A stretch of 64,000 nucleotides of DNA. Origin: an uncultured Gammaproteobacteria bacterium (GTDB taxonomy: Bacteria; Patescibacteriota; Patescibacteriia; UBA1558; UBA10009). The notes under the pieces are model-generated. The model did not search any database and was not told the DNA's origin. It worked only from the letters and a program-made list of their open reading frames with translations. How positions within the stretch are numbered: the first letter of the stretch is position 1; the number at the start of each line of letters is the position of its first letter. The translations under genes and the position numbers were made by a program. Where the stretch lies: positions 105,839 to 169,838 of the forward strand of contig CAZPMS010000002.1 of assembly GCA_964588165.1 (NCBI GenBank), given 5' to 3'. Shown in pieces: positions 1-64,000 of this stretch.

Positions 1-6
1 TATTTT

Positions 7-1428
7 ATGAAGCGAACAAAAATAGTGGCCACTATTGGCCCGGCTTGTGATAGTACAGCTAAACTTTCTCAAATGGCTAAATCAGGGATGAATTTGGCCC
101 GTTTTAATTTTTCCCATGGAACTTATGCCTCTAACAGGCAAGCTGTAAACCGGGTTAGGGTAGTTGCTAAAAAGCTAGGTAAGCCAATAGGTATTATCCA
201 GGATTTACAGGGACCCAGGATTAGGGTGGGAGAAATAAGTAAAGACGGTTTGGAGTTAAAAAAGAATGAGACGATTGTTTTAGTTGAAGATAGTAAAAAA
301 ATTAATTCCAAAAAAAAATCTATCCCAATTCAGTTTGTAAAACTATCTAAAGTTCTTAAAAAAGGCAGTAAGGTTTTAATGCTGGATGGTTTAATAGAAC
401 TAAAGGTGATTGAAGTAAATAAGGTTTCAGTAAAGGCCAAAGTTTTAAAGCCAGGCCATATATATAGTTATAAGGGAGTTAATATTCCAGGTATAGATTT
501 GGGATTGCCAGTGATAACTAATAAAGATATTGCAGATTTAAAATTTGGTTTAAAACTGGGAGTAGATTATATTGCCCTTTCTTTTGTAGGTACAGCTAAA
601 GACCTAAAAGATTTAAGAAAGTTAATAAGAAAGTTTGATAAAAAAAGCCAAGTTCAAATAATGGCTAAAATTGAAAGGGGAGTGGCCGTAAAGAATATTA
701 AGGCCATTATTAAAGAAGCAGATACTATTATGGTAGCCAGGGGAGATTTAGGAATAGAAATGCCGGCTGTTAAAGTTCCTATCATCCAAAAAGAAATGGT
801 TAAGATGTGCTTGGAAGAAGGCAAGCCGGTTATTGTAGCCACTCAAATGTTAGATTCCATGATCAGAAATTCTAAACCTACCAGGGCTGAAGTTTCTGAT
901 GTGGCCAATGCCGTTATAGACCATGCAGATGCCGTTATGCTTTCCGGAGAAACAGCTTATGGCAAGTATCCTGTAGAATCTGTTAAGATGATGAGCCAGA
1001 TTATCCAAGAAACAGAAGCCTCAATTTATGATGATATGCAGCCCGGCTATTTTTCTGAAAAAAACCTTTCGGTTACTAAGGCAATTTCTGAATCAGTTTT
1101 TGAACTGGTTAAAGATACTAAGGCCAAAGCCATTGTGGCAGCTACTGATTCCGGTTATACCGCTAAGATGATTTCCAGATACCGGCCAGAAACCAGAATT
1201 ATAGTTTTAGTTAATCAACTGGAAATTTGTCGTCAATTAACGTTGGTTTGGGGAATTTATCCAGAAATGATGCCAGTTTGTAAAAGTATGGATGAACTAA
1301 TTGATAAATCAGTTAAGATAGTAAAAAGCCAGAAGTTGGTTAAAAAAGGCGACCAGATAGTGATTGTTACTGGACAGCCAGTGGGCAAGTCAAAAAATAT
1401 GAATTTAGTAAAAGTTCAGACAATTTAA
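7..1428 (+). CDS. pyk: pyruvate kinase
   Basis: 473 aa; N-terminus MKRTKIVATIGPA..., typical PK barrel and C-terminal domain motifs. Confidence 0.9.
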   Translation: MKRTKIVATIGPACDSTAKLSQMAKSGMNLARFNFSHGTYASNRQAVNRVRVVAKKLGKPIGIIQDLQGPRIRVGEISKDGLELKKNETIVLVEDSKKINSKKKSIPIQFVKLSKVLKKGSKVLMLDGLIELKVIEVNKVSVKAKVLKPGHIYSYKGVNIPGIDLGLPVITNKDIADLKFGLKLGVDYIALSFVGTAKDLKDLRKLIRKFDKKSQVQIMAKIERGVAVKNIKAIIKEADTIMVARGDLGIEMPAVKVPIIQKEMVKMCLEEGKPVIVATQMLDSMIRNSKPTRAEVSDVANAVIDHADAVMLSGETAYGKYPVESVKMMSQIIQETEASIYDDMQPGYFSEKNLSVTKAISESVFELVKDTKAKAIVAATDSGYTAKMISRYRPETRIIVLVNQLEICRQLTLVWGIYPEMMPVCKSMDELIDKSVKIVKSQKLVKKGDQIVIVTGQPVGKSKNMNLVKVQTI

Positions 1429-1454
1429 TAGATATTTGTTTTTATTAATAAAGG

Positions 1455-1489
1455 TTGACAAAATGTCAATTTTTATTTATACTCCAGAA
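1455..1489 (+). promoter_or_regulatory. sigma70-like promoter for tRNA cluster (TTGACA-17nt-TATACT)
   Basis: ttgaca at 1455-1460, 17-nt spacer, tatact; located ~30 nt upstream of first tRNA. Confidence 0.5.
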
Positions 1490-1520
1490 AGTCTTTAAAA
1501 AAGAATAGATATTTAGACGT

Positions 1521-1597
1521 CGCGGGGTAGAGCAGTTGGCAGCTCGGCAGGCCCATAACCTGCAGGTCGCCGGTTCGAGTCCGGCCCCCGCAACCAA
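1521..1597 (+). tRNA. initiator tRNA-fMet (anticodon CAU)
   Basis: cloverleaf foldable by eye; C1xA72 mismatch (cgcgggg...ccccgca-a-cca), CAT anticodon in loop cccataa, T-arm gccgg-ttcgagt-ccggc. Confidence 0.8.
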
Positions 1598-1625
1598 ACC
1601 TTTTAATACTTTATATATCTCATAT

Positions 1626-1700
1626 GGCGGCGTAGCTCAGTGGTAGAGCAGCAGACTCATAAGCTGTTGGTCGGTGGTTCAAATCCACCCGCCGCTACCA
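1626..1700 (+). tRNA. tRNA with CAU anticodon (elongator Met or lysidine-modified Ile2)
   Basis: ggcggcg acceptor, D-arm gctcagtggtagagc, anticodon loop ctcataa, variable region ttggtcggtggttcaaatcc resembling E. coli tRNA-Ile2; terminal CCA encoded. Confidence 0.75.
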
Positions 1701-1701
1701 T

Positions 1702-1787
1702 GCCGGAGTGGCGGAATTGGTAGACGCGCACGACTCAAAATCGTGTGGGCTATGCTCATGAGAGTTCGAGTCTCTCCTCCGGCACCA
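1702..1787 (+). tRNA. tRNA-Leu (anticodon CAA), type II with long variable arm
   Basis: acceptor gccggag/ctccggc, anticodon stem-loop cacga-ctcaaaa-tcgtg, long variable arm, T-arm gagttcgagtctc. Confidence 0.85.
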
Positions 1788-1874
1788 TAATGCCTAAGTT
1801 AAAACAAAAGATCTGCTAATGAGGCAGTTTTTTTGTTGAAAAAAAAGTAATTATTAAGTATACTTATCAAGTCT

Positions 1875-2648
1875 ATGGGCAGAATTATTTCAATAATTAA
1901 TCAAAAAGGTGGAGTTGGTAAAACCACCACCGCTGTGAATTTAGCCGCCTACCTTTCTGCTTATGGACAGAAGGTTTTATTGGTTGATGTAGATCCTCAA
2001 GGCAATGCTTCGTCCGGTTTGGGTATAGATTACCGTAATTTGGAAAAAGGCATATACGATGTAATGGTGGTTGATAGGGTTACCATGGAAGAAGTTTTAC
2101 ATGATACTAACCATGATAATTTACATATAGCACCCGCTAATCTAAATTTGGCCGGAGCTAATGTGGAGCTTGTTAATTTAAATCGTCGGGAATTTAGGCT
2201 AGCTGATAATTTACGCAGAGTAGTAGAAGATTACGATTTTATTTTAATTGATAATCCGCCTTCTTTAGGCCTATTAACTTTAAACGGTATAGTAGCGGCT
2301 GATGAGTTATTAATTCCTGTCCAGTGTGAATATTACGCTTTAGAAGGTTTAGGCCAGTTATTGCATACCATTAATCTTATTCAAAATAATTTAAAACCAG
2401 ATTTACATATTTTGGGAGCTGTTTTAACAATGTATGATGGACGCAATAAGCTTTCCGAGGCTGTTTTTAACGAACTGTACCAGTATTTTCCGAGAAGAAT
2501 TTTTAGGTCAGTAATTCCACGGAGCATCCGTTTGGCAGAAGCGCCTTCTTACGGCCAGACTATTATGGAATTTGATCCGCATTCCAAAGGCGCTAGGGCA
2601 TACAACAAGCTGGCTCAAGAATTAATTTTTTCAAAAATAAACAATTAA
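1875..2648 (+). CDS. parA: chromosome partitioning ATPase ParA/Soj
   Basis: 257 aa; Walker A KGGVGKTT deviant motif, ParA family. Confidence 0.9.
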   Translation: MGRIISIINQKGGVGKTTTAVNLAAYLSAYGQKVLLVDVDPQGNASSGLGIDYRNLEKGIYDVMVVDRVTMEEVLHDTNHDNLHIAPANLNLAGANVELVNLNRREFRLADNLRRVVEDYDFILIDNPPSLGLLTLNGIVAADELLIPVQCEYYALEGLGQLLHTINLIQNNLKPDLHILGAVLTMYDGRNKLSEAVFNELYQYFPRRIFRSVIPRSIRLAEAPSYGQTIMEFDPHSKGARAYNKLAQELIFSKINN

Positions 2649-2659
2649 TCATAAATTAT

Positions 2660-3544
2660 ATGGCTAAAAGTGGTTTAGGCAGGGGACTTAATTCTCTTAT
2701 CCCAAACAGAATAAATAATGAAATAGATGAAGCAGAAAAAGTTAAAGAAGTTTTTGATGACAGTTCAGAAAAAGTTAGGCAATTGGAAATAGATAGGATT
2801 GCAGTAAATCCTTGGCAACCGAGGGAGCATTTTGACCATAGCCAGTTGGAAGATTTGGTAAATTCCATAAAACAACATGGCATTTTACAGCCATTAATTG
2901 TTAGCCCGGCAGAAGGCGGCAATTTTCAATTAATTGCAGGTGAAAGAAGGCTAAAGGCAGCCAGCATTTTGGAATTAAAAACAGTTCCTTGTTTAGTTAG
3001 GGATACCGAAAAATTGGAAAAATTAGAGTTAGCTTTAATAGAGAACATCCAAAGGGCTAATTTAAATCCTATAGAAGAAGCAAAAGCTTATCAGAAATTG
3101 ATAGATGAATTTGATCTAACACAGGAGGAAGTAGGTTCCAGAGTAGGCAAAAAAAGGGCCACTGTTTCTAATGCCCTACGGCTATTGGATTTGTCTGAAG
3201 AAATTCAGCAGGCTTTAAAAGAAAATAAGATTACTACCGGCCATGCCAAGGTAATTTTGTCGGCCGAAGCAGAAGAAGTAAGGCAGAAATTATTTAAAAA
3301 GATTTTAAAATTTAACTTAACAGTTAGAGAAACAGAAGGCGAAGTTAAATCCGCCAAAGGCGGACCCGCCTCTGGCGGGAAGGGGCATGAGAAGGATATA
3401 GAAATCAAGGAAAAAGAAGATATTTTAAGAAAAGCCTTGGGTACCAAAGTTACCATAAATAAAAAAGGCGAAGCGGGCAGCATCACCATTGATTTTTATT
3501 CCCAAGAGGAATTAAACGGAATTATAGATAAAATTAAGGAATAA
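2660..3544 (+). CDS. parB: chromosome partitioning protein ParB/Spo0J
   Basis: 294 aa; ParB box GERRLKAA, HTH region; immediately follows parA. Confidence 0.9.
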   Translation: MAKSGLGRGLNSLIPNRINNEIDEAEKVKEVFDDSSEKVRQLEIDRIAVNPWQPREHFDHSQLEDLVNSIKQHGILQPLIVSPAEGGNFQLIAGERRLKAASILELKTVPCLVRDTEKLEKLELALIENIQRANLNPIEEAKAYQKLIDEFDLTQEEVGSRVGKKRATVSNALRLLDLSEEIQQALKENKITTGHAKVILSAEAEEVRQKLFKKILKFNLTVRETEGEVKSAKGGPASGGKGHEKDIEIKEKEDILRKALGTKVTINKKGEAGSITIDFYSQEELNGIIDKIKE

Positions 3545-3545
3545 T

Positions 3546-5030
3546 TTATTTTTTTAAGATTTTTCCCAGTCGCCCGGCTTGTTTTTTTCTCATGGCGATT
3601 TTTATTTTATCTTTTGCCAAATTGGTTTTTATAAAACTAAGCCAGTCCTCATTAGGCACCTGGCGATTTTTATTTATTAAAATATCAATCACATCACCAC
3701 TTTTAAGTTTGGTATCCAGTTGGACCATCTGGTCGTTAACGATAGCTCCAGAACATTTATCACCGATATCCGTGTGAATATGGTAGGCAAAATCAATCGG
3801 AGTTGCGTTTTCGGGCAGGTCTATAACATCGCCTTTGGGGGTAAAAACAAAAATGCGATTTTGGAAAAAATCCACTTTTATTTCCGAAAGGTAGGTTTTG
3901 TTATCAGCTATTTTTTTCTGGACCTCAATTAAGTTTTTTAGCCAGTTAGTTTTTTCCTTAGTTAGTTTTTTACCTTTAAGCTCTTTAAAATGCCAATGGG
4001 CGGCAATACCATATTCAGCCAATTCGTGCATTTCTTCATCCCTAATTTGGAATTCAACTATTTTTCCCCTTTCGGCAAAAACTGTGGTATGGATTGATTG
4101 GTAGCCATTGGGCTTGGGCTGGGCAATGTAATCTTTAATCCTGCCTTTTAGCGGAGTCCATTTTTTATGAATCAAGCCCAGAATTCTATAACAGTCGGCA
4201 ACATTTTTGGTTATTACCCTAATAGCGATTAGATCATAGATTTTATTTATGTCCTCGCCTTTTTCCAGAAGTTTTCTATAAAGGGAAAAAATGTGTTTAA
4301 TTCTGCCATGTATAGAAAAAATTTCTATATTATTTTCTATCAATTCTTTTTGAACAGCTTTTTTAACTTTTTCAATATATCTTTTTTCCACTTTTAACCT
4401 GGTTTCAACCAAACTTTTAACCCAATTGTATTCTTTAGGGTAAACATACGGAAAAGCTATATCTTCTAACAGCCCTTTCATTTCTCCCATGCCTAAGCGG
4501 TTGGCGATAGGCGCATATATTTCCAAGGTTTCCTGGGCGATCCTTTTTCTTTTATCTGGCCGGACAGCTTTTAGGGTATTAAGGTTATGGAGCCTATCAG
4601 CCAGTTTAATTAAAATGATCCGAATATCTTTAGCAATGGCCAGGAACATTTTTCTTAAGTTTTCAGCATATCTTTCCAGGCCACGGTATTTAAGGGTACC
4701 TAATTTGGTAATTCCTTCCACCAGTTGGAAAACTTCCTTACCAAATTTAGTTTTAATATCTTCCAGTGAATAATTAGTATCTTCGGGTACATCATGAAGC
4801 AGGCCAGCTATTATAGTTGGCAGGTCCAGTTTCATGGCCACTAAATTTTTAGCTGTAGCTAAAGAGTGTTGAATATAATCTTCTCCCGAAAGACGTTTTT
4901 GTCCTGCATGGGCCATAGCTGCAAATTCGTAGGCCTGTTTTATTAGTCTAGTGTTTACTTCGGGGTTATATTCTTTAATTCCTTTGATAATTTCATCAAT
5001 GGTAATGTTATTATTGGGAATTATAATCAT
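3546..5030 (-). CDS. RelA/SpoT-family bifunctional (p)ppGpp synthetase/hydrolase (short form, HD + synthetase + TGS, no obvious ACT)
   Basis: 494 aa; HD motif HDVPEDT, synthetase core, C-terminal TGS-like segment. Confidence 0.85.
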   Translation of the reverse strand: MIIIPNNNITIDEIIKGIKEYNPEVNTRLIKQAYEFAAMAHAGQKRLSGEDYIQHSLATAKNLVAMKLDLPTIIAGLLHDVPEDTNYSLEDIKTKFGKEVFQLVEGITKLGTLKYRGLERYAENLRKMFLAIAKDIRIILIKLADRLHNLNTLKAVRPDKRKRIAQETLEIYAPIANRLGMGEMKGLLEDIAFPYVYPKEYNWVKSLVETRLKVEKRYIEKVKKAVQKELIENNIEIFSIHGRIKHIFSLYRKLLEKGEDINKIYDLIAIRVITKNVADCYRILGLIHKKWTPLKGRIKDYIAQPKPNGYQSIHTTVFAERGKIVEFQIRDEEMHELAEYGIAAHWHFKELKGKKLTKEKTNWLKNLIEVQKKIADNKTYLSEIKVDFFQNRIFVFTPKGDVIDLPENATPIDFAYHIHTDIGDKCSGAIVNDQMVQLDTKLKSGDVIDILINKNRQVPNEDWLSFIKTNLAKDKIKIAMRKKQAGRLGKILKK

Positions 5031-5223
5031 ATTTTTATTATAACACCTTATCTGCCCCGCACCAAAAAAGTGATTTTTTAGTTGGAATTTAGATAATTAA
5101 GTAATCTTACAGTTAGTTATTGAAAAAATCAAATATAGAATTTAAACCGTGGTGCGGGGCCTACTAAAAAATCACCTAGTCAATAATTAGGTGATAGCTA
5201 GTAGCGAGCAGCTTATAGGAGGA

Positions 5224-6492
5224 TTAGAAGCTGGTCCTGCTTCGTAAAATTTGCTCTTCGGGTATCCAATTGGTTCTAAGTTCTCCGGCCAGGAAAAAAG
5301 AGCCGGTAATTAGGATTAAATCATCTTTTTTTTGGATTTTACGGGCATAGGCCAGCGCATTTTTAGGATCTAAGAAAACTGTTGATTTTTTAGAATTTTT
5401 TTTCAAAAAACCATCCATATTTTTAAGATCAGCCGTTTTTCTTAGAGGTTTAGAGAATCTGGTTAGGATAATTTCATCCACTTTAGGCAGAAGGACCTTT
5501 AGAATTTTTTTATAATCTTTGGTGTAAGAGATCGCAAAAATCAAAATCAGCTTTTTGTATTTAATATTATTTAAATTGTTTATAAGTTTAGCAATTTTGG
5601 CTGGATTATGTGAACCATCTAAAATTATTTTTGGATTTTTTTGAATAAGTTCAAAACGGCAGGGTAGTTTTGTATTTTTTATAACCTCATTTATTATTTT
5701 GTTTTCAATTTTTAAAATTTTGCCAACTGTCCGAATCACAAAGTTATTATCATGCTTTTCGTTTTTATAAAGCTGGCAATATTTTGCTCCAATTTTTTTA
5801 CATCTTTGTTTTAAAATTTCAATTATAGCCGGCCTGGCTTCACCGGTTATAAATGTGGAACTTTTTTTAATTATTCCAGCCTTGTCATTGGCAATTTCAG
5901 TTAAAGTTTTTCCTAAAATTTCTTGATGATCTAAATTAACATTTGTGATGATAGCTATTAAAGGTTTTTCTATAACATTGGTGGCATCTTCTTGGCCGCC
6001 TAGGCCAGCTTCTAAAACCACATACTCACATTTTTTTTGCTTATAATACAAAAAAGCTATACTAAGGAAAATTTCAAAATAAGAAGGCGTACCATAAGGG
6101 CTTTTGGTTTGGCATTTATCCAGAGCCGGTTTAATTTGATTAATTAGTTTAGCAAAATCATTTGGGGAAATATATAAATTACCCACTTTAATTCTTTCAA
6201 TAGGAGTTGTTGGATGAGGTGAATAAAATGAACCGACTTTTTTGCCGCTTTTTTGTAAAATTTCATGAATCATGGTTACGGTGGAACCTTTGCCAGCAGT
6301 ACCGGCTACATGGATATATTTAAAGCCTTTATGCGGATTACCTAAAAGCTTTAAAAGGTACTTTAACCTTTTAGTAAAAAAGCTACGGTCGTATTTACTA
6401 TTTTTTTTGTCCAGTTCATAATTTTTGCTGGGGATATTAAAAATAGAGTCTAAAAACTTAACCGCATTGTAGTATTCACCGAATTGTTTCAT
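5224..6492 (-). CDS. folC: folylpolyglutamate synthase/dihydrofolate synthase (Mur ligase family)
   Basis: 422 aa; IHVAGTAGKGST P-loop, NVNLDHQEILG motif typical of FolC. Confidence 0.8.
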   Translation of the reverse strand: MKQFGEYYNAVKFLDSIFNIPSKNYELDKKNSKYDRSFFTKRLKYLLKLLGNPHKGFKYIHVAGTAGKGSTVTMIHEILQKSGKKVGSFYSPHPTTPIERIKVGNLYISPNDFAKLINQIKPALDKCQTKSPYGTPSYFEIFLSIAFLYYKQKKCEYVVLEAGLGGQEDATNVIEKPLIAIITNVNLDHQEILGKTLTEIANDKAGIIKKSSTFITGEARPAIIEILKQRCKKIGAKYCQLYKNEKHDNNFVIRTVGKILKIENKIINEVIKNTKLPCRFELIQKNPKIILDGSHNPAKIAKLINNLNNIKYKKLILIFAISYTKDYKKILKVLLPKVDEIILTRFSKPLRKTADLKNMDGFLKKNSKKSTVFLDPKNALAYARKIQKKDDLILITGSFFLAGELRTNWIPEEQILRSRTSF

Positions 6493-6496
6493 ATTT

Positions 6497-7141
6497 TTAT
6501 TTAGTTTTTTGAGATTTTTTTAGCCAATTAACTCCTAAGTAAACAAAGGGCGTATCAATTAAAGCAAAGGCTATCTTAAAAAGAAAGTAAGGGATTATTA
6601 AGTTCCACATAAAAGCAAAGTCAAACTTGGGAGCGACCTTATAAAAGGCAATAAACATAAAAATCACTGTATCAATAAATTGGCTGATAAATGTGGAAGC
6701 ATTGTTTCTTAACCATAAAAATTTCCCCTTGGTTTTCTTTTTCCAAAGATGGAATGACCAAACATCATGGACTTGAGCCAAAAGGAAAGCTATTAAAGAA
6801 GCAACAGTAATCCTTAAAGAGCCTTGGAAAATAGTTACATAGCTTTCATTGAAGGGATATCTGGCATTTGGCGGAAGAATGATGGAAATGTAAGTTATTA
6901 AAACCAGTAAAGCTAAAGCAACTAAACCAGCAAAAATAAGGCTGTAGCTTTTTTTCTTGCCATAAACCTCGGCAATAATATCGGTTACTAAAAAAGTTAG
7001 CGGATAGGTAAAAATAGCCACCGAAACAGCCACACCAAAAATAGTGGTTATTTTACCGCCCAAAAGACTAGCTGCAATTAGGCCGGTAAAAAAAATAGCC
7101 ACTAAAATATCTGTTTTATTTTCCAAGGTCAGCTTTTTCAT
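6497..7141 (-). CDS. YhhQ/VUT-family (DUF165) membrane protein, putative queuosine-precursor transporter
   Basis: 214 aa polytopic membrane protein with FLVTDIIAEVYG motif characteristic of DUF165. Confidence 0.5.
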   Translation of the reverse strand: MKKLTLENKTDILVAIFFTGLIAASLLGGKITTIFGVAVSVAIFTYPLTFLVTDIIAEVYGKKKSYSLIFAGLVALALLVLITYISIILPPNARYPFNESYVTIFQGSLRITVASLIAFLLAQVHDVWSFHLWKKKTKGKFLWLRNNASTFISQFIDTVIFMFIAFYKVAPKFDFAFMWNLIIPYFLFKIAFALIDTPFVYLGVNWLKKSQKTK

Positions 7142-7203
7142 ACGCTTAATTATAAGTTATTCAGGGCTTATTTTCAAGATAGAATTATCCAAATGTCAAG
7201 ATA

Positions 7204-8295
7204 TTATAACTTAATATAATTTTGATTACCGATATTTTTTATTAAACCTGCCAATTCCATTTCTATCAGGGCAGAATTTATTATTGGAGTATCCAGATTA
7301 CTATTTTCTATAATTTTGTCAATGTGGATAGGAGTGGCAGAAAGCAGTTTATAAATAATTTGTTCATATCTGGTTAAAGAAGAAATATCAACAACTGGTT
7401 TTTTTGGCAACCCATCATCAATAAAGATATTTAAGGCATCCAAAATATCAGCCGGTTTAATTACAACCTTAGCTCCTTTGCTAATTAAGGCATTGGTTCC
7501 TATAGAAGTTGGTGAATTTATATTTTGAGGCACAGCTAAAACCTCTCGGTTTTGTTCTAAAGCGTAAGAGGCGGTTATTAAAGCGCCGGATTTTTGGGCA
7601 GCCTCTACTATTAAGGCGGCTTGCGATAGGCCGGCAATAATCCGGTTGCGCCTGGGGAAGTTGGACGGCAAGGCAGGAAATGGAGGCGGGAATTCCGAAG
7701 TAAGCAAGCCGCCTGATGAAATAATTTTTTCAGCCAGCCTCCGGTTAGATTGAGGATAAAGGTTTTTATCTGCTAGGCCGGCTCCGGTTACGGCAATTGT
7801 TTTACCGCCATGATCTAAAGCTAACTGATGCGATAATTGGTCTACTCCGTAAGCCAAGCCGGATATAATAGTTACTTCTTTTCTGATAACCTCTTCTAAA
7901 AGTTGTGGCATTACTGTTTTTGCATAAGCAGAAATTTTTCGGGAACCTATTACAGCCAAAGGGTAGTTGGTATTAAAGGCATTAACATTTCCCCGATAGA
8001 ATAAAACTAAAGGAGGCGCATAAGTTTCCTTTAGGAGTTTTGGATAATTTTTTTCAGAAATAGAGACAGTTTTAATGTTTTGTCGGATTAAATCATCAAT
8101 AATTTTATCAGGATTAATTTTTTGTCTGCCACTGATTAAATTAGTAATTATTTTTTGAGGTAGATTAATTGATTTAAGATCAGCTACCGAGGCCTGCCAA
8201 ATTGTTTGGGCACAAGTAAAATGATTAAGCAGCCTTTTTAAAGTTACCGGTCCTATCTCTTTAAGGTAGGTAAGGGCAATAAGGTATTTATCCAT
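7204..8295 (-). CDS. dprA: DNA processing protein DprA (Smf)
   Basis: 363 aa; Rossmann-like DprA core (AVIGSRK...GLAYGVDQ...), C-terminal winged helix. Confidence 0.85.
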   Translation of the reverse strand: MDKYLIALTYLKEIGPVTLKRLLNHFTCAQTIWQASVADLKSINLPQKIITNLISGRQKINPDKIIDDLIRQNIKTVSISEKNYPKLLKETYAPPLVLFYRGNVNAFNTNYPLAVIGSRKISAYAKTVMPQLLEEVIRKEVTIISGLAYGVDQLSHQLALDHGGKTIAVTGAGLADKNLYPQSNRRLAEKIISSGGLLTSEFPPPFPALPSNFPRRNRIIAGLSQAALIVEAAQKSGALITASYALEQNREVLAVPQNINSPTSIGTNALISKGAKVVIKPADILDALNIFIDDGLPKKPVVDISSLTRYEQIIYKLLSATPIHIDKIIENSNLDTPIINSALIEMELAGLIKNIGNQNYIKL

Positions 8296-8305
8296 AGTGT
8301 TTGTG

Positions 8306-8361
8306 AAGCCTTGCCTGCAGCGACGTGCAATTGCACGTCGTTACAAAAGCAGGCAAGGCTT
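8306..8361. repeat. 56-bp palindromic repeat element, copy 1 (aagccttgcctgc-...gacgtgcaattgcacgtc...-gcaggcaaggctt)
   Basis: near-identical copy at 13014-13070; nested perfect palindrome. Confidence 0.8.
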
Positions 8362-8419
8362 TTAAAATAATAAAAAACAGCATCAATAATTAAAATGACC
8401 CCGTTTTTTTACTTCTTAA

Positions 8420-8471
8420 CCCAGTCACTCGCGCCATGTCTCGCCGGCAGGCAGGAGCAGCGGGGTTGACA
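8420..8471 (+). repeat. GC-rich ~50-nt repeat element A (cccagtcactcgcgccatgtctcgccggcaggcaggagcagcggggttgaca) fused to -35 hexamer
   Basis: 47/49 identical copy at 50156-50207; GC ~68% in ~33% GC genome. Confidence 0.8.
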
Positions 8472-8494
8472 AATTGTATAAAATAGTGTATCAT
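8466..8494 (+). promoter_or_regulatory. near-consensus sigma70 promoter TTGACA-17-TATCAT
   Basis: ttgaca 8466-8471, 17-nt spacer, tatcat 8489-8494; drives rightward toward small ORF at 8586. Confidence 0.6.
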
Positions 8495-8585
8495 ACTAGA
8501 TAAATTAAGTAAAATAGCACCTTTCATTGTAACCTCAAAAGATTACTACATTGAGCTAAGCTCAACACAGTAAGAGGAGGAACAG

Positions 8586-8750
8586 ATGCCAAAGTGTTTA
8601 GATTGCGACACGGGCCACCTTGATGAACAAGGTGATTGCAATAACCTGCAGTGTCTCAGCCATTCAAACCCTTTGCAGGCTTCGGTTAGGCCGCCCAATG
8701 CTAAGACGATTAAGCCCGGGCCCGAAGTCAAACCACAATACGTTAGTTGA
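8586..8750 (+). CDS. small Cys-containing protein, 54 aa (MPKCLDCDTGHLDEQGDCNNLQCLSHSNPLQ...)
   Basis: strong SD aagaggagg 6 nt upstream of ATG; below 60-aa cutoff of ORF track; four Cys; preferred over antisense ORF 8546-8731. Confidence 0.45.
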   Translation: MPKCLDCDTGHLDEQGDCNNLQCLSHSNPLQASVRPPNAKTIKPGPEVKPQYVS

Positions 8751-8910
8751 GATTTACTGATTTATTTTCCATATAACCCAAGGAATGCCTTAAAAAGCAT
8801 TCCTTTTTCTTTTACTTTACAATTTATACTAAAGTGTTATGTTTTAAGAAGTAGCACCCTTTGTTAACTGCAAAATTCGCTAAGCTTAGCTAAGCGAAAA
8901 GGAGGTAAGA

Positions 8911-9096
8911 ATGGCTGAAAACAAAAAACAAACCAGCTTACCTTTTCCTAGTCCAGATGATTTATCCCAGCCGCCAGAATTTAAGAATTTAGGCTGGGCT
9001 AAGTGTGGGTCATGCGGGGTGTGCTTACCACCCGAGGATACTAAAACTGAAACATGTCCAGTTTGTAGCGATCCAATTTGGCCAGATAACCAATAA
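8911..9096 (+). CDS. small Cys-rich protein, 61 aa (CGSCGVC...CPVC zinc-ribbon-like)
   Basis: strong SD aaaggaggt upstream; followed by rho-independent terminator. Confidence 0.5.
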   Translation: MAENKKQTSLPFPSPDDLSQPPEFKNLGWAKCGSCGVCLPPEDTKTETCPVCSDPIWPDNQ

Positions 9097-9103
9097 GACA
9101 TTT

Positions 9104-9134
9104 TTACCCTGTTATTTTTTAGCAGGGTTTTTTA
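9104..9134 (+). terminator. rho-independent terminator (accctg-ttattttttag-cagggt + T-run)
   Basis: hairpin plus tttttt. Confidence 0.6.
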
Positions 9135-9256
9135 TATACTAAATGTCAATTATTTTAAAACAGCAATTTTAGCTAACTTTAGAAAACTATATGGTTATCA
9201 AATTAATTGTAAAGTTGGCCCTTGACACTTTTTTTATATTTTGCTAAGGTGAGCTA

Positions 9257-9467
9257 TTATTTAGAAAATATAAGAATTTTGTTTATGTTCAGGTGTCTGC
9301 TCGCCAGCGGCGAAGGCCTGGTCTCCCTCCTAGCTTGGCCGCTAGCCACTAAGTTAAGTTATCTGCCCTTGTGGCAGAAAGCTTACGCTGGTGAGTAGTA
9401 GTTTGGGCAGAAAGCTCAAATGTTCTTATAAAATAAAACCCTATTGTGTTTTTCACGATAGGGTTTT
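9257..9467 (+). ncRNA. candidate structured leader RNA / riboswitch-like element (unclassified), GC-rich, promoter-to-terminator unit without ORF
   Basis: ttgaca at 9222-9227 with taaggt -10; GC-rich segment 9290-9420 with multiple helices; ends in terminator hairpin ccctat...ataggg+tttt at 9439-9467, followed by RBS and lipoprotein gene. Confidence 0.35.
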
Positions 9468-9517
9468 AAAATGGTGGATATAAAGATCATTACATAAACA
9501 AGAAGGAGGGCATTGTT

Positions 9518-10060
9518 ATGAAGTGGTTCATTTCTTTGGCAGTATTGTTGTTATTGATATGTGGTTGTACTAATTCACCCACCAGCCCAAGTGGCGGTGG
9601 CGGCGGTTCAGAAGTGATTGAAAATCCCTGGGGCAGGACGGTAATTGTTGAAGGCGAAGTGGCCAACCTATCTTTAACGGCAACTTTTAATTTTGGGATT
9701 GCTGTTCTTATGGTTTCAATTGAAAACACTTCAGAGTTTATTCTGGAGCCGCACATGGTTGGCGAAAGCAACCAGTATTATTGCTATCTGGTAACTATCA
9801 TGGGTAGCGATGGTAACGTGCTTTCTACTCGGCCTTTTGGTTTGGATGAGTTTGAGGATAATTTTGATGATTCTCAACTTTCTCCCGGCCTAACCTATAC
9901 CGAGTACCAATGGATTTATCCTTGGAATTTACCCAATGATCCATTTGGCGGCCGGATGAAAGCCGAGGTTTGGCTTTCCAAAGAAGATGTTCCTGATACC
10001 ACCTATCATAGCTGGGCCGAAATTGATTTGGCAATTGATTGGTGGTTTGATGATGATTGA
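9518..10060 (+). CDS. hypothetical lipoprotein (signal peptide with LICGC lipobox-like motif, Gly-rich linker)
   Basis: 180 aa; strong SD aagaaggaggg; N-terminal hydrophobic signal followed by Cys. Confidence 0.6.
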   Translation: MKWFISLAVLLLLICGCTNSPTSPSGGGGGSEVIENPWGRTVIVEGEVANLSLTATFNFGIAVLMVSIENTSEFILEPHMVGESNQYYCYLVTIMGSDGNVLSTRPFGLDEFEDNFDDSQLSPGLTYTEYQWIYPWNLPNDPFGGRMKAEVWLSKEDVPDTTYHSWAEIDLAIDWWFDDD

Positions 10061-10131
10061 TTTTTATCAAACCAAAAACCGCTTCTTACATTTTGAGGCG
10101 GTTTTATTTTTGCCGAGGATAAATTTTTCGG

Positions 10132-10656
10132 TTACAGCAGTTTTTTTATTTCATCAGCTGCCTCTTGAATAGCTTGTTTAACTTTACCTTTTTCTAATAG
10201 CCCAAACCGGTTTAAAACAAATTTAGAAGTATCAACCATCTTACGGGGATTATCAGATGCAATACCCACTCTTATTCTGGTAAAGTTTTTAGTTTTTAAA
10301 TGATCCATTATAGATTTAACTCCGTTATGGCCGGCAGAACCGGAATCAGTTTGCACTTTAATTTTACCAAGAGGCAAATCCTTATCATCATGAACCACTA
10401 TAATATCTTCAGCTGTTAAATTATGTTTTTTAGCAGCATAGGCCACAGCTTGCCCGGAATTATTCATAAAAGCTTGAGGTTTATAAAGTTCAACTTCAAC
10501 TCCGTTAATCTCTTTTTTAAAATACTCAGCCTTGGCTTTTTTTGAACTATTCCACTTATCTTTTTCAATCAAAAAATCAAGAACCATAAAGCCTATATTA
10601 TGGCGAGTTTTAGCATATTGTTTGCCTGGATTGCCTAGGCCGATAATTAATTTCAT
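10132..10656 (-). CDS. pth: peptidyl-tRNA hydrolase
   Basis: 174 aa; MKLIIGLGNPG...RHNIGF motif. Confidence 0.9.
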   Translation of the reverse strand: MKLIIGLGNPGKQYAKTRHNIGFMVLDFLIEKDKWNSSKKAKAEYFKKEINGVEVELYKPQAFMNNSGQAVAYAAKKHNLTAEDIIVVHDDKDLPLGKIKVQTDSGSAGHNGVKSIMDHLKTKNFTRIRVGIASDNPRKMVDTSKFVLNRFGLLEKGKVKQAIQEAADEIKKLL

Positions 10657-10743
10657 ATTTTTAATATAGTCTTTCAGTCATTTAATCATCTAGCCTTTTT
10701 ATTTTATAAGACTCGAAGATTTAAAGATTAGAAGATTAGTTTT

Positions 10744-12072
10744 TTAATTTGTAAGCTTTCTCACCTTAATTATAATAGGTGTGCCTAAAAAGCCAAATTT
10801 TTCTCGCAGTTGGTTTTCCATAAATCGTACATAGGAAATGTGCAAATCAGATTTAAAATCTTTAACCAGCTCAAACTGCGGCGGGTTGGTAGAAATCTGC
10901 TTTAGTTTATGAATGCGCGGTTTTATAGCACCCTTGCCTTTGGCCGGCGGGTGTTTTTTAAGCAGGCTTTTTAAAAATCTATCTAAAGCGTTTTCGGTTA
11001 TTTCCCTAAACCTTTCATTATAAACTTCTTTAGCTACATCCAGCATTTTTTTTACCCTTTGTTTTTCCAGTGCCGAAGTAAAGATAATTGGAGCATAAGT
11101 TAAATAGGGGAAGAAGGCTTGATAATATTTAATGAATTTGTTAATTGTTTTTTCATCCTTATCATCTATTAAATCCCATTTGTTGGCAATTATTATTACA
11201 CTGCTAGAAGATTGCATAATTTCATCCGAAAGGTGCTTATCTTGCTTGCCCATGGGTTCGGCCACATCAGTAACCAGCAGAGTTACATCCGAACGGTTAA
11301 TGCTCTTTAATGATTGTTCTACGCTGTATCTTTCCAATTTACTTTTTATTTTATTCTTTTTTCTAACTCCGGCCGTATCCACCAAAACATAAGGTTGTTT
11401 TTTATAAGTTAGTTCAATATCTTGCGAGTCGCGGGTAGTATAGGGAGTAGGGCTGGTAATAACCCGTTCTTCTCCCAGGATGGCGTTTATGATAGAAGAT
11501 TTGCCTACGTTAGGTTTGCCGATAATAGCTATTCTAATTGAGCTGATAGCTTGTAGCGAGTAGTTAGTAGGTTTTTTGAAGTTTTTAATCACCTCATCCA
11601 ATAGGTCGCCAGTACCAGAACCGTTTATGGCAGAAACAGCTACGGGGTTGCCTATGCCAAGTTTATAAAATTCTTCAGTTTGTTTTTTAAGTTGAGGACT
11701 ATCTGCTTTATTGGTCACTAAAATAACTTTCTTACGGGCTTTTTTTAAAATTTTTGCCACATCTTTGTCCTGTGGCATTAAGCCAACTTTAACATCAACT
11801 AAAAATAAAATCAGGTCAGCTTCATTTAGGGCCACCTTGGCTTGGTTAATTACATCTTCTTCAAAAGCTTTATCGTGGACAATATCAACTCCGCCGGTAT
11901 CAATCAGCTTAAAGTCAAAACCGCCCCAAGAAATTTTGGTGTAGTTCCGGTCGCGGGTGGTGCCGGGGATATTGGAAACAATAGCTTTTTTTCTTTCCGT
12001 AAGTGTATTGAACAAAGTGGACTTGCCCACATTAGCCCGGCCGATTATAGCTACTTTTGGTAATTTATTCAT
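10744..12072 (-). CDS. der: ribosome-associated GTPase Der (EngA), tandem GTPase domains
   Basis: 442 aa; two G1 motifs GRANVGKST and GKPNVGKSS, KH-like C-terminus. Confidence 0.9.
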   Translation of the reverse strand: MNKLPKVAIIGRANVGKSTLFNTLTERKKAIVSNIPGTTRDRNYTKISWGGFDFKLIDTGGVDIVHDKAFEEDVINQAKVALNEADLILFLVDVKVGLMPQDKDVAKILKKARKKVILVTNKADSPQLKKQTEEFYKLGIGNPVAVSAINGSGTGDLLDEVIKNFKKPTNYSLQAISSIRIAIIGKPNVGKSSIINAILGEERVITSPTPYTTRDSQDIELTYKKQPYVLVDTAGVRKKNKIKSKLERYSVEQSLKSINRSDVTLLVTDVAEPMGKQDKHLSDEIMQSSSSVIIIANKWDLIDDKDEKTINKFIKYYQAFFPYLTYAPIIFTSALEKQRVKKMLDVAKEVYNERFREITENALDRFLKSLLKKHPPAKGKGAIKPRIHKLKQISTNPPQFELVKDFKSDLHISYVRFMENQLREKFGFLGTPIIIKVRKLTN

Positions 12073-12096
12073 TAAGTATTAGGAATTAATTGTATA

Positions 12097-12972
12097 TTAG
12101 GTAATTAAGTATATACCAATAACAATAAAAATTACAGATATAACTTTTAAAGCAATTATACTGCCTTTAAGCTCTTCTTTTAAAACTTTGGGATAAAAAA
12201 TACTGAACAGTAAAGCCAATATTAATAAAAATAGATATTGCAAAGATCCTAAAAGGCTTACTAAAGAAACTAAGCCGATAGATATGGCTGTTAGCATTGA
12301 TAGGGTTGCAATAATCACTGCCGATTCGTTTATGGCAACTATTTTTAAAGCTTTTCTATCATTGATAAATGATTTTTTTATAGTTTGCCAGTTAAATAAA
12401 AGAAAGGGAATAAAACCTATAAAAGCACCAATTTGGATAATGGTAAATAAATGAAACAGACTAATACTGGCCAATAAATATTTTTCCAGCAAAACTTGAG
12501 CCGCAAACAACAAACTTGAAAAGAACATATAGATCATCCACTTATTGGGTTTAACAGTAAAGCCTTTTTTTAGGGTAATAGTGAATAATCCAATAAGTAA
12601 AATTCCAGCGCCAAGATATTGATAGGCTGATAGTATCTCATGTAAAAAAATTCCAGCGCCAATAACTACCAATAAAGGTGCAATAGCAAACCAGGGTACC
12701 ACCCTGGAAACTTCTTCTAATTTAATTGCTTTAAAGTAGAGAATATTAACTACAGGATATAAAGCGCCATTTAATAATCCTAATAATAAAAGCGGTGAGT
12801 ATTCAATTTTTTGAAATAGAAAAAGTATTATTCCAACAATTAATCCTATGGTGCTTAGAAAAAAAACAAAGACGACCGGCTTTAATTTATATTTAGAAAT
12901 AACGTGTTTATCTATTATATTTACCCCGGCCCAAATTAAGGCCGCCAGTAATGAAAAAAATATCCAAGCCAT
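12097..12972 (-). CDS. EamA/DMT-superfamily membrane transporter
   Basis: 291 aa, ~10 TM helices, duplicated EamA-like halves. Confidence 0.55.
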   Translation of the reverse strand: MAWIFFSLLAALIWAGVNIIDKHVISKYKLKPVVFVFFLSTIGLIVGIILFLFQKIEYSPLLLLGLLNGALYPVVNILYFKAIKLEEVSRVVPWFAIAPLLVVIGAGIFLHEILSAYQYLGAGILLIGLFTITLKKGFTVKPNKWMIYMFFSSLLFAAQVLLEKYLLASISLFHLFTIIQIGAFIGFIPFLLFNWQTIKKSFINDRKALKIVAINESAVIIATLSMLTAISIGLVSLVSLLGSLQYLFLLILALLFSIFYPKVLKEELKGSIIALKVISVIFIVIGIYLIT

Positions 12973-13013
12973 ATTTAAGATAATAGCAAATTTATAGAAT
13001 TTTTTCTATATAA

Positions 13014-13070
13014 AAAGCCTTGCCTGCAGCGACGTGCAATTGCACGTCGGTACAAAAGCAGGCAAGGCTT
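13014..13070. repeat. 56-bp palindromic repeat element, copy 2; likely bidirectional terminator between LCP gene and EamA gene
   Basis: near-identical to 8306-8361; flanked by A-run and T-run. Confidence 0.8.
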
Positions 13071-13071
13071 T

Positions 13072-14649
13072 TTATTCTTCAATTACTTCATCGGTTGAGG
13101 TTGCCACTTCATCTGTACTGGTGGCGATATCTTCTTCAAGCTCCGGCAGTTTAAACCAGTTGGAATGGTCTAAGCCTAAAATAGCAATTAAGTCTGGGGA
13201 TTCATCCAACAATTCGTCATCTCCTTCAGAAACAGATGAACGGTATCTGTCTATCAAATAGTCAGGCACCGGTTTGGCAACATAGGCATTAAGCTCTTCT
13301 TTAAGATTTTTTAAAGAAGCTTTTTTTTGCCCATCAGTTAGGTCGTAAATAACTGTTCGTTGGTAATCCTGGCTGGGAGCATTGCCATAAGTAAAAATAT
13401 TGTAACCCAGTTTTTCTAAAAATGAGGCTGTCCAGTAAGCTAAGCCGCCTGTTTCGGTGCCGTTTAAAACTTCTACCCTGGCATATTCTTCTTTAATTTT
13501 GCCGGTATCAAAAATGTTGTTAAATTGCCTGGCTAAGGTTTCAAAGTTGCCGTCTTTTGGCTGTAAAATCCAGGCACCTTCTTCTGTAAAGCCGGGTTCT
13601 AAGATACTATCTGGCATATCATCCAAAACTATCCTGTATATTTTATCTTCGTCAGTTTCTTTTACCATGTTGGCAATTTTAATGGCTTGCCAAATGGACA
13701 TGTTGGTTTCCACAGAACTGCCTAAAAGGTCAAAAATTGCTGTAAGTTTTTGTGGTGAAAGCAAAGTAGAGAATTTAAAAACTTTATCTTTCATGCCCTG
13801 GAGGATAAGTTGCTGTCTGCGGCTTCGGGCAAAGTCTGAACCTTCAAAATTATTGCCATGGCGGGATCTGGCGTAAATTAAAGCAGTTTCGCCGTCCATA
13901 ATTTGCGGGCCTTGTTCAAAACTAACGGAAAAAGTTTTACCTTCAACATCGGTTGGGTATAGCGGGTCAGCAAAGGCTACGGGCACATCAACCGTTATGC
14001 CACCAATTTCATCAATAAATTCCATAAAGCCTTGGAAGGTAACTACGCCGTGGTAATGGATGTTAATCTCTAAGGTGTCTTCTATGGCCTGGGTAATATA
14101 TTCGGTGCCCTGGTCTTTTTCTTGAACTTTACCCATGGAATAAACCTGATTTATTTTATACCACTGGCCGTCCCTAAGTTTTACAATCATATCCCTGGGG
14201 ATAGAAATCATGCCCACCTCGCCGGTGGAAGGCTTAATGCTGGCTACAATAATAGTATCTGTTAAATAAGGGCCGTCGTGGCCTTCACCGCCAATGCCCA
14301 GGAGCAGTACATTAACCCTATCCTTAAATTCACCAGCCACTCTTTTATCGTTGGAAGTAACCAGCCTGGCCAGCCTGGAAAAAGGGTTATATTTGTTTAA
14401 ACCGGCCAAACCGCTGGAGGGGGCGAACAGCCTTTCCGAAAGATACATGGCTCCAGTTACCAAAACAATCAAAAGGGCTATTAAAAAGATTTTTAAAAAT
14501 GTATATTTTTTTATTTTTGGCTTTTCAAAGTCGGCCATGGGTTTTATTGGCGCTTTTTTTTGGTCAACTAAAAAATTAACCCGACTGTTTGATCGGTAGA
14601 TTTTATCTTGTTTTTTGTTTGAAGGCCTAAGGCCGTCTATGGGATTCAT
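13072..14649 (-). CDS. LytR-CpsA-Psr (LCP) family cell-wall polymer transferase with LytR_C domain
   Basis: 525 aa; N-terminal TM, LCP core (LLLGIGGEGHDGPYLTDTIIVASI...ISIPRDM), C-terminal domain. Confidence 0.85.
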   Translation of the reverse strand: MNPIDGLRPSNKKQDKIYRSNSRVNFLVDQKKAPIKPMADFEKPKIKKYTFLKIFLIALLIVLVTGAMYLSERLFAPSSGLAGLNKYNPFSRLARLVTSNDKRVAGEFKDRVNVLLLGIGGEGHDGPYLTDTIIVASIKPSTGEVGMISIPRDMIVKLRDGQWYKINQVYSMGKVQEKDQGTEYITQAIEDTLEINIHYHGVVTFQGFMEFIDEIGGITVDVPVAFADPLYPTDVEGKTFSVSFEQGPQIMDGETALIYARSRHGNNFEGSDFARSRRQQLILQGMKDKVFKFSTLLSPQKLTAIFDLLGSSVETNMSIWQAIKIANMVKETDEDKIYRIVLDDMPDSILEPGFTEEGAWILQPKDGNFETLARQFNNIFDTGKIKEEYARVEVLNGTETGGLAYWTASFLEKLGYNIFTYGNAPSQDYQRTVIYDLTDGQKKASLKNLKEELNAYVAKPVPDYLIDRYRSSVSEGDDELLDESPDLIAILGLDHSNWFKLPELEEDIATSTDEVATSTDEVIEE

Positions 14650-14700
14650 AAGTATAAAAATTATAGTAGTTTAGCAAGTCAAAGTCAATCTAAAAAGCTG

Positions 14701-14729
14701 TTGATTTATTGTTTTTCGGCTGATATAAT
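14701..14729 (+). promoter_or_regulatory. consensus-like promoter TTGATT-17-TATAAT for tRNA-Val
   Basis: ttgatt 14701-14706, 17-nt spacer, tataat 14724-14729; tRNA starts 13 nt later. Confidence 0.6.
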
Positions 14730-14741
14730 GGGCATACTTTT

Positions 14742-14817
14742 GGTCGTGTAGTTCAGCGGTTAGAATGCTTCGTTCACATCGAAGAGGCCCCTGGTTCGAA
14801 TCCAGGCACGACCACCA
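14742..14817 (+). tRNA. tRNA-Val (anticodon CAC)
   Basis: acceptor ggtcgtg/cacgacc, anticodon stem-loop cttcg-ttcacat-cgaag, T-arm cctgg-ttcgaat-ccagg, CCA encoded. Confidence 0.85.
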
Positions 14818-14822
14818 TAATA

Positions 14823-14908
14823 GACGTCCCGATGTCGCCTGTGGCGAATCGGGATCCCGACAGCCGACCAGTCGGCTCGTCGGGAGTTCGAATCCAGCAT
14901 TGTCCACC
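14823..14908 (+). other. two consecutive stable hairpins followed by tRNA-like 3' fragment (gttcgaatccag...tccacca)
   Basis: hairpins 14826-14854 and 14855-14887; 3' segment resembles T-loop/acceptor/CCA of adjacent tRNA-Val but no full cloverleaf can be folded. Confidence 0.4.
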
Positions 14909-14948
14909 ATTCAATTATATCGAGTATAAATATAAAAGTTAGAAAATT

Positions 14949-15323
14949 ATGTATAACATTCAAAAATGTCAAAAAATAGAGATAGAGCAAGGTACGTTTT
15001 TTCTGGGAGAGTCTACTAAAGAAAAAAGTGTAGGTTATCTTGAATTAAAACCTCACACTTCTTTAACAATCCATAATCGTCTAGGTGGAATTGAGAATTT
15101 AATTCAGGTTGAAGGGGACTCTGTGATGATTGTTTTTGATACCCCCAGCGGTACAAATTATAAGCTAAGTAAAGGTGATAAATTACAAATTAAGCCTGAA
15201 GGTGTCTGGCATATTCATAGTAATCCATTTGATAAAACTTCTTTAACTTATTGGTATTTTGAAGGGGATATTAGAAATGTGATTAAAGCAATAAGGGATG
15301 GTGCAGGAGAAAATAAGGGTTAG
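14949..15323 (+). CDS. cupin-domain protein (two-motif cupin signature)
   Basis: 124 aa; HxxxxxH...E and G...P.G..H...N motifs. Confidence 0.5.
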   Translation: MYNIQKCQKIEIEQGTFFLGESTKEKSVGYLELKPHTSLTIHNRLGGIENLIQVEGDSVMIVFDTPSGTNYKLSKGDKLQIKPEGVWHIHSNPFDKTSLTYWYFEGDIRNVIKAIRDGAGENKG

Positions 15324-16104
15324 TATTAGTAAGGGTTCGCGTGTCCGCCGAAACGTAGTGGATGCGGGACTCCTCCATTGCCCACCACTGTTTTATAGAT
15401 TATATATGATAAAATCATTCGATATTAAATTTTGGATTCTGTCAGCAATAATTTTATTTTGCCTAATTCTTATAATTACTGGGATGTTTACAGATGCAAT
15501 TTTGGCAGGAACAGCAGTTTTAATTGCATGGTACAGCTATGAAACTTTTTATTTAAGAAAAGAAATGAAAAGACAGCAAGATTTAGCTGAAACCCCAATA
15601 GTAAATTTGTACTTAAGGGGTAAAAAAGAAATTCCGAATTCAGAATATTTTACTTTAAGAAATGTTAGCTCAATTACAGCTTATAATATTACTATTGATT
15701 CAATTAAAATAAAGAATTTTAAATATACTTTTTATTTTGATCAACCAAATATTGTGCTTGAGCCAAATGGTGACGAAAAGCCATTGAAAATGAATACAAG
15801 AGAAAATCAAAATATGACGATGCACGACATGGTTTATTTTAAGAGCCATTTTTCGATAGGATTATCTGGTTTAGCTGATGATGAAATGAAAGATCGCTTT
15901 GCAACTTTTTTGATTCATTTAACAAATCTTTCAGGAAAACAGTTTTATTCAATATTTAAGTTCTATTCAAAAACACGCGTAACAAAAGAGTTTACAATTG
16001 AACACATAAAAACAGGTGAGGGGTTAATTTCTATAAGCGAAGCTGATAAAATTTCTGAAAGTGTAGAAAAAAGAAAAAGTATTTATAGTAGCGGTGATAT
16101 ATGA
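15298..16104 (+). CDS. hypothetical membrane-anchored protein (likely true start at ATG 15406)
   Basis: 268 aa ORF; N-terminal TM helix after internal Met; no recognisable domain. Confidence 0.45.
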   Translation: MVQEKIRVSISKGSRVRRNVVDAGLLHCPPLFYRLYMIKSFDIKFWILSAIILFCLILIITGMFTDAILAGTAVLIAWYSYETFYLRKEMKRQQDLAETPIVNLYLRGKKEIPNSEYFTLRNVSSITAYNITIDSIKIKNFKYTFYFDQPNIVLEPNGDEKPLKMNTRENQNMTMHDMVYFKSHFSIGLSGLADDEMKDRFATFLIHLTNLSGKQFYSIFKFYSKTRVTKEFTIEHIKTGEGLISISEADKISESVEKRKSIYSSGDI

Positions 16105-16574
16105 TTGAATATAATTTCCCAGTTACCACTACGCTCTGCTATATCCTTAATAACAAAGATGAAGTTTTGTTGATAATGAAAAAGCGGGGAGTGGGTGAGG
16201 GCAAATGGAACGGTCCGGGTGGAAAAGTTTCAGAAAAAGAATCAATAGAAGAAGCAGTTGTCAGAGAGGTAAAGGAAGAAACCGGCTTGGATATAAGTAA
16301 CGTAATTAATAAAGGCGTGCTGGAATTTGTGGCACCTCAAAAGCCGGAAATCCAAAGCAGGTGCCATATTTTTATTACCCGTGATTATAAAGGCAACATT
16401 ATAGAGTCAGAAGAATGCTACAGCCAGTGGCATCCTGTTAGCAAATTACCGTTTGATAAGATGTGGGAGGATGATATTTTATGGCTGGAAAAACTGCTTA
16501 AAGAAGAAGCAGAAGTTAAATACAGATTCTTTTTTGATAAGGATGAGAAAATGGAAAAGTATGAAGAGATATAA
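16101..16574 (+). CDS. NUDIX hydrolase
   Basis: 157 aa; Nudix box GGKVSEKESIEEAVVREVKEETGL. Confidence 0.8.
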   Translation: MIEYNFPVTTTLCYILNNKDEVLLIMKKRGVGEGKWNGPGGKVSEKESIEEAVVREVKEETGLDISNVINKGVLEFVAPQKPEIQSRCHIFITRDYKGNIIESEECYSQWHPVSKLPFDKMWEDDILWLEKLLKEEAEVKYRFFFDKDEKMEKYEEI

Positions 16575-16577
16575 GTG

Positions 16578-16720
16578 GCACGGATAAAACACAGATCTAT
16601 CACTGATGAAGCACTGATTTATCACAGATTTTAAGCCAGTTATTATTTTTAATTATTCGTGATAACTCCGTGAATATCAGTGATATATCAGCGTATATCA
16701 GTGAACTATCTGTATCCTTG
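16578..16720. repeat. iteron-like cluster of ATATCAG(T/C)GA direct repeats with inverted copies (TCACTGAT)
   Basis: three tandem direct copies at ~16672-16705 and inverted copies at ~16596-16640. Confidence 0.6.
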
Positions 16721-16766
16721 TTTGATAAAGATGAGAAAATGGAGAAATATGAAGAGATTTAAATAC
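16721..16766 (+). repeat. duplicated copy of the last ~45 nt of the Nudix gene (tttgataaagatgagaaaatggagaaatatgaagagat)
   Basis: matches 16535-16577 with few substitutions. Confidence 0.7.
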
Positions 16767-16774
16767 GCTGATAG

Positions 16775-16890
16775 CGCGAACTAAACGCAAACATAACGCT
16801 AACCGCTGACCCGCCAATTCGGGGAGCTGACAATTATTATGTTCGCGGTTGGCAAAAGTCAGCGCAAGTTTGCGTTATTTGCGCTATTGA
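16775..16890. mobile_element. MITE-like element with ~35-bp imperfect terminal inverted repeats (gatagcgcgaactaaacgcaaaca... / ...gtttgcgttatttgcgctattgat)
   Basis: IRs read directly; GC-richer core with nested helices; no ORF. Confidence 0.4.
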
Positions 16891-16946
16891 TTTAAACCTT
16901 TTTCTTTGCTATATTATGACTTATAACCCTTAATTTATTATAATTT

Positions 16947-17585
16947 ATGAACGACGTTTTGGATTTAAAGCCAGATGAAAACTCCCAACCTTCGTTGGAT
17001 AATAATTTAAATAACCAACCCTCTGCCTTTAAAAAAGTAAAGGAGTATTTGTGGGAAATAATTAAGATTGTGGTAATTTCCTTAATTATTATTGTGCCCA
17101 TAAGAATGTATGTAATCCAGCCTTTTATTGTTGAGGGCGAATCCATGATGCCTAATTTCCATGATGGGGAATATTTGATTGTGGATGAAATAAGCTACCG
17201 TTTTAATGATCCTCAAAGGGGAGAAGTGATTGTTTTTCATCCACCACAGGATTCTAAAAATTATTACATAAAAAGAATCATCGGTTTGCCCGGTGAAACC
17301 GTAGAATTAAGGGAAGGTAAGATTTTTATTTATAATGATGAGTTTAAAGATGGCAATAGATTAAATGAAAGTAATTATTTAACCCAGAGCAGTATAAACG
17401 AAGAAAGCAAAGTTAAACTGGCAGAAGACCAATATTATGTTATTGGCGATAACCGGGATAACAGTTTGGATTCCCGGCGAATCGGGCCAATTACTTCCAG
17501 CAATATAAAAGGTCGGGCCTTTTTTAGGGCTTTTCCTTTTAACACATTAACCTTACTGGAAACCCCGGAATATTTTTTTAATTAA
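16947..17585 (+). CDS. lepB: signal peptidase I
   Basis: 212 aa; GESMMP Ser box, YIKRIIGLPGE, GDNRDNSLDSR motifs. Confidence 0.85.
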   Translation: MNDVLDLKPDENSQPSLDNNLNNQPSAFKKVKEYLWEIIKIVVISLIIIVPIRMYVIQPFIVEGESMMPNFHDGEYLIVDEISYRFNDPQRGEVIVFHPPQDSKNYYIKRIIGLPGETVELREGKIFIYNDEFKDGNRLNESNYLTQSSINEESKVKLAEDQYYVIGDNRDNSLDSRRIGPITSSNIKGRAFFRAFPFNTLTLLETPEYFFN

Positions 17586-17589
17586 AAAT

Positions 17590-18903
17590 TTGTATATGGA
17601 AAAAAAAGAATCTAAAAAAAAGAAGTTCCAATCAGTTAAAGGCATGAAAGATATCCTGCCCGAAGAGCAGCGTTATTGGAATTTTGTAAGGAACAAAGTT
17701 GATGAGCTGGCTTCTGTTTATGGCTTTAAGCGGATAGACACCCCTATTTTAGAATCTACTGATTTATTTGTTAGGTCAGTTGGCCAAACTACTGATATTG
17801 TAGAAAAAGAAATGTATTCTTTTGTAGACCAAGGCAACGATAAATTATCCCTTAGGCCAGAAGGCACTGCCGGAGTTGCCAGATCGTATATTGAACATGG
17901 CATGTTAAATAAAACCCAACCGGTTAAACTTTATTATTTTGGGCAAATGTTTAGGAGAGAAAGGCCGCAATCAGGCAGGTACAGGCAGCACTGGCAATTA
18001 GGCTTTGAAGTTATTGGTGAAGCAGAGGCTGTGGTAGATGCCCAAATAATTTTACTGGCCTATAAAATTTATCAATCGGCCAGTATTAACACTACCGTCC
18101 AAATTAACAGCATTGGCTGCGTAAGTTGCCGTCCTGAATTTGTAATCCAACTTAAAGATTATTTAAAAAAGAACAAAAGCAAGCTTTCAGAAATTTCTAA
18201 AGAAAGGTATTTAAAAAATACTTTAAGGATTTTAGATTCTAAAGAAAAAGAAGATCTGCCGATAATTGCCGAGGCGCCCCAGCAGATAGATTTTTTATGC
18301 GAAGGCTGTAAAAATCATTTTATACAAGTATTGGAATATTTAGATGAATTGGAAATTCCATATGCCTTAAACCCTTCTATTGTAAGGGGGCTGGATTATT
18401 ATTCCAGAACCACTTTTGAGATTTGGACCACCGAAGATGAAACGGCTAGGCAAAAAGCCTTGGGCGGCGGCGGCAGATACGATGGCTTGATTGAGATTTT
18501 AGGCGGGCAACCTACACCGGCAGTTGGCTTTGCTTCTGGAGTAGAAAGATTTATAAGCCAAATAAAAGAAAAGGATTTTAAAGTCCCTGAAATAGTTAAG
18601 CCGGAAATATTTTTGGCACAGCTAGGGCCTGATGCTAAAAAGAAGGCTTTAATTTTATTTGAACAATTACAGGCAGCAGGCATCAGAGTGGCAGAAAATT
18701 TCTCTAAAAACGGTTTAAAGCCCCAGCTGGAAATTGCTGATAAGCTAAAGGTTAAATTTACAATTATGCTTGGCCAAAAAGAAATTGTAGACGAAACTGT
18801 AATAATAAGAGATATGGAAAATGGCAACCAAGAGATTGTTGATTTTAAGAAAATTGTAACGGAAATTCAAAAACGTCTGGCAAAATCTACTGTTATCCGT
18901 TAA
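17590..18903 (+). CDS. hisS: histidyl-tRNA synthetase
   Basis: 437 aa; class II motifs, LRPEGTAGVAR, FRRERPQSGRYRQ. Confidence 0.9.
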   Translation: MYMEKKESKKKKFQSVKGMKDILPEEQRYWNFVRNKVDELASVYGFKRIDTPILESTDLFVRSVGQTTDIVEKEMYSFVDQGNDKLSLRPEGTAGVARSYIEHGMLNKTQPVKLYYFGQMFRRERPQSGRYRQHWQLGFEVIGEAEAVVDAQIILLAYKIYQSASINTTVQINSIGCVSCRPEFVIQLKDYLKKNKSKLSEISKERYLKNTLRILDSKEKEDLPIIAEAPQQIDFLCEGCKNHFIQVLEYLDELEIPYALNPSIVRGLDYYSRTTFEIWTTEDETARQKALGGGGRYDGLIEILGGQPTPAVGFASGVERFISQIKEKDFKVPEIVKPEIFLAQLGPDAKKKALILFEQLQAAGIRVAENFSKNGLKPQLEIADKLKVKFTIMLGQKEIVDETVIIRDMENGNQEIVDFKKIVTEIQKRLAKSTVIR

Positions 18904-19028
18904 TGGTTTAAAGAGGCCGGAATTTATTTGACTTTATTTTCAAATTGTGTTATTACTATATAATATTATAGTAATTTTTTATTACTAATTATTTAATAAA
19001 CCCTATAAAGAAAGGAAGGTGTATTTAA

Positions 19029-19292
19029 GTGTTAGAAGTTAAAAAGAAAGATACAGAAAGCTTTGAGAGTTTAATAAGAAGATTCACAAAGAAAACAATT
19101 CAAAGTGGTAAAATTCTTCAGGCAAAAAAAATTAAATTCAGGCAAAAGCCAATAAGCAAAAGAGCTCAAAAAGCTAAAGCACTAAGAAGAGAAGAAATTA
19201 AAAAACAGCGGGAATACTTAAGGAAAATAGGCAAACTGGACGATTTTTTAGATAACAAGAAAAAGATAGTTATCAAAAAAAAGAAAAGATAA
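19029..19292 (+). CDS. rpsU: 30S ribosomal protein S21 (GTG start)
   Basis: 87 aa, basic, FESLIRRFTKK...KFRQKP...KRAQKAKALRRE pattern. Confidence 0.75.
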   Translation: MLEVKKKDTESFESLIRRFTKKTIQSGKILQAKKIKFRQKPISKRAQKAKALRREEIKKQREYLRKIGKLDDFLDNKKKIVIKKKKR

Positions 19293-19301
19293 ATTAATTA
19301 A

Positions 19302-19769
19302 ATGGCAAGCTTAGAAACTGAGATAACAACTAATTTAAGCCAGGCAATTAAAGATAAAGACGAAGTAAAGGTAGCAACTTTGCGTTTGTTAAAGTCGTCT
19401 TTAGAAAAATTAAAAAAGGCCGGCTCTGTAACTGACCAAGAAGCTTTAAAGCTTAAAGATGACCAGGTTTTAAAAATAATACGGCAGGAAGTGAAAAAGC
19501 GTAAAGAAGCCAACGAAGGCTTTAAAGCCGGAGGCCGCGAAGAACTGGCTAAAAAAGAACTCCAAGAAATGGAAATTCTAAACGAGTATTTGCCGCCGGA
19601 AATCTCTGAAGATGAGCTTAAAGAAGTTATTGATAAAATAATAACCGAAAACAGTTTTACGGCCCAGGATTTTGGACAAGTTATGAAACAGGTTATGGCG
19701 GCTACAGGTGGCCAGGCCGATGGCAATAAAGTATCGGCCTTAGTAAAACAGAAATTATCAGAGGAATAA
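19302..19769 (+). CDS. GatB/YqeY-domain protein
   Basis: 155 aa; YqeY family signature. Confidence 0.8.
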   Translation: MASLETEITTNLSQAIKDKDEVKVATLRLLKSSLEKLKKAGSVTDQEALKLKDDQVLKIIRQEVKKRKEANEGFKAGGREELAKKELQEMEILNEYLPPEISEDELKEVIDKIITENSFTAQDFGQVMKQVMAATGGQADGNKVSALVKQKLSEE

Positions 19770-19786
19770 TTTAAACAAAAAATCCC

Positions 19787-21583
19787 ATGCAGTTACTAAA
19801 ATCTGAAAAAAAAATAAAGACAGCTACTTGGATAGTTGGTTTTATATTATTAGTAGCTGTTTTTGTTTTACTTGCTCCACAGGTTATGGCCCAAGCTTCT
19901 TTAGGGGTAGAAGTTGGAGCAGATACTGGCTTAGGCACAGCTGATTTAAAATTGGTAATTACCAGGATAGTAAGAATTATTTTGGGCTTTATTGGAATTA
20001 TAGCGGTGATAATTATTTTATACGGCGGCTATACTTGGATGACAGCTGCGGGCAACGAACAAAAGATAGACGATGCCAAAAAGATTTTAGTAAATGCGAT
20101 TATCGGCTTAATAATAATATTGGCTTCTTTTGCTATTGTAAGTTACGTTATAAGCCGTTTGCAACAGGCTACCATTAGCGGCCCAGGAGCAGGGGGCAGG
20201 GATCCTTACCATATTAATCCGGGCGCTTTGGGTGGCGGAATTTTACAGAATGTTTATCCGGAACCGGGCGCTACAGAAGTCCCCCGCAACACTTTAATAA
20301 TGGTCAGTTATAAGGAAAGTATGGATATTGCCAGCATTATTGATATAGAAAGCGATCCAGCTGATTGTGCAGACTTGCCAGAAGAAGTTTTTTGCGGCTT
20401 TTTAGCAGAGGTAAGCGGCGATCCTACCACTTTAGTAATTAACCGTTCCGAAGATAACGCCCAATTGGCTGCCGATGAAGTAGTGGTAATGACAAATGAC
20501 GGCAAAAATTTTGTTTATGATCCAGTTGTTTATTTAGGAAGCTCTGATGCTTATACAAATTATTCAATAAATTTAACTGATCAAATAAATAAATCAGGCG
20601 GTGATCCGGCATTTTTAATTGGCGGCTATTTATGGTCGTTCCAGGTTAGTAATATAGTAGACCTAACACCTCCTAAAGTAACCGGCGTGGTGCCTGTTTC
20701 TGGAACGGCTGTTCCTAAAAATACCACAGTGCAAATTAATTTTGATGAAGCTGTTAATGTGGTTACAGCCACAGGCCATGCCACTGGAGATCCAAGCCTG
20801 CCTTTTAATAATATTTTAATAAGTTATGAAGATGATATAGGCAATATCATTTATATGAGCGGCGATGCCACTATTAGCAATTTTTTTAGAACCGTTGAAT
20901 TTATAAGTGATATCCAGTGCGAAATTGGCCCTATTCCGGTAGTTAATTCCTGTGGTACTGTGCCAACCTGTTTCCCGGGTGAAGAAGACTTTTTAGTTTT
21001 GGTAAAAGCGGCTTTGGTTGATGTAAATGGCAATACCATTGATATATTTTCCGGCATTACCGATGCAGCCGGAAATTCTTTGGACGGTAACGCCGACGGT
21101 TTCTCTCAAGGCCAGCCTGATGATAATTACAGTTCAAATTTTTCTACCACCGACGAAATGGATTTAACACCGCCGGAAATAATTTCTCCTTTAGAACCGG
21201 AGCAAGGCAATGAATCTGTGCCCCAAAACAAACACCTTAAAGCAATATTTAATGAATATATTTTAAGTAGCAGTTTAAATACAGAAAATTTTGTGGTTTT
21301 TGAATCAGCTTGCGGTTTAGAGTTGCCTGAATTTCCAGATGACGGATCTTGTTATCCAGAAGGCGGCTTTACTACTTATAAAGAAAATATATCAGGCAAT
21401 CCCGCTGTTAACGGCGGCAATCCGGCTACCAAGGCAATTTTAAGAACATATTATCCTTATTTAAATCCTTTAACCGATTACAATTCCCGTTTAACAGCAG
21501 GGATTAAGGATGCATATCAAAACTGCTTTAACCCGGCTGTTGGGCCGTGCCAGCCTGGACAGATCACCCCAAATTGTCCGTAG
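19787..21583 (+). CDS. secreted surface protein: signal peptide + VirB2/TrbC-like double-TM hairpin N-domain + bacterial Ig-like domains
   Basis: 598 aa; AQA cleavage site, mature part ILGFIGIIAVIIILYGGYTWM...hydrophilic loop...second TM, then Ig-like (DLTPPKVTGVVPVSG) repeats; N-domain paralogous to that of the downstream giant protein. Confidence 0.7.
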   Translation: MQLLKSEKKIKTATWIVGFILLVAVFVLLAPQVMAQASLGVEVGADTGLGTADLKLVITRIVRIILGFIGIIAVIIILYGGYTWMTAAGNEQKIDDAKKILVNAIIGLIIILASFAIVSYVISRLQQATISGPGAGGRDPYHINPGALGGGILQNVYPEPGATEVPRNTLIMVSYKESMDIASIIDIESDPADCADLPEEVFCGFLAEVSGDPTTLVINRSEDNAQLAADEVVVMTNDGKNFVYDPVVYLGSSDAYTNYSINLTDQINKSGGDPAFLIGGYLWSFQVSNIVDLTPPKVTGVVPVSGTAVPKNTTVQINFDEAVNVVTATGHATGDPSLPFNNILISYEDDIGNIIYMSGDATISNFFRTVEFISDIQCEIGPIPVVNSCGTVPTCFPGEEDFLVLVKAALVDVNGNTIDIFSGITDAAGNSLDGNADGFSQGQPDDNYSSNFSTTDEMDLTPPEIISPLEPEQGNESVPQNKHLKAIFNEYILSSSLNTENFVVFESACGLELPEFPDDGSCYPEGGFTTYKENISGNPAVNGGNPATKAILRTYYPYLNPLTDYNSRLTAGIKDAYQNCFNPAVGPCQPGQITPNCP

Positions 21584-21592
21584 AATTTATTT

Positions 21593-24500
21593 ATGAATTT
21601 AAAACCTAAAACAAAAATCATCTTCATGGGCCTGCTTTTATTAGTAGTTGCTATTTTATTGGTTCCCCAGTTGGCCTTTGCCCAAGCTTCTTTAGGAGTA
21701 GAAGTTGGCGCAGATACTGGCTTGGGCAGCCGAGACCTTAAAGAAGTGATAGTGGCTGTAGTCCAGATATTTTTAGGATTTTTGGGCATTGTAGCCGTAA
21801 TTGTTTTAATTTATGGCGGCTATATTTGGATGACGGCCGGTGGCAGCCCCGATAAAGTGGAACAGGGCAAAAGGATTGTTATTAACGTAGCTGTTGGTTT
21901 GGTGGTTATTTTAATTTCTTTTGCCGTAGTTACTTTTATTGCCAATGTTATAAGCGATGCTACTGGCAGTGAACCGGGGGAACCGGGCGATCCAGGGGAA
22001 CCGGGCGATCCAACTGTAGAAAGTTTTATCGTTCAGTCAATTCAGCCCAGGGGCGAACAAAGCATCAGAAATATTGTGGTGCAAATTGCTTTTAATGAAA
22101 ATGTTGATGCCAGTAGTTTAATTTCCAGGCCAGATAGCGTGGTAGTTGCCAAGTCAAACGGCCTTGGCGGTTTTGACAGAGTAAACGGTGTTTTAGAGCT
22201 GGCTGCAGGCAATCCCAAAAAAGTTTTGTTTACACCAAGCACGCCTTGTCCGTCGCCAAATGAAGATTTATTCTGTTTTGACTATGATGCCATAAACCCC
22301 GACTTAAATGTCCATCAGGTAGAAGTGAGCGGCGATGGAGCAGCTTCTTTAAAGAGTGTTAGCGGTAAAACGGTTACCTGCACTTTAGACAGTTGTTTGG
22401 CAGAATTTTCAACCGGCCCGTTGGTTGATATTGAAGATCCGGAAGTGGCTTTAACAGAAGCTATAGATCTGGCTGATCAAGTTTTTATTTTAACCAATGG
22501 CGTTTCCCTTTCGGCAGATGAATTGTATCAGTTGTATGCCGATGCCACAGATGATGGTGGAATTACCGGCGTAGATTTTTATCTTGATGGCGATTACATT
22601 GGTTTTGATACGCCAGTTGGCGATGCCCCGTTGAATTTTACGGCTCAAATAATTCCTGATTGGCATACCGACGGTTTAGAGTTAAACCAAAATTATTATC
22701 TTACCAGCAGGGCTTATGATGTGGCCTATAACGAAACTTTATCCGATTCAGTTAGAGTGGTTATTAGGCCGGCCCATTGTTTTAATGATGTAATAGATCC
22801 TGATTTAGGTGAAACCGGTTTGGATTGTGGCGGGCCTTGCCCGGCCTGTGAAGGTGAATCATGCGGAGAACTGGTTGGCGAGATTTGCACTAATCCTGAT
22901 AATAATGCCTGCGCTTCCGGTTTGTGTGATACAGAAACTTGCTATTGTGTGCCGGCTCCACAAGTCAGTTCGGTGGATCCGGATAATGGCGCTTCAGGCA
23001 ACTGGGTAACTATTTTAGGCAGCCATTTTGGTGACGAAATCGGAACCGTTACAATTGGCGGTGAGACTGCCAACTCGCCTCCGGATATTTTATGCCCCAG
23101 CAGCTGGCAAGATAGCCAAATTATTATAGAGCTTCCCGAACTGGATTTGGGCAATCAGCAGCTTCAGGTTACAACCAGTGAGGGATTAAATAGCAACTTT
23201 TACGATTTTTTAATAAATGATACAGAACGGCCTGGTATTTGCTCGGTAGCACCGGCGGAAGGTAAATTTGAAGATAGTTTCCAGGTAGATGGAATCCAGT
23301 TTGGCGAGGATTATATGGAAAGGGATGTTTATTTTGGCCGGCCAGATGATCCTATCTCGGCTTTTAATCCCAGCTGGTCGCTTGTAGGAGATTATGGCAG
23401 GGTAGTTGCCGATGTTCCTAATTTACTTAAAGGTAATACGGGCGTAAGAGTAAGAGTTGAGGGTGAAAGTAGTAATGTTTTAGCTTTTACAGTTTTGGAA
23501 TCAGCTCATGAAGAGGTAAGGATTGATTATTTTACTCCTGAGTCTGGAGCAGACGGCCAGTATGTAACTATTTTTGGCAGTGGCTTTGGCAATTATGTGC
23601 CGGGCGAAAGTTTGGTTAAATTTTCAACAGATAAAGAGGGCAGCCTTGATTTTCCGGATGAATGCGGCACAAATTTCTGGACCGATACCCAAATTGTTGT
23701 AAAGGTCCCGAATACAGAAGAGGTTGGCGAACTTGATGACCAAGGCCCAATTACCGTAATTACTGCCTCCGAAGATTTAGCTGTTTCTTCCCAAAACTTT
23801 TTATATACCCCGGTAGCAGATGTGGCGCCCGGTATTTGCAGCCTATTTCCTCAAGAAGGAACTATTGGCTCTACCTTTAGTGTTGCCGGTGAGGGTTTTG
23901 AAGATTCTACTTTATATTTGAATGATTTGTCTTTTGTAGATGCTCCGGTAAACGATAATTATTATGAAGATGTAATGGTGCCAGAAGGCTCTGAGTCTGG
24001 CCCGGTTAAAATAGTAAAGGATGTTTTAGAAAGTAATACAATAGATTTTGAAGTAACAGCCGATGCTCCGGATGAGCCTGAACTGCCCAGTGATTATTAC
24101 CAGTGGCAGTTTACCACCTGCCAAGATTGTTTGGTTCCGGAAGTTGTAGAGATAGGCAGTTGTTGGTTTAGCTTGGCCTCGCCAACTCCCTTAAAAAACA
24201 GCCAAGATAATTATAGCGATACTTTAATTTCCGCCACCTTTAATACTGATATGGATGATTCATTATTTGAACTTGGCACCACCATTTTATTAGCTGAGTG
24301 CGGTGACGCAGAATCTCCCGGAATTTGTAATCCGATAACTGTTGCAGGTGATTTTGAATTTGGTTTAAGCGGATCTGATTATGAATATTTCACTTTGGAT
24401 TTAGATGATAGTTTAAATCTTAATACCTGGTATAGGGCCACCTTAACTAACCTTAAGAGTAATCTGGAACAGATTGCCATGGAAGATGATTACCAATGGT

Positions 24501-27500
24501 TCTTTAAAACCAAAACTGTAGATTCCCAGTGTGATGTTACTGATGTTATGGTTAATCCGGCACAAAGGATAGTTGATGCTTTAATTCCAGAAAACAATAA
24601 CCCAGTTTATTTAGATGAACAGGTTTGGTATGACTCGTTGGCTTATAATTCAGCCAATTGTAATGTTTGTCCGGATGTTTATGAATGGTCCTGGAGTTCT
24701 TCCCAACCGTCTCAGGCTAATATAGACGAAACATCAATAATCAACAGCAGCTTACTTTCGGCCGATGCTTATACTAACCTCGGTGAACATGCTGTTATCA
24801 CAGCCGTAGCCGTAAATGCAACCAGCACACCTTCGGGCACTGCCGAAGTGGATATTGTGCCCAGGAATCCGGAAATAGTTTATCATTGGGAGTGTACGCC
24901 AGAACCGCAAACCCCCAGCCCTTGGCCAGGCACCGAAGAAGCCTGCATTAATGCCAAGATAGCTGTTGAGTTTGATACAATTATGGATCCGGCCACTACT
25001 TTAAATATAAATAATATATCAGTAACTTATGATAGCGGTTTTGGCTGGCTTGATATATCGGGTTCCTTGGAGGGCCTATATGGAACCAGAGGAGATTTAG
25101 CCGGTTTAGTAGGCCTGGTATTTACTCCGGATAGTTTTATGGATCCTGATAGCTGGCATGAAGTTATTTTAAGTTTTGATATTTTAAGTGCGGAAGGGGG
25201 AAGTTTAACAGGCACTAACAGTTGGCAATTTAAAACTAAAGATAGTGATGAAGTTTGCTCTATTACACAAGCTATAGTTGATCCTTCATCCACAATCTTA
25301 ACTGCCGAAGGCGCTACCGAAAATTATACAGCCTTTGGCCAAGGCGAAAGTTGTGAGCTGGTGGTAAATCCAGATTTAAATTGGTCATGGAATAGTGAGG
25401 ATAATCAAGTGGCTGCAATTTTTGCAAGTAATAATGATGAAGCAGTTGTTATTGCCAATAACGAAGGCCAAACTTATATTAGGGCAGAAGCTAACGGCAT
25501 TCAAAATGAAGGTAATAATGGTTTGGTAACCGTTAATTATGGCCCAGGACCAACAGCTTTTGAGATAACTGAAAATCTGCCGGTTGGTGATGATGTTTGT
25601 TTAAATGCCCAGGGTTTAGTTAGATTTAATTTGAGCTTAGATCAAGAAAGTATTGCCACTGAAAATTTTGAAGTTTGGCAAGAAGCTGAAAGGTTAAGTT
25701 ATTGTGAAGATAATCCGGATATAAATTGTACCAGTGATATTGATTGTTCTGGAACATTTTCAGGCAAGTGCCAAGCCGAATGGACAGTTAGCAGCAGCGG
25801 GCCAAGAACGGCTATAGATATTTTACCGACAATAAATGATGGCCTGTGGAATCCCGGATCTGATTATTCTATCAGAGTCTACGGCGGCGGTTTGGGAGTA
25901 ATTTCCGATTCAGGAGAACAGCTAATTCAAGAAGGCTGTCCGCCAAGCATGTCTTGGAGCGAGGCCGGCCAGTATTGTTATTGGGATTTTAAAACTGCCG
26001 GAGAAATTTGTGCCATAGATAACATTCAAATAGAACCTGCTTCTGCCGCTACCACCGTAGGCATGATAGTAGATTGGCTGGCAACTCCTTATGCCCAAAA
26101 TGGCAATCCTCTTTCCAATGAGCTTGATAGGTGGCGCTCAGAAAATGTTTGGTCGCCTAATAATTTATTGGTAGCTGATGTAGAGGCTACTTCGCCAAAT
26201 GGGCACCAGGCCTCTTCTTTGGCTTTAAATGTTGGCAGGGCTTTAATTTTTGCCGGCGCCCCGATAGAAGCAGGCAGTGAAGAAATTATCTGGGGTTCTG
26301 CCGATTTGCAGGTGCTAGAAGAATTTAATGGACCAGAAGTAACCGATGTGCAGCCTCAACCGGGCGAAGAAGATGTTTGCCGCAACAGCTTGATTAATAT
26401 TGGCTTTGATCAGTTTATTAATCCGGCAACAGTAAGTAACAGCACTTTAAAGGCAGAATATTTGTCTACCGAATATTCAGAAGGCTGCTACGAAGTTGAT
26501 ATGGGCGGTGAAATAAGTTTTTATAAAAACTATAATAATGTTATTTCTAAAACTTTAGCTTCCAGGCTGTTTAATTGGTTTTCGGCTAATATTTTAAATC
26601 GGCTGATCGGTCCGGTAAAAGCCCAAGTAACTAATTATATGTGTCCTGTTCAAGGCACTCGGGAATTGGTAAATAATTTATATGATAGCGAAGTCAAGTT
26701 TAGTCCGGCAGAAGCTTTTCCTGCTAATTCAGAAATAAATGTAATAGTTGTTGGCGGGGATAACGGCATTAAAGGCACCAATGGCCTGCCTTTGGAAGGA
26801 GATGGTTTAGATGAAGACGGAAATTATTCATACAGTTTTACCACAAGGGCAGATATTTGTACTTTAAGCATGGTCAGTGTAGTAGCTGATGAAGCAACAG
26901 GAGAAAGTGAATGGGTATTTACCACCAGTTTTGATAATCTTGATGACAATGATCCTGATGATTTGGCAAATTTTGATACTATTTATGATGGTGATAAAAA
27001 ATATACAGCTTCCGGTTACAGCCTTGAAGGTACAGAACTTTTTCCAATAGAAGGAGTTTATGAGTGGGTCTGGGATTGGAGCAGTAGTGATACTAATATA
27101 GCCAGCCTTGCTTACGCCGCTGATGATATTTCGGTAGTTAGTGTTAATAATATTAAAACAGGCCAAAGCGATATTGTGGCCGAGGCGGTTTTCCCTAATT
27201 GGTATAACCAACCCAATCTGCCAGGTTCAGGTTTGGCTATTGTTAATTTATGTGAAAATCCTTGGCCGGCAGTTGTTTCTGAACAGCCAGAGCAATTTAT
27301 TGATGATGATTTTAATTTCGGGCTTTCTTATTGCAGGGATGCTGGTGGTTTAGGAACAGAAGATGATCTACCAGCTCTAAATGTAATTGATTTTGTGGAG
27401 AACAGCCATCTGCCTACAGATCCGGCCGAAGATGAATTATTAAAAGAGTATTTAATACCAGTGCCTACCACCGGAGATTTAATTGGATTAAGGATTTATG

Positions 27501-30500
27501 AAAATTCTTTCCACTTATCACCTTCAGATTGGTATAAAAAGAACATAGCTGTTCAGGGCTTTCCAAATAGCACTTTAGTGGATGGTTATAAAGCTATTGT
27601 AGACGGCAGGACAACTTATGTTGCAGCCTCTGATGTAGAATCACTAACTGAAGAAGACCCTTTGGCTTATATGCTACCGAGTAAAGGTTCAATAATTTCA
27701 AGAGTTGTTAACAATATCTGGCAAGGTTTAAAAGAGTTTATAAATAATTCTTTATTTACTGTGAAGGCGGCAGAAGGCGAAGATGAAGAATCTGAAGGTG
27801 GTTATAAGGTAACCGGAATTGAGGGCGGTTATACAGATATTTTTTTACTTTCTTATAATCAAGGAGCCAGGCCGGAAACTTTAGAAATAGTTAACCAGCT
27901 TATTGAAAGGTGGAATTTTAATACTAATGTAGATAATCCTAAAATTAAAGAAAAAATTATTAGAGATGTAGAAAGATTAAGCCATTTAAATTCTATTGCT
28001 GGGAGCCTGGACCAATATCAGTTAAGCCATGAAGGCACTTTTCCAGCCTTAGAGGCCGGCACTTTTTTAAAAACCATGAGTACCAGCAAATGGCCTTCTT
28101 GGAACGAAACTTTGGGATCAGAACTGGGAACAATTTTACCATTTGATCCAACCAATAAATTTGGCGCCTGTATTGATTGCCAGGAACCGGAATTAATTAA
28201 TCCTGGCTTTGAGGATGACCCTGATTCATTAGTAGGCTGGGCAAATGTTGGCGTTGTAACAATGGAAGTTAATACCGATCCAGATTATGTTCGTGAAGGC
28301 AGTCAGTCCGCTTTTGTTATATCGCCTGTTGTTCCTGAAGATGGCATTAAGAGCAGTAATATACCAGTTATTACCAACACTACTTATGAATATTCTGCTT
28401 GGGTTTATGTTGAGCATCCAAACAGGGTACAGATTAGAAATCTTTCTTATCCACGGTCGGGTAATGAGTGGTTTACTCCGCCCGATTACACTGGCTGGTT
28501 TCAGTTAAAAGACAGGTTTACAACTTCGGATGTATCACCAGTTAGGATACAAATTGTCTCATATGGGGGCCCAGCCACTTTTTGGGTGGACGAGGTTTAT
28601 ATTGGCACCTCTAATGGCAACTGCGGTTATGACCTAGAAACTTGCTGGAATCCCGAGGCAAATTTTGGTACTGGGGCTTTTGCCTGCGATGCTGATTCAT
28701 ATTTTTACCGCTATCAAGGAGAAATTGATTTAGATTCAGAAGTAACAAATTATACTTTAGCTGCTAAATTGGAAACAACTACCAATTGGTATCCTAATAA
28801 CATTGGCGATAATTATTATTTAGATCCCCATTTGGTTATTAGCACTAATAATGTTTTAGGCTGTGATGCCAACATTTTTGCCGGTTTTTGCGGCGACTCC
28901 ATTGTCCAAGAACCAATAGAACAGTGCGAACCGGGCAATTCATATTATTTATGCAGTACAGATATTTTGTGGTACACCCCGGCCGGCAGCGGTCCTTATG
29001 GCTGTTTCCCTGCAGGTGATCCTAATCAGTGCAATTGGTATAGCCCATTACTTGATTCAGATGATGAATGCTACGGTTTAAGTTCATCCCAATGTTGTGG
29101 TGGCTATTGCGGTGACAGTGTTTTAAATACTGCAGCCGGAGGCTATCTTTTAATAGATGATGAAGAATGCGAATTAGGAGTGGGCGGTTATGGCGATGGT
29201 ACGGCCGAAGATGAACAGTATTCTTGTTCTGGCAGTTGCCAGGATGTTGGCGGTTGGTGTGGCGACGGTTCCATTCAAACCGGTTATGGCGAAGAATGCG
29301 ATGGCAGCACCAGTGGCTGGGATTGTTTGGCATCACTTGTTAATCCAACTTGTAATACTTGTGAGGTAGAATGCTCAGAAGGCAATCCTTACCAGGGAAC
29401 TTGCGGCAATAATACCAGGGAAGCTATAGAAATATGCGACGGAACGGATAATGGCTATCCTAATTCAACCTGTATAGAATATTGTTCTGATGTAGAATGT
29501 GTAGGTAGTTGGCAGGCTTGCGATGGCAATCGTTTGGATTATAACGGCTGTGAAACTGATACTGATAACGATCCAAATAATTGTGGAACTTGTTTAAATA
29601 ATTGTCCTGGCCCTGTTGGCGGCAATGGCTATGCAGAATGTGAATCTGGAGGCTGCACAATTGTTTGTGACCCCGGTTATGATCTTGTGGGCGACGAATG
29701 TGTTTTAGTGGCTATTTGCGGTAATGATATTATTGAAGGCGGTGAAGTTTGTGATGATGGCGCAAACAACGGCAACTTTGGCTATTGTAATGCCACTTGT
29801 GATGGAATTGAAGGTTTGGGCGATGCTTTATTTTATGATAATTTTGAAGACTGGAATTTTACCACCAGTAATTGGGAAGAAGGCTATAATTATAATGGTC
29901 CTGGCGGTGGAGAAATTTGGTCAAGATCTTTGCCAGGCGGGGGGATAAATTACAAATTAAAATCAGAAATTAATAATGTTGCCCCTAATTTCCCCAGAGA
30001 TTTCAGGGTAACCAATGCCAATGCCAATAATTTATTAAATGTAGATATATTGGTAATGATAGATTTTAGCTATTCAGCTGATGATGATGCTGTATTATTC
30101 GCTAGGCATAATGGCCAAAATCATTATATGGATCAGGAATATTATGCTTTGTGGAATGACCATAATAGTGAGATTCAAATAATAAGAGTTGGGCCTGATG
30201 GATATCATGATGAAGACTTAGCAAGCACTTTTCCCTTAACAAGTGGTATTTATTGGTTACAGTTTAAAGTTTTTGATGTAGGAGGTAATATTAGACTTCA
30301 AGCCAGATGGTGGCCAGAGGGTACCGAAATGCCGGCTGCCTGGAATTTTGATATAATAGATAGCTCTGAAAATAAAATTACAACTTCTGGACAGGTAGGA
30401 GTTGCCGGTTGGATGAACTCAACTTTTTACTTTGATAATTTCCAAGTTTATGATGCAGATGTTGTTGCCGAGCCGGTTCCGGATGAACCAGCCTATATCT

Positions 30501-31051
30501 CAGCTGTAGCCACTTCGCCTACTTCCATTAATATCCAGTGGGAGGATGTTTCAGCTGACTATTACCAATTAGTTGGTAAGGCGGGCAGTTGTAGCGGCGA
30601 TTTTGATCCGGTTGATAGTGATATAATAACCAATGAATATGACCATACTTCTGGTCTTTTTCCGGAAACAACTTATTGTTACCGGGTTAGGTCTTGTAAT
30701 AGCCTAGATCAGTGTTCTGGCTTCACCATGCCTGGCGATCAGGCAACTACACCGGCTATGCCACTGGATCCTCCAAATAATTTAATAGGTAATTGGGTTG
30801 ATTATGATAATTTTACAGGCACCTGGGATGAAGTAGATGGGGCTGATCATTATGTAGCTAGAATACAAAATAAAAGAAACACTAATTGGGGTCCATGGGA
30901 AGCCTTAATAGAGACATTTTATACTAATGCCCAATGGTCCGAGGGTAGCGGCATATATGGTAATACCAATACAGTTAAATTTCAGGTAAAAGCTTGTGAT
31001 ATAAATGATGTTTGTTCAGCCTATATTGAAAGTGATCAATATAGTAGATAA
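21593..31051 (+). CDS. giant (3152 aa) multi-domain cell-surface adhesin: VirB2-like N-domain, GEPGDP collagen-like linker, 4 IPT/TIG domains, CBM4/9-like module, Cys-rich CGDG/CDDG repeats, ConA/LamG-like domain, 2 FN3-like domains
   Basis: single uninterrupted ORF; domain calls from sequence motifs (TIG: PxVxSVxPxxGxxGGxxVTIxGxxFG; CBM4_9: NPGFEDD...GWANVG...YEYSAWVYV; MXCR-like: ICGNDIIEGGEVCDDGANNG). Confidence 0.8.
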   Translation: MNLKPKTKIIFMGLLLLVVAILLVPQLAFAQASLGVEVGADTGLGSRDLKEVIVAVVQIFLGFLGIVAVIVLIYGGYIWMTAGGSPDKVEQGKRIVINVAVGLVVILISFAVVTFIANVISDATGSEPGEPGDPGEPGDPTVESFIVQSIQPRGEQSIRNIVVQIAFNENVDASSLISRPDSVVVAKSNGLGGFDRVNGVLELAAGNPKKVLFTPSTPCPSPNEDLFCFDYDAINPDLNVHQVEVSGDGAASLKSVSGKTVTCTLDSCLAEFSTGPLVDIEDPEVALTEAIDLADQVFILTNGVSLSADELYQLYADATDDGGITGVDFYLDGDYIGFDTPVGDAPLNFTAQIIPDWHTDGLELNQNYYLTSRAYDVAYNETLSDSVRVVIRPAHCFNDVIDPDLGETGLDCGGPCPACEGESCGELVGEICTNPDNNACASGLCDTETCYCVPAPQVSSVDPDNGASGNWVTILGSHFGDEIGTVTIGGETANSPPDILCPSSWQDSQIIIELPELDLGNQQLQVTTSEGLNSNFYDFLINDTERPGICSVAPAEGKFEDSFQVDGIQFGEDYMERDVYFGRPDDPISAFNPSWSLVGDYGRVVADVPNLLKGNTGVRVRVEGESSNVLAFTVLESAHEEVRIDYFTPESGADGQYVTIFGSGFGNYVPGESLVKFSTDKEGSLDFPDECGTNFWTDTQIVVKVPNTEEVGELDDQGPITVITASEDLAVSSQNFLYTPVADVAPGICSLFPQEGTIGSTFSVAGEGFEDSTLYLNDLSFVDAPVNDNYYEDVMVPEGSESGPVKIVKDVLESNTIDFEVTADAPDEPELPSDYYQWQFTTCQDCLVPEVVEIGSCWFSLASPTPLKNSQDNYSDTLISATFNTDMDDSLFELGTTILLAECGDAESPGICNPITVAGDFEFGLSGSDYEYFTLDLDDSLNLNTWYRATLTNLKSNLEQIAMEDDYQWFFKTKTVDSQCDVTDVMVNPAQRIVDALIPENNNPVYLDEQVWYDSLAYNSANCNVCPDVYEWSWSSSQPSQANIDETSIINSSLLSADAYTNLGEHAVITAVAVNATSTPSGTAEVDIVPRNPEIVYHWECTPEPQTPSPWPGTEEACINAKIAVEFDTIMDPATTLNINNISVTYDSGFGWLDISGSLEGLYGTRGDLAGLVGLVFTPDSFMDPDSWHEVILSFDILSAEGGSLTGTNSWQFKTKDSDEVCSITQAIVDPSSTILTAEGATENYTAFGQGESCELVVNPDLNWSWNSEDNQVAAIFASNNDEAVVIANNEGQTYIRAEANGIQNEGNNGLVTVNYGPGPTAFEITENLPVGDDVCLNAQGLVRFNLSLDQESIATENFEVWQEAERLSYCEDNPDINCTSDIDCSGTFSGKCQAEWTVSSSGPRTAIDILPTINDGLWNPGSDYSIRVYGGGLGVISDSGEQLIQEGCPPSMSWSEAGQYCYWDFKTAGEICAIDNIQIEPASAATTVGMIVDWLATPYAQNGNPLSNELDRWRSENVWSPNNLLVADVEATSPNGHQASSLALNVGRALIFAGAPIEAGSEEIIWGSADLQVLEEFNGPEVTDVQPQPGEEDVCRNSLINIGFDQFINPATVSNSTLKAEYLSTEYSEGCYEVDMGGEISFYKNYNNVISKTLASRLFNWFSANILNRLIGPVKAQVTNYMCPVQGTRELVNNLYDSEVKFSPAEAFPANSEINVIVVGGDNGIKGTNGLPLEGDGLDEDGNYSYSFTTRADICTLSMVSVVADEATGESEWVFTTSFDNLDDNDPDDLANFDTIYDGDKKYTASGYSLEGTELFPIEGVYEWVWDWSSSDTNIASLAYAADDISVVSVNNIKTGQSDIVAEAVFPNWYNQPNLPGSGLAIVNLCENPWPAVVSEQPEQFIDDDFNFGLSYCRDAGGLGTEDDLPALNVIDFVENSHLPTDPAEDELLKEYLIPVPTTGDLIGLRIYENSFHLSPSDWYKKNIAVQGFPNSTLVDGYKAIVDGRTTYVAASDVESLTEEDPLAYMLPSKGSIISRVVNNIWQGLKEFINNSLFTVKAAEGEDEESEGGYKVTGIEGGYTDIFLLSYNQGARPETLEIVNQLIERWNFNTNVDNPKIKEKIIRDVERLSHLNSIAGSLDQYQLSHEGTFPALEAGTFLKTMSTSKWPSWNETLGSELGTILPFDPTNKFGACIDCQEPELINPGFEDDPDSLVGWANVGVVTMEVNTDPDYVREGSQSAFVISPVVPEDGIKSSNIPVITNTTYEYSAWVYVEHPNRVQIRNLSYPRSGNEWFTPPDYTGWFQLKDRFTTSDVSPVRIQIVSYGGPATFWVDEVYIGTSNGNCGYDLETCWNPEANFGTGAFACDADSYFYRYQGEIDLDSEVTNYTLAAKLETTTNWYPNNIGDNYYLDPHLVISTNNVLGCDANIFAGFCGDSIVQEPIEQCEPGNSYYLCSTDILWYTPAGSGPYGCFPAGDPNQCNWYSPLLDSDDECYGLSSSQCCGGYCGDSVLNTAAGGYLLIDDEECELGVGGYGDGTAEDEQYSCSGSCQDVGGWCGDGSIQTGYGEECDGSTSGWDCLASLVNPTCNTCEVECSEGNPYQGTCGNNTREAIEICDGTDNGYPNSTCIEYCSDVECVGSWQACDGNRLDYNGCETDTDNDPNNCGTCLNNCPGPVGGNGYAECESGGCTIVCDPGYDLVGDECVLVAICGNDIIEGGEVCDDGANNGNFGYCNATCDGIEGLGDALFYDNFEDWNFTTSNWEEGYNYNGPGGGEIWSRSLPGGGINYKLKSEINNVAPNFPRDFRVTNANANNLLNVDILVMIDFSYSADDDAVLFARHNGQNHYMDQEYYALWNDHNSEIQIIRVGPDGYHDEDLASTFPLTSGIYWLQFKVFDVGGNIRLQARWWPEGTEMPAAWNFDIIDSSENKITTSGQVGVAGWMNSTFYFDNFQVYDADVVAEPVPDEPAYISAVATSPTSINIQWEDVSADYYQLVGKAGSCSGDFDPVDSDIITNEYDHTSGLFPETTYCYRVRSCNSLDQCSGFTMPGDQATTPAMPLDPPNNLIGNWVDYDNFTGTWDEVDGADHYVARIQNKRNTNWGPWEALIETFYTNAQWSEGSGIYGNTNTVKFQVKACDINDVCSAYIESDQYSR

Positions 31052-31073
31052 GTTAATAATTAATTAAAAATAT

Positions 31074-31925
31074 ATGTTTGAAGACAAGCAAAATTCTAAT
31101 AACACTTCTACCGATGATTTAGGTTCAAGTAATTTGCCCAAATCATTTCCTAATCAGCAACCTTCAGCTTCGCCAGTAGATTTGCCTTTATCCAATCAGC
31201 CACCGGTTAAACCTAAGCCGGGCAGAGAAGTGCCAGGTGCTGAAGATATGTTTGCCGATACTGAAAAAGCAGAAACCATTCCACAGCCTGTAGCTGAACC
31301 AACAGTTATGCCGGAACCCCCTCTTGCTCAAAGTCCTCAAGCTCAACAGGAACCTCAAGCTGTAGCCGCGCCACCGGAGCCTTTATCAGAACTGCCGGAT
31401 GATTTAGAAGAAGAGGGCGGGGGCAGCAGGAAATTTTTCTGGATTGGTTTGTTTGCCCTGATAGTTATTTTAGGCGGCGGAGGCTGGTTTGCCTACAGCC
31501 AATTTTTTAAATCGGAATTGCCAGTAGATTTGCCTAATGTTAATTTAGGAGATCTTTCACCTACTAATTTAAATCAAGAGTTTGAAGACCAAATAGTAAA
31601 TTTGAATTTAAACAAAAATACTAATCAGCCAGAAGAATCTTTAGAGCCGGAAATAAACCAGAATAAAAATGTTAATCAGGCAACTGAGTTAGATTCCGAT
31701 AAAGATGGCCTAACTGATGCCGAAGAGGATTCATACGGAACTGATCCAAACGAACCGGATAGTGATGGCGATGGGCTTTATGATAGGGAAGAAGTAATAG
31801 TATACGAAACCAACCCTTTAAATCCGGATACTGACGGCGATGGCTATTTAGACGGCAATGAAGTTGAAAACGGTTATGACCCCAAAGGCCCAGGCAGATT
31901 ATTGGAATTAAATTTTGATGAATAA
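31074..31925 (+). CDS. TM-anchored Pro-rich protein with thrombospondin type-3 (DxDxDG) calcium-binding repeats
   Basis: 283 aa; central TM (FWIGLFALIVILGG), C-terminal DSDKDGLTDAEED...DSDGDGLYD...DTDGDGYLD repeats. Confidence 0.6.
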   Translation: MFEDKQNSNNTSTDDLGSSNLPKSFPNQQPSASPVDLPLSNQPPVKPKPGREVPGAEDMFADTEKAETIPQPVAEPTVMPEPPLAQSPQAQQEPQAVAAPPEPLSELPDDLEEEGGGSRKFFWIGLFALIVILGGGGWFAYSQFFKSELPVDLPNVNLGDLSPTNLNQEFEDQIVNLNLNKNTNQPEESLEPEINQNKNVNQATELDSDKDGLTDAEEDSYGTDPNEPDSDGDGLYDREEVIVYETNPLNPDTDGDGYLDGNEVENGYDPKGPGRLLELNFDE

Positions 31926-31977
31926 TCCAATTATTAAATTTATATTATTAGAAGTTTAGTGATATAATAAATTAACT

Positions 31978-33276
31978 ATGTTTACTCCACCAGAAAGCAA
32001 AGAACAAGTAAGTGAGCAGAATATGCCTCCAAAAGAAGGAGCGGTTACTGCAGAAGTTTCTTCTGAAGATATTCATACTATGCCTAATAGATTTTTAAAA
32101 CCTTCCGTGCCCAAAAAGAAGGGCCGTTTAAATTGGTTAATTTTAGGAACAGTAATAGTTGTGGCGCTGGGAGGAGTAATTGCAGTGGTAGTTGTGTTTT
32201 TAGGCAGGCAAACAGAACAACCTACTATAAATTTAGATATAAACCAGCCCATAGTAAACCAAAATACCAATCAGGAGCCTGTCAACCAGAATTTAAATAC
32301 TAACCAAAACCAAAATTCTAATGTTAACCAGAGTCCGGATACTGCCAGTGCCAGAGATATAAAAAAATTAGAAGATGCCACAGCCATAAGGTCAGCCTTA
32401 TCTTTATATTATAAAACCTATGAAGTTTTTCCAACCACTTTATCCAGTTTATTAGAGAATTATTTAATTGATTTGCCTCAAGATCCTTTAACAGAAGAAA
32501 GTTATATTTATTTTGCAGATAGTGGCCAGCAAAATTATCAATTATATATTTCCTTAGAAGAAAATTCAGAATGGGGGATTATGGTATTGCCTCAAGGAGA
32601 TTATTATTTTTCTGCTGAAGGTATTTTTCCGGATGATGTGAACCAAAATTCAAATATAAATAATAATACAAATAATTCTGTGCCCATTCCTCCTCCGCCG
32701 GTGGTAATAACTCCAAGCATGGGTTTGGATAGCGACGGCGACCAACTAACAGATATTGAAGAAAATATTTATCAAACCAATGCCACTTTAGCCGATACAG
32801 ATGGCGACGGCTATACAGATGCAACTGAGATATTAAATTTTTATGATCCTTTGGATCCAGAAGGGCGTTTGATAAATTCCGGTTTAACAGACCTTTACCA
32901 AAATCCTGATTATAACTATTCAGTAGTTTATCCCGCAGCCTGGGTTGTTAGGTCATTAACTGTAGATAGCAGCGAAATAATTTTTACATCTAATACCGGC
33001 GAATTTATTGAGATCATTATTCAAGAAAATCCTTTAAGCCTTTCAGCCCTAAATTGGTATCTGTCACAAAACCCCACGATAGACAGCACTACTTTAGAAA
33101 CTTTGGTTATAGATGGCTTTCCGGCAGTGCAGACTAAAGACGGTTTAACCACTTATTTATCTGTTGGTTCAAATATTTATATTATCGCTTACAATATTGG
33201 CGCCCAGCAACAGATGTATTTTTATACTACCTATCAGCTTTTACTGCGAAGCTTTATGTTTATTGAATTAGAGTAA
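31978..33276 (+). CDS. TM-anchored protein with pseudopilin/GspG-like globular domain and TSP3 repeats
   Basis: 432 aa; TM (LILGTVIVVALGGVIAVVVVFLG), N/Q-rich linker, AIRSALSLYYKTYEVFPTTLSSLL...LPQDP resembling type II secretion pseudopilin fold, then DSDGDQLTD...DTDGDGYTD. Confidence 0.55.
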   Translation: MFTPPESKEQVSEQNMPPKEGAVTAEVSSEDIHTMPNRFLKPSVPKKKGRLNWLILGTVIVVALGGVIAVVVVFLGRQTEQPTINLDINQPIVNQNTNQEPVNQNLNTNQNQNSNVNQSPDTASARDIKKLEDATAIRSALSLYYKTYEVFPTTLSSLLENYLIDLPQDPLTEESYIYFADSGQQNYQLYISLEENSEWGIMVLPQGDYYFSAEGIFPDDVNQNSNINNNTNNSVPIPPPPVVITPSMGLDSDGDQLTDIEENIYQTNATLADTDGDGYTDATEILNFYDPLDPEGRLINSGLTDLYQNPDYNYSVVYPAAWVVRSLTVDSSEIIFTSNTGEFIEIIIQENPLSLSALNWYLSQNPTIDSTTLETLVIDGFPAVQTKDGLTTYLSVGSNIYIIAYNIGAQQQMYFYTTYQLLLRSFMFIELE

Positions 33277-33288
33277 AATATCGTAGAT

Positions 33289-33681
33289 ATGTTTAAAGTT
33301 GAAATTAATTATAAAATAAGAACGCCTCAAAAATATGAGGCGCTTTTTGAAGTTATTGTTAAAAAAACAGCTAAACATTTAAAATTAAAAAGTTTAGATG
33401 TTTCCGTAGCTTTCATAGGCCCAATGGAAATGAAGAAATTAAATAAAAGATACAGGGGTTTGGATAAAATAACCGATGTTTTGTCATTTGAGGAAGTAAG
33501 TGAGGTTGTAATTTGTTTGGCCCAGGCTAAAAAACAGGCTAAGAGCCAAAAAAAATCAATCAAGGAAGAGGTAGCCTTTTTATTTTTGCATGGCTTATTG
33601 CATATATTGGGTTTTGACCATAAAAATAAGTTACAGAAAATAAAGATGGAAAAATCGGCCGAAAAAATTTTAAAAAATTAA
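33289..33681 (+). CDS. ybeY: rRNA maturation endoribonuclease YbeY
   Basis: 130 aa; HGLLHILGFDH metal-binding motif. Confidence 0.85.
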   Translation: MFKVEINYKIRTPQKYEALFEVIVKKTAKHLKLKSLDVSVAFIGPMEMKKLNKRYRGLDKITDVLSFEEVSEVVICLAQAKKQAKSQKKSIKEEVAFLFLHGLLHILGFDHKNKLQKIKMEKSAEKILKN

Positions 33682-33751
33682 AATAAACAATAAAAAAGCT
33701 TCGTTAATTACTGTATATAAAGTGAACATATTTTTTGTTCAAAGTGTGGAT

Positions 33752-33780
33752 TGCCAAAAAATTCTTTTCTTATTATAATA
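33752..33780 (+). promoter_or_regulatory. promoter TTGCCA-17-TATAAT upstream of ftsA-ftsZ
   Basis: ttgcca, 17-nt spacer, tataat; ~110 nt upstream of ftsA. Confidence 0.5.
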
Positions 33781-33888
33781 AAGGTTAGTAGATACCTAAA
33801 ATGGTTGATAGGTAATCAATTTTAAATAACATCCTATCAATTGTTTTAACTATCTATTTTATTACCCAATTTAAACTAATTTTAAAAC

Positions 33889-35136
33889 ATGCTGCAATTA
33901 GAAACTAAAACAGGCCTTGATATCGGTTCCAATAATATTAGAGTAGTTACCTTGCAACATCAGCCCGATGAAACCTGGCAAATTATTGGAGCAGCCGAGC
34001 GTCAGGCAGAAGGCATGGCCAAAGGCATGGTAACCAATATAGAAGATTTGGTTTCTTCCATATCCGAAGTTTTGGAACAGTCAGAAAGAATGACAGGCAC
34101 GCCGATTGAAAGCAGTGTGGTGGGTATTTCTGGAACTCATATAAAAACCTTAGAATCAAACGGAGTGGTAGCGGTAGCCAAGGCCGATAAAGAAATAACT
34201 GAAGAAGATGTAGCCAGAGCAATTGAAGCTGCCCAAGCTGTGGCCACTCCGGCAAATTATGAAATTTTGCATGTTATCCCTAAAGATTTTACAGTAGATA
34301 ATCAATCCGGCATAAAAGATCCAGTAGGCATGACAGGCGTACGTTTAGAAGTGGCCACTCAGATAATTATCGGCCTATCTTCCCAGATTAAAAATTTAAC
34401 TAAATGTATTTATCGTGCCGGAATAGATGTTGATGATTTGGTTTTTAGTATTTTAGCCTGCAGTGAAAGCACTTTAACCAAACAACAGAAAGAGCTTGGC
34501 GTGGCCTTGGTTAATATTGGCAGCCAGACAACTAATTTAATAGTTTACGAAGAAGGCGAAGTTTTACATACAGCAGTTTTGCCGGTTGGCTCTAACCATA
34601 TTACGGCCGATATTGCCATCGGCCTTAGGACTTCTATAGAAACAGCAGAGGCCGTTAAATTAGAAGTAGTCCAGTTAAATTCTAAAAAAGTAAGTAAGCG
34701 CGATGAGATAGACTTGGCTAAATTTTCATCTACCGAAAAAGAAAGGACCATGGTTTCCCTAAAACATATTTGTGATATTGCCACAGCCAGGGTAGAAGAA
34801 ATTTTTGTTTTAGTAGATAAAGAATTAAAAAAGATTAACCGTTCCGGTTTGTTGCCCTCAGGAGTTGTTTTAACGGGCGGCGGTTCTAAGCTGCCTGGTT
34901 TGTTAGAACTGGCTAAAGATAAGTTTAAGCTGCCAGCCTTTGAAGGCAAGCCACTTGGAACAGAAGAAAGCCCGGTTGATAAAGTAACAGATTCAGCTTA
35001 TACGGTGGCCTTGGGATTGGCTATTTGGGGTACCCAGGGAATAGTTCAAAAAGGTAGATTACATTTACCAAAATTTTCTTCAGTGGATGAAGTTGTAGGC
35101 AAAATGAAAGACTGGTTTAAATCATTATTACCTTAA
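33889..35136 (+). CDS. ftsA: cell division protein FtsA
   Basis: 415 aa; actin-like ATPase, LDIGSNNIRVV start. Confidence 0.9.
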   Translation: MLQLETKTGLDIGSNNIRVVTLQHQPDETWQIIGAAERQAEGMAKGMVTNIEDLVSSISEVLEQSERMTGTPIESSVVGISGTHIKTLESNGVVAVAKADKEITEEDVARAIEAAQAVATPANYEILHVIPKDFTVDNQSGIKDPVGMTGVRLEVATQIIIGLSSQIKNLTKCIYRAGIDVDDLVFSILACSESTLTKQQKELGVALVNIGSQTTNLIVYEEGEVLHTAVLPVGSNHITADIAIGLRTSIETAEAVKLEVVQLNSKKVSKRDEIDLAKFSSTEKERTMVSLKHICDIATARVEEIFVLVDKELKKINRSGLLPSGVVLTGGGSKLPGLLELAKDKFKLPAFEGKPLGTEESPVDKVTDSAYTVALGLAIWGTQGIVQKGRLHLPKFSSVDEVVGKMKDWFKSLLP

Positions 35137-35142
35137 TTGGCA

Positions 35143-35202
35143 ATCGGTAACTGGTAATCAGTAACTGGGAACCTGTTTTAAAATAATTACCAGTTACCGA
35201 TT
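35143..35202. repeat. perfect 17-bp inverted repeat (aatcggtaactggtaat / attaccagttaccgatt) containing tandem 14-mer TAATCRGTAACTGG
   Basis: read directly; related tandem 14-mers recur after fusA at 59584-59612. Confidence 0.7.
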
Positions 35203-35221
35203 ACTAATTACTAAAAAAATT

Positions 35222-36418
35222 ATGGCTAGATCAAAACCAATAGAAATAAAACCCGAATTAGAGACATTTGCCAAAATAAAAGTTTTAGGTATCGGCGGTT
35301 CAGGAGGATCGGCTATTAATAGGATGATTAAGTCCAAAATCAGAGGCGTTGAATTTGTGGCTATTAATACCGATGCACAGGCTTTAAACAATAATTCTGC
35401 TTCAAAAAAAGTCCATATAGGTAAAGAAACTACCAGAGGTTTGGGAGCCGGCATGGATCCAGAATTAGGCGCCCAATCAGCAGAAGAAAATGAAGAAGAT
35501 ATTAGAAAAGCCATAGAAGGAACCGATATGGTTTTTATTACTTGTGGTTTAGGGGGTGGAACAGGTTCTGGGGCGGCGCCTATTATTGCTGATCTGGCAA
35601 AAGAAGCCGGCACTTTAACGGTAGCTGTCGTTACTAAGCCTTTTAGTTTTGAAGGAGCCCAGCGCAAAACTATTTCCGAAAGAGGGCTAGAAAATTTAAT
35701 TGATAAAGTAGATACTATAATTACCATACCTAACGATAGGCTGTTACAAGTGATTGATAAAAAGACTTCTTTATTGGATGCCTTTGCCATTGTGGACGAA
35801 GTTTTAAAACAAGGCGTACAAGGAATTTCTGAGATAATCACTATCCCCGGATTGGTTAATGTAGACTTTGCTGATGTTAAGTCAATCATGAAGGATGCCG
35901 GTTCAGCTTTAATGGGCATAGGCAGGTCTAATGGAGAAAACCGGGCCGTAGAAGCTGCCAGGTCTGCTATAGATAGTCCGCTTTTAGAACTTTCTATAAA
36001 GGGCGCCAAAGGTGTGTTATTCACAGTGGCCGGCGGTAAAGATTTATCTATGCACGAAGTTAATGAAGCGGCAGAAGTTATAACTTCTTCCATAGATAGC
36101 AATGCCAAAGTAATTTTTGGAGCAGTAGTGGACGAAGATCTAGGAGACGAAGTGAAGATAACAGTTATTGCAACCGGTTTTAGCCAACAGCCAGCCAGAG
36201 AATCTGAATCCGAAAGAATAGTAAGCGAAGAGAAGGTTTTTTCACCAATTCCGGCCGATAATAAAGCGGAAGAAAGACAAAGCTCTTTAGCAAAATCAAT
36301 TTTTTCTAAAAAAGGAAAAACTGTTCAGCCTGATAAAGTAGAGTTGCCTCCAAAATCAAAAGAGGAGGAAGAACTGGAGATCCCCGCCTTTATCCGTAAA
36401 AAAATGGGAAAAAAGTAG
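35222..36418 (+). CDS. ftsZ: cell division GTPase FtsZ
   Basis: 398 aa; GGGTGSG tubulin signature. Confidence 0.95.
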   Translation: MARSKPIEIKPELETFAKIKVLGIGGSGGSAINRMIKSKIRGVEFVAINTDAQALNNNSASKKVHIGKETTRGLGAGMDPELGAQSAEENEEDIRKAIEGTDMVFITCGLGGGTGSGAAPIIADLAKEAGTLTVAVVTKPFSFEGAQRKTISERGLENLIDKVDTIITIPNDRLLQVIDKKTSLLDAFAIVDEVLKQGVQGISEIITIPGLVNVDFADVKSIMKDAGSALMGIGRSNGENRAVEAARSAIDSPLLELSIKGAKGVLFTVAGGKDLSMHEVNEAAEVITSSIDSNAKVIFGAVVDEDLGDEVKITVIATGFSQQPARESESERIVSEEKVFSPIPADNKAEERQSSLAKSIFSKKGKTVQPDKVELPPKSKEEEELEIPAFIRKKMGKK

Positions 36419-36504
36419 ATAATAATTAAAAAATAATGAATGATGATTGATTAGTTTATTTTATTAATCATAAGTCATTAATTATTAATCATCATTTATA
36501 AATT

Positions 36505-36984
36505 ATGAGGTGTCCTGTTTGTTTAGCATTTGATACTAAAGTTAATGATTCCAGATTAACCGAAGACGGTTTAATGGTTAAAAGGCGCAGGGAGTGCCAG
36601 AAATGCAATTTTAGATTTTCTACCTATGAACAAATAGAGATACTTAATTTATTTATAATAAAAAGAGACGGCAAAAAGGAACCTTATTTGCGGGAAAAGC
36701 TGGAGCAGGGTTTAAAAAAATCTTTGGAAAAAAGGTCATATACTCAGGATAAATTTAAAAAATTGGTAAATACCATAGAGCGCGATATTCAAAAAAGAAA
36801 AAAGGATGAAATAACCAGCCAGCAGCTTGGTGAGATAGTCATGAAAAAACTAAGAGTTTTTGATAAAGTGGCTTATATAAGATTTGCCTCAGTTTATAGG
36901 GCCTTTGAAGACGTTAAAACTTTCCAAAAAGAACTCAACAGTTTGTTAAAGATAAAATCAACTAAAGGCCAAGGGAAAAAGTAA
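36505..36984 (+). CDS. nrdR: transcriptional repressor NrdR
   Basis: 159 aa; N-terminal zinc ribbon CPVC...CQKC and ATP-cone. Confidence 0.9.
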   Translation: MRCPVCLAFDTKVNDSRLTEDGLMVKRRRECQKCNFRFSTYEQIEILNLFIIKRDGKKEPYLREKLEQGLKKSLEKRSYTQDKFKKLVNTIERDIQKRKKDEITSQQLGEIVMKKLRVFDKVAYIRFASVYRAFEDVKTFQKELNSLLKIKSTKGQGKK

Positions 36985-37461
36985 ATGTTAGAACATTTTA
37001 ACAGATCCACCAGAATAATTATTGGAGTAGCTTTGGCTATTTTAATTTGGATTACTGGTATTATTATTGGTCAGGAACAGACTATTACTATTTTAAATCC
37101 TGAGGGTGGTTTTAAAGGTATTATTTCCGGAACTAAAACCATAACAGTAAGCTTAATGTTGGATTATGGCAATGGCAATGTTAATGTTTTTTCTGATGTT
37201 CCATTAAATTATGGAGAATCCGTTATGAGGCTTTTAAGCAAAGCGGATCATCTGGAAAATAATGAATTAAACTTTAAATATCAATTCAGCCAAGCTACGG
37301 GCCAATTAGAAAGTTTTTCCATTTTAGGATATAACAACCAATCAGCTGGCAAACAGTGGCTTGCCTGGGTAAACAATGGTTTGCAAACAAAAAATATAAA
37401 CGAAATTCAACTTAAGGCAGGAGATATTGTAGAACTTAAATATATAAGGTTAAAGAATTAA
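36985..37461 (+). CDS. secreted DUF4430-like protein
   Basis: 158 aa; N-terminal TM/signal, beta-rich body with VELKYIRL end resembling DUF4430. Confidence 0.35.
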   Translation: MLEHFNRSTRIIIGVALAILIWITGIIIGQEQTITILNPEGGFKGIISGTKTITVSLMLDYGNGNVNVFSDVPLNYGESVMRLLSKADHLENNELNFKYQFSQATGQLESFSILGYNNQSAGKQWLAWVNNGLQTKNINEIQLKAGDIVELKYIRLKN

Positions 37462-37467
37462 AATATT

Positions 37468-37830
37468 ATGACCAATTATCAAGGCGCTCCCATGGAAGAA
37501 CAGGTGAAAAAGCTTTTGGAAGAAAATTTAGCCTATTCTAAAGAAATTCATCAACTGGCTAAGAAAACTAAAACTTATATTATGTGGGGCAGGATAATGA
37601 GCTTTATAAGTTTATTATTTATTATCGTGCCTATTATTTTGGGTGTAATATATTTACCTTCAATTTTAAACAATACTTTAAGTAAAATTTTACCTACTGG
37701 TTTAAATCCCAGTGGCGTAGAAGGTTTGCTTCAGGGATCTAATTTAAGTCCGGAAGAATTACAACATGCGATTGGCAATCAAGGGAGTGTTTTGGATTCA
37801 TATAAAAACATCCTTGATATTTATAAATAA
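37468..37830 (+). CDS. hypothetical small membrane protein
   Basis: 120 aa, one TM helix. Confidence 0.4.
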   Translation: MTNYQGAPMEEQVKKLLEENLAYSKEIHQLAKKTKTYIMWGRIMSFISLLFIIVPIILGVIYLPSILNNTLSKILPTGLNPSGVEGLLQGSNLSPEELQHAIGNQGSVLDSYKNILDIYK

Positions 37831-37847
37831 TTTTAGATAAAAATTAA

Positions 37848-37874
37848 AACTTACTTTGGTAAGTTTTTTTAAAT
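37848..37874 (+). terminator. rho-independent terminator (aaacttac-tttg-gtaagttt + T-run)
   Basis: perfect 8-bp stem and T-run. Confidence 0.6.
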
Positions 37875-37921
37875 AAAAAAAGCCTGCGAGCAGACTTTTA
37901 GGGGTATTGAAGGTGTTTCCA

Positions 37922-38143
37922 TCAACAGTATGTTTCTACTACCACATCGGGTAGTAGATTAAGCTGACGAATCTGTTCAGAGGATAAAATATCTCCACTG
38001 ATTTCGTAAGATCCAATTTGAAGTGTTTCCCAGCCCGGAATAATTCCCGAAACGTTTATTGGGCGAGTGGGAACTAAAATCCGGCATTTTCTTTGAGTTA
38101 GTGCTAACGTCAAGCTCATGTTAACCTCACAAGTAAAGGACAA
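37922..38143 (-). CDS. hypothetical small protein (73 aa; may start at internal Met)
   Basis: SD-like gtgaggt upstream of start; downstream of glnA on same strand. Confidence 0.35.
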   Translation of the reverse strand: MSFTCEVNMSLTLALTQRKCRILVPTRPINVSGIIPGWETLQIGSYEISGDILSSEQIRQLNLLPDVVVETYC

Positions 38144-38235
38144 TTTTTTTCATCTAATAAAAATAGGTTATAATTTATTCTTGATTTTGTCAATTACAAA
38201 TAAAAACGGTTTCTTTAGAAAAGAAACCGCGCTGA

Positions 38236-38448
38236 TTATTCCTGGATAGTGATTCCATCTTGCTCTCTTAGCCAGCATTCAGCCAGTCCAATATTGGTAT
38301 CGGGTATAACTAGCCAGGGATGAGAATTATCTAAAGGGCTGTCAATTCTTTCAACTCTGTGTTTTCCGGGTTGCAGATTCTGGTGGGCTGGCTCGCCATT
38401 TTTATTGCCATCTCGGAGTGGAAGAACTTTGCTAGTGATTAAAATCAT
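38236..38448 (-). CDS. hypothetical small protein (70 aa) immediately downstream of glnA
   Basis: strong SD aggaggg 5 nt upstream of ATG on minus strand; followed by perfect hairpin terminator at 38199-38230. Confidence 0.5.
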   Translation of the reverse strand: MILITSKVLPLRDGNKNGEPAHQNLQPGKHRVERIDSPLDNSHPWLVIPDTNIGLAECWLREQDGITIQE

Positions 38449-38535
38449 CTTACCCTCCTGCTTTTTACTTGAACTTACTTCACAATATCAACTTACTATT
38501 TTAGTGATAATTTGTCAATTTATAGTTAAAATTAT

Positions 38536-39906
38536 CTATAAATATCTTTTAATTTCCCAAGGAGTTACTTCTTGCCTGGCACTGGCAATATCTTTATTAG
38601 CGGCACTGGCAAGTGAGTTCAAAACGTGCTTGCCTAAAAGGCTGGTTAAAGTATAATCATTTTTTAATTCAGCCAAGGCTTCTGCCAGGCTTTCTGGCAA
38701 AGTTTCAATATTCTTGGATGATTTTTCCTTTTCAGTCATTTGGTACAGGCTTTCTTCAATTGGATCTGGATGGGTAAAATTATTTTCTATGCCGTCAAGT
38801 CCGCAGGCCAACATAGCAGCAAAGGTTAAATAGGGGTTGGCTTTGGGGTCTGGGTTTCTTAATTCAGCGCGGGAAGATTTGGGGCTGCCTTTAGTAATTT
38901 TAGGAATCCTGATTAAAGCGGAGCGGTTAATTCTGCCCCAGCAGATATTTACCGGCGCCTCAAAGCCTGGTATTAAGCGTTTGTAAGAATTAACAGAAGG
39001 GTTTGTTAAAGCTGTTAGGGCTTTGGCGTGGTGCAGTTGCCCGGCAATAAATTGGTAGGCTGTTTCAGAAAGTTGATATTTGTCATTTTCATTATAAAAA
39101 GCATTAACATCACCTTTAAATAAGCTTTGGTGGATATGCATGCCGGAACCGTTTACCCCTTGCAGAGGTTTTGGCATAAAAGTGGCTTTTAAAGATTCAT
39201 TATTGGCGTAAGCTTTAATGGCTGATTTAATGGTTAAGATATTATCTGCTGTTTTTAAGGCTAAATCATATTTAGTATCAATTTCATGCTGGCCTTCGGC
39301 CACTTCGTGGTGGTAAGCTTCGCCTTTAATATTAAACGCATTTAAAGAATCCATAACCTTTCGGCAAATCCTGGAGGCTCGGCTTAAGGGCGTATAATCA
39401 AAATAGCCTTTATGGTCATGCGGAGCCAGCCTGTTTGGCAGTTCGTTTCTTTCAAATAAAAAGAATTCCAACTCGGCCGCAGTATAATAATCAAAACCTA
39501 AGCGTTTTGCTTGGGCTACAACTTTTTTTAAAATAAACCTGGGGTCGCCCTCAAAAGGCTCGCCATCTGTAGTAAAAATATCGCAAATTAAGCGGGCTGT
39601 TTTAAATTCAGTATTGGTCCAGGGTAAAATGGCAAAGGTGTTTAAATCCGGCTTTAACAGCATGTCGCTTTCGTAAATTCTGGCATGTCCTTCCACAGAA
39701 GAGCCGTCATACCAAATGCCATTTTCCACTGTTTCTGCAAAACGGTGAACTTCTATTTCCACCACTTTAATATTGCCCAAAAGGTCAGAAAATTGGAGCA
39801 ACAAGGTTTTTACCTCCTCTTTTTTTAGTATTTCTTGAATCTGTTCTTGGTCCATAAAGCAAAAAAGCTTAAAGATTATTTTCAAGTTAGATTTAATATA
39901 CAACAA
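38536..39906 (-). CDS. glnA: glutamine synthetase type I
   Basis: 456 aa ORF (probable start at MDQEQIQ); GS catalytic motifs. Confidence 0.9.
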   Translation of the reverse strand: MLYIKSNLKIIFKLFCFMDQEQIQEILKKEEVKTLLLQFSDLLGNIKVVEIEVHRFAETVENGIWYDGSSVEGHARIYESDMLLKPDLNTFAILPWTNTEFKTARLICDIFTTDGEPFEGDPRFILKKVVAQAKRLGFDYYTAAELEFFLFERNELPNRLAPHDHKGYFDYTPLSRASRICRKVMDSLNAFNIKGEAYHHEVAEGQHEIDTKYDLALKTADNILTIKSAIKAYANNESLKATFMPKPLQGVNGSGMHIHQSLFKGDVNAFYNENDKYQLSETAYQFIAGQLHHAKALTALTNPSVNSYKRLIPGFEAPVNICWGRINRSALIRIPKITKGSPKSSRAELRNPDPKANPYLTFAAMLACGLDGIENNFTHPDPIEESLYQMTEKEKSSKNIETLPESLAEALAELKNDYTLTSLLGKHVLNSLASAANKDIASARQEVTPWEIKRYL

Positions 39907-39959
39907 TCTTAGACGACTATTTATGGTCTGGCAAATGAAACTTTGTGGATAATTGAAAA

Positions 39960-41087
39960 ATGGACATTTTTTTGTTAAGCTTAAGTAAGTTTATGAAAGA
40001 GATTATAGATAAAATAGAAGAATTTAAATCCAAGATTCAAGATTTAGAGTCCAAGGTAGGCTTAGATTCAAAAAAATCTGAAATAAAAAATCTGGAACAG
40101 GAAATGAACCAGCCCGGTTTTTGGCAAGACCAAGAGCGGGCCAAATGGATTTCTCAAAAAGTTGCCGATTTAAAAGAGGAAATAAAAAATTGGCAGGATT
40201 TAAATGATGAGGTTGGCTTGCTTTTGGCTTTAGCCGATGATGACGAAGATGATAAGAAAACAAATTTAGAGTCAGAAATTAATGCTAAGTATCAAGAATT
40301 GGAACATCAGTTTACTGATTTGGAAGTGGCTACTGTTTTATCCGGCAAATATGATGATAATAATTCCGTTTTATCCATTTATGCCGGAGCCGGCGGTGAT
40401 GACGCCCAAGACTGGGCCCAAATGCTCCTTAGAATGTATTTAAGATTTTTTGAAAAAAGAAATTGGCAAGCAAAAATTTTAGATGAATCAAAAGGTGCAG
40501 AGGCTGGAATAAAGTCAGTAACTGTGGAAGTAAAAGGCAGGCTTGCCTATGGTTATTTAAAGTCAGAGTCGGGCGTCCATAGATTAGTCAGGCTTTCACC
40601 ATTTGATGCTGATAATGCCAGGCATACTTCATTTGCTATGGTGGAAGTTGTTCCGGAACTGGAACAGGAGTCAGATTTAGAAACAAAAGATGAAGATTTA
40701 AAAATTGATACTTTTAAAGCTTCTGGACATGGAGGCCAAGGAGTTAATACTACAGATTCAGCTGTTCGGATCACCCATTTGCCAACAGGTATTACGGCCA
40801 CTTGCCAAAACGAACGTTCGCAACATCAAAATAAAGATACAGCTTTAAAATATTTAAAAGGCAAGCTGGCTAAATATAACGAAGCAAAACAAGAAGATGA
40901 ACGGCAACGTTTAAGGGGTGAATTTACCGAAGCAGCCTGGGGCAACCAGATCCGTTCTTATGTTCTGCATCCTTATAAAATGGTTAAAGACCACCGGACA
41001 GATTATGAGGAAAAGGATCCGGATAAGGTTTTAGATGGAGACTTGGATGAATTTATCCAAGTTTACTTAAAAAGCCAACTCAAGTAA
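39960..41087 (+). CDS. prfB: peptide chain release factor 2 (SPF and GGQ motifs), no programmed frameshift
   Basis: 375 aa continuous ORF; RLSPFD and SGHGGQ motifs. Confidence 0.85.
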   Translation: MDIFLLSLSKFMKEIIDKIEEFKSKIQDLESKVGLDSKKSEIKNLEQEMNQPGFWQDQERAKWISQKVADLKEEIKNWQDLNDEVGLLLALADDDEDDKKTNLESEINAKYQELEHQFTDLEVATVLSGKYDDNNSVLSIYAGAGGDDAQDWAQMLLRMYLRFFEKRNWQAKILDESKGAEAGIKSVTVEVKGRLAYGYLKSESGVHRLVRLSPFDADNARHTSFAMVEVVPELEQESDLETKDEDLKIDTFKASGHGGQGVNTTDSAVRITHLPTGITATCQNERSQHQNKDTALKYLKGKLAKYNEAKQEDERQRLRGEFTEAAWGNQIRSYVLHPYKMVKDHRTDYEEKDPDKVLDGDLDEFIQVYLKSQLK

Positions 41088-41096
41088 AATAAGTTT

Positions 41097-42497
41097 ATGA
41101 AATTATATAATACTCTCACTCGCAAAAAGGAAGAATTCAAACCTTTAAAAGGTAAAAAGGTCAGTTTATATTCCTGCGGGCCGACTGTTTATAACTTTGC
41201 TCACATTGGCAACCTTAGAACTTATATTTTTGAAGATATTTTAAGGCGGGCTTTGGAATTCAATAATTATAAAGTAAAACAAGTAATGAATATTACAGAT
41301 GTCGGTCATTTAACCTCAGATGCTGATAGCGGTGAAGACAAATTAGAAAAAGGCGCAAAAAGGGAAGGCAAAACTGTTTGGGAAATTGCTGAATTCTACA
41401 CCAAGGCTTTTAAGCAGGATCTTAAAGATTTAAATATTTTAGAGCCTCATAAATGGGTTAAAGCCACTGATTGCATCAAGGATCAAATCAAATTTATTAA
41501 AAAGTTAGAAAAGAAGGGTTTAACTTACAAAATATCAGACGGTATTTATTTTAATACTTCAAAATATCCTGATTATCCAAAATTGGCCAAGTTAAATTTA
41601 GAAGGCCAAAAAGAGGGTGCCAGAGTAGAGGCTAACAATGAAAAAAAGAATCCAACCGATTTCTCGGTTTGGAAGTTTAGCTATCCGAACGGGAGATCTT
41701 TCGACTCCGCTCAGGATGACGCCTCAAAGAGGCGTCAGATGGAATGGAACAGCCCTTGGGGTAAAGGATTCCCGGGTTGGCATTTGGAATGTTCGGCCAT
41801 TAGTTTAAAAAATTTAGGCAAGGAGTTTGATATTCATACTGGCGGAATTGATCATATTCCAATTCATCATACTAATGAACGTGCTCAAAATTGGGGATTA
41901 GTAGGAAAAGAGTCAGTAAAGTTCTGGATGCATGGAGAGTTCCTAATTATAAACGAAGGTAAGATGGCTAAGTCAGAAGATAATTTTATCACTCTTCAAA
42001 CTTTAAAAGATAGAAACATCAATCCGTTGGCATATAAATATTTTGTATTGCAGGCCCATTACAGATCAAAACTTAATTTTAGTTGGAAAGCTTTGGAGGC
42101 CGCACAAACAGGTTATAATAATTTAATCAGAGATATCAAAGGTTTAGAAAGGCCTGGGAAAGCTTGCAGTAGCTGTAAAGAAAGATTTTTAAAAATTATT
42201 AATGATGATCTTAATACTGCGGAAGCCTTGGCTTTGGTTCAGGAATTGTTAAAGTCAGATAAGCCTTCTTCTAAAAAACGTCAGACCATTATTGAATTTG
42301 ATAAAGTTTTGGGTTTGAATTTGAATCAATATAAACAAGAAAAAGAACCATCAGCTGAAGTTAAAAAGTTAATAGAAGAACGTCAGCTTGCGCGTAAGAA
42401 TAAAGATTATAAAAAATCTGATGAGTTACGTCAGCAGTTAGAAGAACAGGGGATTAGGATTAAGGATTTGCCGAATGATGGATACGAGATAGAATAA
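41097..42497 (+). CDS. cysS: cysteinyl-tRNA synthetase with 15-aa in-frame insertion
   Basis: 466 aa; [13 protein letters not shown] (HIGH), KMAKS; extra [15 protein letters not shown] segment between WK and SPWG. Confidence 0.9.
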
Positions 42498-42553
42498 ATT
42501 GAGTTTATTAAAAAACAGCCTATCAAACTGACAGACTGTTTTTTAGTTTTTGT

Positions 42554-43246
42554 TTATTTAGTAAATTCAAAAGTGTTTAGTATTTCGTCCAGAGCGGAAA
42601 AGTCATTATTTCCCCCAGCAATTTGGTTGATAGTGCCCAGATTATTCCAGCCTTCGGGGATTGATGTAAATTCTATTTTAGTTCTGGCAGTAGGAATGTT
42701 ACCGCCCCAGTTCTGATTAGAGTCGGGAGTGTAAATAGTTTTAAGAGCAGATTTTTCATCTATTATAATATTTTCCTTGTTTTCATTCCAGATACCATCT
42801 TGAAATAGTACATAATTGCTTAGTGGACTGACAATAAATTTTTCGTCATCATTTTCTATTATTATATAGATGTACTTAGAATCATCCGGGTATGTTCCAG
42901 ATTTTTCTGACAAAATCCAGCTATTTGGATACTCAAAACTGAAGTTATATAAATCATTTGTGTAAACTTTCCAATTAGATTGTTCATCATCAGAACTATC
43001 TACAGGTTCGTTAGTATTTAATTCATCTTGTTTTACTTGAGTTTGCTGAAGCTGACTGATTTGGTTTTGTAATAAGGTGATTTCTTGCTGAAAGTTTTTT
43101 TCAGTTGTTTTTAAATTTGAATTTTGCCAAGCATAAACACCGCCGCCAAATATTAGAGCGGTAATTACAATTGAAACAATTATAACCCAGGGGTTTTTTG
43201 AGCCTTGGATTGGTTCTGGTGTTGGCAACTCGTTTTGTTCATCCAT
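42554..43246 (-). CDS. hypothetical membrane-anchored protein with coiled-coil
   Basis: 230 aa; N-terminal TM, Q-rich coiled coil. Confidence 0.45.
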   Translation of the reverse strand: MDEQNELPTPEPIQGSKNPWVIIVSIVITALIFGGGVYAWQNSNLKTTEKNFQQEITLLQNQISQLQQTQVKQDELNTNEPVDSSDDEQSNWKVYTNDLYNFSFEYPNSWILSEKSGTYPDDSKYIYIIIENDDEKFIVSPLSNYVLFQDGIWNENKENIIIDEKSALKTIYTPDSNQNWGGNIPTARTKIEFTSIPEGWNNLGTINQIAGGNNDFSALDEILNTFEFTK

Positions 43247-43316
43247 AATGAATTTTGTTAAGTAATTATAAGTTTAATTTTAGCTAATAATAGTAAAAAA
43301 ATCAATATATTAGTTA

Positions 43317-43459
43317 TTGACAAAATATGAAATATATGATAAATTTAGGCGTATTTTAAGTAAACAGGACTTTGACAAAGTAGTTAAAAACACCCCAAAA
43401 TGGGGCTTTTCGCGGAACGCAGAGTAGCAAAAAGCTACCTGCAACAGGAGATTGGATTG
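43317..43459 (+). repeat. duplicated promoter/5'-leader, copy 1 (~90% identical to 45226-45360)
   Basis: ttgacaaaatatgaaatatatgataaat...aacaccccaaaatggggcttttcgcggaacgcag...; contains extended -10-like TGaTAAAT and a small hairpin. Confidence 0.75.
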
Positions 43460-45148
43460 ATGAAACGATTCACACTCAGTATTCTTGTGATCGCCATGCT
43501 GGCGATGGTTGTTGGTGTTCAGGCCGAGCCGATTTATCTCGGTACTGTGGACAAGAGTGAATTTATCCAGCAGGGCCAAACCGGCGAACTGGATGAGATT
43601 ATTGACCCCGAGATAATAGGAGGCTATTTGTTTGAATGCTCTATCAGCCATCAAGGATTATTTTATTCGGCTTGGCTTGATAACGGCCAAGGAGTTCCGT
43701 TTGCTATAAATCTTGCTTGTTTTTCACAACAAGAAGGTGAGCCTTTTGAACTTTGGAGGATGGAGATTGATTTAGATGGAAGAAGTGTTATACCTCATGA
43801 TATATTAGTTCACAACGACCAGATTTTTATTCTAGCTGAAGTTGAAGATGATGGTTATTATCTTTCTTTGATAAAGGTGGAGAATCAAGAAGTTGCTTCA
43901 ATCGCTCTCACTGAACGCGATCTTAGTTTTAGATTCCATTTTTCCTCAAATCTAGTTTTGGGTGAGGATGGGACGGCATTAGCTTATTGGGCATTAAGAA
44001 GTGATAGTTTTGTCACTTGTATGGTCATTGATCTTGACGCCTTTGTGCCAGTAGCTCATTCAATTGTGTTAGATATTACTTATTTGGTAGTTGACGATAT
44101 AAATTCTGGTTGCGAAACTAGGCCGTCTTTTGTAAACGGCGCTTGGACATTTTTTGCTAATAATGTAACGAGAGATTGCGAGCTAAAGGTGGTCGTTTGG
44201 CCTAGTGGGCTGGCAGAGCAAACGATAATTTGGGACGGAATGCTCGTCGGCGCGTCCTTTATAATGGAATACCCAGTAGGCTCTTTTTTTAGGACTCTTG
44301 GCCGGGGTTATAATGATCCCGGTACTTGGTTTATTCAGGATCGTACTTTATCTGGGAATTTTTTAAGGCAGACAGAAATTTGTGGGGCTTCTGAGGGGCT
44401 TTCGCCTAAGTATTCTCAAATAAATAATAATATTGCTTTTATCCAACAAAGCAGCGTGTTTGAGCCTGATTATTTCAATTATATTATTATTATAAACGAT
44501 CAAAGCCAGGTAAGTGTTGTTCCTTTAGCCTTTGATCACATGCATCGGCTGTCTTCTAATATAGCCTGGCTTGAGGGAGAAAGGTTGGCTAATATAAGAG
44601 TAGTCGAAAGCGCGGGTGGCTATGAAGTAGATGAACTTGTTTATGTTGAGTTGTCTGCTGACGGTCAAGTAATAAGGCAGATGACTTTAGCACCATATCT
44701 TGCGCCACATACTGTTTACAATGAGGAGTATTGGTGTACTTCGATAATCCAGCCAGCAGATGACGGTGGGGCCTGGGTTCTTTGGGAAGAACCCTTAAGT
44801 GAGGAGCAATATTGGTTTTCCAAGTTATATCTTGAATATGTTGCTCCACCGGCTCCTAACCAACCAACCCCATCAGTAAACACCGAACAGGAACAGTTCA
44901 GTGTTCATCCTAACCCATTTAACGCTTCTACGACCGTTACAGTCAATCTACCACAGGCAGGTAAGCTGAAGGTAAACGTCTTTGACGTTCTGGGTCGTCA
45001 GGTTGCAGAGTTGGCCAATAGTCAGCTCGAAGCTGGCCAACATCAGTTCACGCTGGACGGTTCAAATATGTCCAGTGGCATTTACTTCGTCCGTGCGAAT
45101 ACGATGGATGGTTTGCATGATGTTCGCAAGATCATTTTGATGAAGTAG
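43460..45148 (+). CDS. secreted protein with T9SS type-A C-terminal sorting domain (Por_Secre_tail-like); higher GC than surroundings
   Basis: start chosen at ATG 43460 with SD aggaga (track start 43400 lies in duplicated leader); signal peptide; C-terminal HPNPFNASTTVTVNLPQAGKLKVNVFDVLGRQVAELANSQLEAGQHQFTLDGSNMSSGIYFVRA...KIILMK. Confidence 0.7.
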   Translation: MKRFTLSILVIAMLAMVVGVQAEPIYLGTVDKSEFIQQGQTGELDEIIDPEIIGGYLFECSISHQGLFYSAWLDNGQGVPFAINLACFSQQEGEPFELWRMEIDLDGRSVIPHDILVHNDQIFILAEVEDDGYYLSLIKVENQEVASIALTERDLSFRFHFSSNLVLGEDGTALAYWALRSDSFVTCMVIDLDAFVPVAHSIVLDITYLVVDDINSGCETRPSFVNGAWTFFANNVTRDCELKVVVWPSGLAEQTIIWDGMLVGASFIMEYPVGSFFRTLGRGYNDPGTWFIQDRTLSGNFLRQTEICGASEGLSPKYSQINNNIAFIQQSSVFEPDYFNYIIIINDQSQVSVVPLAFDHMHRLSSNIAWLEGERLANIRVVESAGGYEVDELVYVELSADGQVIRQMTLAPYLAPHTVYNEEYWCTSIIQPADDGGAWVLWEEPLSEEQYWFSKLYLEYVAPPAPNQPTPSVNTEQEQFSVHPNPFNASTTVTVNLPQAGKLKVNVFDVLGRQVAELANSQLEAGQHQFTLDGSNMSSGIYFVRANTMDGLHDVRKIILMK

Positions 45149-45173
45149 AACTTGTTCTTTACATGATTTATTT

Positions 45174-45207
45174 AACCGCGTTTCTCAACAGAGAGATGCG
45201 GTTTTTT
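45174..45207 (+). terminator. rho-independent terminator (ccgcgtttctc...gagagatgcgg + T-run)
   Basis: hairpin plus tttttt; homologous terminator after the second gene. Confidence 0.55.
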
Positions 45208-45225
45208 CTTTGCTATTGACAAAAT

Positions 45226-45360
45226 ATGAAATATATGGTAAATTAATACGTATTTTAAGTAAACAGGACTTTGACAAAGTAGTTAAAAAACACCCCAAAA
45301 AGGGGCTTTCCGCGGAACGCAGATAGTCTAAAGAGACATCTGCAACTTGAGGAGAAGTCG
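45226..45360 (+). repeat. duplicated promoter/5'-leader, copy 2
   Basis: see copy 1. Confidence 0.75.
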
Positions 45361-47199
45361 ATGAACCGGATCTTTACTGTTATTTTTGCAATCGTCATGA
45401 TGATGGCGATTGGTTTTTCAGTCAATGCGACTGAGGCACCTGATTTCAGTTGGGATTACACCATACAGAATGGTGAGTCAGACTGGGCCAACAGTGTCAT
45501 TCAGGCCGAAGATGGTGGCTATCTCGTCATCGGTAACTCAAGTTCATTCAGTCCGAACGAACAAGCCAACCTTTACCTCCACAAGATCAATGCGGAAGCC
45601 GAGTTTGAGTGGGAGGTCGCGCTTGGTGGTGATCTTCATTACTACTCCGGCCTGCATGGAATCCAAGCCGAAGATGGTGGTTATGTTATAACTGGTCAGA
45701 GGCACGAAGGTATCGGAGGCTCGTCAGATTTGGCTTTGATGAAAATTTCAGCAAACGGCCAGGGGATTTGGGAGCAAGTGTTTGGTAATCCGAATATAAC
45801 CGAATATGGGAGCTATGTTCAGCAAACTGCGGATGGTGGTTACATTGTAACCGGTACAAGCTATGCTGAGCAGTTCGACCATGTCTTGGTACTTAAGACA
45901 GATACCAACGGTAACGAGATTTGGGCCAATGTATATCTGGGACATCACGGTGAATCTATCCGTCAGACTTCAGACGGAGGCTACATTTTGGTTGGTGATG
46001 TTTCGGGGCAAAATTCGGACGTTCAAATCCTGAGGCTTGATCCGAACGGCAATGTTATTCGGCAGGATATTTTTGGTGGCGGTAGTTTTGACCATGCCTA
46101 TTCCATGGTTCTGACCGACGAGGACCACTGTGTAGTAACGGGTTCGAGTCAGACCGGCGGTGATCCTTCCAGGGTTTGGTTGTTTGAGGTCGATTTGGAT
46201 GGTCAGATGGTTTGGGAGTGTTTATATTCCGAACTTGACCTAAACGAAGGTTGTACTGTCCGATCGACCGAAGACGGCGGATATGTAATTTCGGCAGTTC
46301 GGTGGTATGGCCAGCTTGATACTGAGACTTCACTGGTCAAGACAAATGATCATGGCGGGCTGGAATGGACCAAGACATTTTATTTTATTGAAACCGGCCA
46401 TGCAGGAGACACTGTTCAGCAAACATTCGATGGTGGCTATATCGCTGTCGGTAACTACGAGATGGAGGATACTAATCATTTTATCAAAGTTTTCAAGCTT
46501 ACCGCTGAACTTCCTGATGTAACGGTTATTCTCACTCCTCACCAGGTTGATATTCAGATCCCTGCTGGCGGTGGTTCGTTCAATTTTGATATCGAAATCG
46601 CCAACGTTTCCGACGAAACACAGTACGTTGATGTTTGGACAGAGATTTATCTGCCCAGCGGATATACCTATCCGGTTCTGAGCCGTTCGAATATTGAACT
46701 GGCAGTCGGGGAGGTTATCACTCGTTCAAATCTTCAACAGATGGTGCCGGGCGGAGTGGCAGCTGGCGAGTATATGTATTTCGCTGTTGTAAAAGATCAC
46801 AACACTTGGGAGGTGTTGGATCATGACAAGTTCAGCTTCGTGAAGTTGCCGGGCAATGGGGTGGCGAGTGTTCAACCCGTGAACTGGCCGGGCTTTTCCG
46901 GCTGGGATGATATTGAAGTAACAAATCCAATTGTTACAGAATCCAAGCTTAGTTCGGTCTACCCCAATCCGTTCAATCCTACCACAACGGTCTCGATCAG
47001 TTTATCGCAAGCTGGGAATGTTCAGCTGGCGGTTTACAACGCGCTCGGCCGGCAAGTCGTAGAATTGGCCAATAGTCAACTCGAAGCAGGCGAGCATCAA
47101 TTCACTCTGGATGGTACAAACCTTTCCAGTGGAACGTATTTCATTCGAATGGACGCCGGTGAGACATCACGAACGCATCGGGTAATTCTGATGAAGTAA
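45361..47199 (+). CDS. secreted beta-propeller-like (DGGY repeats) protein with T9SS type-A C-terminal sorting domain; higher GC
   Basis: 612 aa; signal peptide; seven ~45-aa repeats each containing (E/A)DGGY; C-terminal YPNPFNPTTTVSISLSQAGNVQLAVYNALGRQVVELANSQLEAGEHQFTLDGTNLSSGTYFIRM...RVILMK. Confidence 0.75.
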   Translation: MNRIFTVIFAIVMMMAIGFSVNATEAPDFSWDYTIQNGESDWANSVIQAEDGGYLVIGNSSSFSPNEQANLYLHKINAEAEFEWEVALGGDLHYYSGLHGIQAEDGGYVITGQRHEGIGGSSDLALMKISANGQGIWEQVFGNPNITEYGSYVQQTADGGYIVTGTSYAEQFDHVLVLKTDTNGNEIWANVYLGHHGESIRQTSDGGYILVGDVSGQNSDVQILRLDPNGNVIRQDIFGGGSFDHAYSMVLTDEDHCVVTGSSQTGGDPSRVWLFEVDLDGQMVWECLYSELDLNEGCTVRSTEDGGYVISAVRWYGQLDTETSLVKTNDHGGLEWTKTFYFIETGHAGDTVQQTFDGGYIAVGNYEMEDTNHFIKVFKLTAELPDVTVILTPHQVDIQIPAGGGSFNFDIEIANVSDETQYVDVWTEIYLPSGYTYPVLSRSNIELAVGEVITRSNLQQMVPGGVAAGEYMYFAVVKDHNTWEVLDHDKFSFVKLPGNGVASVQPVNWPGFSGWDDIEVTNPIVTESKLSSVYPNPFNPTTTVSISLSQAGNVQLAVYNALGRQVVELANSQLEAGEHQFTLDGTNLSSGTYFIRMDAGETSRTHRVILMK

Positions 47200-47226
47200 A
47201 CTTTTCGAACATTATTCATTACACCA

Positions 47227-47261
47227 CACCGCATTTCTCAATAGAGAGATGCGGTTTTTTT
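47227..47261 (+). terminator. rho-independent terminator (ccgcatttctc-aatagagagatgcgg + T-run)
   Basis: hairpin + ttttttt. Confidence 0.6.
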
Positions 47262-47278
47262 GTTTAACTATTAAGGGC

Positions 47279-47299
47279 TAAGGATTAAGGATTAGAAGT
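47279..47299 (+). repeat. left inverted repeat AAGGATTAAGGATTAGAA of four-helix-bundle cassette (extra partial copy at 47394-47412)
   Basis: reverse complement present at 47800-47826. Confidence 0.65.
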
Positions 47300-47430
47300 T
47301 GAGATTGATTATTTTTTAATAATGATTTAGGATGATTATAAGTAATAAGGGTCATTTCGGATTTTTCCGGAGGGCCTTTTTTTATTTTAAGGACTAAGGA
47401 TTAAGGACTAATAATTAAAAAAATCAAAAT

Positions 47431-47799
47431 ATGGAATATAAATCGTTTAAAGAAGTGCCTATTTGGCAGAAAAGCGTCAAATTAATTGAAGCAGTTTATA
47501 AAATAACTAAAAATTTTCCTGAAAGCGAAAAGTTTAATTTAACAAGCCAGTTAAGAAGATCAGCTGTTTCAGTAGCCAGTAATATTGCAGAAAGTTGGGG
47601 CCGATATCACTACGCTGATAAAATTAGGGTTTTATATATTGTTCGTGGTGAAATAGAAGAAACTAGAAGTCATCTAGCTATTGCAAGAAAATTGAATTAC
47701 TGTTCAGAAAATAATTATCTAATTCTGGAAAAGTTTTATGAGGAGTTATTACATGACCTGAATAAGCATAAAAAGACATTAAATAGTAAAAATATATAA
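47431..47799 (+). CDS. four-helix-bundle protein (TIGR02436 / 23S rRNA intervening-sequence protein family)
   Basis: 122 aa; SQLRRSAVSVASNIAE signature. Confidence 0.85.
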   Translation: MEYKSFKEVPIWQKSVKLIEAVYKITKNFPESEKFNLTSQLRRSAVSVASNIAESWGRYHYADKIRVLYIVRGEIEETRSHLAIARKLNYCSENNYLILEKFYEELLHDLNKHKKTLNSKNI

Positions 47800-47826
47800 T
47801 TCTAATCCTCAATCCTTGATCCTCAA
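47800..47826 (-). repeat. right inverted repeat (ttctaatcctcaatccttgatcctcaa)
   Basis: RC = ttgaggatcaaggattgaggattagaa. Confidence 0.65.
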
Positions 47827-47831
47827 TTTTA

Positions 47832-49310
47832 ATGATTATCAGAAAATCACAATTTGTATTCTATATATGCCTAAGTTTTATTATTGGCGTTGGTTTAGCC
47901 TCATTTTTTAATATTGCTTGGCTGATAATTTATTTAGTTTGTTTGGTTAGCATTGTTTCAATAATTTTTGTGAAAAGAAAATCATTATTGTTATTAATTT
48001 CCCTTTGTTTATTATTTTTTGCCTTTGGAATTTCTCGGCAGCAATTATCAAATCCTATTGTTAATGAAAATCATCTGGCTTTTTATAACAATCAGTCAGA
48101 AACAGAATTCAGACAGCGTAAGTCAATCACATTTAAAGGAAAGATTATTGATGAGCCTGATGTAAGAAAGGACCACATTAAATACAAAGTCCGCGGTATT
48201 GATAAAAAAGGAAATGTTCTAGTTAGAACTTCTTTGTTTCCTCAATATCAATATGGTGATGTTTTAGAAATAAATTGTGAGTTTACCCAGCCGGAACCGA
48301 TTGAGGATTTTAGATATGATAAATATCTGGCCCTTTCAAATATCTATTCAATTTGCTATCGAGGGCAGATTGAAAAAATTGAATCAAATCAGGGGAATTT
48401 ATTTAAATCAACAATCTTTAAAATAAAAAGCAAGGTGGTTAAAGTTTCCAGCCAAATTTTGCCGGAACCGCAAGCTTCATTTTTGGGCGGCCTTTTGTGG
48501 GGCGCCAAAAAAGGCATGCCCCAAGATGTTTTAGAAAATTTTAACCGAACCGGCGTTACTCATATAATTGCTGTTTCCGGCTATAACATAACCATCATCG
48601 CCGTAATGCTGACCAATCTATTTATTGGACTTGGCCTTTCCAGGAAAAAAGCTTTTTGGCTGATTGTTTTGGGAATTATTTTTTTTGTGGTTATTACAGG
48701 TTCACCAGCTTCAATCGTAAGGGCCGGCATAATGGGCATAGTGGCTTTAATTTCTACCACCGTGGGCCGGGCCACCAAGATGCATAATATTTTAGTTATT
48801 GTTTGCGTGATAATGCTTTTATATAATTCAAAGGTTTTAATTTGGGATGCCGGTTTCCAGCTTTCTTTTTTAGCTACCATTGGATTAATTTATTTTGTGC
48901 CAATTTTAGAAAAATATACCAAATGGCTACCATCAACTTTTGAACTAAGAGAGTCATTTACTACAACTTTATCGGCTATTATATTAACTACGCCTTTAAT
49001 TTTGTTTCAATTCGGCCGGTTTTCCTTTTTGGCACCCATTGCCAACCTGCTAATTTTACCGGTTATCCCGATAAATATGGCAGTTGGTTTTTTGGCTGTA
49101 GTTTTTGGTTTAATTTGGCTTCCTTTGGGGCAAGTAATCGCTTGGATATCTTGGGTAATATTAACTTATGTTCTTAAACTGACAGAAATTTTAGCAAAGC
49201 TTGAATGGGCCTCGGTGCCAGTAACTAATTTACCCTGGATTTTTATGGTTTTGGGATATTTAATAATTGGCGTACTTATTTATAAAAAAAATAAATATTT
49301 AATTTTATGA
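47832..49310 (+). CDS. comEC: DNA internalization competence protein ComEC/Rec2, membrane channel part (DUF4131 + competence domain)
   Basis: 492 aa polytopic; GVTHIIAVSGYNITII motif. Confidence 0.8.
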   Translation: MIIRKSQFVFYICLSFIIGVGLASFFNIAWLIIYLVCLVSIVSIIFVKRKSLLLLISLCLLFFAFGISRQQLSNPIVNENHLAFYNNQSETEFRQRKSITFKGKIIDEPDVRKDHIKYKVRGIDKKGNVLVRTSLFPQYQYGDVLEINCEFTQPEPIEDFRYDKYLALSNIYSICYRGQIEKIESNQGNLFKSTIFKIKSKVVKVSSQILPEPQASFLGGLLWGAKKGMPQDVLENFNRTGVTHIIAVSGYNITIIAVMLTNLFIGLGLSRKKAFWLIVLGIIFFVVITGSPASIVRAGIMGIVALISTTVGRATKMHNILVIVCVIMLLYNSKVLIWDAGFQLSFLATIGLIYFVPILEKYTKWLPSTFELRESFTTTLSAIILTTPLILFQFGRFSFLAPIANLLILPVIPINMAVGFLAVVFGLIWLPLGQVIAWISWVILTYVLKLTEILAKLEWASVPVTNLPWIFMVLGYLIIGVLIYKKNKYLIL

Positions 49311-50155
49311 AAAAAGTTATTAAAATACTGATTGGACTTTTTCTAGTAGTTACAGTTCTTTTAACTTCAGTTTGGTTTTCTGGTAAAGATAATGATCTCG
49401 AAGTTTATTTTTTTAATATTGGCCAGGGTGATGGAGTTTTAATCAGGACGCCTTCATATCAAAATATAATTATTGATGGCGGACCGGACAATTCATTTAT
49501 TACTAAGTTGGGCCAAGCTTTGCCATTTTATGATAAAACTATTGATCTAATGGTTTTAACCCATCCGCACGACGACCATATATATGGTTTAGTAGAAGTT
49601 TTAAAAAGATATAAAGTTAAACAAGTTTTGTATACCGGAGTTTTGCATCCAACTGATGCTTATTTGGAGTGGCTGGTAATTATTAAAGAAAAACAAATCC
49701 CTTTAAAAATCGCTTTGGCTGGCCAGAAGTTCATTTTTGGAGAAGCTGAATTAAAGGTTTTTTATCCTTTTATTGATTTTACTAATCAGAAAATTGAAAA
49801 TCTTAATAATAGTTCGGTAGTGGTCCAACTAATTTATGAAGAAGTTAAAATATTATTTATGGGCGATTTAGAAATTGAAGGAGAAGAAGAAATTTTAGAT
49901 AATAATTATGATATTAGATCCCAAGTTATCAAACTGGGCCATCATGGCAGCGACACTTCATCAATAGAAGATTTTCTAAAAAAAGTCCAGGCAGAACATG
50001 CCGTTATTCAAGTAGGGGAGGATAATAAGTTCGGCCACCCTTCCAGAAGAATATTAAGCCGGCTTAAGCGTTTAGAAATTGGGCTGTTTAGAACAGATTT
50101 ATTAGGAACAATTATTTTAATCAGCGACGGCATAGATATAAAAATAGGAACTTGA
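49307..50155 (+). CDS. metallo-beta-lactamase domain protein (ComEC C-terminal domain encoded as separate ORF)
   Basis: 282 aa; THPHDDH motif; 4-nt overlap with comEC stop. Confidence 0.75.
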   Translation: MKKVIKILIGLFLVVTVLLTSVWFSGKDNDLEVYFFNIGQGDGVLIRTPSYQNIIIDGGPDNSFITKLGQALPFYDKTIDLMVLTHPHDDHIYGLVEVLKRYKVKQVLYTGVLHPTDAYLEWLVIIKEKQIPLKIALAGQKFIFGEAELKVFYPFIDFTNQKIENLNNSSVVVQLIYEEVKILFMGDLEIEGEEEILDNNYDIRSQVIKLGHHGSDTSSIEDFLKKVQAEHAVIQVGEDNKFGHPSRRILSRLKRLEIGLFRTDLLGTIILISDGIDIKIGT

Positions 50156-50207
50156 CCCAGTCGCTCGCGCCATGCCTCGCCGGCAGGCAGGAGCAGCGGG
50201 GTTGATT
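50156..50207 (+). repeat. GC-rich ~50-nt repeat element B (copy of 8420-8471)
   Basis: 47/49 identity to copy A; immediately after MBL gene stop. Confidence 0.8.
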
Positions 50208-50229
50208 CTTGGCTAGGTTTTGCTATAAT
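50202..50229 (+). promoter_or_regulatory. promoter TTGATT-16-TATAAT (overlaps end of repeat B)
   Basis: ttgatt 50202-50207, 16-nt spacer, tataat 50224-50229; upstream of response-regulator and ndk. Confidence 0.55.
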
Positions 50230-50262
50230 ATTAGTATTCATGGAGAATAAATTATTAAGTTA

Positions 50263-50655
50263 TTGAAAAAAATTATGGCAGAAAAACAATATAATATCGT
50301 TTTAATAGAAGATGAAGAAATGTTGGCTAACATGTATGAAACAAAGTTTCAAAATCAGGGATATAAAATCCGCAAAGCTTTGGATGGTGAGAGCGGGCTA
50401 AAATTAATAGAAGAGGAAGTGCCAGATTTAATACTGTTGGATATTATCATGCCAAAATTAGATGGTTTTTCTGTTTTAAAAAGAATTAGAGAGATACCAA
50501 AAATAAAAAATGTGCCGGTTATTATGTTAACTAATTTAGGCCAGGATGAAGATATAAAAAAGGGCCAGAGCCTAGGGGCAGTCGGCTATTTGGTAAAGGC
50601 AAACTTGACACCTGCTGAAGTTGTTGCTAAGGTAAAGGACTTCTTAAGTAAGTAA
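50263..50655 (+). CDS. stand-alone response-regulator receiver domain protein (CheY-like)
   Basis: 130 aa; DD...D phospho-acceptor (LLDIIMP), K at end of beta5. Confidence 0.8.
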   Translation: MKKIMAEKQYNIVLIEDEEMLANMYETKFQNQGYKIRKALDGESGLKLIEEEVPDLILLDIIMPKLDGFSVLKRIREIPKIKNVPVIMLTNLGQDEDIKKGQSLGAVGYLVKANLTPAEVVAKVKDFLSK

Positions 50656-50666
50656 TAATTATATAT

Positions 50667-51125
50667 ATGGAAAAAACACTAATTATATTAAAACCGGACG
50701 CCATCCAAAGGAATTTGGTAGGTGAAATTGTTTCCAGATTTGAGAAAAAAGGCTTAAAAATAGCTGGTATGAAAATGGTTGAGCTGGATGACCTCAAACT
50801 TGATGAGCACTATGAGCACCACAAAGACAAGCCTTTTTTTGGCAATTTAAAAAAATTCATGAAGAGTTCACCCGTTTTATTAATGGTTTTAGAAGGCCAT
50901 GATGTTGTTAAGGCTGTTAGATTGGTTGTCGGTTCCACTAAACCGATAGAAGCCGACTCCGGAACCATTAGGGGCGATTTAGCCATGACTAACTGGAATT
51001 TAGTCCATGCTTCTGATTCTTTAGAAACAGCCACCAAAGAAATTAAAAGATTTTTTGAAGATGATGAGCTGTTTAGCTATAACAAAACCGGTTGGGAAAT
51101 GGTTTACGAAGAAGAGTTCAAATAA
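50667..51125 (+). CDS. ndk: nucleoside diphosphate kinase
   Basis: 152 aa; NLVHASDS active-site His region. Confidence 0.9.
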   Translation: MEKTLIILKPDAIQRNLVGEIVSRFEKKGLKIAGMKMVELDDLKLDEHYEHHKDKPFFGNLKKFMKSSPVLLMVLEGHDVVKAVRLVVGSTKPIEADSGTIRGDLAMTNWNLVHASDSLETATKEIKRFFEDDELFSYNKTGWEMVYEEEFK

Positions 51126-51270
51126 TAATTTGCTATAAATAGAAATTTAGTGTAAAATATTTATACTATGAATATAATTCAAAAAAGCCAAAATTGGTGG
51201 AATATGTATCTTCCTTTTCTACGGGTGGCTTCTTTGGATGTTTAAATACATTATTTCCTCTTAAATAAAG

Positions 51271-51299
51271 AATCCTCCCAGAGAAAAGGAGGATTTTTT
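51271..51299 (+). terminator. rho-independent terminator (aatcctcc-cagagaaaa-ggaggatt + T-run)
   Basis: perfect 8-bp stem + ttttt. Confidence 0.65.
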
Positions 51300-51321
51300 G
51301 TTCTTTACGCCAGGAGGAATT

Positions 51322-51420
51322 ATGTTCAGCAAAAGAAACAAACCTGAAACATCAGATGATTCAAACCAAGAAGAAACTACTGATGATTTTGATTTTCTTA
51401 GAGGTTTTTTAGGCTGTTAA
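51322..51420 (+). CDS. small acidic peptide ORF, 32 aa (MFSKRNKPETSDDSNQEETTDDFDFLRGFLGC)
   Basis: SD aggagga 5 nt upstream; below ORF-track cutoff. Confidence 0.3.
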   Translation: MFSKRNKPETSDDSNQEETTDDFDFLRGFLGC

Positions 51421-51442
51421 CCGTAAGAAGGAGAGGTTTTTT

Positions 51443-51598
51443 ATGGACGGTAAAGATTCGATTGTTCCAAGTGTACAGCCAGAAGGGGGTAATTCGTCTG
51501 ATGAGCCAAAAATGGCCAGTAAAGATGGTTTAGCGCCAGAAGTTCCTTTGGAAAACCCGCCCAAAAATCATCAACCCTACGCTAGTTGGGAAGAGTAA
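51443..51598 (+). CDS. small protein ORF, 51 aa
   Basis: SD aaggagagg upstream; followed by terminator 51611-51637. Confidence 0.4.
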   Translation: MDGKDSIVPSVQPEGGNSSDEPKMASKDGLAPEVPLENPPKNHQPYASWEE

Positions 51599-51610
51599 GA
51601 TTTGTTTCAA

Positions 51611-51637
51611 AAGCCAGGCACCAGCTTGGCTTTTTTT
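51611..51637 (+). terminator. rho-independent terminator (agcca-ggcaccagct-tggct + T7)
   Basis: hairpin + ttttttt. Confidence 0.55.
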
Positions 51638-51641
51638 CTTG

Positions 51642-51671
51642 AACCAGCCCTTCGCGAAGGGCTGGTTGACA
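51642..51671 (+). repeat. perfect 11-bp-stem GC hairpin fused to TTGACA (aaccagccctt-cgcg-aagggctggtt-gaca); family member also at 55823-55856
   Basis: read directly. Confidence 0.7.
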
Positions 51672-51945
51672 ATATTTTTTCTCCTTGCTAAACTTTTATT
51701 AATCACTATGAATAATCAAAAAAGCCAGAGTAAATCACAGATTATGGTACAAAATGTCTTTTTTGGTTTCTTTTTTAGCTAGCTATCTGGTGGTTAGACG
51801 TTTTTAAATAAATAGAAACAGTAAATCTAGTCACCGGATAGGTGGCTTTTTTAGTTGTTCAAAGATTCTATTTTCTAATTAATCAATTGGAAAACTCAAT
51901 TTTTGAACAATTCAATAGTTGCAAAAGTTAACTGGAGGTGTATTA

Positions 51946-52157
51946 TGTCTACCAGACAACCACAAGTAGATAAGCAAGCAGAACAGATAAGTGATCAAAG
52001 GAGGAACGACCATGGAATCAACGATAATGGAGAGATGGGTAGTGAGACTGCAAGTTTTATTCCTGTGTCCCCGAATACTTTTCACCACCAAGCTACTTTG
52101 GTGAGTGGGATTGATCCTGGTTACGACTGGGAAAACCATAAACATCGGCCTTGGTAA
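51946..52157 (+). CDS. small hydrophilic protein ORF, 70 aa (start at internal ATG with SD ctggagg; track ORF 51903-52157)
   Basis: SD 7 nt upstream of ATG 51946; strong terminator follows. Confidence 0.45.
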
Positions 52158-52160
52158 CAC

Positions 52161-52216
52161 ATTTTTCGGACAGGATCCAAATTCAAAAAAGGTTCCTGTC
52201 CGAACCTTATATTTTT
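52161..52216 (+). terminator. strong rho-independent terminator (ttcggacaggatcc...ggttcctgtccgaa + T-run)
   Basis: 14-bp stem with one mismatch. Confidence 0.65.
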
Positions 52217-52367
52217 TAGAAAATTTAAATATTTTTAAAGCGGCAGAGTTTGCCTCAACTAAATCCGGTTAAGGACTAATTGAGACTAAAGACTCGTGCC
52301 GCTTTTTTATTCGTAACAAATTTTTATAAAAAAGTCAAGGTATTTTTTTTATCAACGTTTTAATTGA

Positions 52368-52396
52368 TTTGACACTTTTTTAGAATATGATAAAAT
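52368..52396 (+). promoter_or_regulatory. promoter TTGACA-16-TAAAAT
   Basis: ttgaca, 16-nt spacer, taaaat. Confidence 0.5.
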
Positions 52397-52560
52397 TATT
52401 CTTGATATGAAAACAGCCACCGAAAATATATCAAGAATAACAAATCTAAACATCTTAGATCTTATTTTAGCTATTATTATTTTAATTCCGCTGATGGTGG
52501 TCAGTTAATTCGTTTTATAAGTACTTTATATAACGCTGACCACCGGTCAGCGTTTTTAGT
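52397..52560 (+). promoter_or_regulatory. structured leader with alternative antiterminator/terminator pairing (attenuator- or riboswitch-like)
   Basis: 5' hairpin attcttgatat/atatcaagaat; segment ccgctgatggtggtcag (52489-52505) complementary to left arm of terminator cgctgacc-acc-ggtcagcg+ttttt (52537-52560). Confidence 0.4.
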
Positions 52561-52696
52561 TTGTTTAGCTACGCTAAACAAACTACCCTGAGCGAAGTCG
52601 AAGGGTTTAAAGTCTAATATAAATATTGGACGCCAGATAAAAAGAGTTTGTCGTTTAGTCAAAAACATAGTGAAAGAACCAACGGAGGATAGTGTC

Positions 52697-52840
52697 ATGT
52701 GCACAAAATGTGGTCATCCATTACAGCCAGTTATCATTTCTATTGAATCTCTTGATCCGGTAAACGGAGCCAGTGGCCCAACCGTGGACAGGTGTGTTAA
52801 TCCTAAATGTGAGAGGAATTACAAAAAGGTTGAAAAGTAA
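52697..52840 (+). CDS. small zinc-ribbon protein ORF, 47 aa (CTKC...CVNPKC)
   Basis: SD aacggagga 7 nt upstream; terminator 52855-52893 follows. Confidence 0.45.
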   Translation: MCTKCGHPLQPVIISIESLDPVNGASGPTVDRCVNPKCERNYKKVEK

Positions 52841-52854
52841 AATCAACCTTAATC

Positions 52855-52893
52855 ATTAAACCGTTCTCAATTTTGAGAGCGGTTTTTCCTTTT
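52855..52893 (+). terminator. rho-independent terminator (accgttctca-attt-tgagagcggt + T-run)
   Basis: hairpin + ttttt. Confidence 0.55.
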
Positions 52894-53261
52894 TTAAAAA
52901 TATGATATAATTAAAGAGCCCTACCAATAAAGGCAACAGATTGGAGCTCTACAATCCTATTGGAAAGGGAGTTCGTATAAGGATAAACCGTGGTTTATTC
53001 TTGAGAATACCCATCGGTCGCAACTTAATTGCTACAAGTAAGAAAAGTTATATCTTTGCTAACTGCTAGCTATTAGGTGACCAGTTTGTTTACCAGGAAC
53101 TTCCAATCTTAGCCATTTTGGCTAGGGCTTTAAGTTAGAAAAACTGGCTCTTTTAGTCAGTTTTTTGTAACAAATTAAGGTTTTTTACGTCTTAATTAGT
53201 GCAAGGAGCTATCACCAGGCTTGTGTTTAAGCTATTTAAAAGCTCCTTTTTTTATCTAAAT

Positions 53262-55022
53262 ATGAAGAATTACACTAAACAAACATTTAAAATTTTTTGG
53301 CAGCACACCAGGCAACATTGGGTTAGTTTTGTAGTGGTTACTTTTTCTGTCATCATTGCCTCATTAGCTAACATAATTGCTCCGCTTTATTATAAAGATT
53401 TTTTTGATATTCTAAGCGGTCCAGGTTCAATTGACTCAAAGCCACCAATATTGGTGGGCATACTTATTAAAATATTGTTAGTTTATGCTGTTGCCTGGAC
53501 ATTTTGGCGCCTGGCCACTTTTTCCATAAGTTATTTTGAAACCAAAGTGATGGCCAGCCTGTCCAACTTTTGTTTTGGTTATCTTCATAAACATTCTGTA
53601 AATTATTTTAATAATAATTTCGTTGGATCCTTGGTGAAAAAGGTTAACAGATTTGCCAAGGCTTTTGAAGGAATTTCTGACGCCTTATTTTTTGAAGTTC
53701 TGCAAATAGTTACCAGCATCACTTTTATAATTTATATTTTATGGGGCAGGAATAAATGGCTGGGCATAATTATTCTAGTTTGGATTACTATTTATTGTAT
53801 TATCAATTATTTTTTCAGCATCTACAAGTTGAAATATGATTTAAAAAGAAGCCAAGCCAATACAGAGGTCACGGCAGTTTTGGCTGATACTATTACCAAT
53901 CACCAAAATGTTAAATTGTTTACCGGTTATGGACGGGAAAGAAAGCTATTTAAAAAAGTGACTGAAAAGTGGCGAAAGTTACAGCGGTTTTGCTGGGATT
54001 TGGGAAATATTTTTGAAGCTGTTCAGGCCTTGTTAATGATTGGTTTGGAAATCGGCATATTTTATTTTGCTATTGGCCTTTGGCAGCAAGGAATTTTTAC
54101 TATAGGTGATTTTGTTTTAATTCAGGCTTACATAATTACGGTTTTCCATCGGCTTTGGAACTTTGGTCGGATTATCAGGCGCTATTATGAACATATGGCC
54201 GATGCCAATGAGATGACTGAGATTTTAGAAACCCAGCATGAGATAAGAGATGTTAAGAACGCGAAAAAATTAGAAGTTACCCAAGGAGAAATTGAGTTTA
54301 AGAACGCTAACTTTAGCTATCACAAAACCAGGCGGATTTTCTTTAGGCTTAGTTTGATGTTTAAACCCAGGAAGCGGGTGGCTTTGGTTGGGCCTTCCGG
54401 TTCTGGTAAATCCACTTTAGTAAACCTCTTGTTAAGAAATTATGATCTGGGCGGTGGTAAAATTTATATAGATGGCCAGAAAATTTCTTCAGTTACCCAA
54501 GAAAGCCTGCACAAAAATATCAGTATGGTGCCGCAAGATCCAATTTTATTCCACCGGACTTTAATGGAGAACATTTGCTACTCCAAACCAAGTGCTACCA
54601 ATAAGGAAGTTATTAAGGCTGCCAAACTGGCCAGGTGTGATGCTTTTATTAAACAACTCCCAGAAGGCTACCAAACTTACGTTGGTGAAAGGGGAGTCAA
54701 ACTTTCCGGCGGTGAGAGGCAACGAGTGGCTATTGCCAGAGCTATACTAAAAAACGCCCCAATTTTGGTTTTAGATGAAGCCACTTCCAGTTTAGATTCA
54801 GAATCAGAAGAGCTTATTCAAGATGCCTTGAAGGTATTAATGAAAGATAAAACAGTTATTGTAATTGCCCATCGCCTGTCAACTATTATGAAGATGGATA
54901 GGATTGTGGTGCTTAATGAGGGTAAGATAGTGGAACAAGGCAGCCATCAGGAATTAGTAAAAAAGAAATCCGGCTTATATAAGAAGTTATGGGATAAACA
55001 GATAGGCGGCTTCATCAAATAA
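53262..55022 (+). CDS. ABC transporter, fused permease/ATPase exporter (MsbA-like)
   Basis: Walker A GPSGSGKST, signature LSGGERQRVAIARA, Walker B ILVLDEATS; start chosen at ATG 53262 (track gives GTG 53199; neither has a clear SD). Confidence 0.85.
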   Translation: MKNYTKQTFKIFWQHTRQHWVSFVVVTFSVIIASLANIIAPLYYKDFFDILSGPGSIDSKPPILVGILIKILLVYAVAWTFWRLATFSISYFETKVMASLSNFCFGYLHKHSVNYFNNNFVGSLVKKVNRFAKAFEGISDALFFEVLQIVTSITFIIYILWGRNKWLGIIILVWITIYCIINYFFSIYKLKYDLKRSQANTEVTAVLADTITNHQNVKLFTGYGRERKLFKKVTEKWRKLQRFCWDLGNIFEAVQALLMIGLEIGIFYFAIGLWQQGIFTIGDFVLIQAYIITVFHRLWNFGRIIRRYYEHMADANEMTEILETQHEIRDVKNAKKLEVTQGEIEFKNANFSYHKTRRIFFRLSLMFKPRKRVALVGPSGSGKSTLVNLLLRNYDLGGGKIYIDGQKISSVTQESLHKNISMVPQDPILFHRTLMENICYSKPSATNKEVIKAAKLARCDAFIKQLPEGYQTYVGERGVKLSGGERQRVAIARAILKNAPILVLDEATSSLDSESEELIQDALKVLMKDKTVIVIAHRLSTIMKMDRIVVLNEGKIVEQGSHQELVKKKSGLYKKLWDKQIGGFIK

Positions 55023-55066
55023 TGTAAAATGTAAATAGAAGCCGTCTTGAGCGAACCAAGCTTTGC

Positions 55067-55777
55067 TTGATGAGTCGAAAGACGGATTTATCAGCTGACT
55101 ATGATATAATAAGGAATATGATATTCTCAATTTTTTCTGAAAATCCAATTTTAATAATTCCATTTTTGTTGGCAATTTTTTATTGTTTAACAATTCATGA
55201 ATTCGCTCATGCTTGGGCGGCATCAATACAAGGTGATAATACTGCTAAATTGTCTGGAAGACTTACTCTAAATCCATTACCTCATATTGATATAGTCGGC
55301 TTATTGATGTTTATGTTTGCTGGTTTTGGCTGGGCAAAACCTGTTCCAGTAAATCCAAATAATCTAAAAAATGGAAAACGAAGTGACATAATTGTATCTT
55401 TAGCTGGAATAGTTTTTAATTTAATAAGTTTAGTTATATTTACAATAATGTTTAAAGTGTTATTTTCCAATTTACACCCATTTTATGTATATAATCAGGC
55501 TTATCCAGAAATAAATATGTTAGCCTATTTTTTATCTACTTTAATCGTTATAAATTTAATCCTTGCAGTTTTTAATTTAATACCCATACCTCCTTTGGAT
55601 GGTTCACATGTTTTGTTTAATATTTTACCGGATAAGTACAATCAGTTTAAAATTAATTTAGCTCAAAATGGACCGATGATTTTATTGATGTTGATACTAG
55701 CTGATAATTTTTTAGGTATTAATATTTTTGGTCATATTTTTAGTCCATTTTTGTGGGTTCTCAACCTTTTTTTATAG
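55067..55777 (+). CDS. M50-family (site-2 protease-like) membrane zinc metalloprotease
   Basis: 236 aa; HEFAH zinc motif within TM helix, polytopic. Confidence 0.7.
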   Translation: MMSRKTDLSADYDIIRNMIFSIFSENPILIIPFLLAIFYCLTIHEFAHAWAASIQGDNTAKLSGRLTLNPLPHIDIVGLLMFMFAGFGWAKPVPVNPNNLKNGKRSDIIVSLAGIVFNLISLVIFTIMFKVLFSNLHPFYVYNQAYPEINMLAYFLSTLIVINLILAVFNLIPIPPLDGSHVLFNILPDKYNQFKINLAQNGPMILLMLILADNFLGINIFGHIFSPFLWVLNLFL

Positions 55778-55822
55778 GAGTTGATATACTTTTAAGTTTT
55801 ATATATAAGCTATTTTAATGGG

Positions 55823-55856
55823 TTGACCCAGCCCTTCACGAAGATCTGGGTTGACA
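55823..55856 (+). repeat. GC hairpin fused to TTGACA (ttgacccagcccttcacgaagatctgggttgaca), relative of 51642-51671
   Basis: read directly. Confidence 0.65.
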
Positions 55857-55935
55857 AAATAGTCATTCTAGATAAAGATATTAGTAAGTTTTTTGGAGGG
55901 TAAACCGTAAGTTCAGACCAAGGAGGGAATGTAAT

Positions 55936-56115
55936 ATGTCACTTTTTAGTAGGAAACCAAAACCCATTAGATTTTGGAGCGGGCCAAGTAGATGGTTTTG
56001 GAGCCTTCCCATGCGTTGGAAAATTCCGATCTTGTTATTGATTTTTATTATCAGCCTCGCTAAGTATTTTGCTGCAGGATTCGTAGGTGGCTGGGCCTCT
56101 GAAAAGATTGAATAA
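55936..56115 (+). CDS. small membrane protein ORF, 59 aa (MSLFSRKPKPIRFWSGPSRWFWSLPMRWKIPILLLIFIISLAKYF...)
   Basis: strong SD aaggaggg 8 nt upstream; preferred over antisense 109-aa ORF 55881-56210; terminator 56139-56165 follows. Confidence 0.45.
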   Translation: MSLFSRKPKPIRFWSGPSRWFWSLPMRWKIPILLLIFIISLAKYFAAGFVGGWASEKIE

Positions 56116-56138
56116 CGAATCCATGGAATTTCTAACAA

Positions 56139-56165
56139 CCCCTGTATTTTATAGGGGTTTTTTGT
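56139..56165 (+). terminator. rho-independent terminator (cccct-gtattttat-agggg + T8)
   Basis: hairpin + tttttttt. Confidence 0.6.
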
Positions 56166-56169
56166 CTTC

Positions 56170-56198
56170 TTGACATCAAAACCTGCCTTTGCTATAAT
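56170..56198 (+). promoter_or_regulatory. consensus sigma70 promoter TTGACA-17-TATAAT of the rpsL-rpsG-fusA operon
   Basis: perfect hexamers, 17-nt spacer; ~220 nt upstream of rpsL. Confidence 0.65.
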
Positions 56199-56294
56199 CC
56201 TTCCAAGCATTAAAAACCCATTACCACTTTAGATTATTTGGTAAAAAAGTGATAAAGGGAAAAGTGAATATTTTCGCAAGAGAAGAATAGTATT

Positions 56295-56347
56295 TTGCGG
56301 AATTGGTCAGTTAAACCGTCCATTCCGCAATTTAAGCGGAATTTTTT
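56295..56347 (+). promoter_or_regulatory. attenuator-like element in rpsL leader (ttgcggaat/attccgcaa hairpin overlapping tccgc-aattta-agcgga + T-run)
   Basis: mutually exclusive helices share the attccgc segment. Confidence 0.4.
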
Positions 56348-56420
56348 ATTTAAATAATATTTAGAAGGTTAGGATGTCAGTTTTAAATCGTCATAACCTC
56401 TTAATAATCTTATAAAATAT

Positions 56421-56849
56421 ATGCCAACAACAAATCAATTGTTAAGAAAACCAAGAAAAATAAGCAAGAAAAAGCCTAAAACCCCAGCTTTGAGGTTAAG
56501 GCAGAATACTTTAAAGAGAAAAAAAAGAGAGGAACTTAGAGGTTCTCCTTTTAAGCGTGGCGTTTGCGTTAAAGTGACCACCACCACTCCTAAAAAACCT
56601 AACTCTGCTTTAAGAAAAATCGCCAGGGTAAGGCTTTCTAATGGTACCGAAGTAACTGCTTATATTCCGGGCATGGGCCATAATTTACAGGAACATTCAA
56701 TTGTTATGATAAGGGGCGGCAGAGTTAAAGACTTAGCCGGTGTTAGATACCATATTGTTAGAGGCAGGTATGATGCGCAGGGAGTAGAGAACAGAAAACA
56801 GAGCCGTTCACTTTACGGTGTTAAGAAAGAGAAGGCGAAGAAGAGTTAA
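56421..56849 (+). CDS. rpsL: 30S ribosomal protein S12
   Basis: 142 aa; PTTNQL...[10 protein letters not shown] signature. Confidence 0.9.
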
Positions 56850-56965
56850 ACTTTTTTAACAGAGTTGGTAATGGCTTATAGGTTATTAATTATTTAAAAC
56901 CTATGACCAATAATCCATGAACCATAATTAGATAGAATAATTAAATCTATTAACTAATAATTCAT

Positions 56966-57430
56966 ATGCGTGGAAAACAAGCACCCAAACGAAAGATCGC
57001 AGCTGATCCAAAATTTAACAGTGCTAATATTGCCAAGTTCATTAATTATATTATGCAAGATGGCAAAAAATCCGTAGCCCAAAAAGTAGTTTATGGAGCT
57101 TTTGATATTATTTCTGAAAAAACCAAAGGCGATGCCCTGCAGACTTTTGAAGAAGCTATTAAACACATCTCTCCCAATTTAGAAGTAAAAGGCAGGAGGA
57201 TCGGCGGAGCTAATTACCAGATTCCAATTGTGGTAACTGGTGAAAGAAAATTAACTTTGGCCTATAGATGGCTCATTAAAGCCGCTTCCAGCAGGAAAGG
57301 CAAACCTATGTCCGAAAAATTAGCAGATGAAATTATGTCAGCTGCCAAAGGCGAAGGAGATGCTGTTAAAAAGAGAGAAGATACCCACCGAATGGCTGAA
57401 GCCAATAGAGCCTTTGCTCATTTTGCGTAA
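56966..57430 (+). CDS. rpsG: 30S ribosomal protein S7
   Basis: 154 aa; S7 family. Confidence 0.9.
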   Translation: MRGKQAPKRKIAADPKFNSANIAKFINYIMQDGKKSVAQKVVYGAFDIISEKTKGDALQTFEEAIKHISPNLEVKGRRIGGANYQIPIVVTGERKLTLAYRWLIKAASSRKGKPMSEKLADEIMSAAKGEGDAVKKREDTHRMAEANRAFAHFA

Positions 57431-57501
57431 GTCACGTATCACGTAACATGTATCGTGTATCGTTTATCAAATAATCTATCAAACTAATAATCAAATAATT
57501 T

Positions 57502-59583
57502 ATGTCACGAGAATATACTATAGATAAATACAGAAACATCGGCATTATTGCCCACATTGATGCAGGCAAAACAACTGTTACCGAGCGTATTTTGTTTTAC
57601 ACCGGTAAAAAGCATAAAATTGGTGAAGTCCACGAAGGTGAAGCAGAAATGGATTGGATGGAACAGGAACAAGAAAGAGGAATTACTATTACTTCTGCTG
57701 CTACTACCTGTTTTTGGCAAGACTGCCGGATTAATATTATTGATACCCCAGGACACATTGATTTTACGGCTGAAGTCCAAAGGTCATTAAGGGTTTTAGA
57801 CGGCGGCGTAGTTGTATTTGACGGCGTAGCCGGTGTAGAGCCCCAATCCGAAACCGTTTGGCATCAGGCCGATAAGTATAATGTTCCTAGAATCGCTTTT
57901 GTAAATAAAATGGATAGGATGGGTGCAGATTTTTATAAAGATTTAGAGTCAATCCATAACAGGTTAACTAAAAATGCTTATCCAATGCAGCTGCCAATTG
58001 GCGCCGCTGAAACTTTTGAGGGCTATATTGATCTGTTATCCAAGAAAGCTTTCTATTATAAAGATGATCTAGGTAAAGAAATAGAAGAAAAAGATGTTCC
58101 GGATAATATGAAGGATAAGGTAGAGGAATACCGGGATAAAATTATGGAAGCTGTTTCTTCTACAGACGAAGCTTTAATGAATAAATATTTGGAAGGCAAG
58201 GAAATAGAAGAAGCTGATTTTAAGAAAGCTTTAAGGAAAGCTGTAATAGCCAACGAGATTGTACCGGTTTTTTGCGGCAGCGCTTTAAAGAATAAAGGCG
58301 TACAGCCCTTATTGGATGCAGTTTGCGATTATCTGCCTTCTCCTTTAGATGTTCCCCCGGTAGAAGCAATTGATCCCGATGATGAAGAGAAAAAAGTATC
58401 CAGAAAACCGGAAGACTCTGAACCGTTTGCTGCCTTGGCTTTTAAAATTGCTACTGACCCTTACGTTGGCAAACTTTGCTTTTTTAGAGTTTATTCCGGA
58501 ACCTTAAAATCCGGATCTTACGTATATAATTCTTCCACCGGAAAAAAGGAACGAATCGGCCGGATTTTAATGATGCATGCCAATTCTCGAGAAGAGATTC
58601 AAGAAGTTAATGCCGGTGATATAGCTGCTGCTGTTGGCTTAAAATCAACCGTAACTGGCAACACCCTATGTGATGAAGATAACCAAGTTATTTTAGAAAC
58701 CATTGAATTCCCAGAGCCGGTTATTTCTGTAGCTATCGAGCCTAAAACCAAGCAGGACCAAGAAAAAATGGGCATGGCCTTGCAAAAACTTATGGAAGAA
58801 GACCCAACCTTTAGGGTTAAAACCGATGAAGAAACTTTGCAAACTATTATTGAAGGCATGGGCGAACTTCATTTAGAAATTATTGTAGATAGAATGAAAA
58901 GGGAATTTAGCGTAGAAGCCAACGTGGGCAAGCCGCAGGTTGCTTATAAAGAAACCATTAAGGGCACAGCCGAAGCTGAGGGCAAATATATTAAACAGTC
59001 CGGCGGTAGGGGCCAATACGGCCATTGCTGGCTTAAGGTAGAAGCTTTAGAAAGAGGTAAAGGTTTTGAATGGGAAGATAAAATTAAAGGCGGTGCTATC
59101 CCTAAAGAATATATTCCGGCTATCCAAAAAGGTGTTAAAGAAGCTTCAGATAATGGCGTCTTGGCCGGTTATCCATTAATTGATTTTAAAGCTACAGTTT
59201 ATGATGGTTCTTTCCATGAAGTAGACTCATCCGAGGCTGCCTTTAAAATTGCCGGTTCTATGGCTTACCAGGCAGCCGTTAAAAAAGCTGGTTTGGTTCT
59301 TTTAGAGCCAATGATGAAGATTGAAATTATTACCCCGGAAGATTTTATGGGCGATGTTATTGGCGATTTAAATTCCAAACGCGGCCAAGTTAATGAAATG
59401 AGCGATAGGGGACAAATGAAAGTGGTAGATGGCATGGTGCCGCTGGCATCAATGTTCGGCTATGCCACAGCTTTAAGGTCACTTACCCAGGGTAGGGCCA
59501 GTTATAGTATGGAATTTGACCATTACGGAGAAGTGCCTAAGAATGTAGAAGCAGAAATTGTTGAAACCAGAGGTAAAAAGTAA
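57502..59583 (+). CDS. fusA: translation elongation factor G
   Basis: 693 aa; [10 protein letters not shown]1 motif, EF-G domains. Confidence 0.95.
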
Positions 59584-59616
59584 TCAGTAACTGGTAATTA
59601 GTAACTCGTAAATAGG

Positions 59617-59652
59617 CCCCGCCTTTCGACTTCGCTCAAGACGGGGTTTTTT
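59617..59652 (+). terminator. rho-independent terminator after fusA (ccccg-cctttcgacttcgctcaaga-cgggg + T6); loop shares 17/19 nt with insertion in cysS
   Basis: hairpin + tttttt. Confidence 0.6.
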
Positions 59653-59685
59653 GATTCCTGATATCGTGATATAATAGTATAACCT

Positions 59686-60060
59686 ATGAAAAAGCCTTTA
59701 ATTATCAGCCTTTTATTGCTAATAATACTAATTATTCCGCTAGGAATGCTTATTTGTGGTGAAAACGGTTTTTATATGACGACTGACTGTGATAGCGGAG
59801 ATTATTGTTTTGTAATGAGCTTGAACCACCTTTTAAATATGAGAAATTTACTGACAATTGGTTTAATTACTTCAGTGGTATTTTTGTTAGTTATTGTTTT
59901 TAAAAATAAGATTTTTACTTTGTTTAAAATAATTAAGAAAGAATTTTGTTTAAATCTAAATTTATTTTATAAAAATATATCAGGCAGAATGAAGCCATTT
60001 GATTCTTTAATGTTGGCCTATTCTGCCGGCCTTATACAACCAAAGACATTCTGTAAATAA
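59686..60060 (+). CDS. hypothetical small membrane protein
   Basis: 124 aa, two hydrophobic segments. Confidence 0.4.
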   Translation: MKKPLIISLLLLIILIIPLGMLICGENGFYMTTDCDSGDYCFVMSLNHLLNMRNLLTIGLITSVVFLLVIVFKNKIFTLFKIIKKEFCLNLNLFYKNISGRMKPFDSLMLAYSAGLIQPKTFCK

Positions 60061-60120
60061 TGATTACGTGTTTTTTGATGATCTTAATCATCAATTATTA
60101 ATCATTAACCATTAATTATT

Positions 60121-60861
60121 ATGGAAAATAGACAGAATGTTTTTTCGTCTTTAAAGCCTAAAACGTTATTTATCTTAGGCATTGTAGCCAGCTTTTTAGT
60201 TGTGTTTACAATTGGATTTTTTGTCCTCTTAGCCAATGTTTTAGGCGATGATGAAAAACAAACCAATAAAATCTCAAATACCAACAGTAATAAACCATCA
60301 GCTCAAGCTCCGGCACCTCCTGCTGGCGGAAAAGTAAATGTTCAAATAGCCGACTCCGACCATATTCGAGGCAGCATTAACGCTCCGGTTAAAATTGTAG
60401 AATTTTCTGATTACCAATGTCCGTTCTGCAACAAGTTTCATCCTACAATGGAACAAGTAGTAGCTGAATATGGCGACCAAGTAGCTTGGGTCTATAAACA
60501 TTTTCCTTTAGATTCAATTCATGCGCAGGCCCGGCCAGCTGCTGAAGCAGCTGAATGCATGGCCGAACAAGCCGGCGATGAGGGCTTTTGGGAATTTACT
60601 GATGAAATGCTTGCCAACCAAAGCCGTCTAGGCAGCTCATTATATGAACAAGTCGCAGAAGAAATCGGCGTAAATATGAATCAATTTGAGGACTGCGTTT
60701 CTTCAAGGAAGTACAAGGATAGAGTAGAGGCAGATTATCAGCAAGGTTTATCACTTGGGGTTCAAGGCACACCGGGCAGCTTTATCAATGGCATACCGGT
60801 TAAAGGAGCTTTGCCTTTCTCATCAATTAAGCAAATTATTGATTCAGAATTAAATAAGTAA
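60121..60861 (+). CDS. DsbA-like thiol:disulfide oxidoreductase (thioredoxin fold, CPFC active site), membrane-anchored
   Basis: 246 aa; N-terminal TM, CPFC motif, DsbA-like body. Confidence 0.8.
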   Translation: MENRQNVFSSLKPKTLFILGIVASFLVVFTIGFFVLLANVLGDDEKQTNKISNTNSNKPSAQAPAPPAGGKVNVQIADSDHIRGSINAPVKIVEFSDYQCPFCNKFHPTMEQVVAEYGDQVAWVYKHFPLDSIHAQARPAAEAAECMAEQAGDEGFWEFTDEMLANQSRLGSSLYEQVAEEIGVNMNQFEDCVSSRKYKDRVEADYQQGLSLGVQGTPGSFINGIPVKGALPFSSIKQIIDSELNK

Positions 60862-60866
60862 ACTCT

Positions 60867-61385
60867 ATGAAAAAAACAACAAACCTTAAATGGTTTATAG
60901 TTGGCTCTTTTTTGGCATTGGGTTTAATTGGGGTTATTTATGCTTCAATTTATTACAATAACCCAAATAATTCTAAGCCAAACAAAGCATCAGTTACCAG
61001 TAAAATATTAGTAGAAGAAAAAGACTATGATTTTGGCAGTATTGCAATAAAGGGAGGCGATGTAAGCCATAGCTATAAGCTATTAAATGAAGGTACAGAA
61101 CCAATTGTAATTAAAAAGGTTTACACTTCTTGCATGTGCACTACAGCAAATGTAATATCTAAATCCGGCAAAGCCGGACCTTATGGCATGCAAGGCCATA
61201 GCGGATTATCCAGGCAAAAGGTTGAAATTGCACCAGGAGAAGAGTTTGAAGTGGAAGCAGTTTTTGATCCGTCTGCCCATGGGTTATCCGGCATAGGCTA
61301 TAATCAGCGTTCTATTTATTTGGAGACAAATTCTGCCAGTTTGCCTAAAATAGAATTAAAATTTGTAGCCCAAGTAACCAATTAA
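60867..61385 (+). CDS. hypothetical secreted beta-rich protein
   Basis: 172 aa; N-terminal TM/signal; no confident family. Confidence 0.4.
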   Translation: MKKTTNLKWFIVGSFLALGLIGVIYASIYYNNPNNSKPNKASVTSKILVEEKDYDFGSIAIKGGDVSHSYKLLNEGTEPIVIKKVYTSCMCTTANVISKSGKAGPYGMQGHSGLSRQKVEIAPGEEFEVEAVFDPSAHGLSGIGYNQRSIYLETNSASLPKIELKFVAQVTN

Positions 61386-61389
61386 CATT

Positions 61390-62256
61390 ATGGACATTAT
61401 ATTCAGTGCTTCAATGATTGCAGCTTTTTTGGCAGGCATGGTCGCTTTATTCGCCCCCTGTTGTATTACAGTGCTATTGCCCGCTTATCTGGCCTCTGCT
61501 TTTAGAGAAAAGAAACATCTGCTAAAAATGACTTTTATCTTTTTTGCAGGAATTTCAGTTATTCTAATCCCGATTGGTTTAGGGGCAGCCAGTTTGGCCC
61601 AGTTATTTAAGGATTTCCACAAAGAAATGTATATTTTTGGCGGCTTACTTATGGCTGTTTTGGGAGTTATGGCAATCTTAGGCAAAGGCTTGGCTATGAT
61701 TCCAATGTCTAAGAGGCTAAAAGCCGGACTTGATGTTAAGCATAATAAATCAGTTTTTCTTCTCGGAGTATTTTCCGGTGCAGCCACTTCTTGTTGTGCT
61801 CCGGTTTTAGCCGGCGCTGTAACTTTAGCCGTAATTTCCGGAGCTTTTTGGAAAGCTTTATTAGTTACCTTTGCTTATGTTTTTGGCATGACTTTCCCTT
61901 TGTTTATTACTGCTTATTTTTATGAAAGGTTTAAGTTAGCTGAAACCAAGTTTATTAAAGGTAAGCTGTTGGAATTAAAAATAGGCGCCAAAACATTATA
62001 TATTCATTCCACTAATCTTATAGCTGGGTTAATATTTTTGTTAATGGGCGTAGTTTTGTTAATTTTGGCTTTTTCTGGAAACGCTTTTTGGTCTCCAGTT
62101 TGGCAAGCTAAAATCGGTGAAACTATAAGCCAATGGTCAGAGAGCTTAACTGAAGTCTTAATTAAAATGCCTGAAGGTGTTTGGGCAGTTCTGATTCTTG
62201 GAATATTTTTCTTTTTTCTATATCGAACTAAGAAAAGTTTTTCGGGACCTAAATAA
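61390..62256 (+). CDS. CcdA/DsbD-like transmembrane thiol-disulfide electron-transfer protein
   Basis: 288 aa polytopic; paired Cys in TM1 (FAPCC) and TM4 (TSCCAP). Confidence 0.55.
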   Translation: MDIIFSASMIAAFLAGMVALFAPCCITVLLPAYLASAFREKKHLLKMTFIFFAGISVILIPIGLGAASLAQLFKDFHKEMYIFGGLLMAVLGVMAILGKGLAMIPMSKRLKAGLDVKHNKSVFLLGVFSGAATSCCAPVLAGAVTLAVISGAFWKALLVTFAYVFGMTFPLFITAYFYERFKLAETKFIKGKLLELKIGAKTLYIHSTNLIAGLIFLLMGVVLLILAFSGNAFWSPVWQAKIGETISQWSESLTEVLIKMPEGVWAVLILGIFFFFLYRTKKSFSGPK

Positions 62257-62271
62257 GTTAATTACTAATAT

Positions 62272-62655
62272 ATGAATTTTGATTATACAGTTACTACTTC
62301 TAAAAGTTTTGATTTAGCTGTAGAAAGTGTTCAGGAAGAGATTCAAAAAGCTGGCTTGCGAGTCCTCCATGTTCATGATGTAAAGAAAGATTTGGCTGAA
62401 AAAGGTTTTAAACGGGAGCCTATTAAAATAGTTGAATTTTGCAGTGCTAAATATGCTAGTAAATTTTTAGAAGCCGATATTAAAATCGGACTTTGTATGC
62501 CTTGTAAGATAAATGTTTATTTTACAAGCGGTCAGGTTTTTATTTCTGGGATGCGCCCGGTAATTTTGTATGAGTTTTTCCCCGAAGCTAACTTAAGTGA
62601 AGCACCAAAAGAAATTAATCAGATCATTCAAGATATTATTAATAACGCAAAGTAA
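62272..62655 (+). CDS. DUF302-domain protein
   Basis: 127 aa; DUF302-like fold signature. Confidence 0.65.
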   Translation: MNFDYTVTTSKSFDLAVESVQEEIQKAGLRVLHVHDVKKDLAEKGFKREPIKIVEFCSAKYASKFLEADIKIGLCMPCKINVYFTSGQVFISGMRPVILYEFFPEANLSEAPKEINQIIQDIINNAK

Positions 62656-62658
62656 ATT

Positions 62659-63381
62659 ATGAAAGATAAAAAAAATTCTAAGGAACCATTCTTATGGGGA
62701 ACGCTATTGATAGTGATTCTATTGCTGGCGATTAATCAAATACAGATTTTATCTATTGCTAAATCAGCTGGCATCTCAATGATGCCAAAGATAATTTCAA
62801 GTTCAAAGGTTAAGTTAACAGGCAATTTGGCTGAGGATGCCAATAAGGTAATTTTATTAACCGGAATTCCTAGAGTATATGGTGCAGAATTAGGAATTGA
62901 GTATATCCATCCCAGCCAGACCGCAGTTATGGACCAAATGATTAAAAAAATGTCTGTTTTTGATCCAACCTATGGCCGACAAAAGATTACTTTATCAGGT
63001 GATTTATTACAGAGATATATTGATATTGCCATTAGAATATCTTGTGAGTATTGCTGTGGCGCTAAAAGCATTATCCGTCCTGATGGCCAGGCAGCTTGCG
63101 GTTGCGCTCATTCCCAGGCTATGCGTGGTTTGGCAGCCTACTTGTTACAGAATCACAGTGATGAATTCACTAATGATGAAATTCTTCAAGAACTTGCTAG
63201 ATGGAAAGGGTTGTATTTTCCTAAACAGATGATGCAAAAATATATTAGCCAAGTTAGCACTGGAGAATACACACCAGATATGGCAGCTTTAATTATGGGT
63301 TTAGATGTAAAGAGCAGTTCCGGTAAGAATACACCCTTGCCAACAGATTTATCTTTGCCTGATATGGCCGGAGGTTGTTAA
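62659..63381 (+). CDS. membrane-anchored Cys-rich protein ending in LPDMAGGC
   Basis: 240 aa; N-terminal TM; CEYCCG...ACGCAHS cluster; C-terminus shared with next ORF. Confidence 0.5.
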   Translation: MKDKKNSKEPFLWGTLLIVILLLAINQIQILSIAKSAGISMMPKIISSSKVKLTGNLAEDANKVILLTGIPRVYGAELGIEYIHPSQTAVMDQMIKKMSVFDPTYGRQKITLSGDLLQRYIDIAIRISCEYCCGAKSIIRPDGQAACGCAHSQAMRGLAAYLLQNHSDEFTNDEILQELARWKGLYFPKQMMQKYISQVSTGEYTPDMAALIMGLDVKSSSGKNTPLPTDLSLPDMAGGC

Positions 63382-63407
63382 TTAGATAATTAAATAAAAT
63401 AAAATAT

Positions 63408-63656
63408 ATGAAAGAAGAAAATATCTTACTTAAAGAAATTAGCAGTATATCTAAAACCTTAAAGCCAAAAAGTAAAAGGCAGGAATCAAAAATAAACTAT
63501 TGGCTGGTAGCTTTAATTATTATGGTTGTTCTACTTATTTCTCAAACTCTGCAGCTTTCTATTATTAAGGCTAAAATTAGTAAAGGTAATTTCGGAGCAA
63601 GTTCTGTTCCAGCCAGCAGCAATAATAATCTGCCATCAATGGCCGGAGGTTGTTAA
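63408..63656 (+). CDS. small membrane-anchored paralog ending in LPSMAGGC
   Basis: 82 aa; N-terminal TM region similar to 62659 ORF; identical C-terminal MAGGC. Confidence 0.5.
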   Translation: MKEENILLKEISSISKTLKPKSKRQESKINYWLVALIIMVVLLISQTLQLSIIKAKISKGNFGASSVPASSNNNLPSMAGGC

Positions 63657-63676
63657 GAACTTAAATTATTAAAGTT

Positions 63677-64000
63677 ATGAAATATATAATTATAATTTTG
63701 GTAGTGTTTGCAAGCCTTGGTTTGATTTGGTCTGCGGTAAGTTTTATCAACTCAAATAAATTAGAAAATAAAGTTTCTGATTCTGTTGACGATTATACTC
63801 AAGCAGTTAATTCAGAAGCTTCAGATATATGTCAAACACCAACAGGTTATTCTAATGAAGAGTGGTTAGAACATATGAGCCATCATCCAGATAGGTACAA
63901 AGACTGTTTTAAGGATGGTCAATTTAACCCACCTTTAGCTTATCAAGATATTAACCCTAAAGAGTTAAGCCAGATGCTTAAAGTTAAAAATTTTACTTTA
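63677..64000 (+). CDS. hypothetical secreted protein, 3'-truncated by window edge
   Basis: ORF running off the end; N-terminal signal/TM. Confidence 0.4.
   Translation, partial: MKYIIIILVVFASLGLIWSAVSFINSNKLENKVSDSVDDYTQAVNSEASDICQTPTGYSNEEWLEHMSHHPDRYKDCFKDGQFNPPLAYQDINPKELSQMLKVKNFTL

What the first reader, a model, noticed from the sequence alone, without database searches (positions are those of the whole stretch)
19787..33276. Surface-appendage locus: two proteins sharing a VirB2/TrbC-like pilin N-module (one a 3152-aa multi-domain adhesin) plus two TM-anchored TSP3-repeat proteins
The 598-aa protein and the 3152-aa giant protein start with nearly the same ~120-aa module: an SPase-I signal (AQA|SLGVEVGADTGLG) followed by two hydrophobic helices separated by a short loop (ILGFIGIIAVIIILYGGYTWMTA...NAIIGLIIILASFAIV). 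This is the topology and motif pattern of T4SS VirB2/TrbC pilins, here fused to very large extracellular regions (Ig-like, IPT/TIG x4, CBM4/9-like, Cys-rich CGDG/CDDG repeats, LamG-like, FN3). Downstream, two type-II membrane proteins carry thrombospondin type-3 Ca-binding repeats, and one has a GspG/pseudopilin-like globular domain without a prepilin leader. Together this looks like a host- or substrate-attachment apparatus built from pilin-like anchors rather than a canonical pilus operon.
Basis: partly seen in the sequence, partly recalled or inferred. Interest (0 to 1): 0.65.

Follow-up and report, generated by a model that had tools for sequence, protein, structure and literature searches.

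The report
Giant surface proteins on pilin-like anchors
An ultra-small (CPR/Patescibacteria) bacterium carries a four-gene surface module, conserved in over 500 species, in which a 598-residue and a 3,152-residue protein both begin with the small two-helix module otherwise used as a conjugation-type (VirB2-like) pilin, making them candidates for the adhesins not yet identified for these bacteria's type IV secretion systems.

Summary
ORFs 19787-21583 (598 aa) and 21593-31051 (3,152 aa) share a ~120-aa N-module (about 55% identity). It passes Pfam's threshold for T4SS_pilin (PF18895) and models as a signal peptide plus a two-helix hairpin. Big_5, Big_7, TIG and TSP3 calls are significant. CBM_4_9 is borderline, FN3 is sub-threshold and LamG gets no hit. 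The pseudopilin-like insert is supported only through an ortholog.

The locus is not an oddity. The order lepB-hisS-rpsU-yqeY | ~600-aa pilin-Ig protein | pilin-giant | two membrane-anchored TSP3 proteins | ybeY-ftsA recurs in 80 fetched species genomes, and at least 508 genomes encode a relative. The named ones I could look up are GTDB class ABY1. The giant has a collinear core of about 2,200 aa and a lineage-variable C-terminal tail.

No T4SS or type IV pilus machinery lies within the window plus about 10 kb and 7 kb beyond its ends. In a related genome, both fused hairpins match exactly one of nine free pilins (55-60% versus 27-42% identity).

Best reading: modular VirB2-type pilins that display Ig-like stalks and an adhesin outside the cell. 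The rival is a pure membrane anchor.

Novelty: new variant of a known kind. Interest about 0.6.

The parts
19787..21583 (+). 598-aa protein: signal peptide, VirB2-like pilin hairpin, flexible linker and three tandem Ig-like (Big_5-type) domains
   Evidence: Pfam T4SS_pilin 34.6 bits and Big_5 60 bits. The AlphaFold2 full-length model has mean pLDDT 85 and an ectodomain at about pLDDT 95, all beta. Foldseek matches the Ig-like stalk domains of LdtMt2, the S-layer protein SbsC and adhesin extender regions. There are 322 or more homologous clusters with the same architecture.
19787..19897 (+). Sec-type signal peptide of the 598-aa protein (aa 1-37, predicted cleavage VMAQA|SLG)
   Evidence: Sequence inspection: basic n-region, hydrophobic core and A-x-A site. 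The same junction is conserved in free pilins. It models as a separate helix, H6-33, followed by a low-confidence segment. No signal-peptide predictor was run.
19898..20170 (+). Pilin module of the 598-aa protein (aa 38-128): conserved N-terminal segment, helix 1, basic loop NEQKIDDAKK, helix 2
   Evidence: PF18895 match at aa 54-121. Aligns end to end with free pilins. Helices H54-85 and H91-128 in the model.
20225..21526 (+). Ectodomain of the 598-aa protein (aa ~147-580): three Ig-like beta-sandwich domains with invariant cysteines
   Evidence: Invariant C378, C389, C395 and C580 across 44 family members.
21593..31051 (+). 3,152-aa giant protein: signal peptide, VirB2-like pilin hairpin, Pro/Glu/Gly linker, conserved ~2,200-aa stalk and variable C-terminal tail
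   Evidence: Pfam hits. Orthologs of 0.9-3.5 thousand aa directly follow the ~600-aa gene in nearly all of the 80 related loci. Collinear over residues 1-2200 with distant orthologs.
21689..21955 (+). Pilin module of the giant (aa 33-121), after the predicted cleavage AFAQA|SLG
   Evidence: PF18895 at 43 bits for the mature module alone. AlphaFold2 hairpin H14-48 and H54-93, mean pLDDT 83.5. 52-57% identical to free 122-aa pilins.
22958..24082 (+). IPT/TIG repeat region (aa ~456-830). Two repeats are significant; four are visible by motif.
   Evidence: TIG 59.8 bits with 2 stretches. The repeated P-x-I-x-S-V-x-P..G..G..V-T-I-x-G-x-x-F-G pattern can be read.
27290..28177 (+). Conserved unnamed ~250-300-aa module inside the giant (aa ~1900-2195). 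Its second half has a pseudopilin-head-like motif (RDxxRLxxL...WPSW..LG..LPxDPxN).
   Evidence: Conserved in 46-52 of 74 giants. It also exists as stand-alone 256-371-aa proteins. It has no Pfam or PDB match apart from one weak T2SSG hit at E 0.011.
28193..31048 (+). Lineage-variable C-terminal tail of the giant (aa 2201-3152): CBM_4_9-like domain, Cys-rich CGDG/CDDG repeats, an unassigned beta-rich domain and FN3-like repeats
   Evidence: CBM_4_9 25.7 bits against a threshold of 25.9, with an ortholog at 2.2e-9. DUF4215 21 bits. fn3 16.8 bits. No LamG hit. Coverage by orthologs collapses after residue 2200.
31074..31925 (+). 283-aa type-II membrane protein: Pro/Gln-rich cytoplasmic N-terminus, TM helix (aa 121-141) and three bacterial TSP3 Ca-binding repeats (aa ~207-271)
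   Evidence: TSP3_bac 57.1 bits with 3 stretches. Homologs were found in 26 related loci, downstream of the giant gene.
31978..33276 (+). 432-aa type-II membrane protein: cytoplasmic IHTMPNRF motif, TM helix (aa 51-76), Asn/Gln-rich linker, optional pseudopilin-head-like insert (aa ~121-215), two TSP3-like repeats (aa 251-291) and a PsbP-like C-terminal domain (aa ~301-432)
   Evidence: Family alignment. The insert is present only in the window protein and in L056, and the L056 insert reaches T2SSG at 26.2 bits against a threshold of 21. The C-terminal domains of 7 of 12 family members match PsbP, best E 2.7e-5, and PDB 2xb3 matches at E 0.0018.

Best explanation
This is a conserved Patescibacteria cell-surface module. 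All five source genomes I could look up are GTDB class ABY1.

Shown or directly read from the sequence:
- Both large proteins start with a Sec signal peptide followed by a VirB2/T4SS_pilin-type two-helix hairpin with a basic inter-helix loop.
- Everything C-terminal of helix 2 is made of extracellular-type domains.
- The 598-aa protein carries three Ig-like domains.
- The giant carries about 2,200 aa of conserved Ig/TIG-rich stalk and a variable, carbohydrate-binding-like, Cys-rich tail.

Inferred topology: after cleavage the hairpin sits N-out/C-out with the basic loop in the cytoplasm, so helix 2 acts as a signal-anchor that puts the passenger outside the cell.

Inferred mechanism (my commitment): these are modular VirB2-type pilins. 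The hairpin is the same subtype as one particular free ~122-aa pilin encoded in a pilin gene array elsewhere in a related genome. In solved VirB2 pili both termini lie on the filament's outer face. The fused proteins could therefore dock into, cap or nucleate the polymer built from that free pilin by the genome's T4SS, and so display a short Ig stalk and a giant adhesin towards the host or substrate. Until they are assembled, the same hairpin holds them in the membrane.

The two TSP3 proteins are single-pass, Ca-binding ectoproteins, one with a PsbP-like domain. I take them to be accessory envelope partners.
For: - HMM membership. PF18895 is above threshold in both proteins. All 70 of the aligned relatives match PF18895 and 37 of 70 also match TrbC/VirB2 PF04956, best E 2e-8.
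- Fold. A hairpin with a short basic loop.
- Homology to free pilins. The module aligns end to end, including the extracellular mature N-terminus ASLGxExG..TGLG.RDLK, with free pilins that stop right after helix 2.
- One cognate pilin. In one genome (locus-tag prefix KKF32) both fused hairpins are 55-60% identical to exactly one of nine array pilins and 27-42% identical to the other eight.
- Gene neighbours. Free small pilin genes sit between the ~600-aa gene and the giant gene in L046, L071 and L086.
- Geometry. [quoted passage not shown]
- C-terminal extension is common. Single polypeptides with 2-17 tandem hairpins exist.
- Literature. Patescibacteria T4SS clusters carry VirB2-like pilins. 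They were essential in Southlakia, and no PrgB-like adhesin was found (PMC12102498; PMC10633639).
- VirB4 in carrier genomes. The three larger locus-bearing genomes listed in that paper's Table S1 have VirB4.
- Conservation. A syntenic module in 80 species genomes, with 508 or more encoding a relative.
- Adhesin-like layout. A conserved stalk with a variable distal tail.
- Disulfide support. DsbA-like and CcdA-like genes lie in the window, which fits the many conserved cysteines.
Against: - No experiment exists on any member of this family.
- The locus is never next to T4SS machinery. None lies in the window plus about 10 kb and 7 kb beyond its ends. A screen of 83 related loci (up to 10 kb each side) for non-pilin ORFs of 400 aa or more with a Walker A motif found no VirB4-like ATPase; one 661-aa candidate has no Pfam hit at all.
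- The pilin arrays examined are also not next to virB4.
- No sequence-profile hit to any solved VirB2, TraA or TrbC pilin, and no significant Foldseek hit. A helical hairpin is a generic fold.
- The TrbC HMM is below threshold for the window proteins.
- A 470- or 3,000-residue passenger on a ~90-residue subunit cannot sit on every subunit of a packed filament.
- Two locus-bearing genomes are listed without VirB4, although both are only about 0.6 Mb.
- It is unproven that PF18895 proteins form pili in any Patescibacterium.
Confidence: 0.45

Rival explanations
1. Membrane anchor only. The pilin hairpin has been co-opted as a two-helix membrane anchor. The 598-aa protein and the giant are ordinary membrane-tethered surface proteins (a fibrillar adhesin and a shorter partner). 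They never enter a filament and work independently of any T4SS.
For: - The locus sits among housekeeping and division genes and away from any T4SS gene in every genome examined.
- The passengers are far larger than the pilin module.
- The fold is a generic hairpin with no significant match to solved pilins.
- Two locus-bearing genomes are listed without VirB4.
Against: - A simple anchor needs only hydrophobicity. Here the whole module is conserved, including the extracellular mature N-terminus and the YGG[YF]xWMT[AS]xG motif, across the short family, the giant family and one specific free pilin.
- Free pilin genes are sometimes inserted between the two genes.
- Both 'No VirB4' genomes are about 0.6 Mb and probably incomplete.
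Confidence: 0.38
2. Envelope scaffold. The module is a constitutive cell-envelope or S-layer-like structure, not an adhesin. In this reading Ig-like arrays are anchored by the hairpin, calcium-binding TSP3 proteins act as cross-linkers, and the genes are co-regulated with ybeY-ftsA-ftsZ.
For: - The position is conserved immediately upstream of ybeY-ftsA-ftsZ, the genes are tightly spaced and no terminator-like site lies between the four genes.
- The 598-aa ectodomain is strongly conserved, with invariant cysteines.
- Its closest structural matches include S-layer protein SbsC and the Ig-like stalk domains of LdtMt2.
- The partner proteins carry Ca-binding repeats.
Against: - TM-scores to SbsC and LdtMt2 are only about 0.15. 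They say 'tandem Ig-like domains' and nothing more.
- The giant has a lineage-variable, CBM-like, Cys-rich distal tail that is typical of ligand binding.
- Gene order is broadly conserved across these genomes, so proximity to ftsA may carry no functional meaning.
Confidence: 0.12
3. Chance or artefact. The shared N-terminus is just two similar signal/TM regions, or the giant ORF is an assembly or gene-calling artefact.
For: Hydrophobic segments can give spurious HMM hits. The giant's exact translation was not found in the protein collection.
Against: - About 55% identity over roughly 120 aa, including polar segments.
- PF18895 hit at E 5e-11 for the mature module.
- An identical 9,459-nt ORF in two independent assemblies.
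- Collinear orthologs in 74 genomes.
Confidence: 0.01

Closest known systems
VirB2-like (PF18895/PF04956) pilins and pilin gene arrays of Patescibacteria T4SS (Quinonero-Coronel et al. 2025, PMC12102498; Wang et al. 2023, PMC10633639)
   Same: Same Pfam family, same signal peptide plus hairpin module, same phylum. The fused modules are 52-60% identical to one free array pilin.
   Different: The known ones are separate genes. The relatives fetched here are about 110-330 aa. They often lie near virB4. Here the module heads a 598-aa and a 3,152-aa protein, in a separate conserved housekeeping locus with no T4SS gene nearby. Passenger-carrying pilins are not mentioned in the passages I read of those papers.
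Canonical VirB2/TraA/TrbC conjugative pilins (T-pilus, F-pilus, RP4)
   Same: Sec signal, a U-shaped two-helix hydrophobic hairpin and a basic inter-helix loop. Both termini lie on the outer face of the filament in the T-pilus structure.
   Different: The canonical pilins are small, with no passenger domains (my knowledge). There is no detectable sequence-profile match to solved examples. The TrbC HMM is below threshold for the window proteins. Polymerisation is untested.
Modular type IV pilins, e.g. Streptococcus sanguinis PilB and PilC (PMC8179133, PMC9934059; titles and abstract openings seen, detail from my own knowledge)
   Same: The same design logic. A pilin polymerisation module is fused to a functional (adhesive) passenger domain, and the protein is incorporated at low stoichiometry into a filament of a related major pilin.
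   Different: A different and unrelated filament superfamily: type 4 filaments with a class III signal peptide and a single N-terminal helix. This is an analogy only, not homology.
Fibrillar or giant adhesins (SiiE, LapA-type, Ig-repeat adhesins) and the large Cys-rich extracellular proteins noted in CPR Peregrinibacteria (PMC4736985)
   Same: A long stalk of Ig-like/TIG repeats with a distal putative ligand-binding region. Cys-rich repeats. A proposed role in attachment to other cells.
   Different: The anchor is an N-terminal VirB2-like hairpin, not an LPXTG/sortase signal, a T1SS retention module or an autotransporter (comparison from my knowledge). The stalk is a conserved orthologous core shared across hundreds of species, not just a repeat array.
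T4SS surface adhesins: VirB5 tip protein (diderms) and PrgB (monoderm conjugation)
   Same: The proposed role of mediating target-cell contact for a T4SS.
   Different: No sequence relationship. According to PMC12102498, PrgB-like adhesins are undetected in Patescibacteria. Here the adhesin candidate is covalently part of a pilin.

Membership tests
T4SS_pilin (PF18895) / TrbC-VirB2 pilin superfamily | Match to the family HMM at or above the curated threshold | tested here: met
   PF18895 at 34.6 and 35.6 bits (threshold 26.6) in the full proteins, and 43 bits for the mature module. All 70 aligned relatives match.
T4SS_pilin (PF18895) / TrbC-VirB2 pilin superfamily | Match to the classical TrbC/VirB2 HMM (PF04956) | tested here: inconclusive
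   24.4 and 21.7 bits, below the 27.9 threshold. 37 of 70 close relatives match at E <= 1e-3, best 2.2e-8.
T4SS_pilin (PF18895) / TrbC-VirB2 pilin superfamily | Cleavable signal peptide followed by two hydrophobic helices joined by a short basic loop | tested here: met
   AlphaFold2 hairpin with pLDDT above 90 in the helices. Loops SPDKVEQGKR and NEQKIDDAKK. A-x-A site by inspection; cleavage itself is not tested.
T4SS_pilin (PF18895) / TrbC-VirB2 pilin superfamily | Structural similarity to solved conjugative pilins | tested here: inconclusive
T4SS_pilin (PF18895) / TrbC-VirB2 pilin superfamily | Small stand-alone subunit (mature ~70-100 aa) with no passenger domain | tested here: not met
   598 and 3,152 aa, with 470 and about 3,000 residues following helix 2.
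T4SS_pilin (PF18895) / TrbC-VirB2 pilin superfamily | Encoded with T4SS machinery (virB4, virB6, coupling protein) | tested here: not met
   None in the 64-kb window or in the roughly 10 kb and 7 kb read beyond its ends. A Walker-A screen of large non-pilin ORFs in 83 related loci (up to 10 kb each side) found no VirB4-like ATPase. VirB4 is reported elsewhere in 3 of 5 locus-bearing genomes.
T4SS_pilin (PF18895) / TrbC-VirB2 pilin superfamily | Polymerises into an extracellular pilus | not testable with these tools
   Needs microscopy or biochemistry. It is untested for any Patescibacteria PF18895 protein.
Fibrillar adhesin | Stalk of repeated Ig-like/TIG domains | tested here: met
   Big_5, Big_7 and TIG above threshold. 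Three Ig-like domains modelled in the 598-aa protein.
Fibrillar adhesin | Recognisable adhesive or ligand-binding domain | tested here: inconclusive
   CBM_4_9 at 25.7 against 25.9 bits, with an ortholog at 2.2e-9 at the same position. No LamG hit in the window protein. Laminin_G_3 is present in the giants of L004 and L006.
Fibrillar adhesin | Known cell-surface anchor (LPXTG, T1SS retention, autotransporter) | tested here: not met
   The C-terminus ends ...ESDQYSR with no LPXTG motif. The anchor is the N-terminal hairpin.
Type IV pilin / T2SS pseudopilin (432-aa protein insert) | Class III (prepilin) signal peptide with G|F-x-x-x-E | tested here: not met
   The N-terminus is a cytoplasmic segment followed by a plain TM helix at aa 51-76.
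Type IV pilin / T2SS pseudopilin (432-aa protein insert) | T2SSG (PF08334) globular-domain HMM match | tested here: inconclusive
   The window insert has no hit and only a PDB EpsG match at E 1.2. The homologous insert in L056 scores 26.2 bits against a threshold of 21. The insert is absent from 11 of 13 family members.
Bacterial TSP3 repeat proteins (PF18884) | HMM match above threshold | tested here: met
   The 283-aa protein scores 57.1 bits with 3 stretches. The 432-aa protein scores only 16-18 bits, but its DSDGDQLTD and DTDGDGYTD motifs are conserved across the family.

The most novel reading that the evidence does not exclude
In a large clade of Patescibacteria (ABY1 in all five cases I could look up), the T4SS-type (VirB2-like) pilus is a display scaffold. 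Modular VirB2 pilins are hairpins of the same subtype as one free pilin, fused to an Ig stalk or to a roughly 3,000-residue adhesin with a swappable tip. They would co-polymerise with, cap or nucleate the filament and provide the host-contact adhesins not yet identified for the Patescibacteria T4SS. This would be the first passenger-carrying pilins in the VirB2 superfamily. The tandem-hairpin polyproteins (2-17 modules) would be a second form of the same principle.
Probability: 0.35. Interest if true: 0.8.

Novelty: new variant of a known kind. Interest (0 to 1): 0.6.

Why it matters
Patescibacteria are a large fraction of uncultured bacterial diversity, and the cultivated ones live attached to other cells (PMC10633639, PMC11665869).

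Their T4SS is widespread and was essential in the one species tested. Its function is unknown, and no PrgB-like adhesin has been found for it (PMC12102498, PMC11665869).

A conserved, easily recognised gene pair that covalently joins the T4SS-type pilin module to an Ig stalk and to a giant adhesin-like protein gives a concrete, testable candidate for how these cells reach and hold their hosts. The variable tail of the giant is a natural candidate for host specificity.

It also shows that the VirB2 hairpin tolerates very large C-terminal passengers. That is relevant to pilus biogenesis models and to engineering pilus display.

Tried and rejected
- Foldseek of the hairpin model against PDB. Only non-significant generic helical hairpins came back, including the ATP-synthase c subunit, CnrX and designed bundles. 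The fold cannot discriminate.
- Profile of 70 pilin modules against PDB sequences. No VirB2, TraA or TrbC hit.
- Relaxed Pfam scans of the tail. LamG gave nothing and fn3 stayed sub-threshold.
- The window copy of the pseudopilin-like insert has no T2SSG hit and only EpsG at E 1.2.
- The conserved giant module at residues 1900-2195 has no Pfam or PDB assignment.
- I looked for strain variation in the giant to map hypervariable regions. The two other assemblies covering the whole gene are 100% identical, so this gave no information.
- The promoter and terminator scan found counts equal to those in shuffled sequence. It only shows that no terminator-like site lies between the four genes.
- I searched for T4SS or T4P machinery in the window, in the roughly 10 kb and 7 kb read beyond its ends, and around 83 related loci. 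None was found.
- I considered that the multi-module 'pilins' are read-through of gene arrays, for example under an alternative genetic code. I rejected this because there is one signal peptide and no internal signal peptides.
- I considered that P0001 and P0002, the best 'free pilin' hits at 62-67% identity, are real free pilins. P0002 lies on a 670-bp contig and loses similarity within helix 2 (ends ...GLAMKEITYG), so it is probably a fragment of a fused ortholog. I therefore relied on the ~122-aa array pilins, which have natural ends.
- Many related loci carry the record title 'uncultured Gammaproteobacteria'. I treated this as a placeholder label, because their gene content and synteny are those of Patescibacteria.

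Full report
**What is there**

The region holds four tightly spaced + strand ORFs:
- 19787-21583 (598 aa)
- 21593-31051 (3,152 aa)
- 31074-31925 (283 aa)
- 31978-33276 (432 aa)

The gaps between them are 9, 22 and 52 nt. Upstream lie lepB, hisS, rpsU and yqeY. Downstream lie ybeY, ftsA and ftsZ. Gene content and the closest named relatives place the window in Patescibacteria (CPR), nearest to Candidatus Komeilibacteria. Identical sequence occurs in several independent metagenome assemblies.

**The shared N-module**

The first ~125 residues of the two large proteins align at about 55% identity. Each has these parts in order:
- a basic and hydrophobic signal peptide ending AQA|S
- a conserved polar segment, SLGVEVGADTGLG
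- two hydrophobic helices joined by a short basic loop

Both proteins pass Pfam's gathering threshold for T4SS_pilin PF18895 (34.6 and 35.6 bits against 26.6). Both are just below it for TrbC/VirB2 PF04956. The mature module alone scores 43 bits. Of 70 aligned relatives, 70 match PF18895 and 37 also match TrbC, best E 2e-8.

AlphaFold2 gives a confident hairpin, H14-48 and H54-93, mean pLDDT 83.5. The same hairpin appears in the full-length 598-aa model.

The structural test cannot discriminate. Foldseek against PDB finds only non-significant generic hairpins. A profile of the family finds no solved VirB2, TraA or TrbC sequence. Membership therefore rests on the Pfam HMMs and on homology to free pilins, not on the fold.

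**Relation to free pilins**

The module's best homologs are stand-alone Patescibacteria proteins of 110-140 aa carrying PF18895. They align end to end and stop a few residues after helix 2. These free pilins lie in arrays of 9-10 pilin genes. Such arrays were described by Quinonero-Coronel et al. 2025 (PMC12102498).

In one genome (locus-tag prefix KKF32) both fused hairpins are 55-60% identical to exactly one of the nine array pilins. They are 27-42% identical to the other eight. In three other genomes a small free pilin gene lies between the ~600-aa gene and the giant gene.

**Passenger domains**

*The 598-aa protein.* It models with high confidence (ectodomain pLDDT about 95) as a flexible linker followed by three Ig-like beta-sandwich domains with invariant cysteines. 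Foldseek matches the Ig-like stalk domains of LdtMt2, S-layer protein SbsC and adhesin extender regions. TM-scores are about 0.15, so this supports 'tandem Ig-like array' and nothing more.

*The giant.* Significant hits are Big_7, TIG (two significant repeats, four by eye) and Big_5. CBM_4_9 is borderline at 25.7 against 25.9 bits, and an ortholog at the same position scores 2.2e-9. The DUF4215 Cys-rich repeats and fn3 are sub-threshold. There is no LamG hit.

*The 283-aa protein.* It has a cytoplasmic Pro/Gln-rich head, one TM helix and three TSP3_bac repeats (57 bits).

*The 432-aa family.* It has these features:
- a conserved cytoplasmic h-V-M-P-x-K-F motif
- one TM helix and a linker
- two TSP3-like repeats
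- a PsbP-like C-terminal domain (7 of 12 members, best E 2.7e-5; PDB 2xb3 at E 0.0018)

It is found only in the window protein and in L056. Only the L056 copy reaches the T2SSG threshold, at 26.2 against 21 bits.

**Conservation**

The 598-aa architecture (pilin plus Big_5, 530-700 aa) has at least 322 clusters.

In the 80 fetched loci, nearly every ~600-aa gene is followed at once by a second pilin-module ORF of 0.9-3.5 thousand aa. Among 87 related loci, counts of the upstream neighbours were:

| Gene | Loci with it |
|---|---|
| S21 | 72 |
| YqeY | 71 |
| HisRS | 68 |
| LepB | 66 |

Downstream of the giant, homologs of the 283-aa protein were found in 26 loci. Homologs of the 432-aa protein gave hits in 22 loci, about 16 of them to a separate ORF in the expected position right after the 283-aa homolog. 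Where the locus extended far enough, YbeY and FtsA came next.

Named carriers include Komeili-, Falkow-, Uhr- and Magasanikbacteria. All five carriers I could look up are GTDB class ABY1 in Table S1 of PMC12102498.

The giant is collinear with even distant orthologs (24-28% identity) over residues 1-1250 and 1600-2200. The last ~950 residues are lineage-specific.

The pilin module itself is a very large family, with 89,344 representative clusters at E <= 1e-3.

**Machinery**

No VirB4, VirB6, VirD4 or PilB/C/D lies in the window or in the roughly 10 kb and 7 kb read beyond its two ends. I screened 83 related loci (up to 10 kb each side) for non-pilin ORFs of at least 400 aa with a Walker A motif. 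None was VirB4-like. The candidates were Der, Mfd, RadA, an AAA_21 ATPase, an ATP synthase subunit by its sequence, and one 661-aa protein with no Pfam hit.

Of five locus-bearing genomes in Table S1 of PMC12102498, the three of 0.9-1.07 Mb have VirB4. The two of about 0.6 Mb do not.

**How it most likely works**

Shown: the sequence order is signal peptide, hairpin, linker, then extracellular-type domains. Conserved cysteines are present, and DsbA-like and CcdA-like genes lie in the window.

Inferred topology: after cleavage the hairpin sits N-out/C-out with its basic loop in the cytoplasm. Helix 2 then acts as a signal-anchor that exports the passenger.

In the solved T-pilus the VirB2 chain is U-shaped. 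Both termini lie on the outer side of the filament and the basic loop lies in the lumen (10.1101/2022.09.25.509369). A C-terminal passenger is therefore geometrically compatible with a pilus.

Three observations favour 'modular VirB2-type pilins' that join, cap or nucleate the polymer of the cognate free pilin:
- the one-to-one subtype match with a single free pilin
- the conservation of the extracellular N-terminal segment
- the occasional free pilin gene inside the operon

I rate this reading at about 0.45.

The simpler rival is that the hairpin is only a membrane anchor. I rate it at about 0.38. It is favoured by the complete genomic separation from T4SS genes and by the size of the passengers. 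An envelope or S-layer-like scaffold reading is possible but weak, at about 0.12.

In all three readings the giant looks like an N-terminally tethered fibrillar adhesin with a conserved stalk and a swappable distal tip.

**Comparison with what is known**

VirB2-like pilins and pilin arrays in Patescibacteria are published (PMC12102498, PMC10633639). Large Cys-rich extracellular proteins in CPR are also published (PMC4736985).

The following points did not appear in the held literature I searched or in the passages I read:
- fusion of the pilin module to large passengers
- the conserved four-gene module in a housekeeping locus
- the specific pairing with one free pilin

PMC12102498 states that no PrgB-like adhesins were detected. 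Public annotations call these proteins 'Ig-like domain-containing protein', 'pilin' or 'hypothetical'.

The closest functional analogy is the modular type IV pilins of Streptococcus sanguinis (PMC8179133, found). That filament family is unrelated.

**Verdict**

This is a new variant of a known kind. Interest is about 0.6.

Noticed in passing
not in window; proteins P0198, P0203, P0205, P0226 and others: The exhaustive search with the pilin-module profile is topped by single polypeptides with one signal peptide followed by 2-17 tandem VirB2-like hairpin modules joined by short Gly/Ser/Thr linkers (for example 552 aa with 6 modules and 1,775 aa with 17). They have no internal signal peptides, so they are not read-through of gene arrays. 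Covalently concatenated pilins are not mentioned in the passages I read of the Patescibacteria T4SS paper.
   Followed up: partly
window 43400-45148 and 45361-47199 (+): Two secreted proteins end in type IX secretion C-terminal sorting domains (Por_Secre_tail 45.5 and 50.9 bits, threshold 27). The region has GC 0.40-0.44 against roughly 0.35 for much of the window, but the giant gene reaches a similar GC. A T9SS sorting signal is unexpected in a Patescibacterium. Horizontal acquisition or a different use of the domain is possible.
   Followed up: partly
window 27290-28177 (giant aa ~1900-2195); P0361-P0366: A conserved ~250-300-aa module of unknown function (DAIGxR..N..H.SP..WYK.NI ... YTNIYxISYNQ ... 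RDxKRLxDL ... WPSW..LG..LP.DPINK) lies inside the giant. It also exists as stand-alone 256-371-aa proteins, some with an N-terminal hydrophobic segment, including one annotated from Candidatus Raymondbacteria (non-CPR). It has no Pfam or PDB match.
   Followed up: partly
window 31978-32130 (432-aa protein aa 30-50) and orthologs in L018-L090: The 432-aa family shares a conserved cytoplasmic motif, h-[VT]-M-P-x-[KR]-F, shortly before the TM helix. Its role is unknown.
   Followed up: no
L007 8750-13562; L009 9496-15207: Arrays of 9-10 free pilin genes have conserved flanks (NTP_transferase and SBP_bac_1/8 upstream, DUF2079 membrane protein downstream) and no VirB4 within 10 kb. The pilin arrays in these genomes are therefore also detached from the T4SS ATPase.
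   Followed up: partly
window 42554-43246 (-): A 230-aa TM-anchored protein with a weak PsbP_2-like domain (22.4 bits against 27). It has the same 'Y.N..Y.FSF.YP..W' signature as the C-terminal domain of the 432-aa protein, which suggests a recurrent extracytoplasmic PsbP-like domain in this genome.
   Followed up: no
window 60121-62256 (+): A DsbA-like thioredoxin (PF13462 and PF01323), DUF1573 Ig-like proteins and a CcdA/DsbD-like membrane protein (my reading of the sequence; it has no Pfam hit on record) form a cluster. This would fit oxidative folding of the many Cys-rich exported proteins.
   Followed up: no
L012, L014, L015 and many other loci: Many public MAG records carrying this Patescibacteria-type locus are titled 'uncultured Gammaproteobacteria bacterium' (TPA_asm). 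The gene content and synteny are those of CPR, so the titles look like placeholder or erroneous taxonomy.
   Followed up: no

Follow-up and report, generated by a model that had tools for sequence, protein, structure and literature searches.

A two-gene module with type IX secretion sorting domains in a Patescibacterium, probably acquired from an FCB-type bacterium

A roughly 3.95-kb module of two genes, set in the variable cysS-comEC spacer of a Patescibacterium genome, was probably acquired from an FCB-type bacterium equipped with a type IX secretion system (T9SS), and its products, here called P1 and P2, would be exported through Sec in their present host, with a fate other than T9SS sorting for their C-terminal sorting domains (CTDs). 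A first-pass annotation of the same DNA had listed horizontal acquisition from an FCB-group bacterium among its possible readings, and acquisition from a T9SS-bearing lineage is now supported by the patescibacterial host, the empty site in relatives, the foreign codon usage and the occurrence of the P2 family in non-CPR contigs with T9SS cargo genes; the direction of transfer and the class of donor are what we infer. The features discussed below (Table 1) lie within a window of 64,000 nt, by which the whole stretch of DNA analysed is meant.

Table 1. Features of the cysS-comEC region, with positions counted from the first nucleotide of the window.
Feature	Position	Strand	Basis or remark
Lineage-specific 5.3-kb insertion	42498..47831	.	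cysS stops at 42497, comEC begins at 47832
230-aa lineage-specific protein gene	42554..43246	-	Host-like codon usage; in variable region, outside foreign module
17-nt direct repeat, left copy	43294..43310	+	TAAAAAAATCAATATAT; repeat D9
Promoter 1	43317..43345	+	Consensus match: TTGACA, 17-nt spacer, TAAATT, TG upstream
5' leader 1 (~105-nt UTR)	43346..43459	+	Predicted fold, z -3.2
P1, 562 aa: signal peptide, orphan beta-rich passenger, type-A T9SS CTD	43460..45148	+	ORF and profiles
P1 CTD (residues 482-559)	44903..45136	+	PF18962 45.5 bits, TIGR04183 43.2 bits
Intrinsic terminator 1	45174..45207	+	13-bp stem and T run; -19.7 kcal/mol, z -4.9
Promoter 2	45216..45244	+	Hexamers same as promoter 1; starts 8 nt after terminator 1
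5' leader 2	45245..45360	+	Predicted fold, z -2.4
P2, 612 aa: signal peptide, propeller, Ig-like domain, type-A CTD	45361..47199	+	ORF, AlphaFold2, profiles
P2 seven-bladed beta-propeller	45445-46500	+	AlphaFold2 model
P2 Ig/FnIII-like domain	46519-46845	+	AlphaFold2 model
P2 type-A CTD (residues 533-609/612)	46957-47187	+	PF18962 50.9 bits, TIGR04183 49.5 bits
Intrinsic terminator 2	47228..47260	+	-19.3 kcal/mol, z -7.4
17-nt direct repeat, right copy	47416..47432	+	Ends in ATG of next gene
23S_rRNA_IVP / bAvd-like four-helix-bundle gene	47431..47799	+	PF05635 116.6 bits

The CPR-like host implied by the earlier annotation is confirmed, as every named ComEC homologue comes from Patescibacteria and the assignment also fits both the synteny with Patescibacteria MAGs and the group-typical gene content of the window. 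In the closest relatives, whose ComEC is 73-79% identical, cysS abuts comEC, so the 5.3 kb between these genes represents a lineage-specific insertion. The gap measures just 42-56 nt, including a terminator hairpin, in L089, L090 and L091 (ComEC 79% identical) and likewise in L094 and L095 (73%), the module being absent from the orthologous site in all five; in L092, L093 and L096, a Y1_Tnp-like ORF occupies the spot instead. No integrase or transposase was found within the insertion, a point against the favoured explanation. Two of its genes lie outside the foreign module. The 230-aa protein gene (GC3 0.283, codon log-likelihood -0.959) is missing from the corresponding site in relatives, and its product has a weak match to PsbP_2 as its sole profile match, while the 23S_rRNA_IVP / bAvd-like gene has a host-like composition (GC3 0.221) and is flanked on both sides by AAGGA-rich repeats (I1, D6). 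Because of this bAvd-like neighbour, a diversity-generating retroelement was considered and rejected: the annotated genes include no RT, and where the CTDs of P1 and P2 differ there is no specificity for adenine. The two copies of the 17-nt direct repeat agree at 16/17 positions, a value reached by 0/300 mononucleotide shuffles.

The type-A T9SS sorting domain claimed from the sequence is present at the end of both proteins, with TIGR04183 and PF18962 scores well above the curated cut-offs (23 and 27 bits, respectively). The matches stop 3 residues short of the stop codon in each protein (559/562 in P1 and 609/612 in P2), and the P2 domain is modelled as beta-strands across residues 541-610 with pLDDT 80-94. 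The P1 and P2 CTDs are 62% identical in amino acids (pN 0.24, pS 0.87), their synonymous sites being saturated; the purifying selection between them may have acted in the donor rather than in the recipient. Their closest known counterpart is 55% identical, and the closest CTDs are encoded on contigs with 3-5 tandem Por_Secre_tail genes, where the CTD-coding blocks of neighbouring cargo genes are 79-88% identical.

P2 had been described as a seven-bladed DGGY-repeat beta-propeller, and its AlphaFold2 model (pLDDT 85.8, from a 39-sequence alignment) agrees, with 28 strands forming seven blades over residues 29-380 and seven DGGY-type motifs, one of them degenerate. The putative signal peptide, MNRIFTVIFAIVMMMAIGFSVNA, with cleavage read by inspection between it and TE, coincides with a model helix at residues 2-17. 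Foldseek matches include the CylK propeller, integrin alpha, PLL/PHL lectins and RbmA. Searches returned 3907 homologues, with E down to 4e-115; P2 just reaches the DUF5122 cut-off (27.5 bits against 27) and falls below that of TIGR02608 (24 bits against 76.5). The propeller-Ig-CTD architecture recurs in 38 full-length homologues, and named members of the family come from WOR-3, Zixibacteria and Caldipriscus, whereas archaeal relatives carry PKD and PGF-CTERM instead. The family and the closest CTDs are found on WOR-3, Zixibacteria and other non-CPR contigs with many T9SS cargo genes; one such contig encodes PorV. The nearest match reaches 40% identity for P2 and 55% for the CTD, and the lack of a closer donor counts against the favoured explanation. 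Acquisition had also been called recent, which holds relative to the relatives at 73-79% ComEC identity, but not relative to a donor, none closer than 40% being known.

P1 is of a different kind. Its ORF spans 43400/43460-45148, and gene callers chose the ATG at 43400; the start at 43460 is preferred because the Shine-Dalgarno (SD) sequence and the signal peptide fit it, and because the codon of leader 2 aligned with ATG 43400 is AAG. The putative Sec-type signal peptide is MKRFTLSILVIAMLAMVVGVQA, with cleavage read by inspection between it and EP. Among 5.8 billion proteins, homologues were found for the CTD part only, and a search of 1.84 billion representatives gave one marginal match. The CTD is also the sole part of P1 above pLDDT 65; AlphaFold cannot model the passenger. 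Membership of the passenger in the P2 family was considered and discarded (hhalign probability 7%, no family matches), and BLASTP gave a single 50-residue match (E 3e-4). The pair had been seen as a modular duplication; leader, terminator and CTD are indeed related, but P1 is no mere sister copy of P2.

Composition separates the parts of the module. GC3 is 0.309 +/- 0.048 (maximum 0.411) in host ORFs, against 0.374 in P1 and 0.484 in P2, and, scored under host usage, synonymous codons give a log-likelihood of -0.978 +/- 0.046 (minimum -1.057) in host ORFs, against -1.173 in P1 and -1.293 in P2. The claim that GC and codon usage differ from the surroundings therefore stands for P2, all segments of which are foreign by codon usage (z -3.3 to -8.2), and for the P1 CTD (z -5.8, GC3 0.50), both strong outliers, but weakly for P1 codons 1-480, which are mildly deviant (z -1.6 to -3.1) with GC3 inside the host range. 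Owing to this discrepancy, P1 looks mosaic, an orphan passenger of near-host codon usage joined to a P2-like CTD, and since the passenger also lacks homologues, P1 may not share the origin of P2. The higher GC at 21-30 kb of the window stems from the amino acids encoded there (GC3 0.314) rather than from a foreign source.

The regulatory ends of the two genes are closely alike. Both promoters are sigma-70-like by consensus match, and each leader contains the palindrome ACTTTGACAAAGT (43369-43381 in leader 1, 45268-45280 in leader 2), a CCCC/GGGG hairpin and, upstream of the SD sequence, a variable hairpin whose inner stem differs between the copies. In leader 1, a CUUUUC stretch is predicted to pair with the SD sequence (AGGAGA); in leader 2, the predicted pairing is CUUUCC-GGAGA. 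From these elements, the leaders may regulate expression through an operator-like palindrome and an SD-sequestering helix. The duplicated leader, put at ~135 bp and ~90% identity in the first-pass annotation, extends over 134 aligned nt (43315-43445 against 45214-45346) at 89.6% identity with 4 gaps; the repeat starts at the -35 box TTGACA (43317 and 45216), so the second start given earlier, 45226, was ~10 nt late. A 28-mer from it is present at just two places in the window, where 0 would be expected. Neither further leader copies nor further CTD-bearing genes were found in ~84 kb of the host genome or the relatives' syntenic regions; 2 Mb of related and donor-like DNA yielded no leader homologues, and no Rfam 15 model matched any part of the window at its gathering threshold, or leader 1 (43250-43520) at E<=1. 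The hairpin terminators assigned to each gene are likewise homologous: 45175-45207 and 47228-47260 agree at 94% identity, and their stems measure 12-13 bp, with folding z-scores of -4.9 and -7.4.

The preferred explanation takes a T9SS-bearing bacterium of FCB type as the source of the module, or of P2 and both CTDs at the least; tandem arrays of CTD cargo are common in such bacteria. Each gene appears self-contained, comprising a sigma-70-type promoter, a structured leader of ~105 nt, an SD sequence, a putatively cleavable Sec signal peptide, a passenger, a CTD and an intrinsic terminator, and the pair would be expression-competent. The proteins would most likely be exported by Sec and then released or held at the cell surface, where P2 might act as a lectin- or adhesin-like propeller; the pair is probably binding or adhesin-like. 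As a monoderm-like envelope is expected of the recipient and ~84 kb of its genome show no T9SS genes, the CTD would not be readable by a T9SS there; translocon recognition, PorU cleavage and A-LPS anchoring are not expected, and the domain may persist in folded form as an Ig-like appendage. One point does not follow if an old tandem pair was simply transferred en bloc, namely that the leader is ~90% identical although the synonymous sites of the CTDs are saturated.

A chimeric assembly had been listed among the possible readings, and assembly error or contamination joining FCB DNA to a CPR contig would account for the abrupt codon-usage change and for a domain that is senseless for the host. 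It is nevertheless extremely unlikely: the left junction is identical (100% or 99.99%) in three independent assemblies and the right one in five, from five different samples and from JGI, ENA-derived and Logan pipelines, a strong argument against a chimera; moreover, the flanks run on into host-type AT-rich intergenic DNA, and larger contigs of 108-181 kb contain neighbouring window genes. The locus is real, yet an isolated oddity. The chance that the host lineage has an outer membrane and a T9SS and uses the CTDs canonically is next to negligible, even though the part of the genome inspected (~84 kb) is just a fraction of the whole. The annotated genes of the window and of ~10 kb to its left and right include none from a T9SS or outer-membrane biogenesis family, be it SprA, PorV, PorU or GldK-N / PorK-N, whereas PorV was readily detected beside a related cargo gene in L152, which served as a positive control. 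The native giant surface proteins carry N-terminal T4SS-pilin-like anchors, the window encodes an LCP-family wall-polymer enzyme, and in established descriptions Patescibacteria lack an outer membrane.

Other readings concern what the CTDs do now. It is rather unlikely that the module is a neutral recent passenger, functionless in the recipient and heading for decay: the out-of-context sorting signal, the lack of codon amelioration, the variable spot with different inserts in relatives and the orphan, unmodelled P1 passenger would fit, but against it stand two intact ORFs (562 and 612 aa) furnished with good promoters, SD sequences and terminators, a sequence that does not vary among the assemblies, which come from several samples, and a confidently folded P2 model. 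Co-option of the CTD, for instance for wall or S-layer binding or for engaging the surface of a T9SS-bearing host cell, with the leader as dedicated regulation, is unlikely. Both domains retain all type-A motifs, their non-synonymous divergence lies well below the synonymous, the leader is conserved far beyond synonymous sites, and P1, with its different passenger but P2-type CTD, leader and terminator, makes these ends look like a reusable cassette; however, selection may predate the transfer, neighbouring cargo genes sharing CTDs are ordinary in donor-type genomes, the CTD and leader stay confined to this pair in the regions searched, and the literature consulted offered no precedent. Very unlikely, and more speculative, is that an episymbiotic Patescibacterium took T9SS cargo genes from an FCB-type host and now deploys CTD proteins, with interchangeable passengers framed by a conserved regulatory leader at one end and a conserved CTD-terminator unit at the other, to engage with or imitate the T9SS-decorated surface of that host. 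Were it true, the CTD would have a role that needs no T9SS, and the genes would give a clue to which bacterium the host is.

Compared with known systems, P1 and P2 resemble type-A CTD cargo of T9SS (TIGR04183/PF18962; Bacteroidota and other FCB) in their putative Sec signal peptide, passenger and C-terminal beta-sandwich CTD of ~75-80 residues, and their tandem arrangement beside a neighbour with a related CTD recalls the donor-type contigs; they differ in residing in a Patescibacterium with no T9SS machinery seen in ~84 kb. P2 shares with the 'Delta-60 repeat'/DUF5122 propeller proteins of WOR-3, Zixibacteria and related candidate phyla a length of ~610 aa, 7 x ~50-aa DGGY repeats, an Ig-like domain and a CTD, but is <=40% identical to them, has repeats more degenerate than the family consensus and is found in a CPR genome. 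Like the SD-sequestering or operator-bearing leaders of bacterial surface-protein genes, both leader copies are predicted to pair a conserved CUUUYC with the SD sequence and carry a perfect 13-bp palindrome just 3' of the -10 box; unlike them, they belong to no Rfam family, are known in just two copies and have a purely predicted function. As in horizontally acquired islets of Patescibacteria, the module is absent at the syntenic site of relatives, deviates in composition and occupies a spot where relatives hold something else, either a Y1 transposase-like ORF or an IVP gene; what sets it apart is an insert without integrase or transposase, a border repeat of just 16/17, and cargo belonging to a sorting-signal class foreign to the envelope type of the recipient.

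Both proteins of the tandem pair, P1 (562 aa) and P2 (612 aa), end in a type-A C-terminal sorting domain (CTD) of the type IX secretion system (T9SS), as the first-pass annotation had read from the sequence: PF18962 (Pfam; gathering score 27) gives 45.5 bits in P1 and 50.9 bits in P2, TIGR04183 (NCBIfam; cut-off 23) gives 43.2 and 49.5 bits, and the matches extend almost to the stop codon, leaving at most three residues. Typical Sec signal peptides are recognizable by inspection at both N-termini (MKRFTLSILVIAMLAMVVGVQA, followed by EP, in P1; MNRIFTVIFAIVMMMAIGFSVNA, followed by TE, in P2). Gene callers start P1 at an upstream ATG, the counterpart of which in the second leader is AAG, in a stretch that then runs into stop codons; the downstream ATG agrees with the Shine-Dalgarno (SD) sequence AGGAGA and the position of the signal peptide. 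Sequence searches of the PDB with P1 and P2 gave no match.

ComEC, encoded just downstream of the insertion, has relatives up to 79% identical, and all named ones are Patescibacteria; CysS, scanned against one genome per species in a set that lacks the window's own genome, was a poor marker here (best match 58%, without synteny), and ComEC worked instead. The window and ~10 kb past each end carry typical CPR housekeeping genes, and an LCP-family enzyme is encoded in the window or these flanks. No gene similar to those for a T9SS or for outer-membrane biogenesis turned up in these ~84 kb, judging from which the host likely lacks a T9SS; in the positive control, the donor-like metagenome contig L152, PorV was recognized immediately as the neighbour of a related cargo gene. 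Two adjacent giant-protein ORFs with native codons begin with a T4SS_pilin/TrbC-like segment and continue with Big_5, TIG, and CBM-like domains; such starts appear to be the genome's own anchoring route for giant surface proteins. A 2-kb stretch that separates ndk from an ABC transporter gene holds only ORFs of at most 84 aa and no Rfam match, and the corresponding region of relatives is likewise gene-poor with small ORFs.

Positions of the features discussed (window positions unless another locus is named)
Feature	Position	Remarks
tRNA-Met, tRNA-Met, tRNA-Leu(CAA)	1521-1787	tightly clustered
tRNA-Val	14742-14817	separate
Giant-protein ORFs	19787-31051	598 aa and 3152 aa, adjacent
ATTAGGATTAAGGA	42453-42466	within 3' end of cysS; similar to AAGGA-rich repeats
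17-nt direct repeat	43294-43310; 47416-47432	16/17 match
Duplicated leader	43315-43445; 45214-45346	134 aligned nt, 89.6% identity
-35 hexamers	43317; 45216	exact start of leader repeat
P1 gene	43400/43460-45148	+ strand; gene callers' ATG 43400, ATG with SD 43460
Terminators 1 and 2	45175-45207; 47228-47260	94% identity
P2 gene	45361-47199	+ strand
AAGGA-rich direct copies	47271-47294; 47387-47410	92%
AAGGA-rich inverted arms	47270-47306; 47791-47827	76%
23S_rRNA_IVP/bAvd-like gene	47431-47799	repeats within 47262-47831
Gene-poor stretch	51126-53198	
cysS as two ORFs	L089, L090: 8585-9958	256 aa and 199 aa
Y1_Tnp-like ORF	L092/L093: 9439-10011; L096: 967-1554	overlaps comEC start
Shared CTD-coding blocks	L103: 1295-1537 / 2337-2579	neighbouring cargo genes
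Shared CTD-coding blocks	L105: 4037-4286 / 6014-6263	neighbouring cargo genes
Shared CTD-coding blocks	L165: 3351-3588 / 6010-6247	neighbouring cargo genes
Shared CTD-coding blocks	L111: 4006-4249 / 6022-6265	neighbouring cargo genes

Horizontal acquisition, co-option of the CTD, and a chimeric assembly had been offered as readings of this pair. The last was rejected: three independent assemblies contain the left junction and five the right one, produced by JGI, ENA-derived, and Logan pipelines from different samples and matching the window at 100% or 99.99% identity, which makes a chimera very unlikely. Horizontal transfer is supported by a site that is empty in relatives and by the foreign codon usage of P2 and the P1 CTD. 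The order FtsA-FtsZ-NrdR...PrfB-CysS-ComEC-MBL-RR-NDK is conserved in the P0134 clade (L089-L091; ComEC 79%) and the P0140 clade (L094, L095; 73%), in both of which the cysS-comEC gap measures merely 42-56 nt and contains a terminator hairpin. In the window this gap extends over 5.3 kb and holds a host-like 230-aa minus-strand gene, P1, P2, and a host-like 23S_rRNA_IVP/bAvd-like gene. The CTD may have been co-opted in the CPR cell.

Synonymous codon usage identifies which parts of the pair are foreign. Host ORFs have a GC3 of 0.309 +/- 0.048 (maximum 0.411) and a synonymous-codon log-likelihood under host usage of -0.978 +/- 0.046, compared with 0.374 and -1.173 for P1 and 0.484 and -1.293 for P2. 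Measured against length-matched host windows, P2 is foreign in every segment (z -3.3 to -8.2), and so is the P1 CTD (z -5.8, GC3 0.50), while codons 1-480 of P1 deviate only mildly from the host (z -1.6 to -3.1), with TTA, AGA, and ATA used almost as in the host; P1 is therefore compositionally mosaic. The earlier statement that the codon usage of the pair differs from its surroundings thus holds for all of P2 and the P1 CTD and softens to a mild deviation for the rest of P1. Within P1, GC3 ranges from 0.27 to 0.39 in the passenger (the part between signal peptide and CTD), and the last 82 codons resemble P2. GC by itself is not diagnostic of foreign origin here: relatives' contigs span 0.31 to 0.44 GC, and the raised GC at 21-30 kb stems from amino-acid composition (GC3 there 0.314).

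Insertions recur between cysS and comEC in the host lineage. A third lineage carries a Y1_Tnp-like (IS200-type) ORF in this gap and, as in L092, an IVP gene after comEC. Two assemblies of the closest relative show cysS split into two called ORFs, which points to a frameshift, recoding, or an internal stop. Neither an integrase nor a transposase was found within the 5.3-kb insertion. A 17-nt direct repeat encloses both cassettes plus 154 nt, and its match level was reached by 0 of 300 mononucleotide shuffles; it may be a recombination or insertion scar or a low-complexity coincidence. The 23S_rRNA_IVP/bAvd-like gene, encoding a four-helix bundle, is bracketed by AAGGA-rich repeats, and the whole has the appearance of a small unit that is mobile or recombinogenic. 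A diversity-generating retroelement, considered on account of this bAvd-like neighbour, was ruled out by the absence of a reverse transcriptase and of A-biased mismatches.

The duplicated leaders and homologous hairpin terminators reported earlier were both recovered. The leader repeat begins with a promoter (TTGACA, 17 nt, TAAATT, with TG upstream); within the window, a 28-mer taken from the repeat is present at these two sites and nowhere else (expected 0). The terminator stems of 12-13 bp are followed by T runs (folding z-scores -4.9 and -7.4), and promoter 2 starts 8 nt past terminator 1, so the order is leader-P1-terminator-leader-P2-terminator. The leader had no Rfam match at gathering thresholds or at E<=1, and nhmmer with leader and terminator found no homologue in 1.49 Mb plus 0.58 Mb of relatives, flanks, and 83 donor-like loci. 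A leader 22-mer also had 0 matches among metagenome contigs, a negative that carries no weight because that collection lacks the window's own locus too. Both leaders share a perfect palindrome (ACTTTG-A-CAAAGT) ~15-27 nt past the predicted transcription start, a CCCC/GGGG hairpin, and a pre-SD hairpin in which the outer stem (GCAG/CUGC) is kept and the inner stem differs. Also common to both is a CUUUYC stretch, to which the SD is base-paired in the minimum-energy structures (fold z -3.2 and -2.4). As no more than two copies are known, these elements are predicted features and do not amount to evidence of function.

The CTDs of P1 and P2 are 62% identical in protein and DNA alike (pN 0.24, pS 0.87), with synonymous sites saturated outside a patch of ~60-75 nt (ELANSQLEAG.HQFTLDG) that is 80-87% identical. 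Their divergence is therefore old and proceeded under purifying selection, which may have acted in the donor. Leaders and terminators are >10x less diverged than CTD synonymous sites, a gap for which one old duplication cannot account; either the non-coding ends are under strong constraint, or the ends and the CTD patch were recently copied by conversion or recombination. Donor-like metagenome contigs carry CTD cargo genes in tandem arrays of 3-5, and neighbouring T9SS cargo genes there commonly have ~240-nt CTD-coding blocks in common (79-88% identity) but different passengers, so modular ends that are shared between genes are the norm in this class. These shared blocks suggest that CTDs inside cargo arrays may undergo concerted evolution or shuffling.

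The passenger of P1, residues ~23-480, is orphan sequence: among 5.8 billion proteins, relatives were found for the P1 CTD only, and a complete HMMER search of 1.84 billion representatives gave one marginal match, a dockerin protein (E 1.6e-4). P1 showed no relation to the P2 family profile, and its single-sequence structure (pLDDT 35.9) is not usable as a model. For P2, the proposed seven-bladed DGGY-repeat beta-propeller was borne out by an AlphaFold2 model from 39 sequences (mean pLDDT 85.8), in which 28 strands, at residues 29-380, form seven four-stranded blades, followed by an Ig/FnIII-like sandwich (387-495), a low-confidence linker, and the CTD sandwich (541-610). Its structural neighbours, the CylK propeller, integrin alpha chains, Photorhabdus seven-bladed lectins, and RbmA, fit a putative binding or adhesin-like role, making P2 a candidate secreted lectin- or adhesin-like protein.

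The nearest approach to a donor is a P2 homologue of 40% identity, on a 3.5-kb contig (0.43 GC) whose upstream region differs, and the best CTD matches (55% and 49%) lie on contigs of 0.55-0.59 GC. Both low-GC contigs with related CTDs that were examined were ruled out as further CPR genomes, as L152 carries PorV, cellulases, and dockerins and L138 carries LacI and chorismate-pathway genes. Transfer probably ran from a T9SS-bearing lineage to an ultra-small, probably episymbiotic bacterium; the pair is a concrete, datable instance of such gene flow and may hint at the physical partner of the CPR bacterium. A T9SS CTD is taken as a dependable marker of diderm secretion of the FCB type. CTD cargo genes that are intact and have their own promoters in a CPR genome imply that this marker can travel without the machinery, and a well-supported case bears on annotation-based inference of secretion systems in MAGs. 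The papers searched yielded no link between T9SS or its CTD and CPR/Patescibacteria beyond incidental co-mentions. Since the pair is one locus in one lineage, it has modest general importance, except if the CTD should turn out to function in the CPR host.

In an unexpected host, the locus adds a new, divergent member to the T9SS-CTD cargo proteins and to the DGGY propeller family. P2 had 3907 matches, the best merely 40% identical, and none among viral contigs; the named family members belong to WOR-3, Zixibacteria, and Caldipriscus. The family consensus comprises seven ~50-residue 'DGGY' repeats, an Ig-like domain, and the CTD, whereas archaeal relatives carry PKD and PGF-CTERM where P2 has the CTD.
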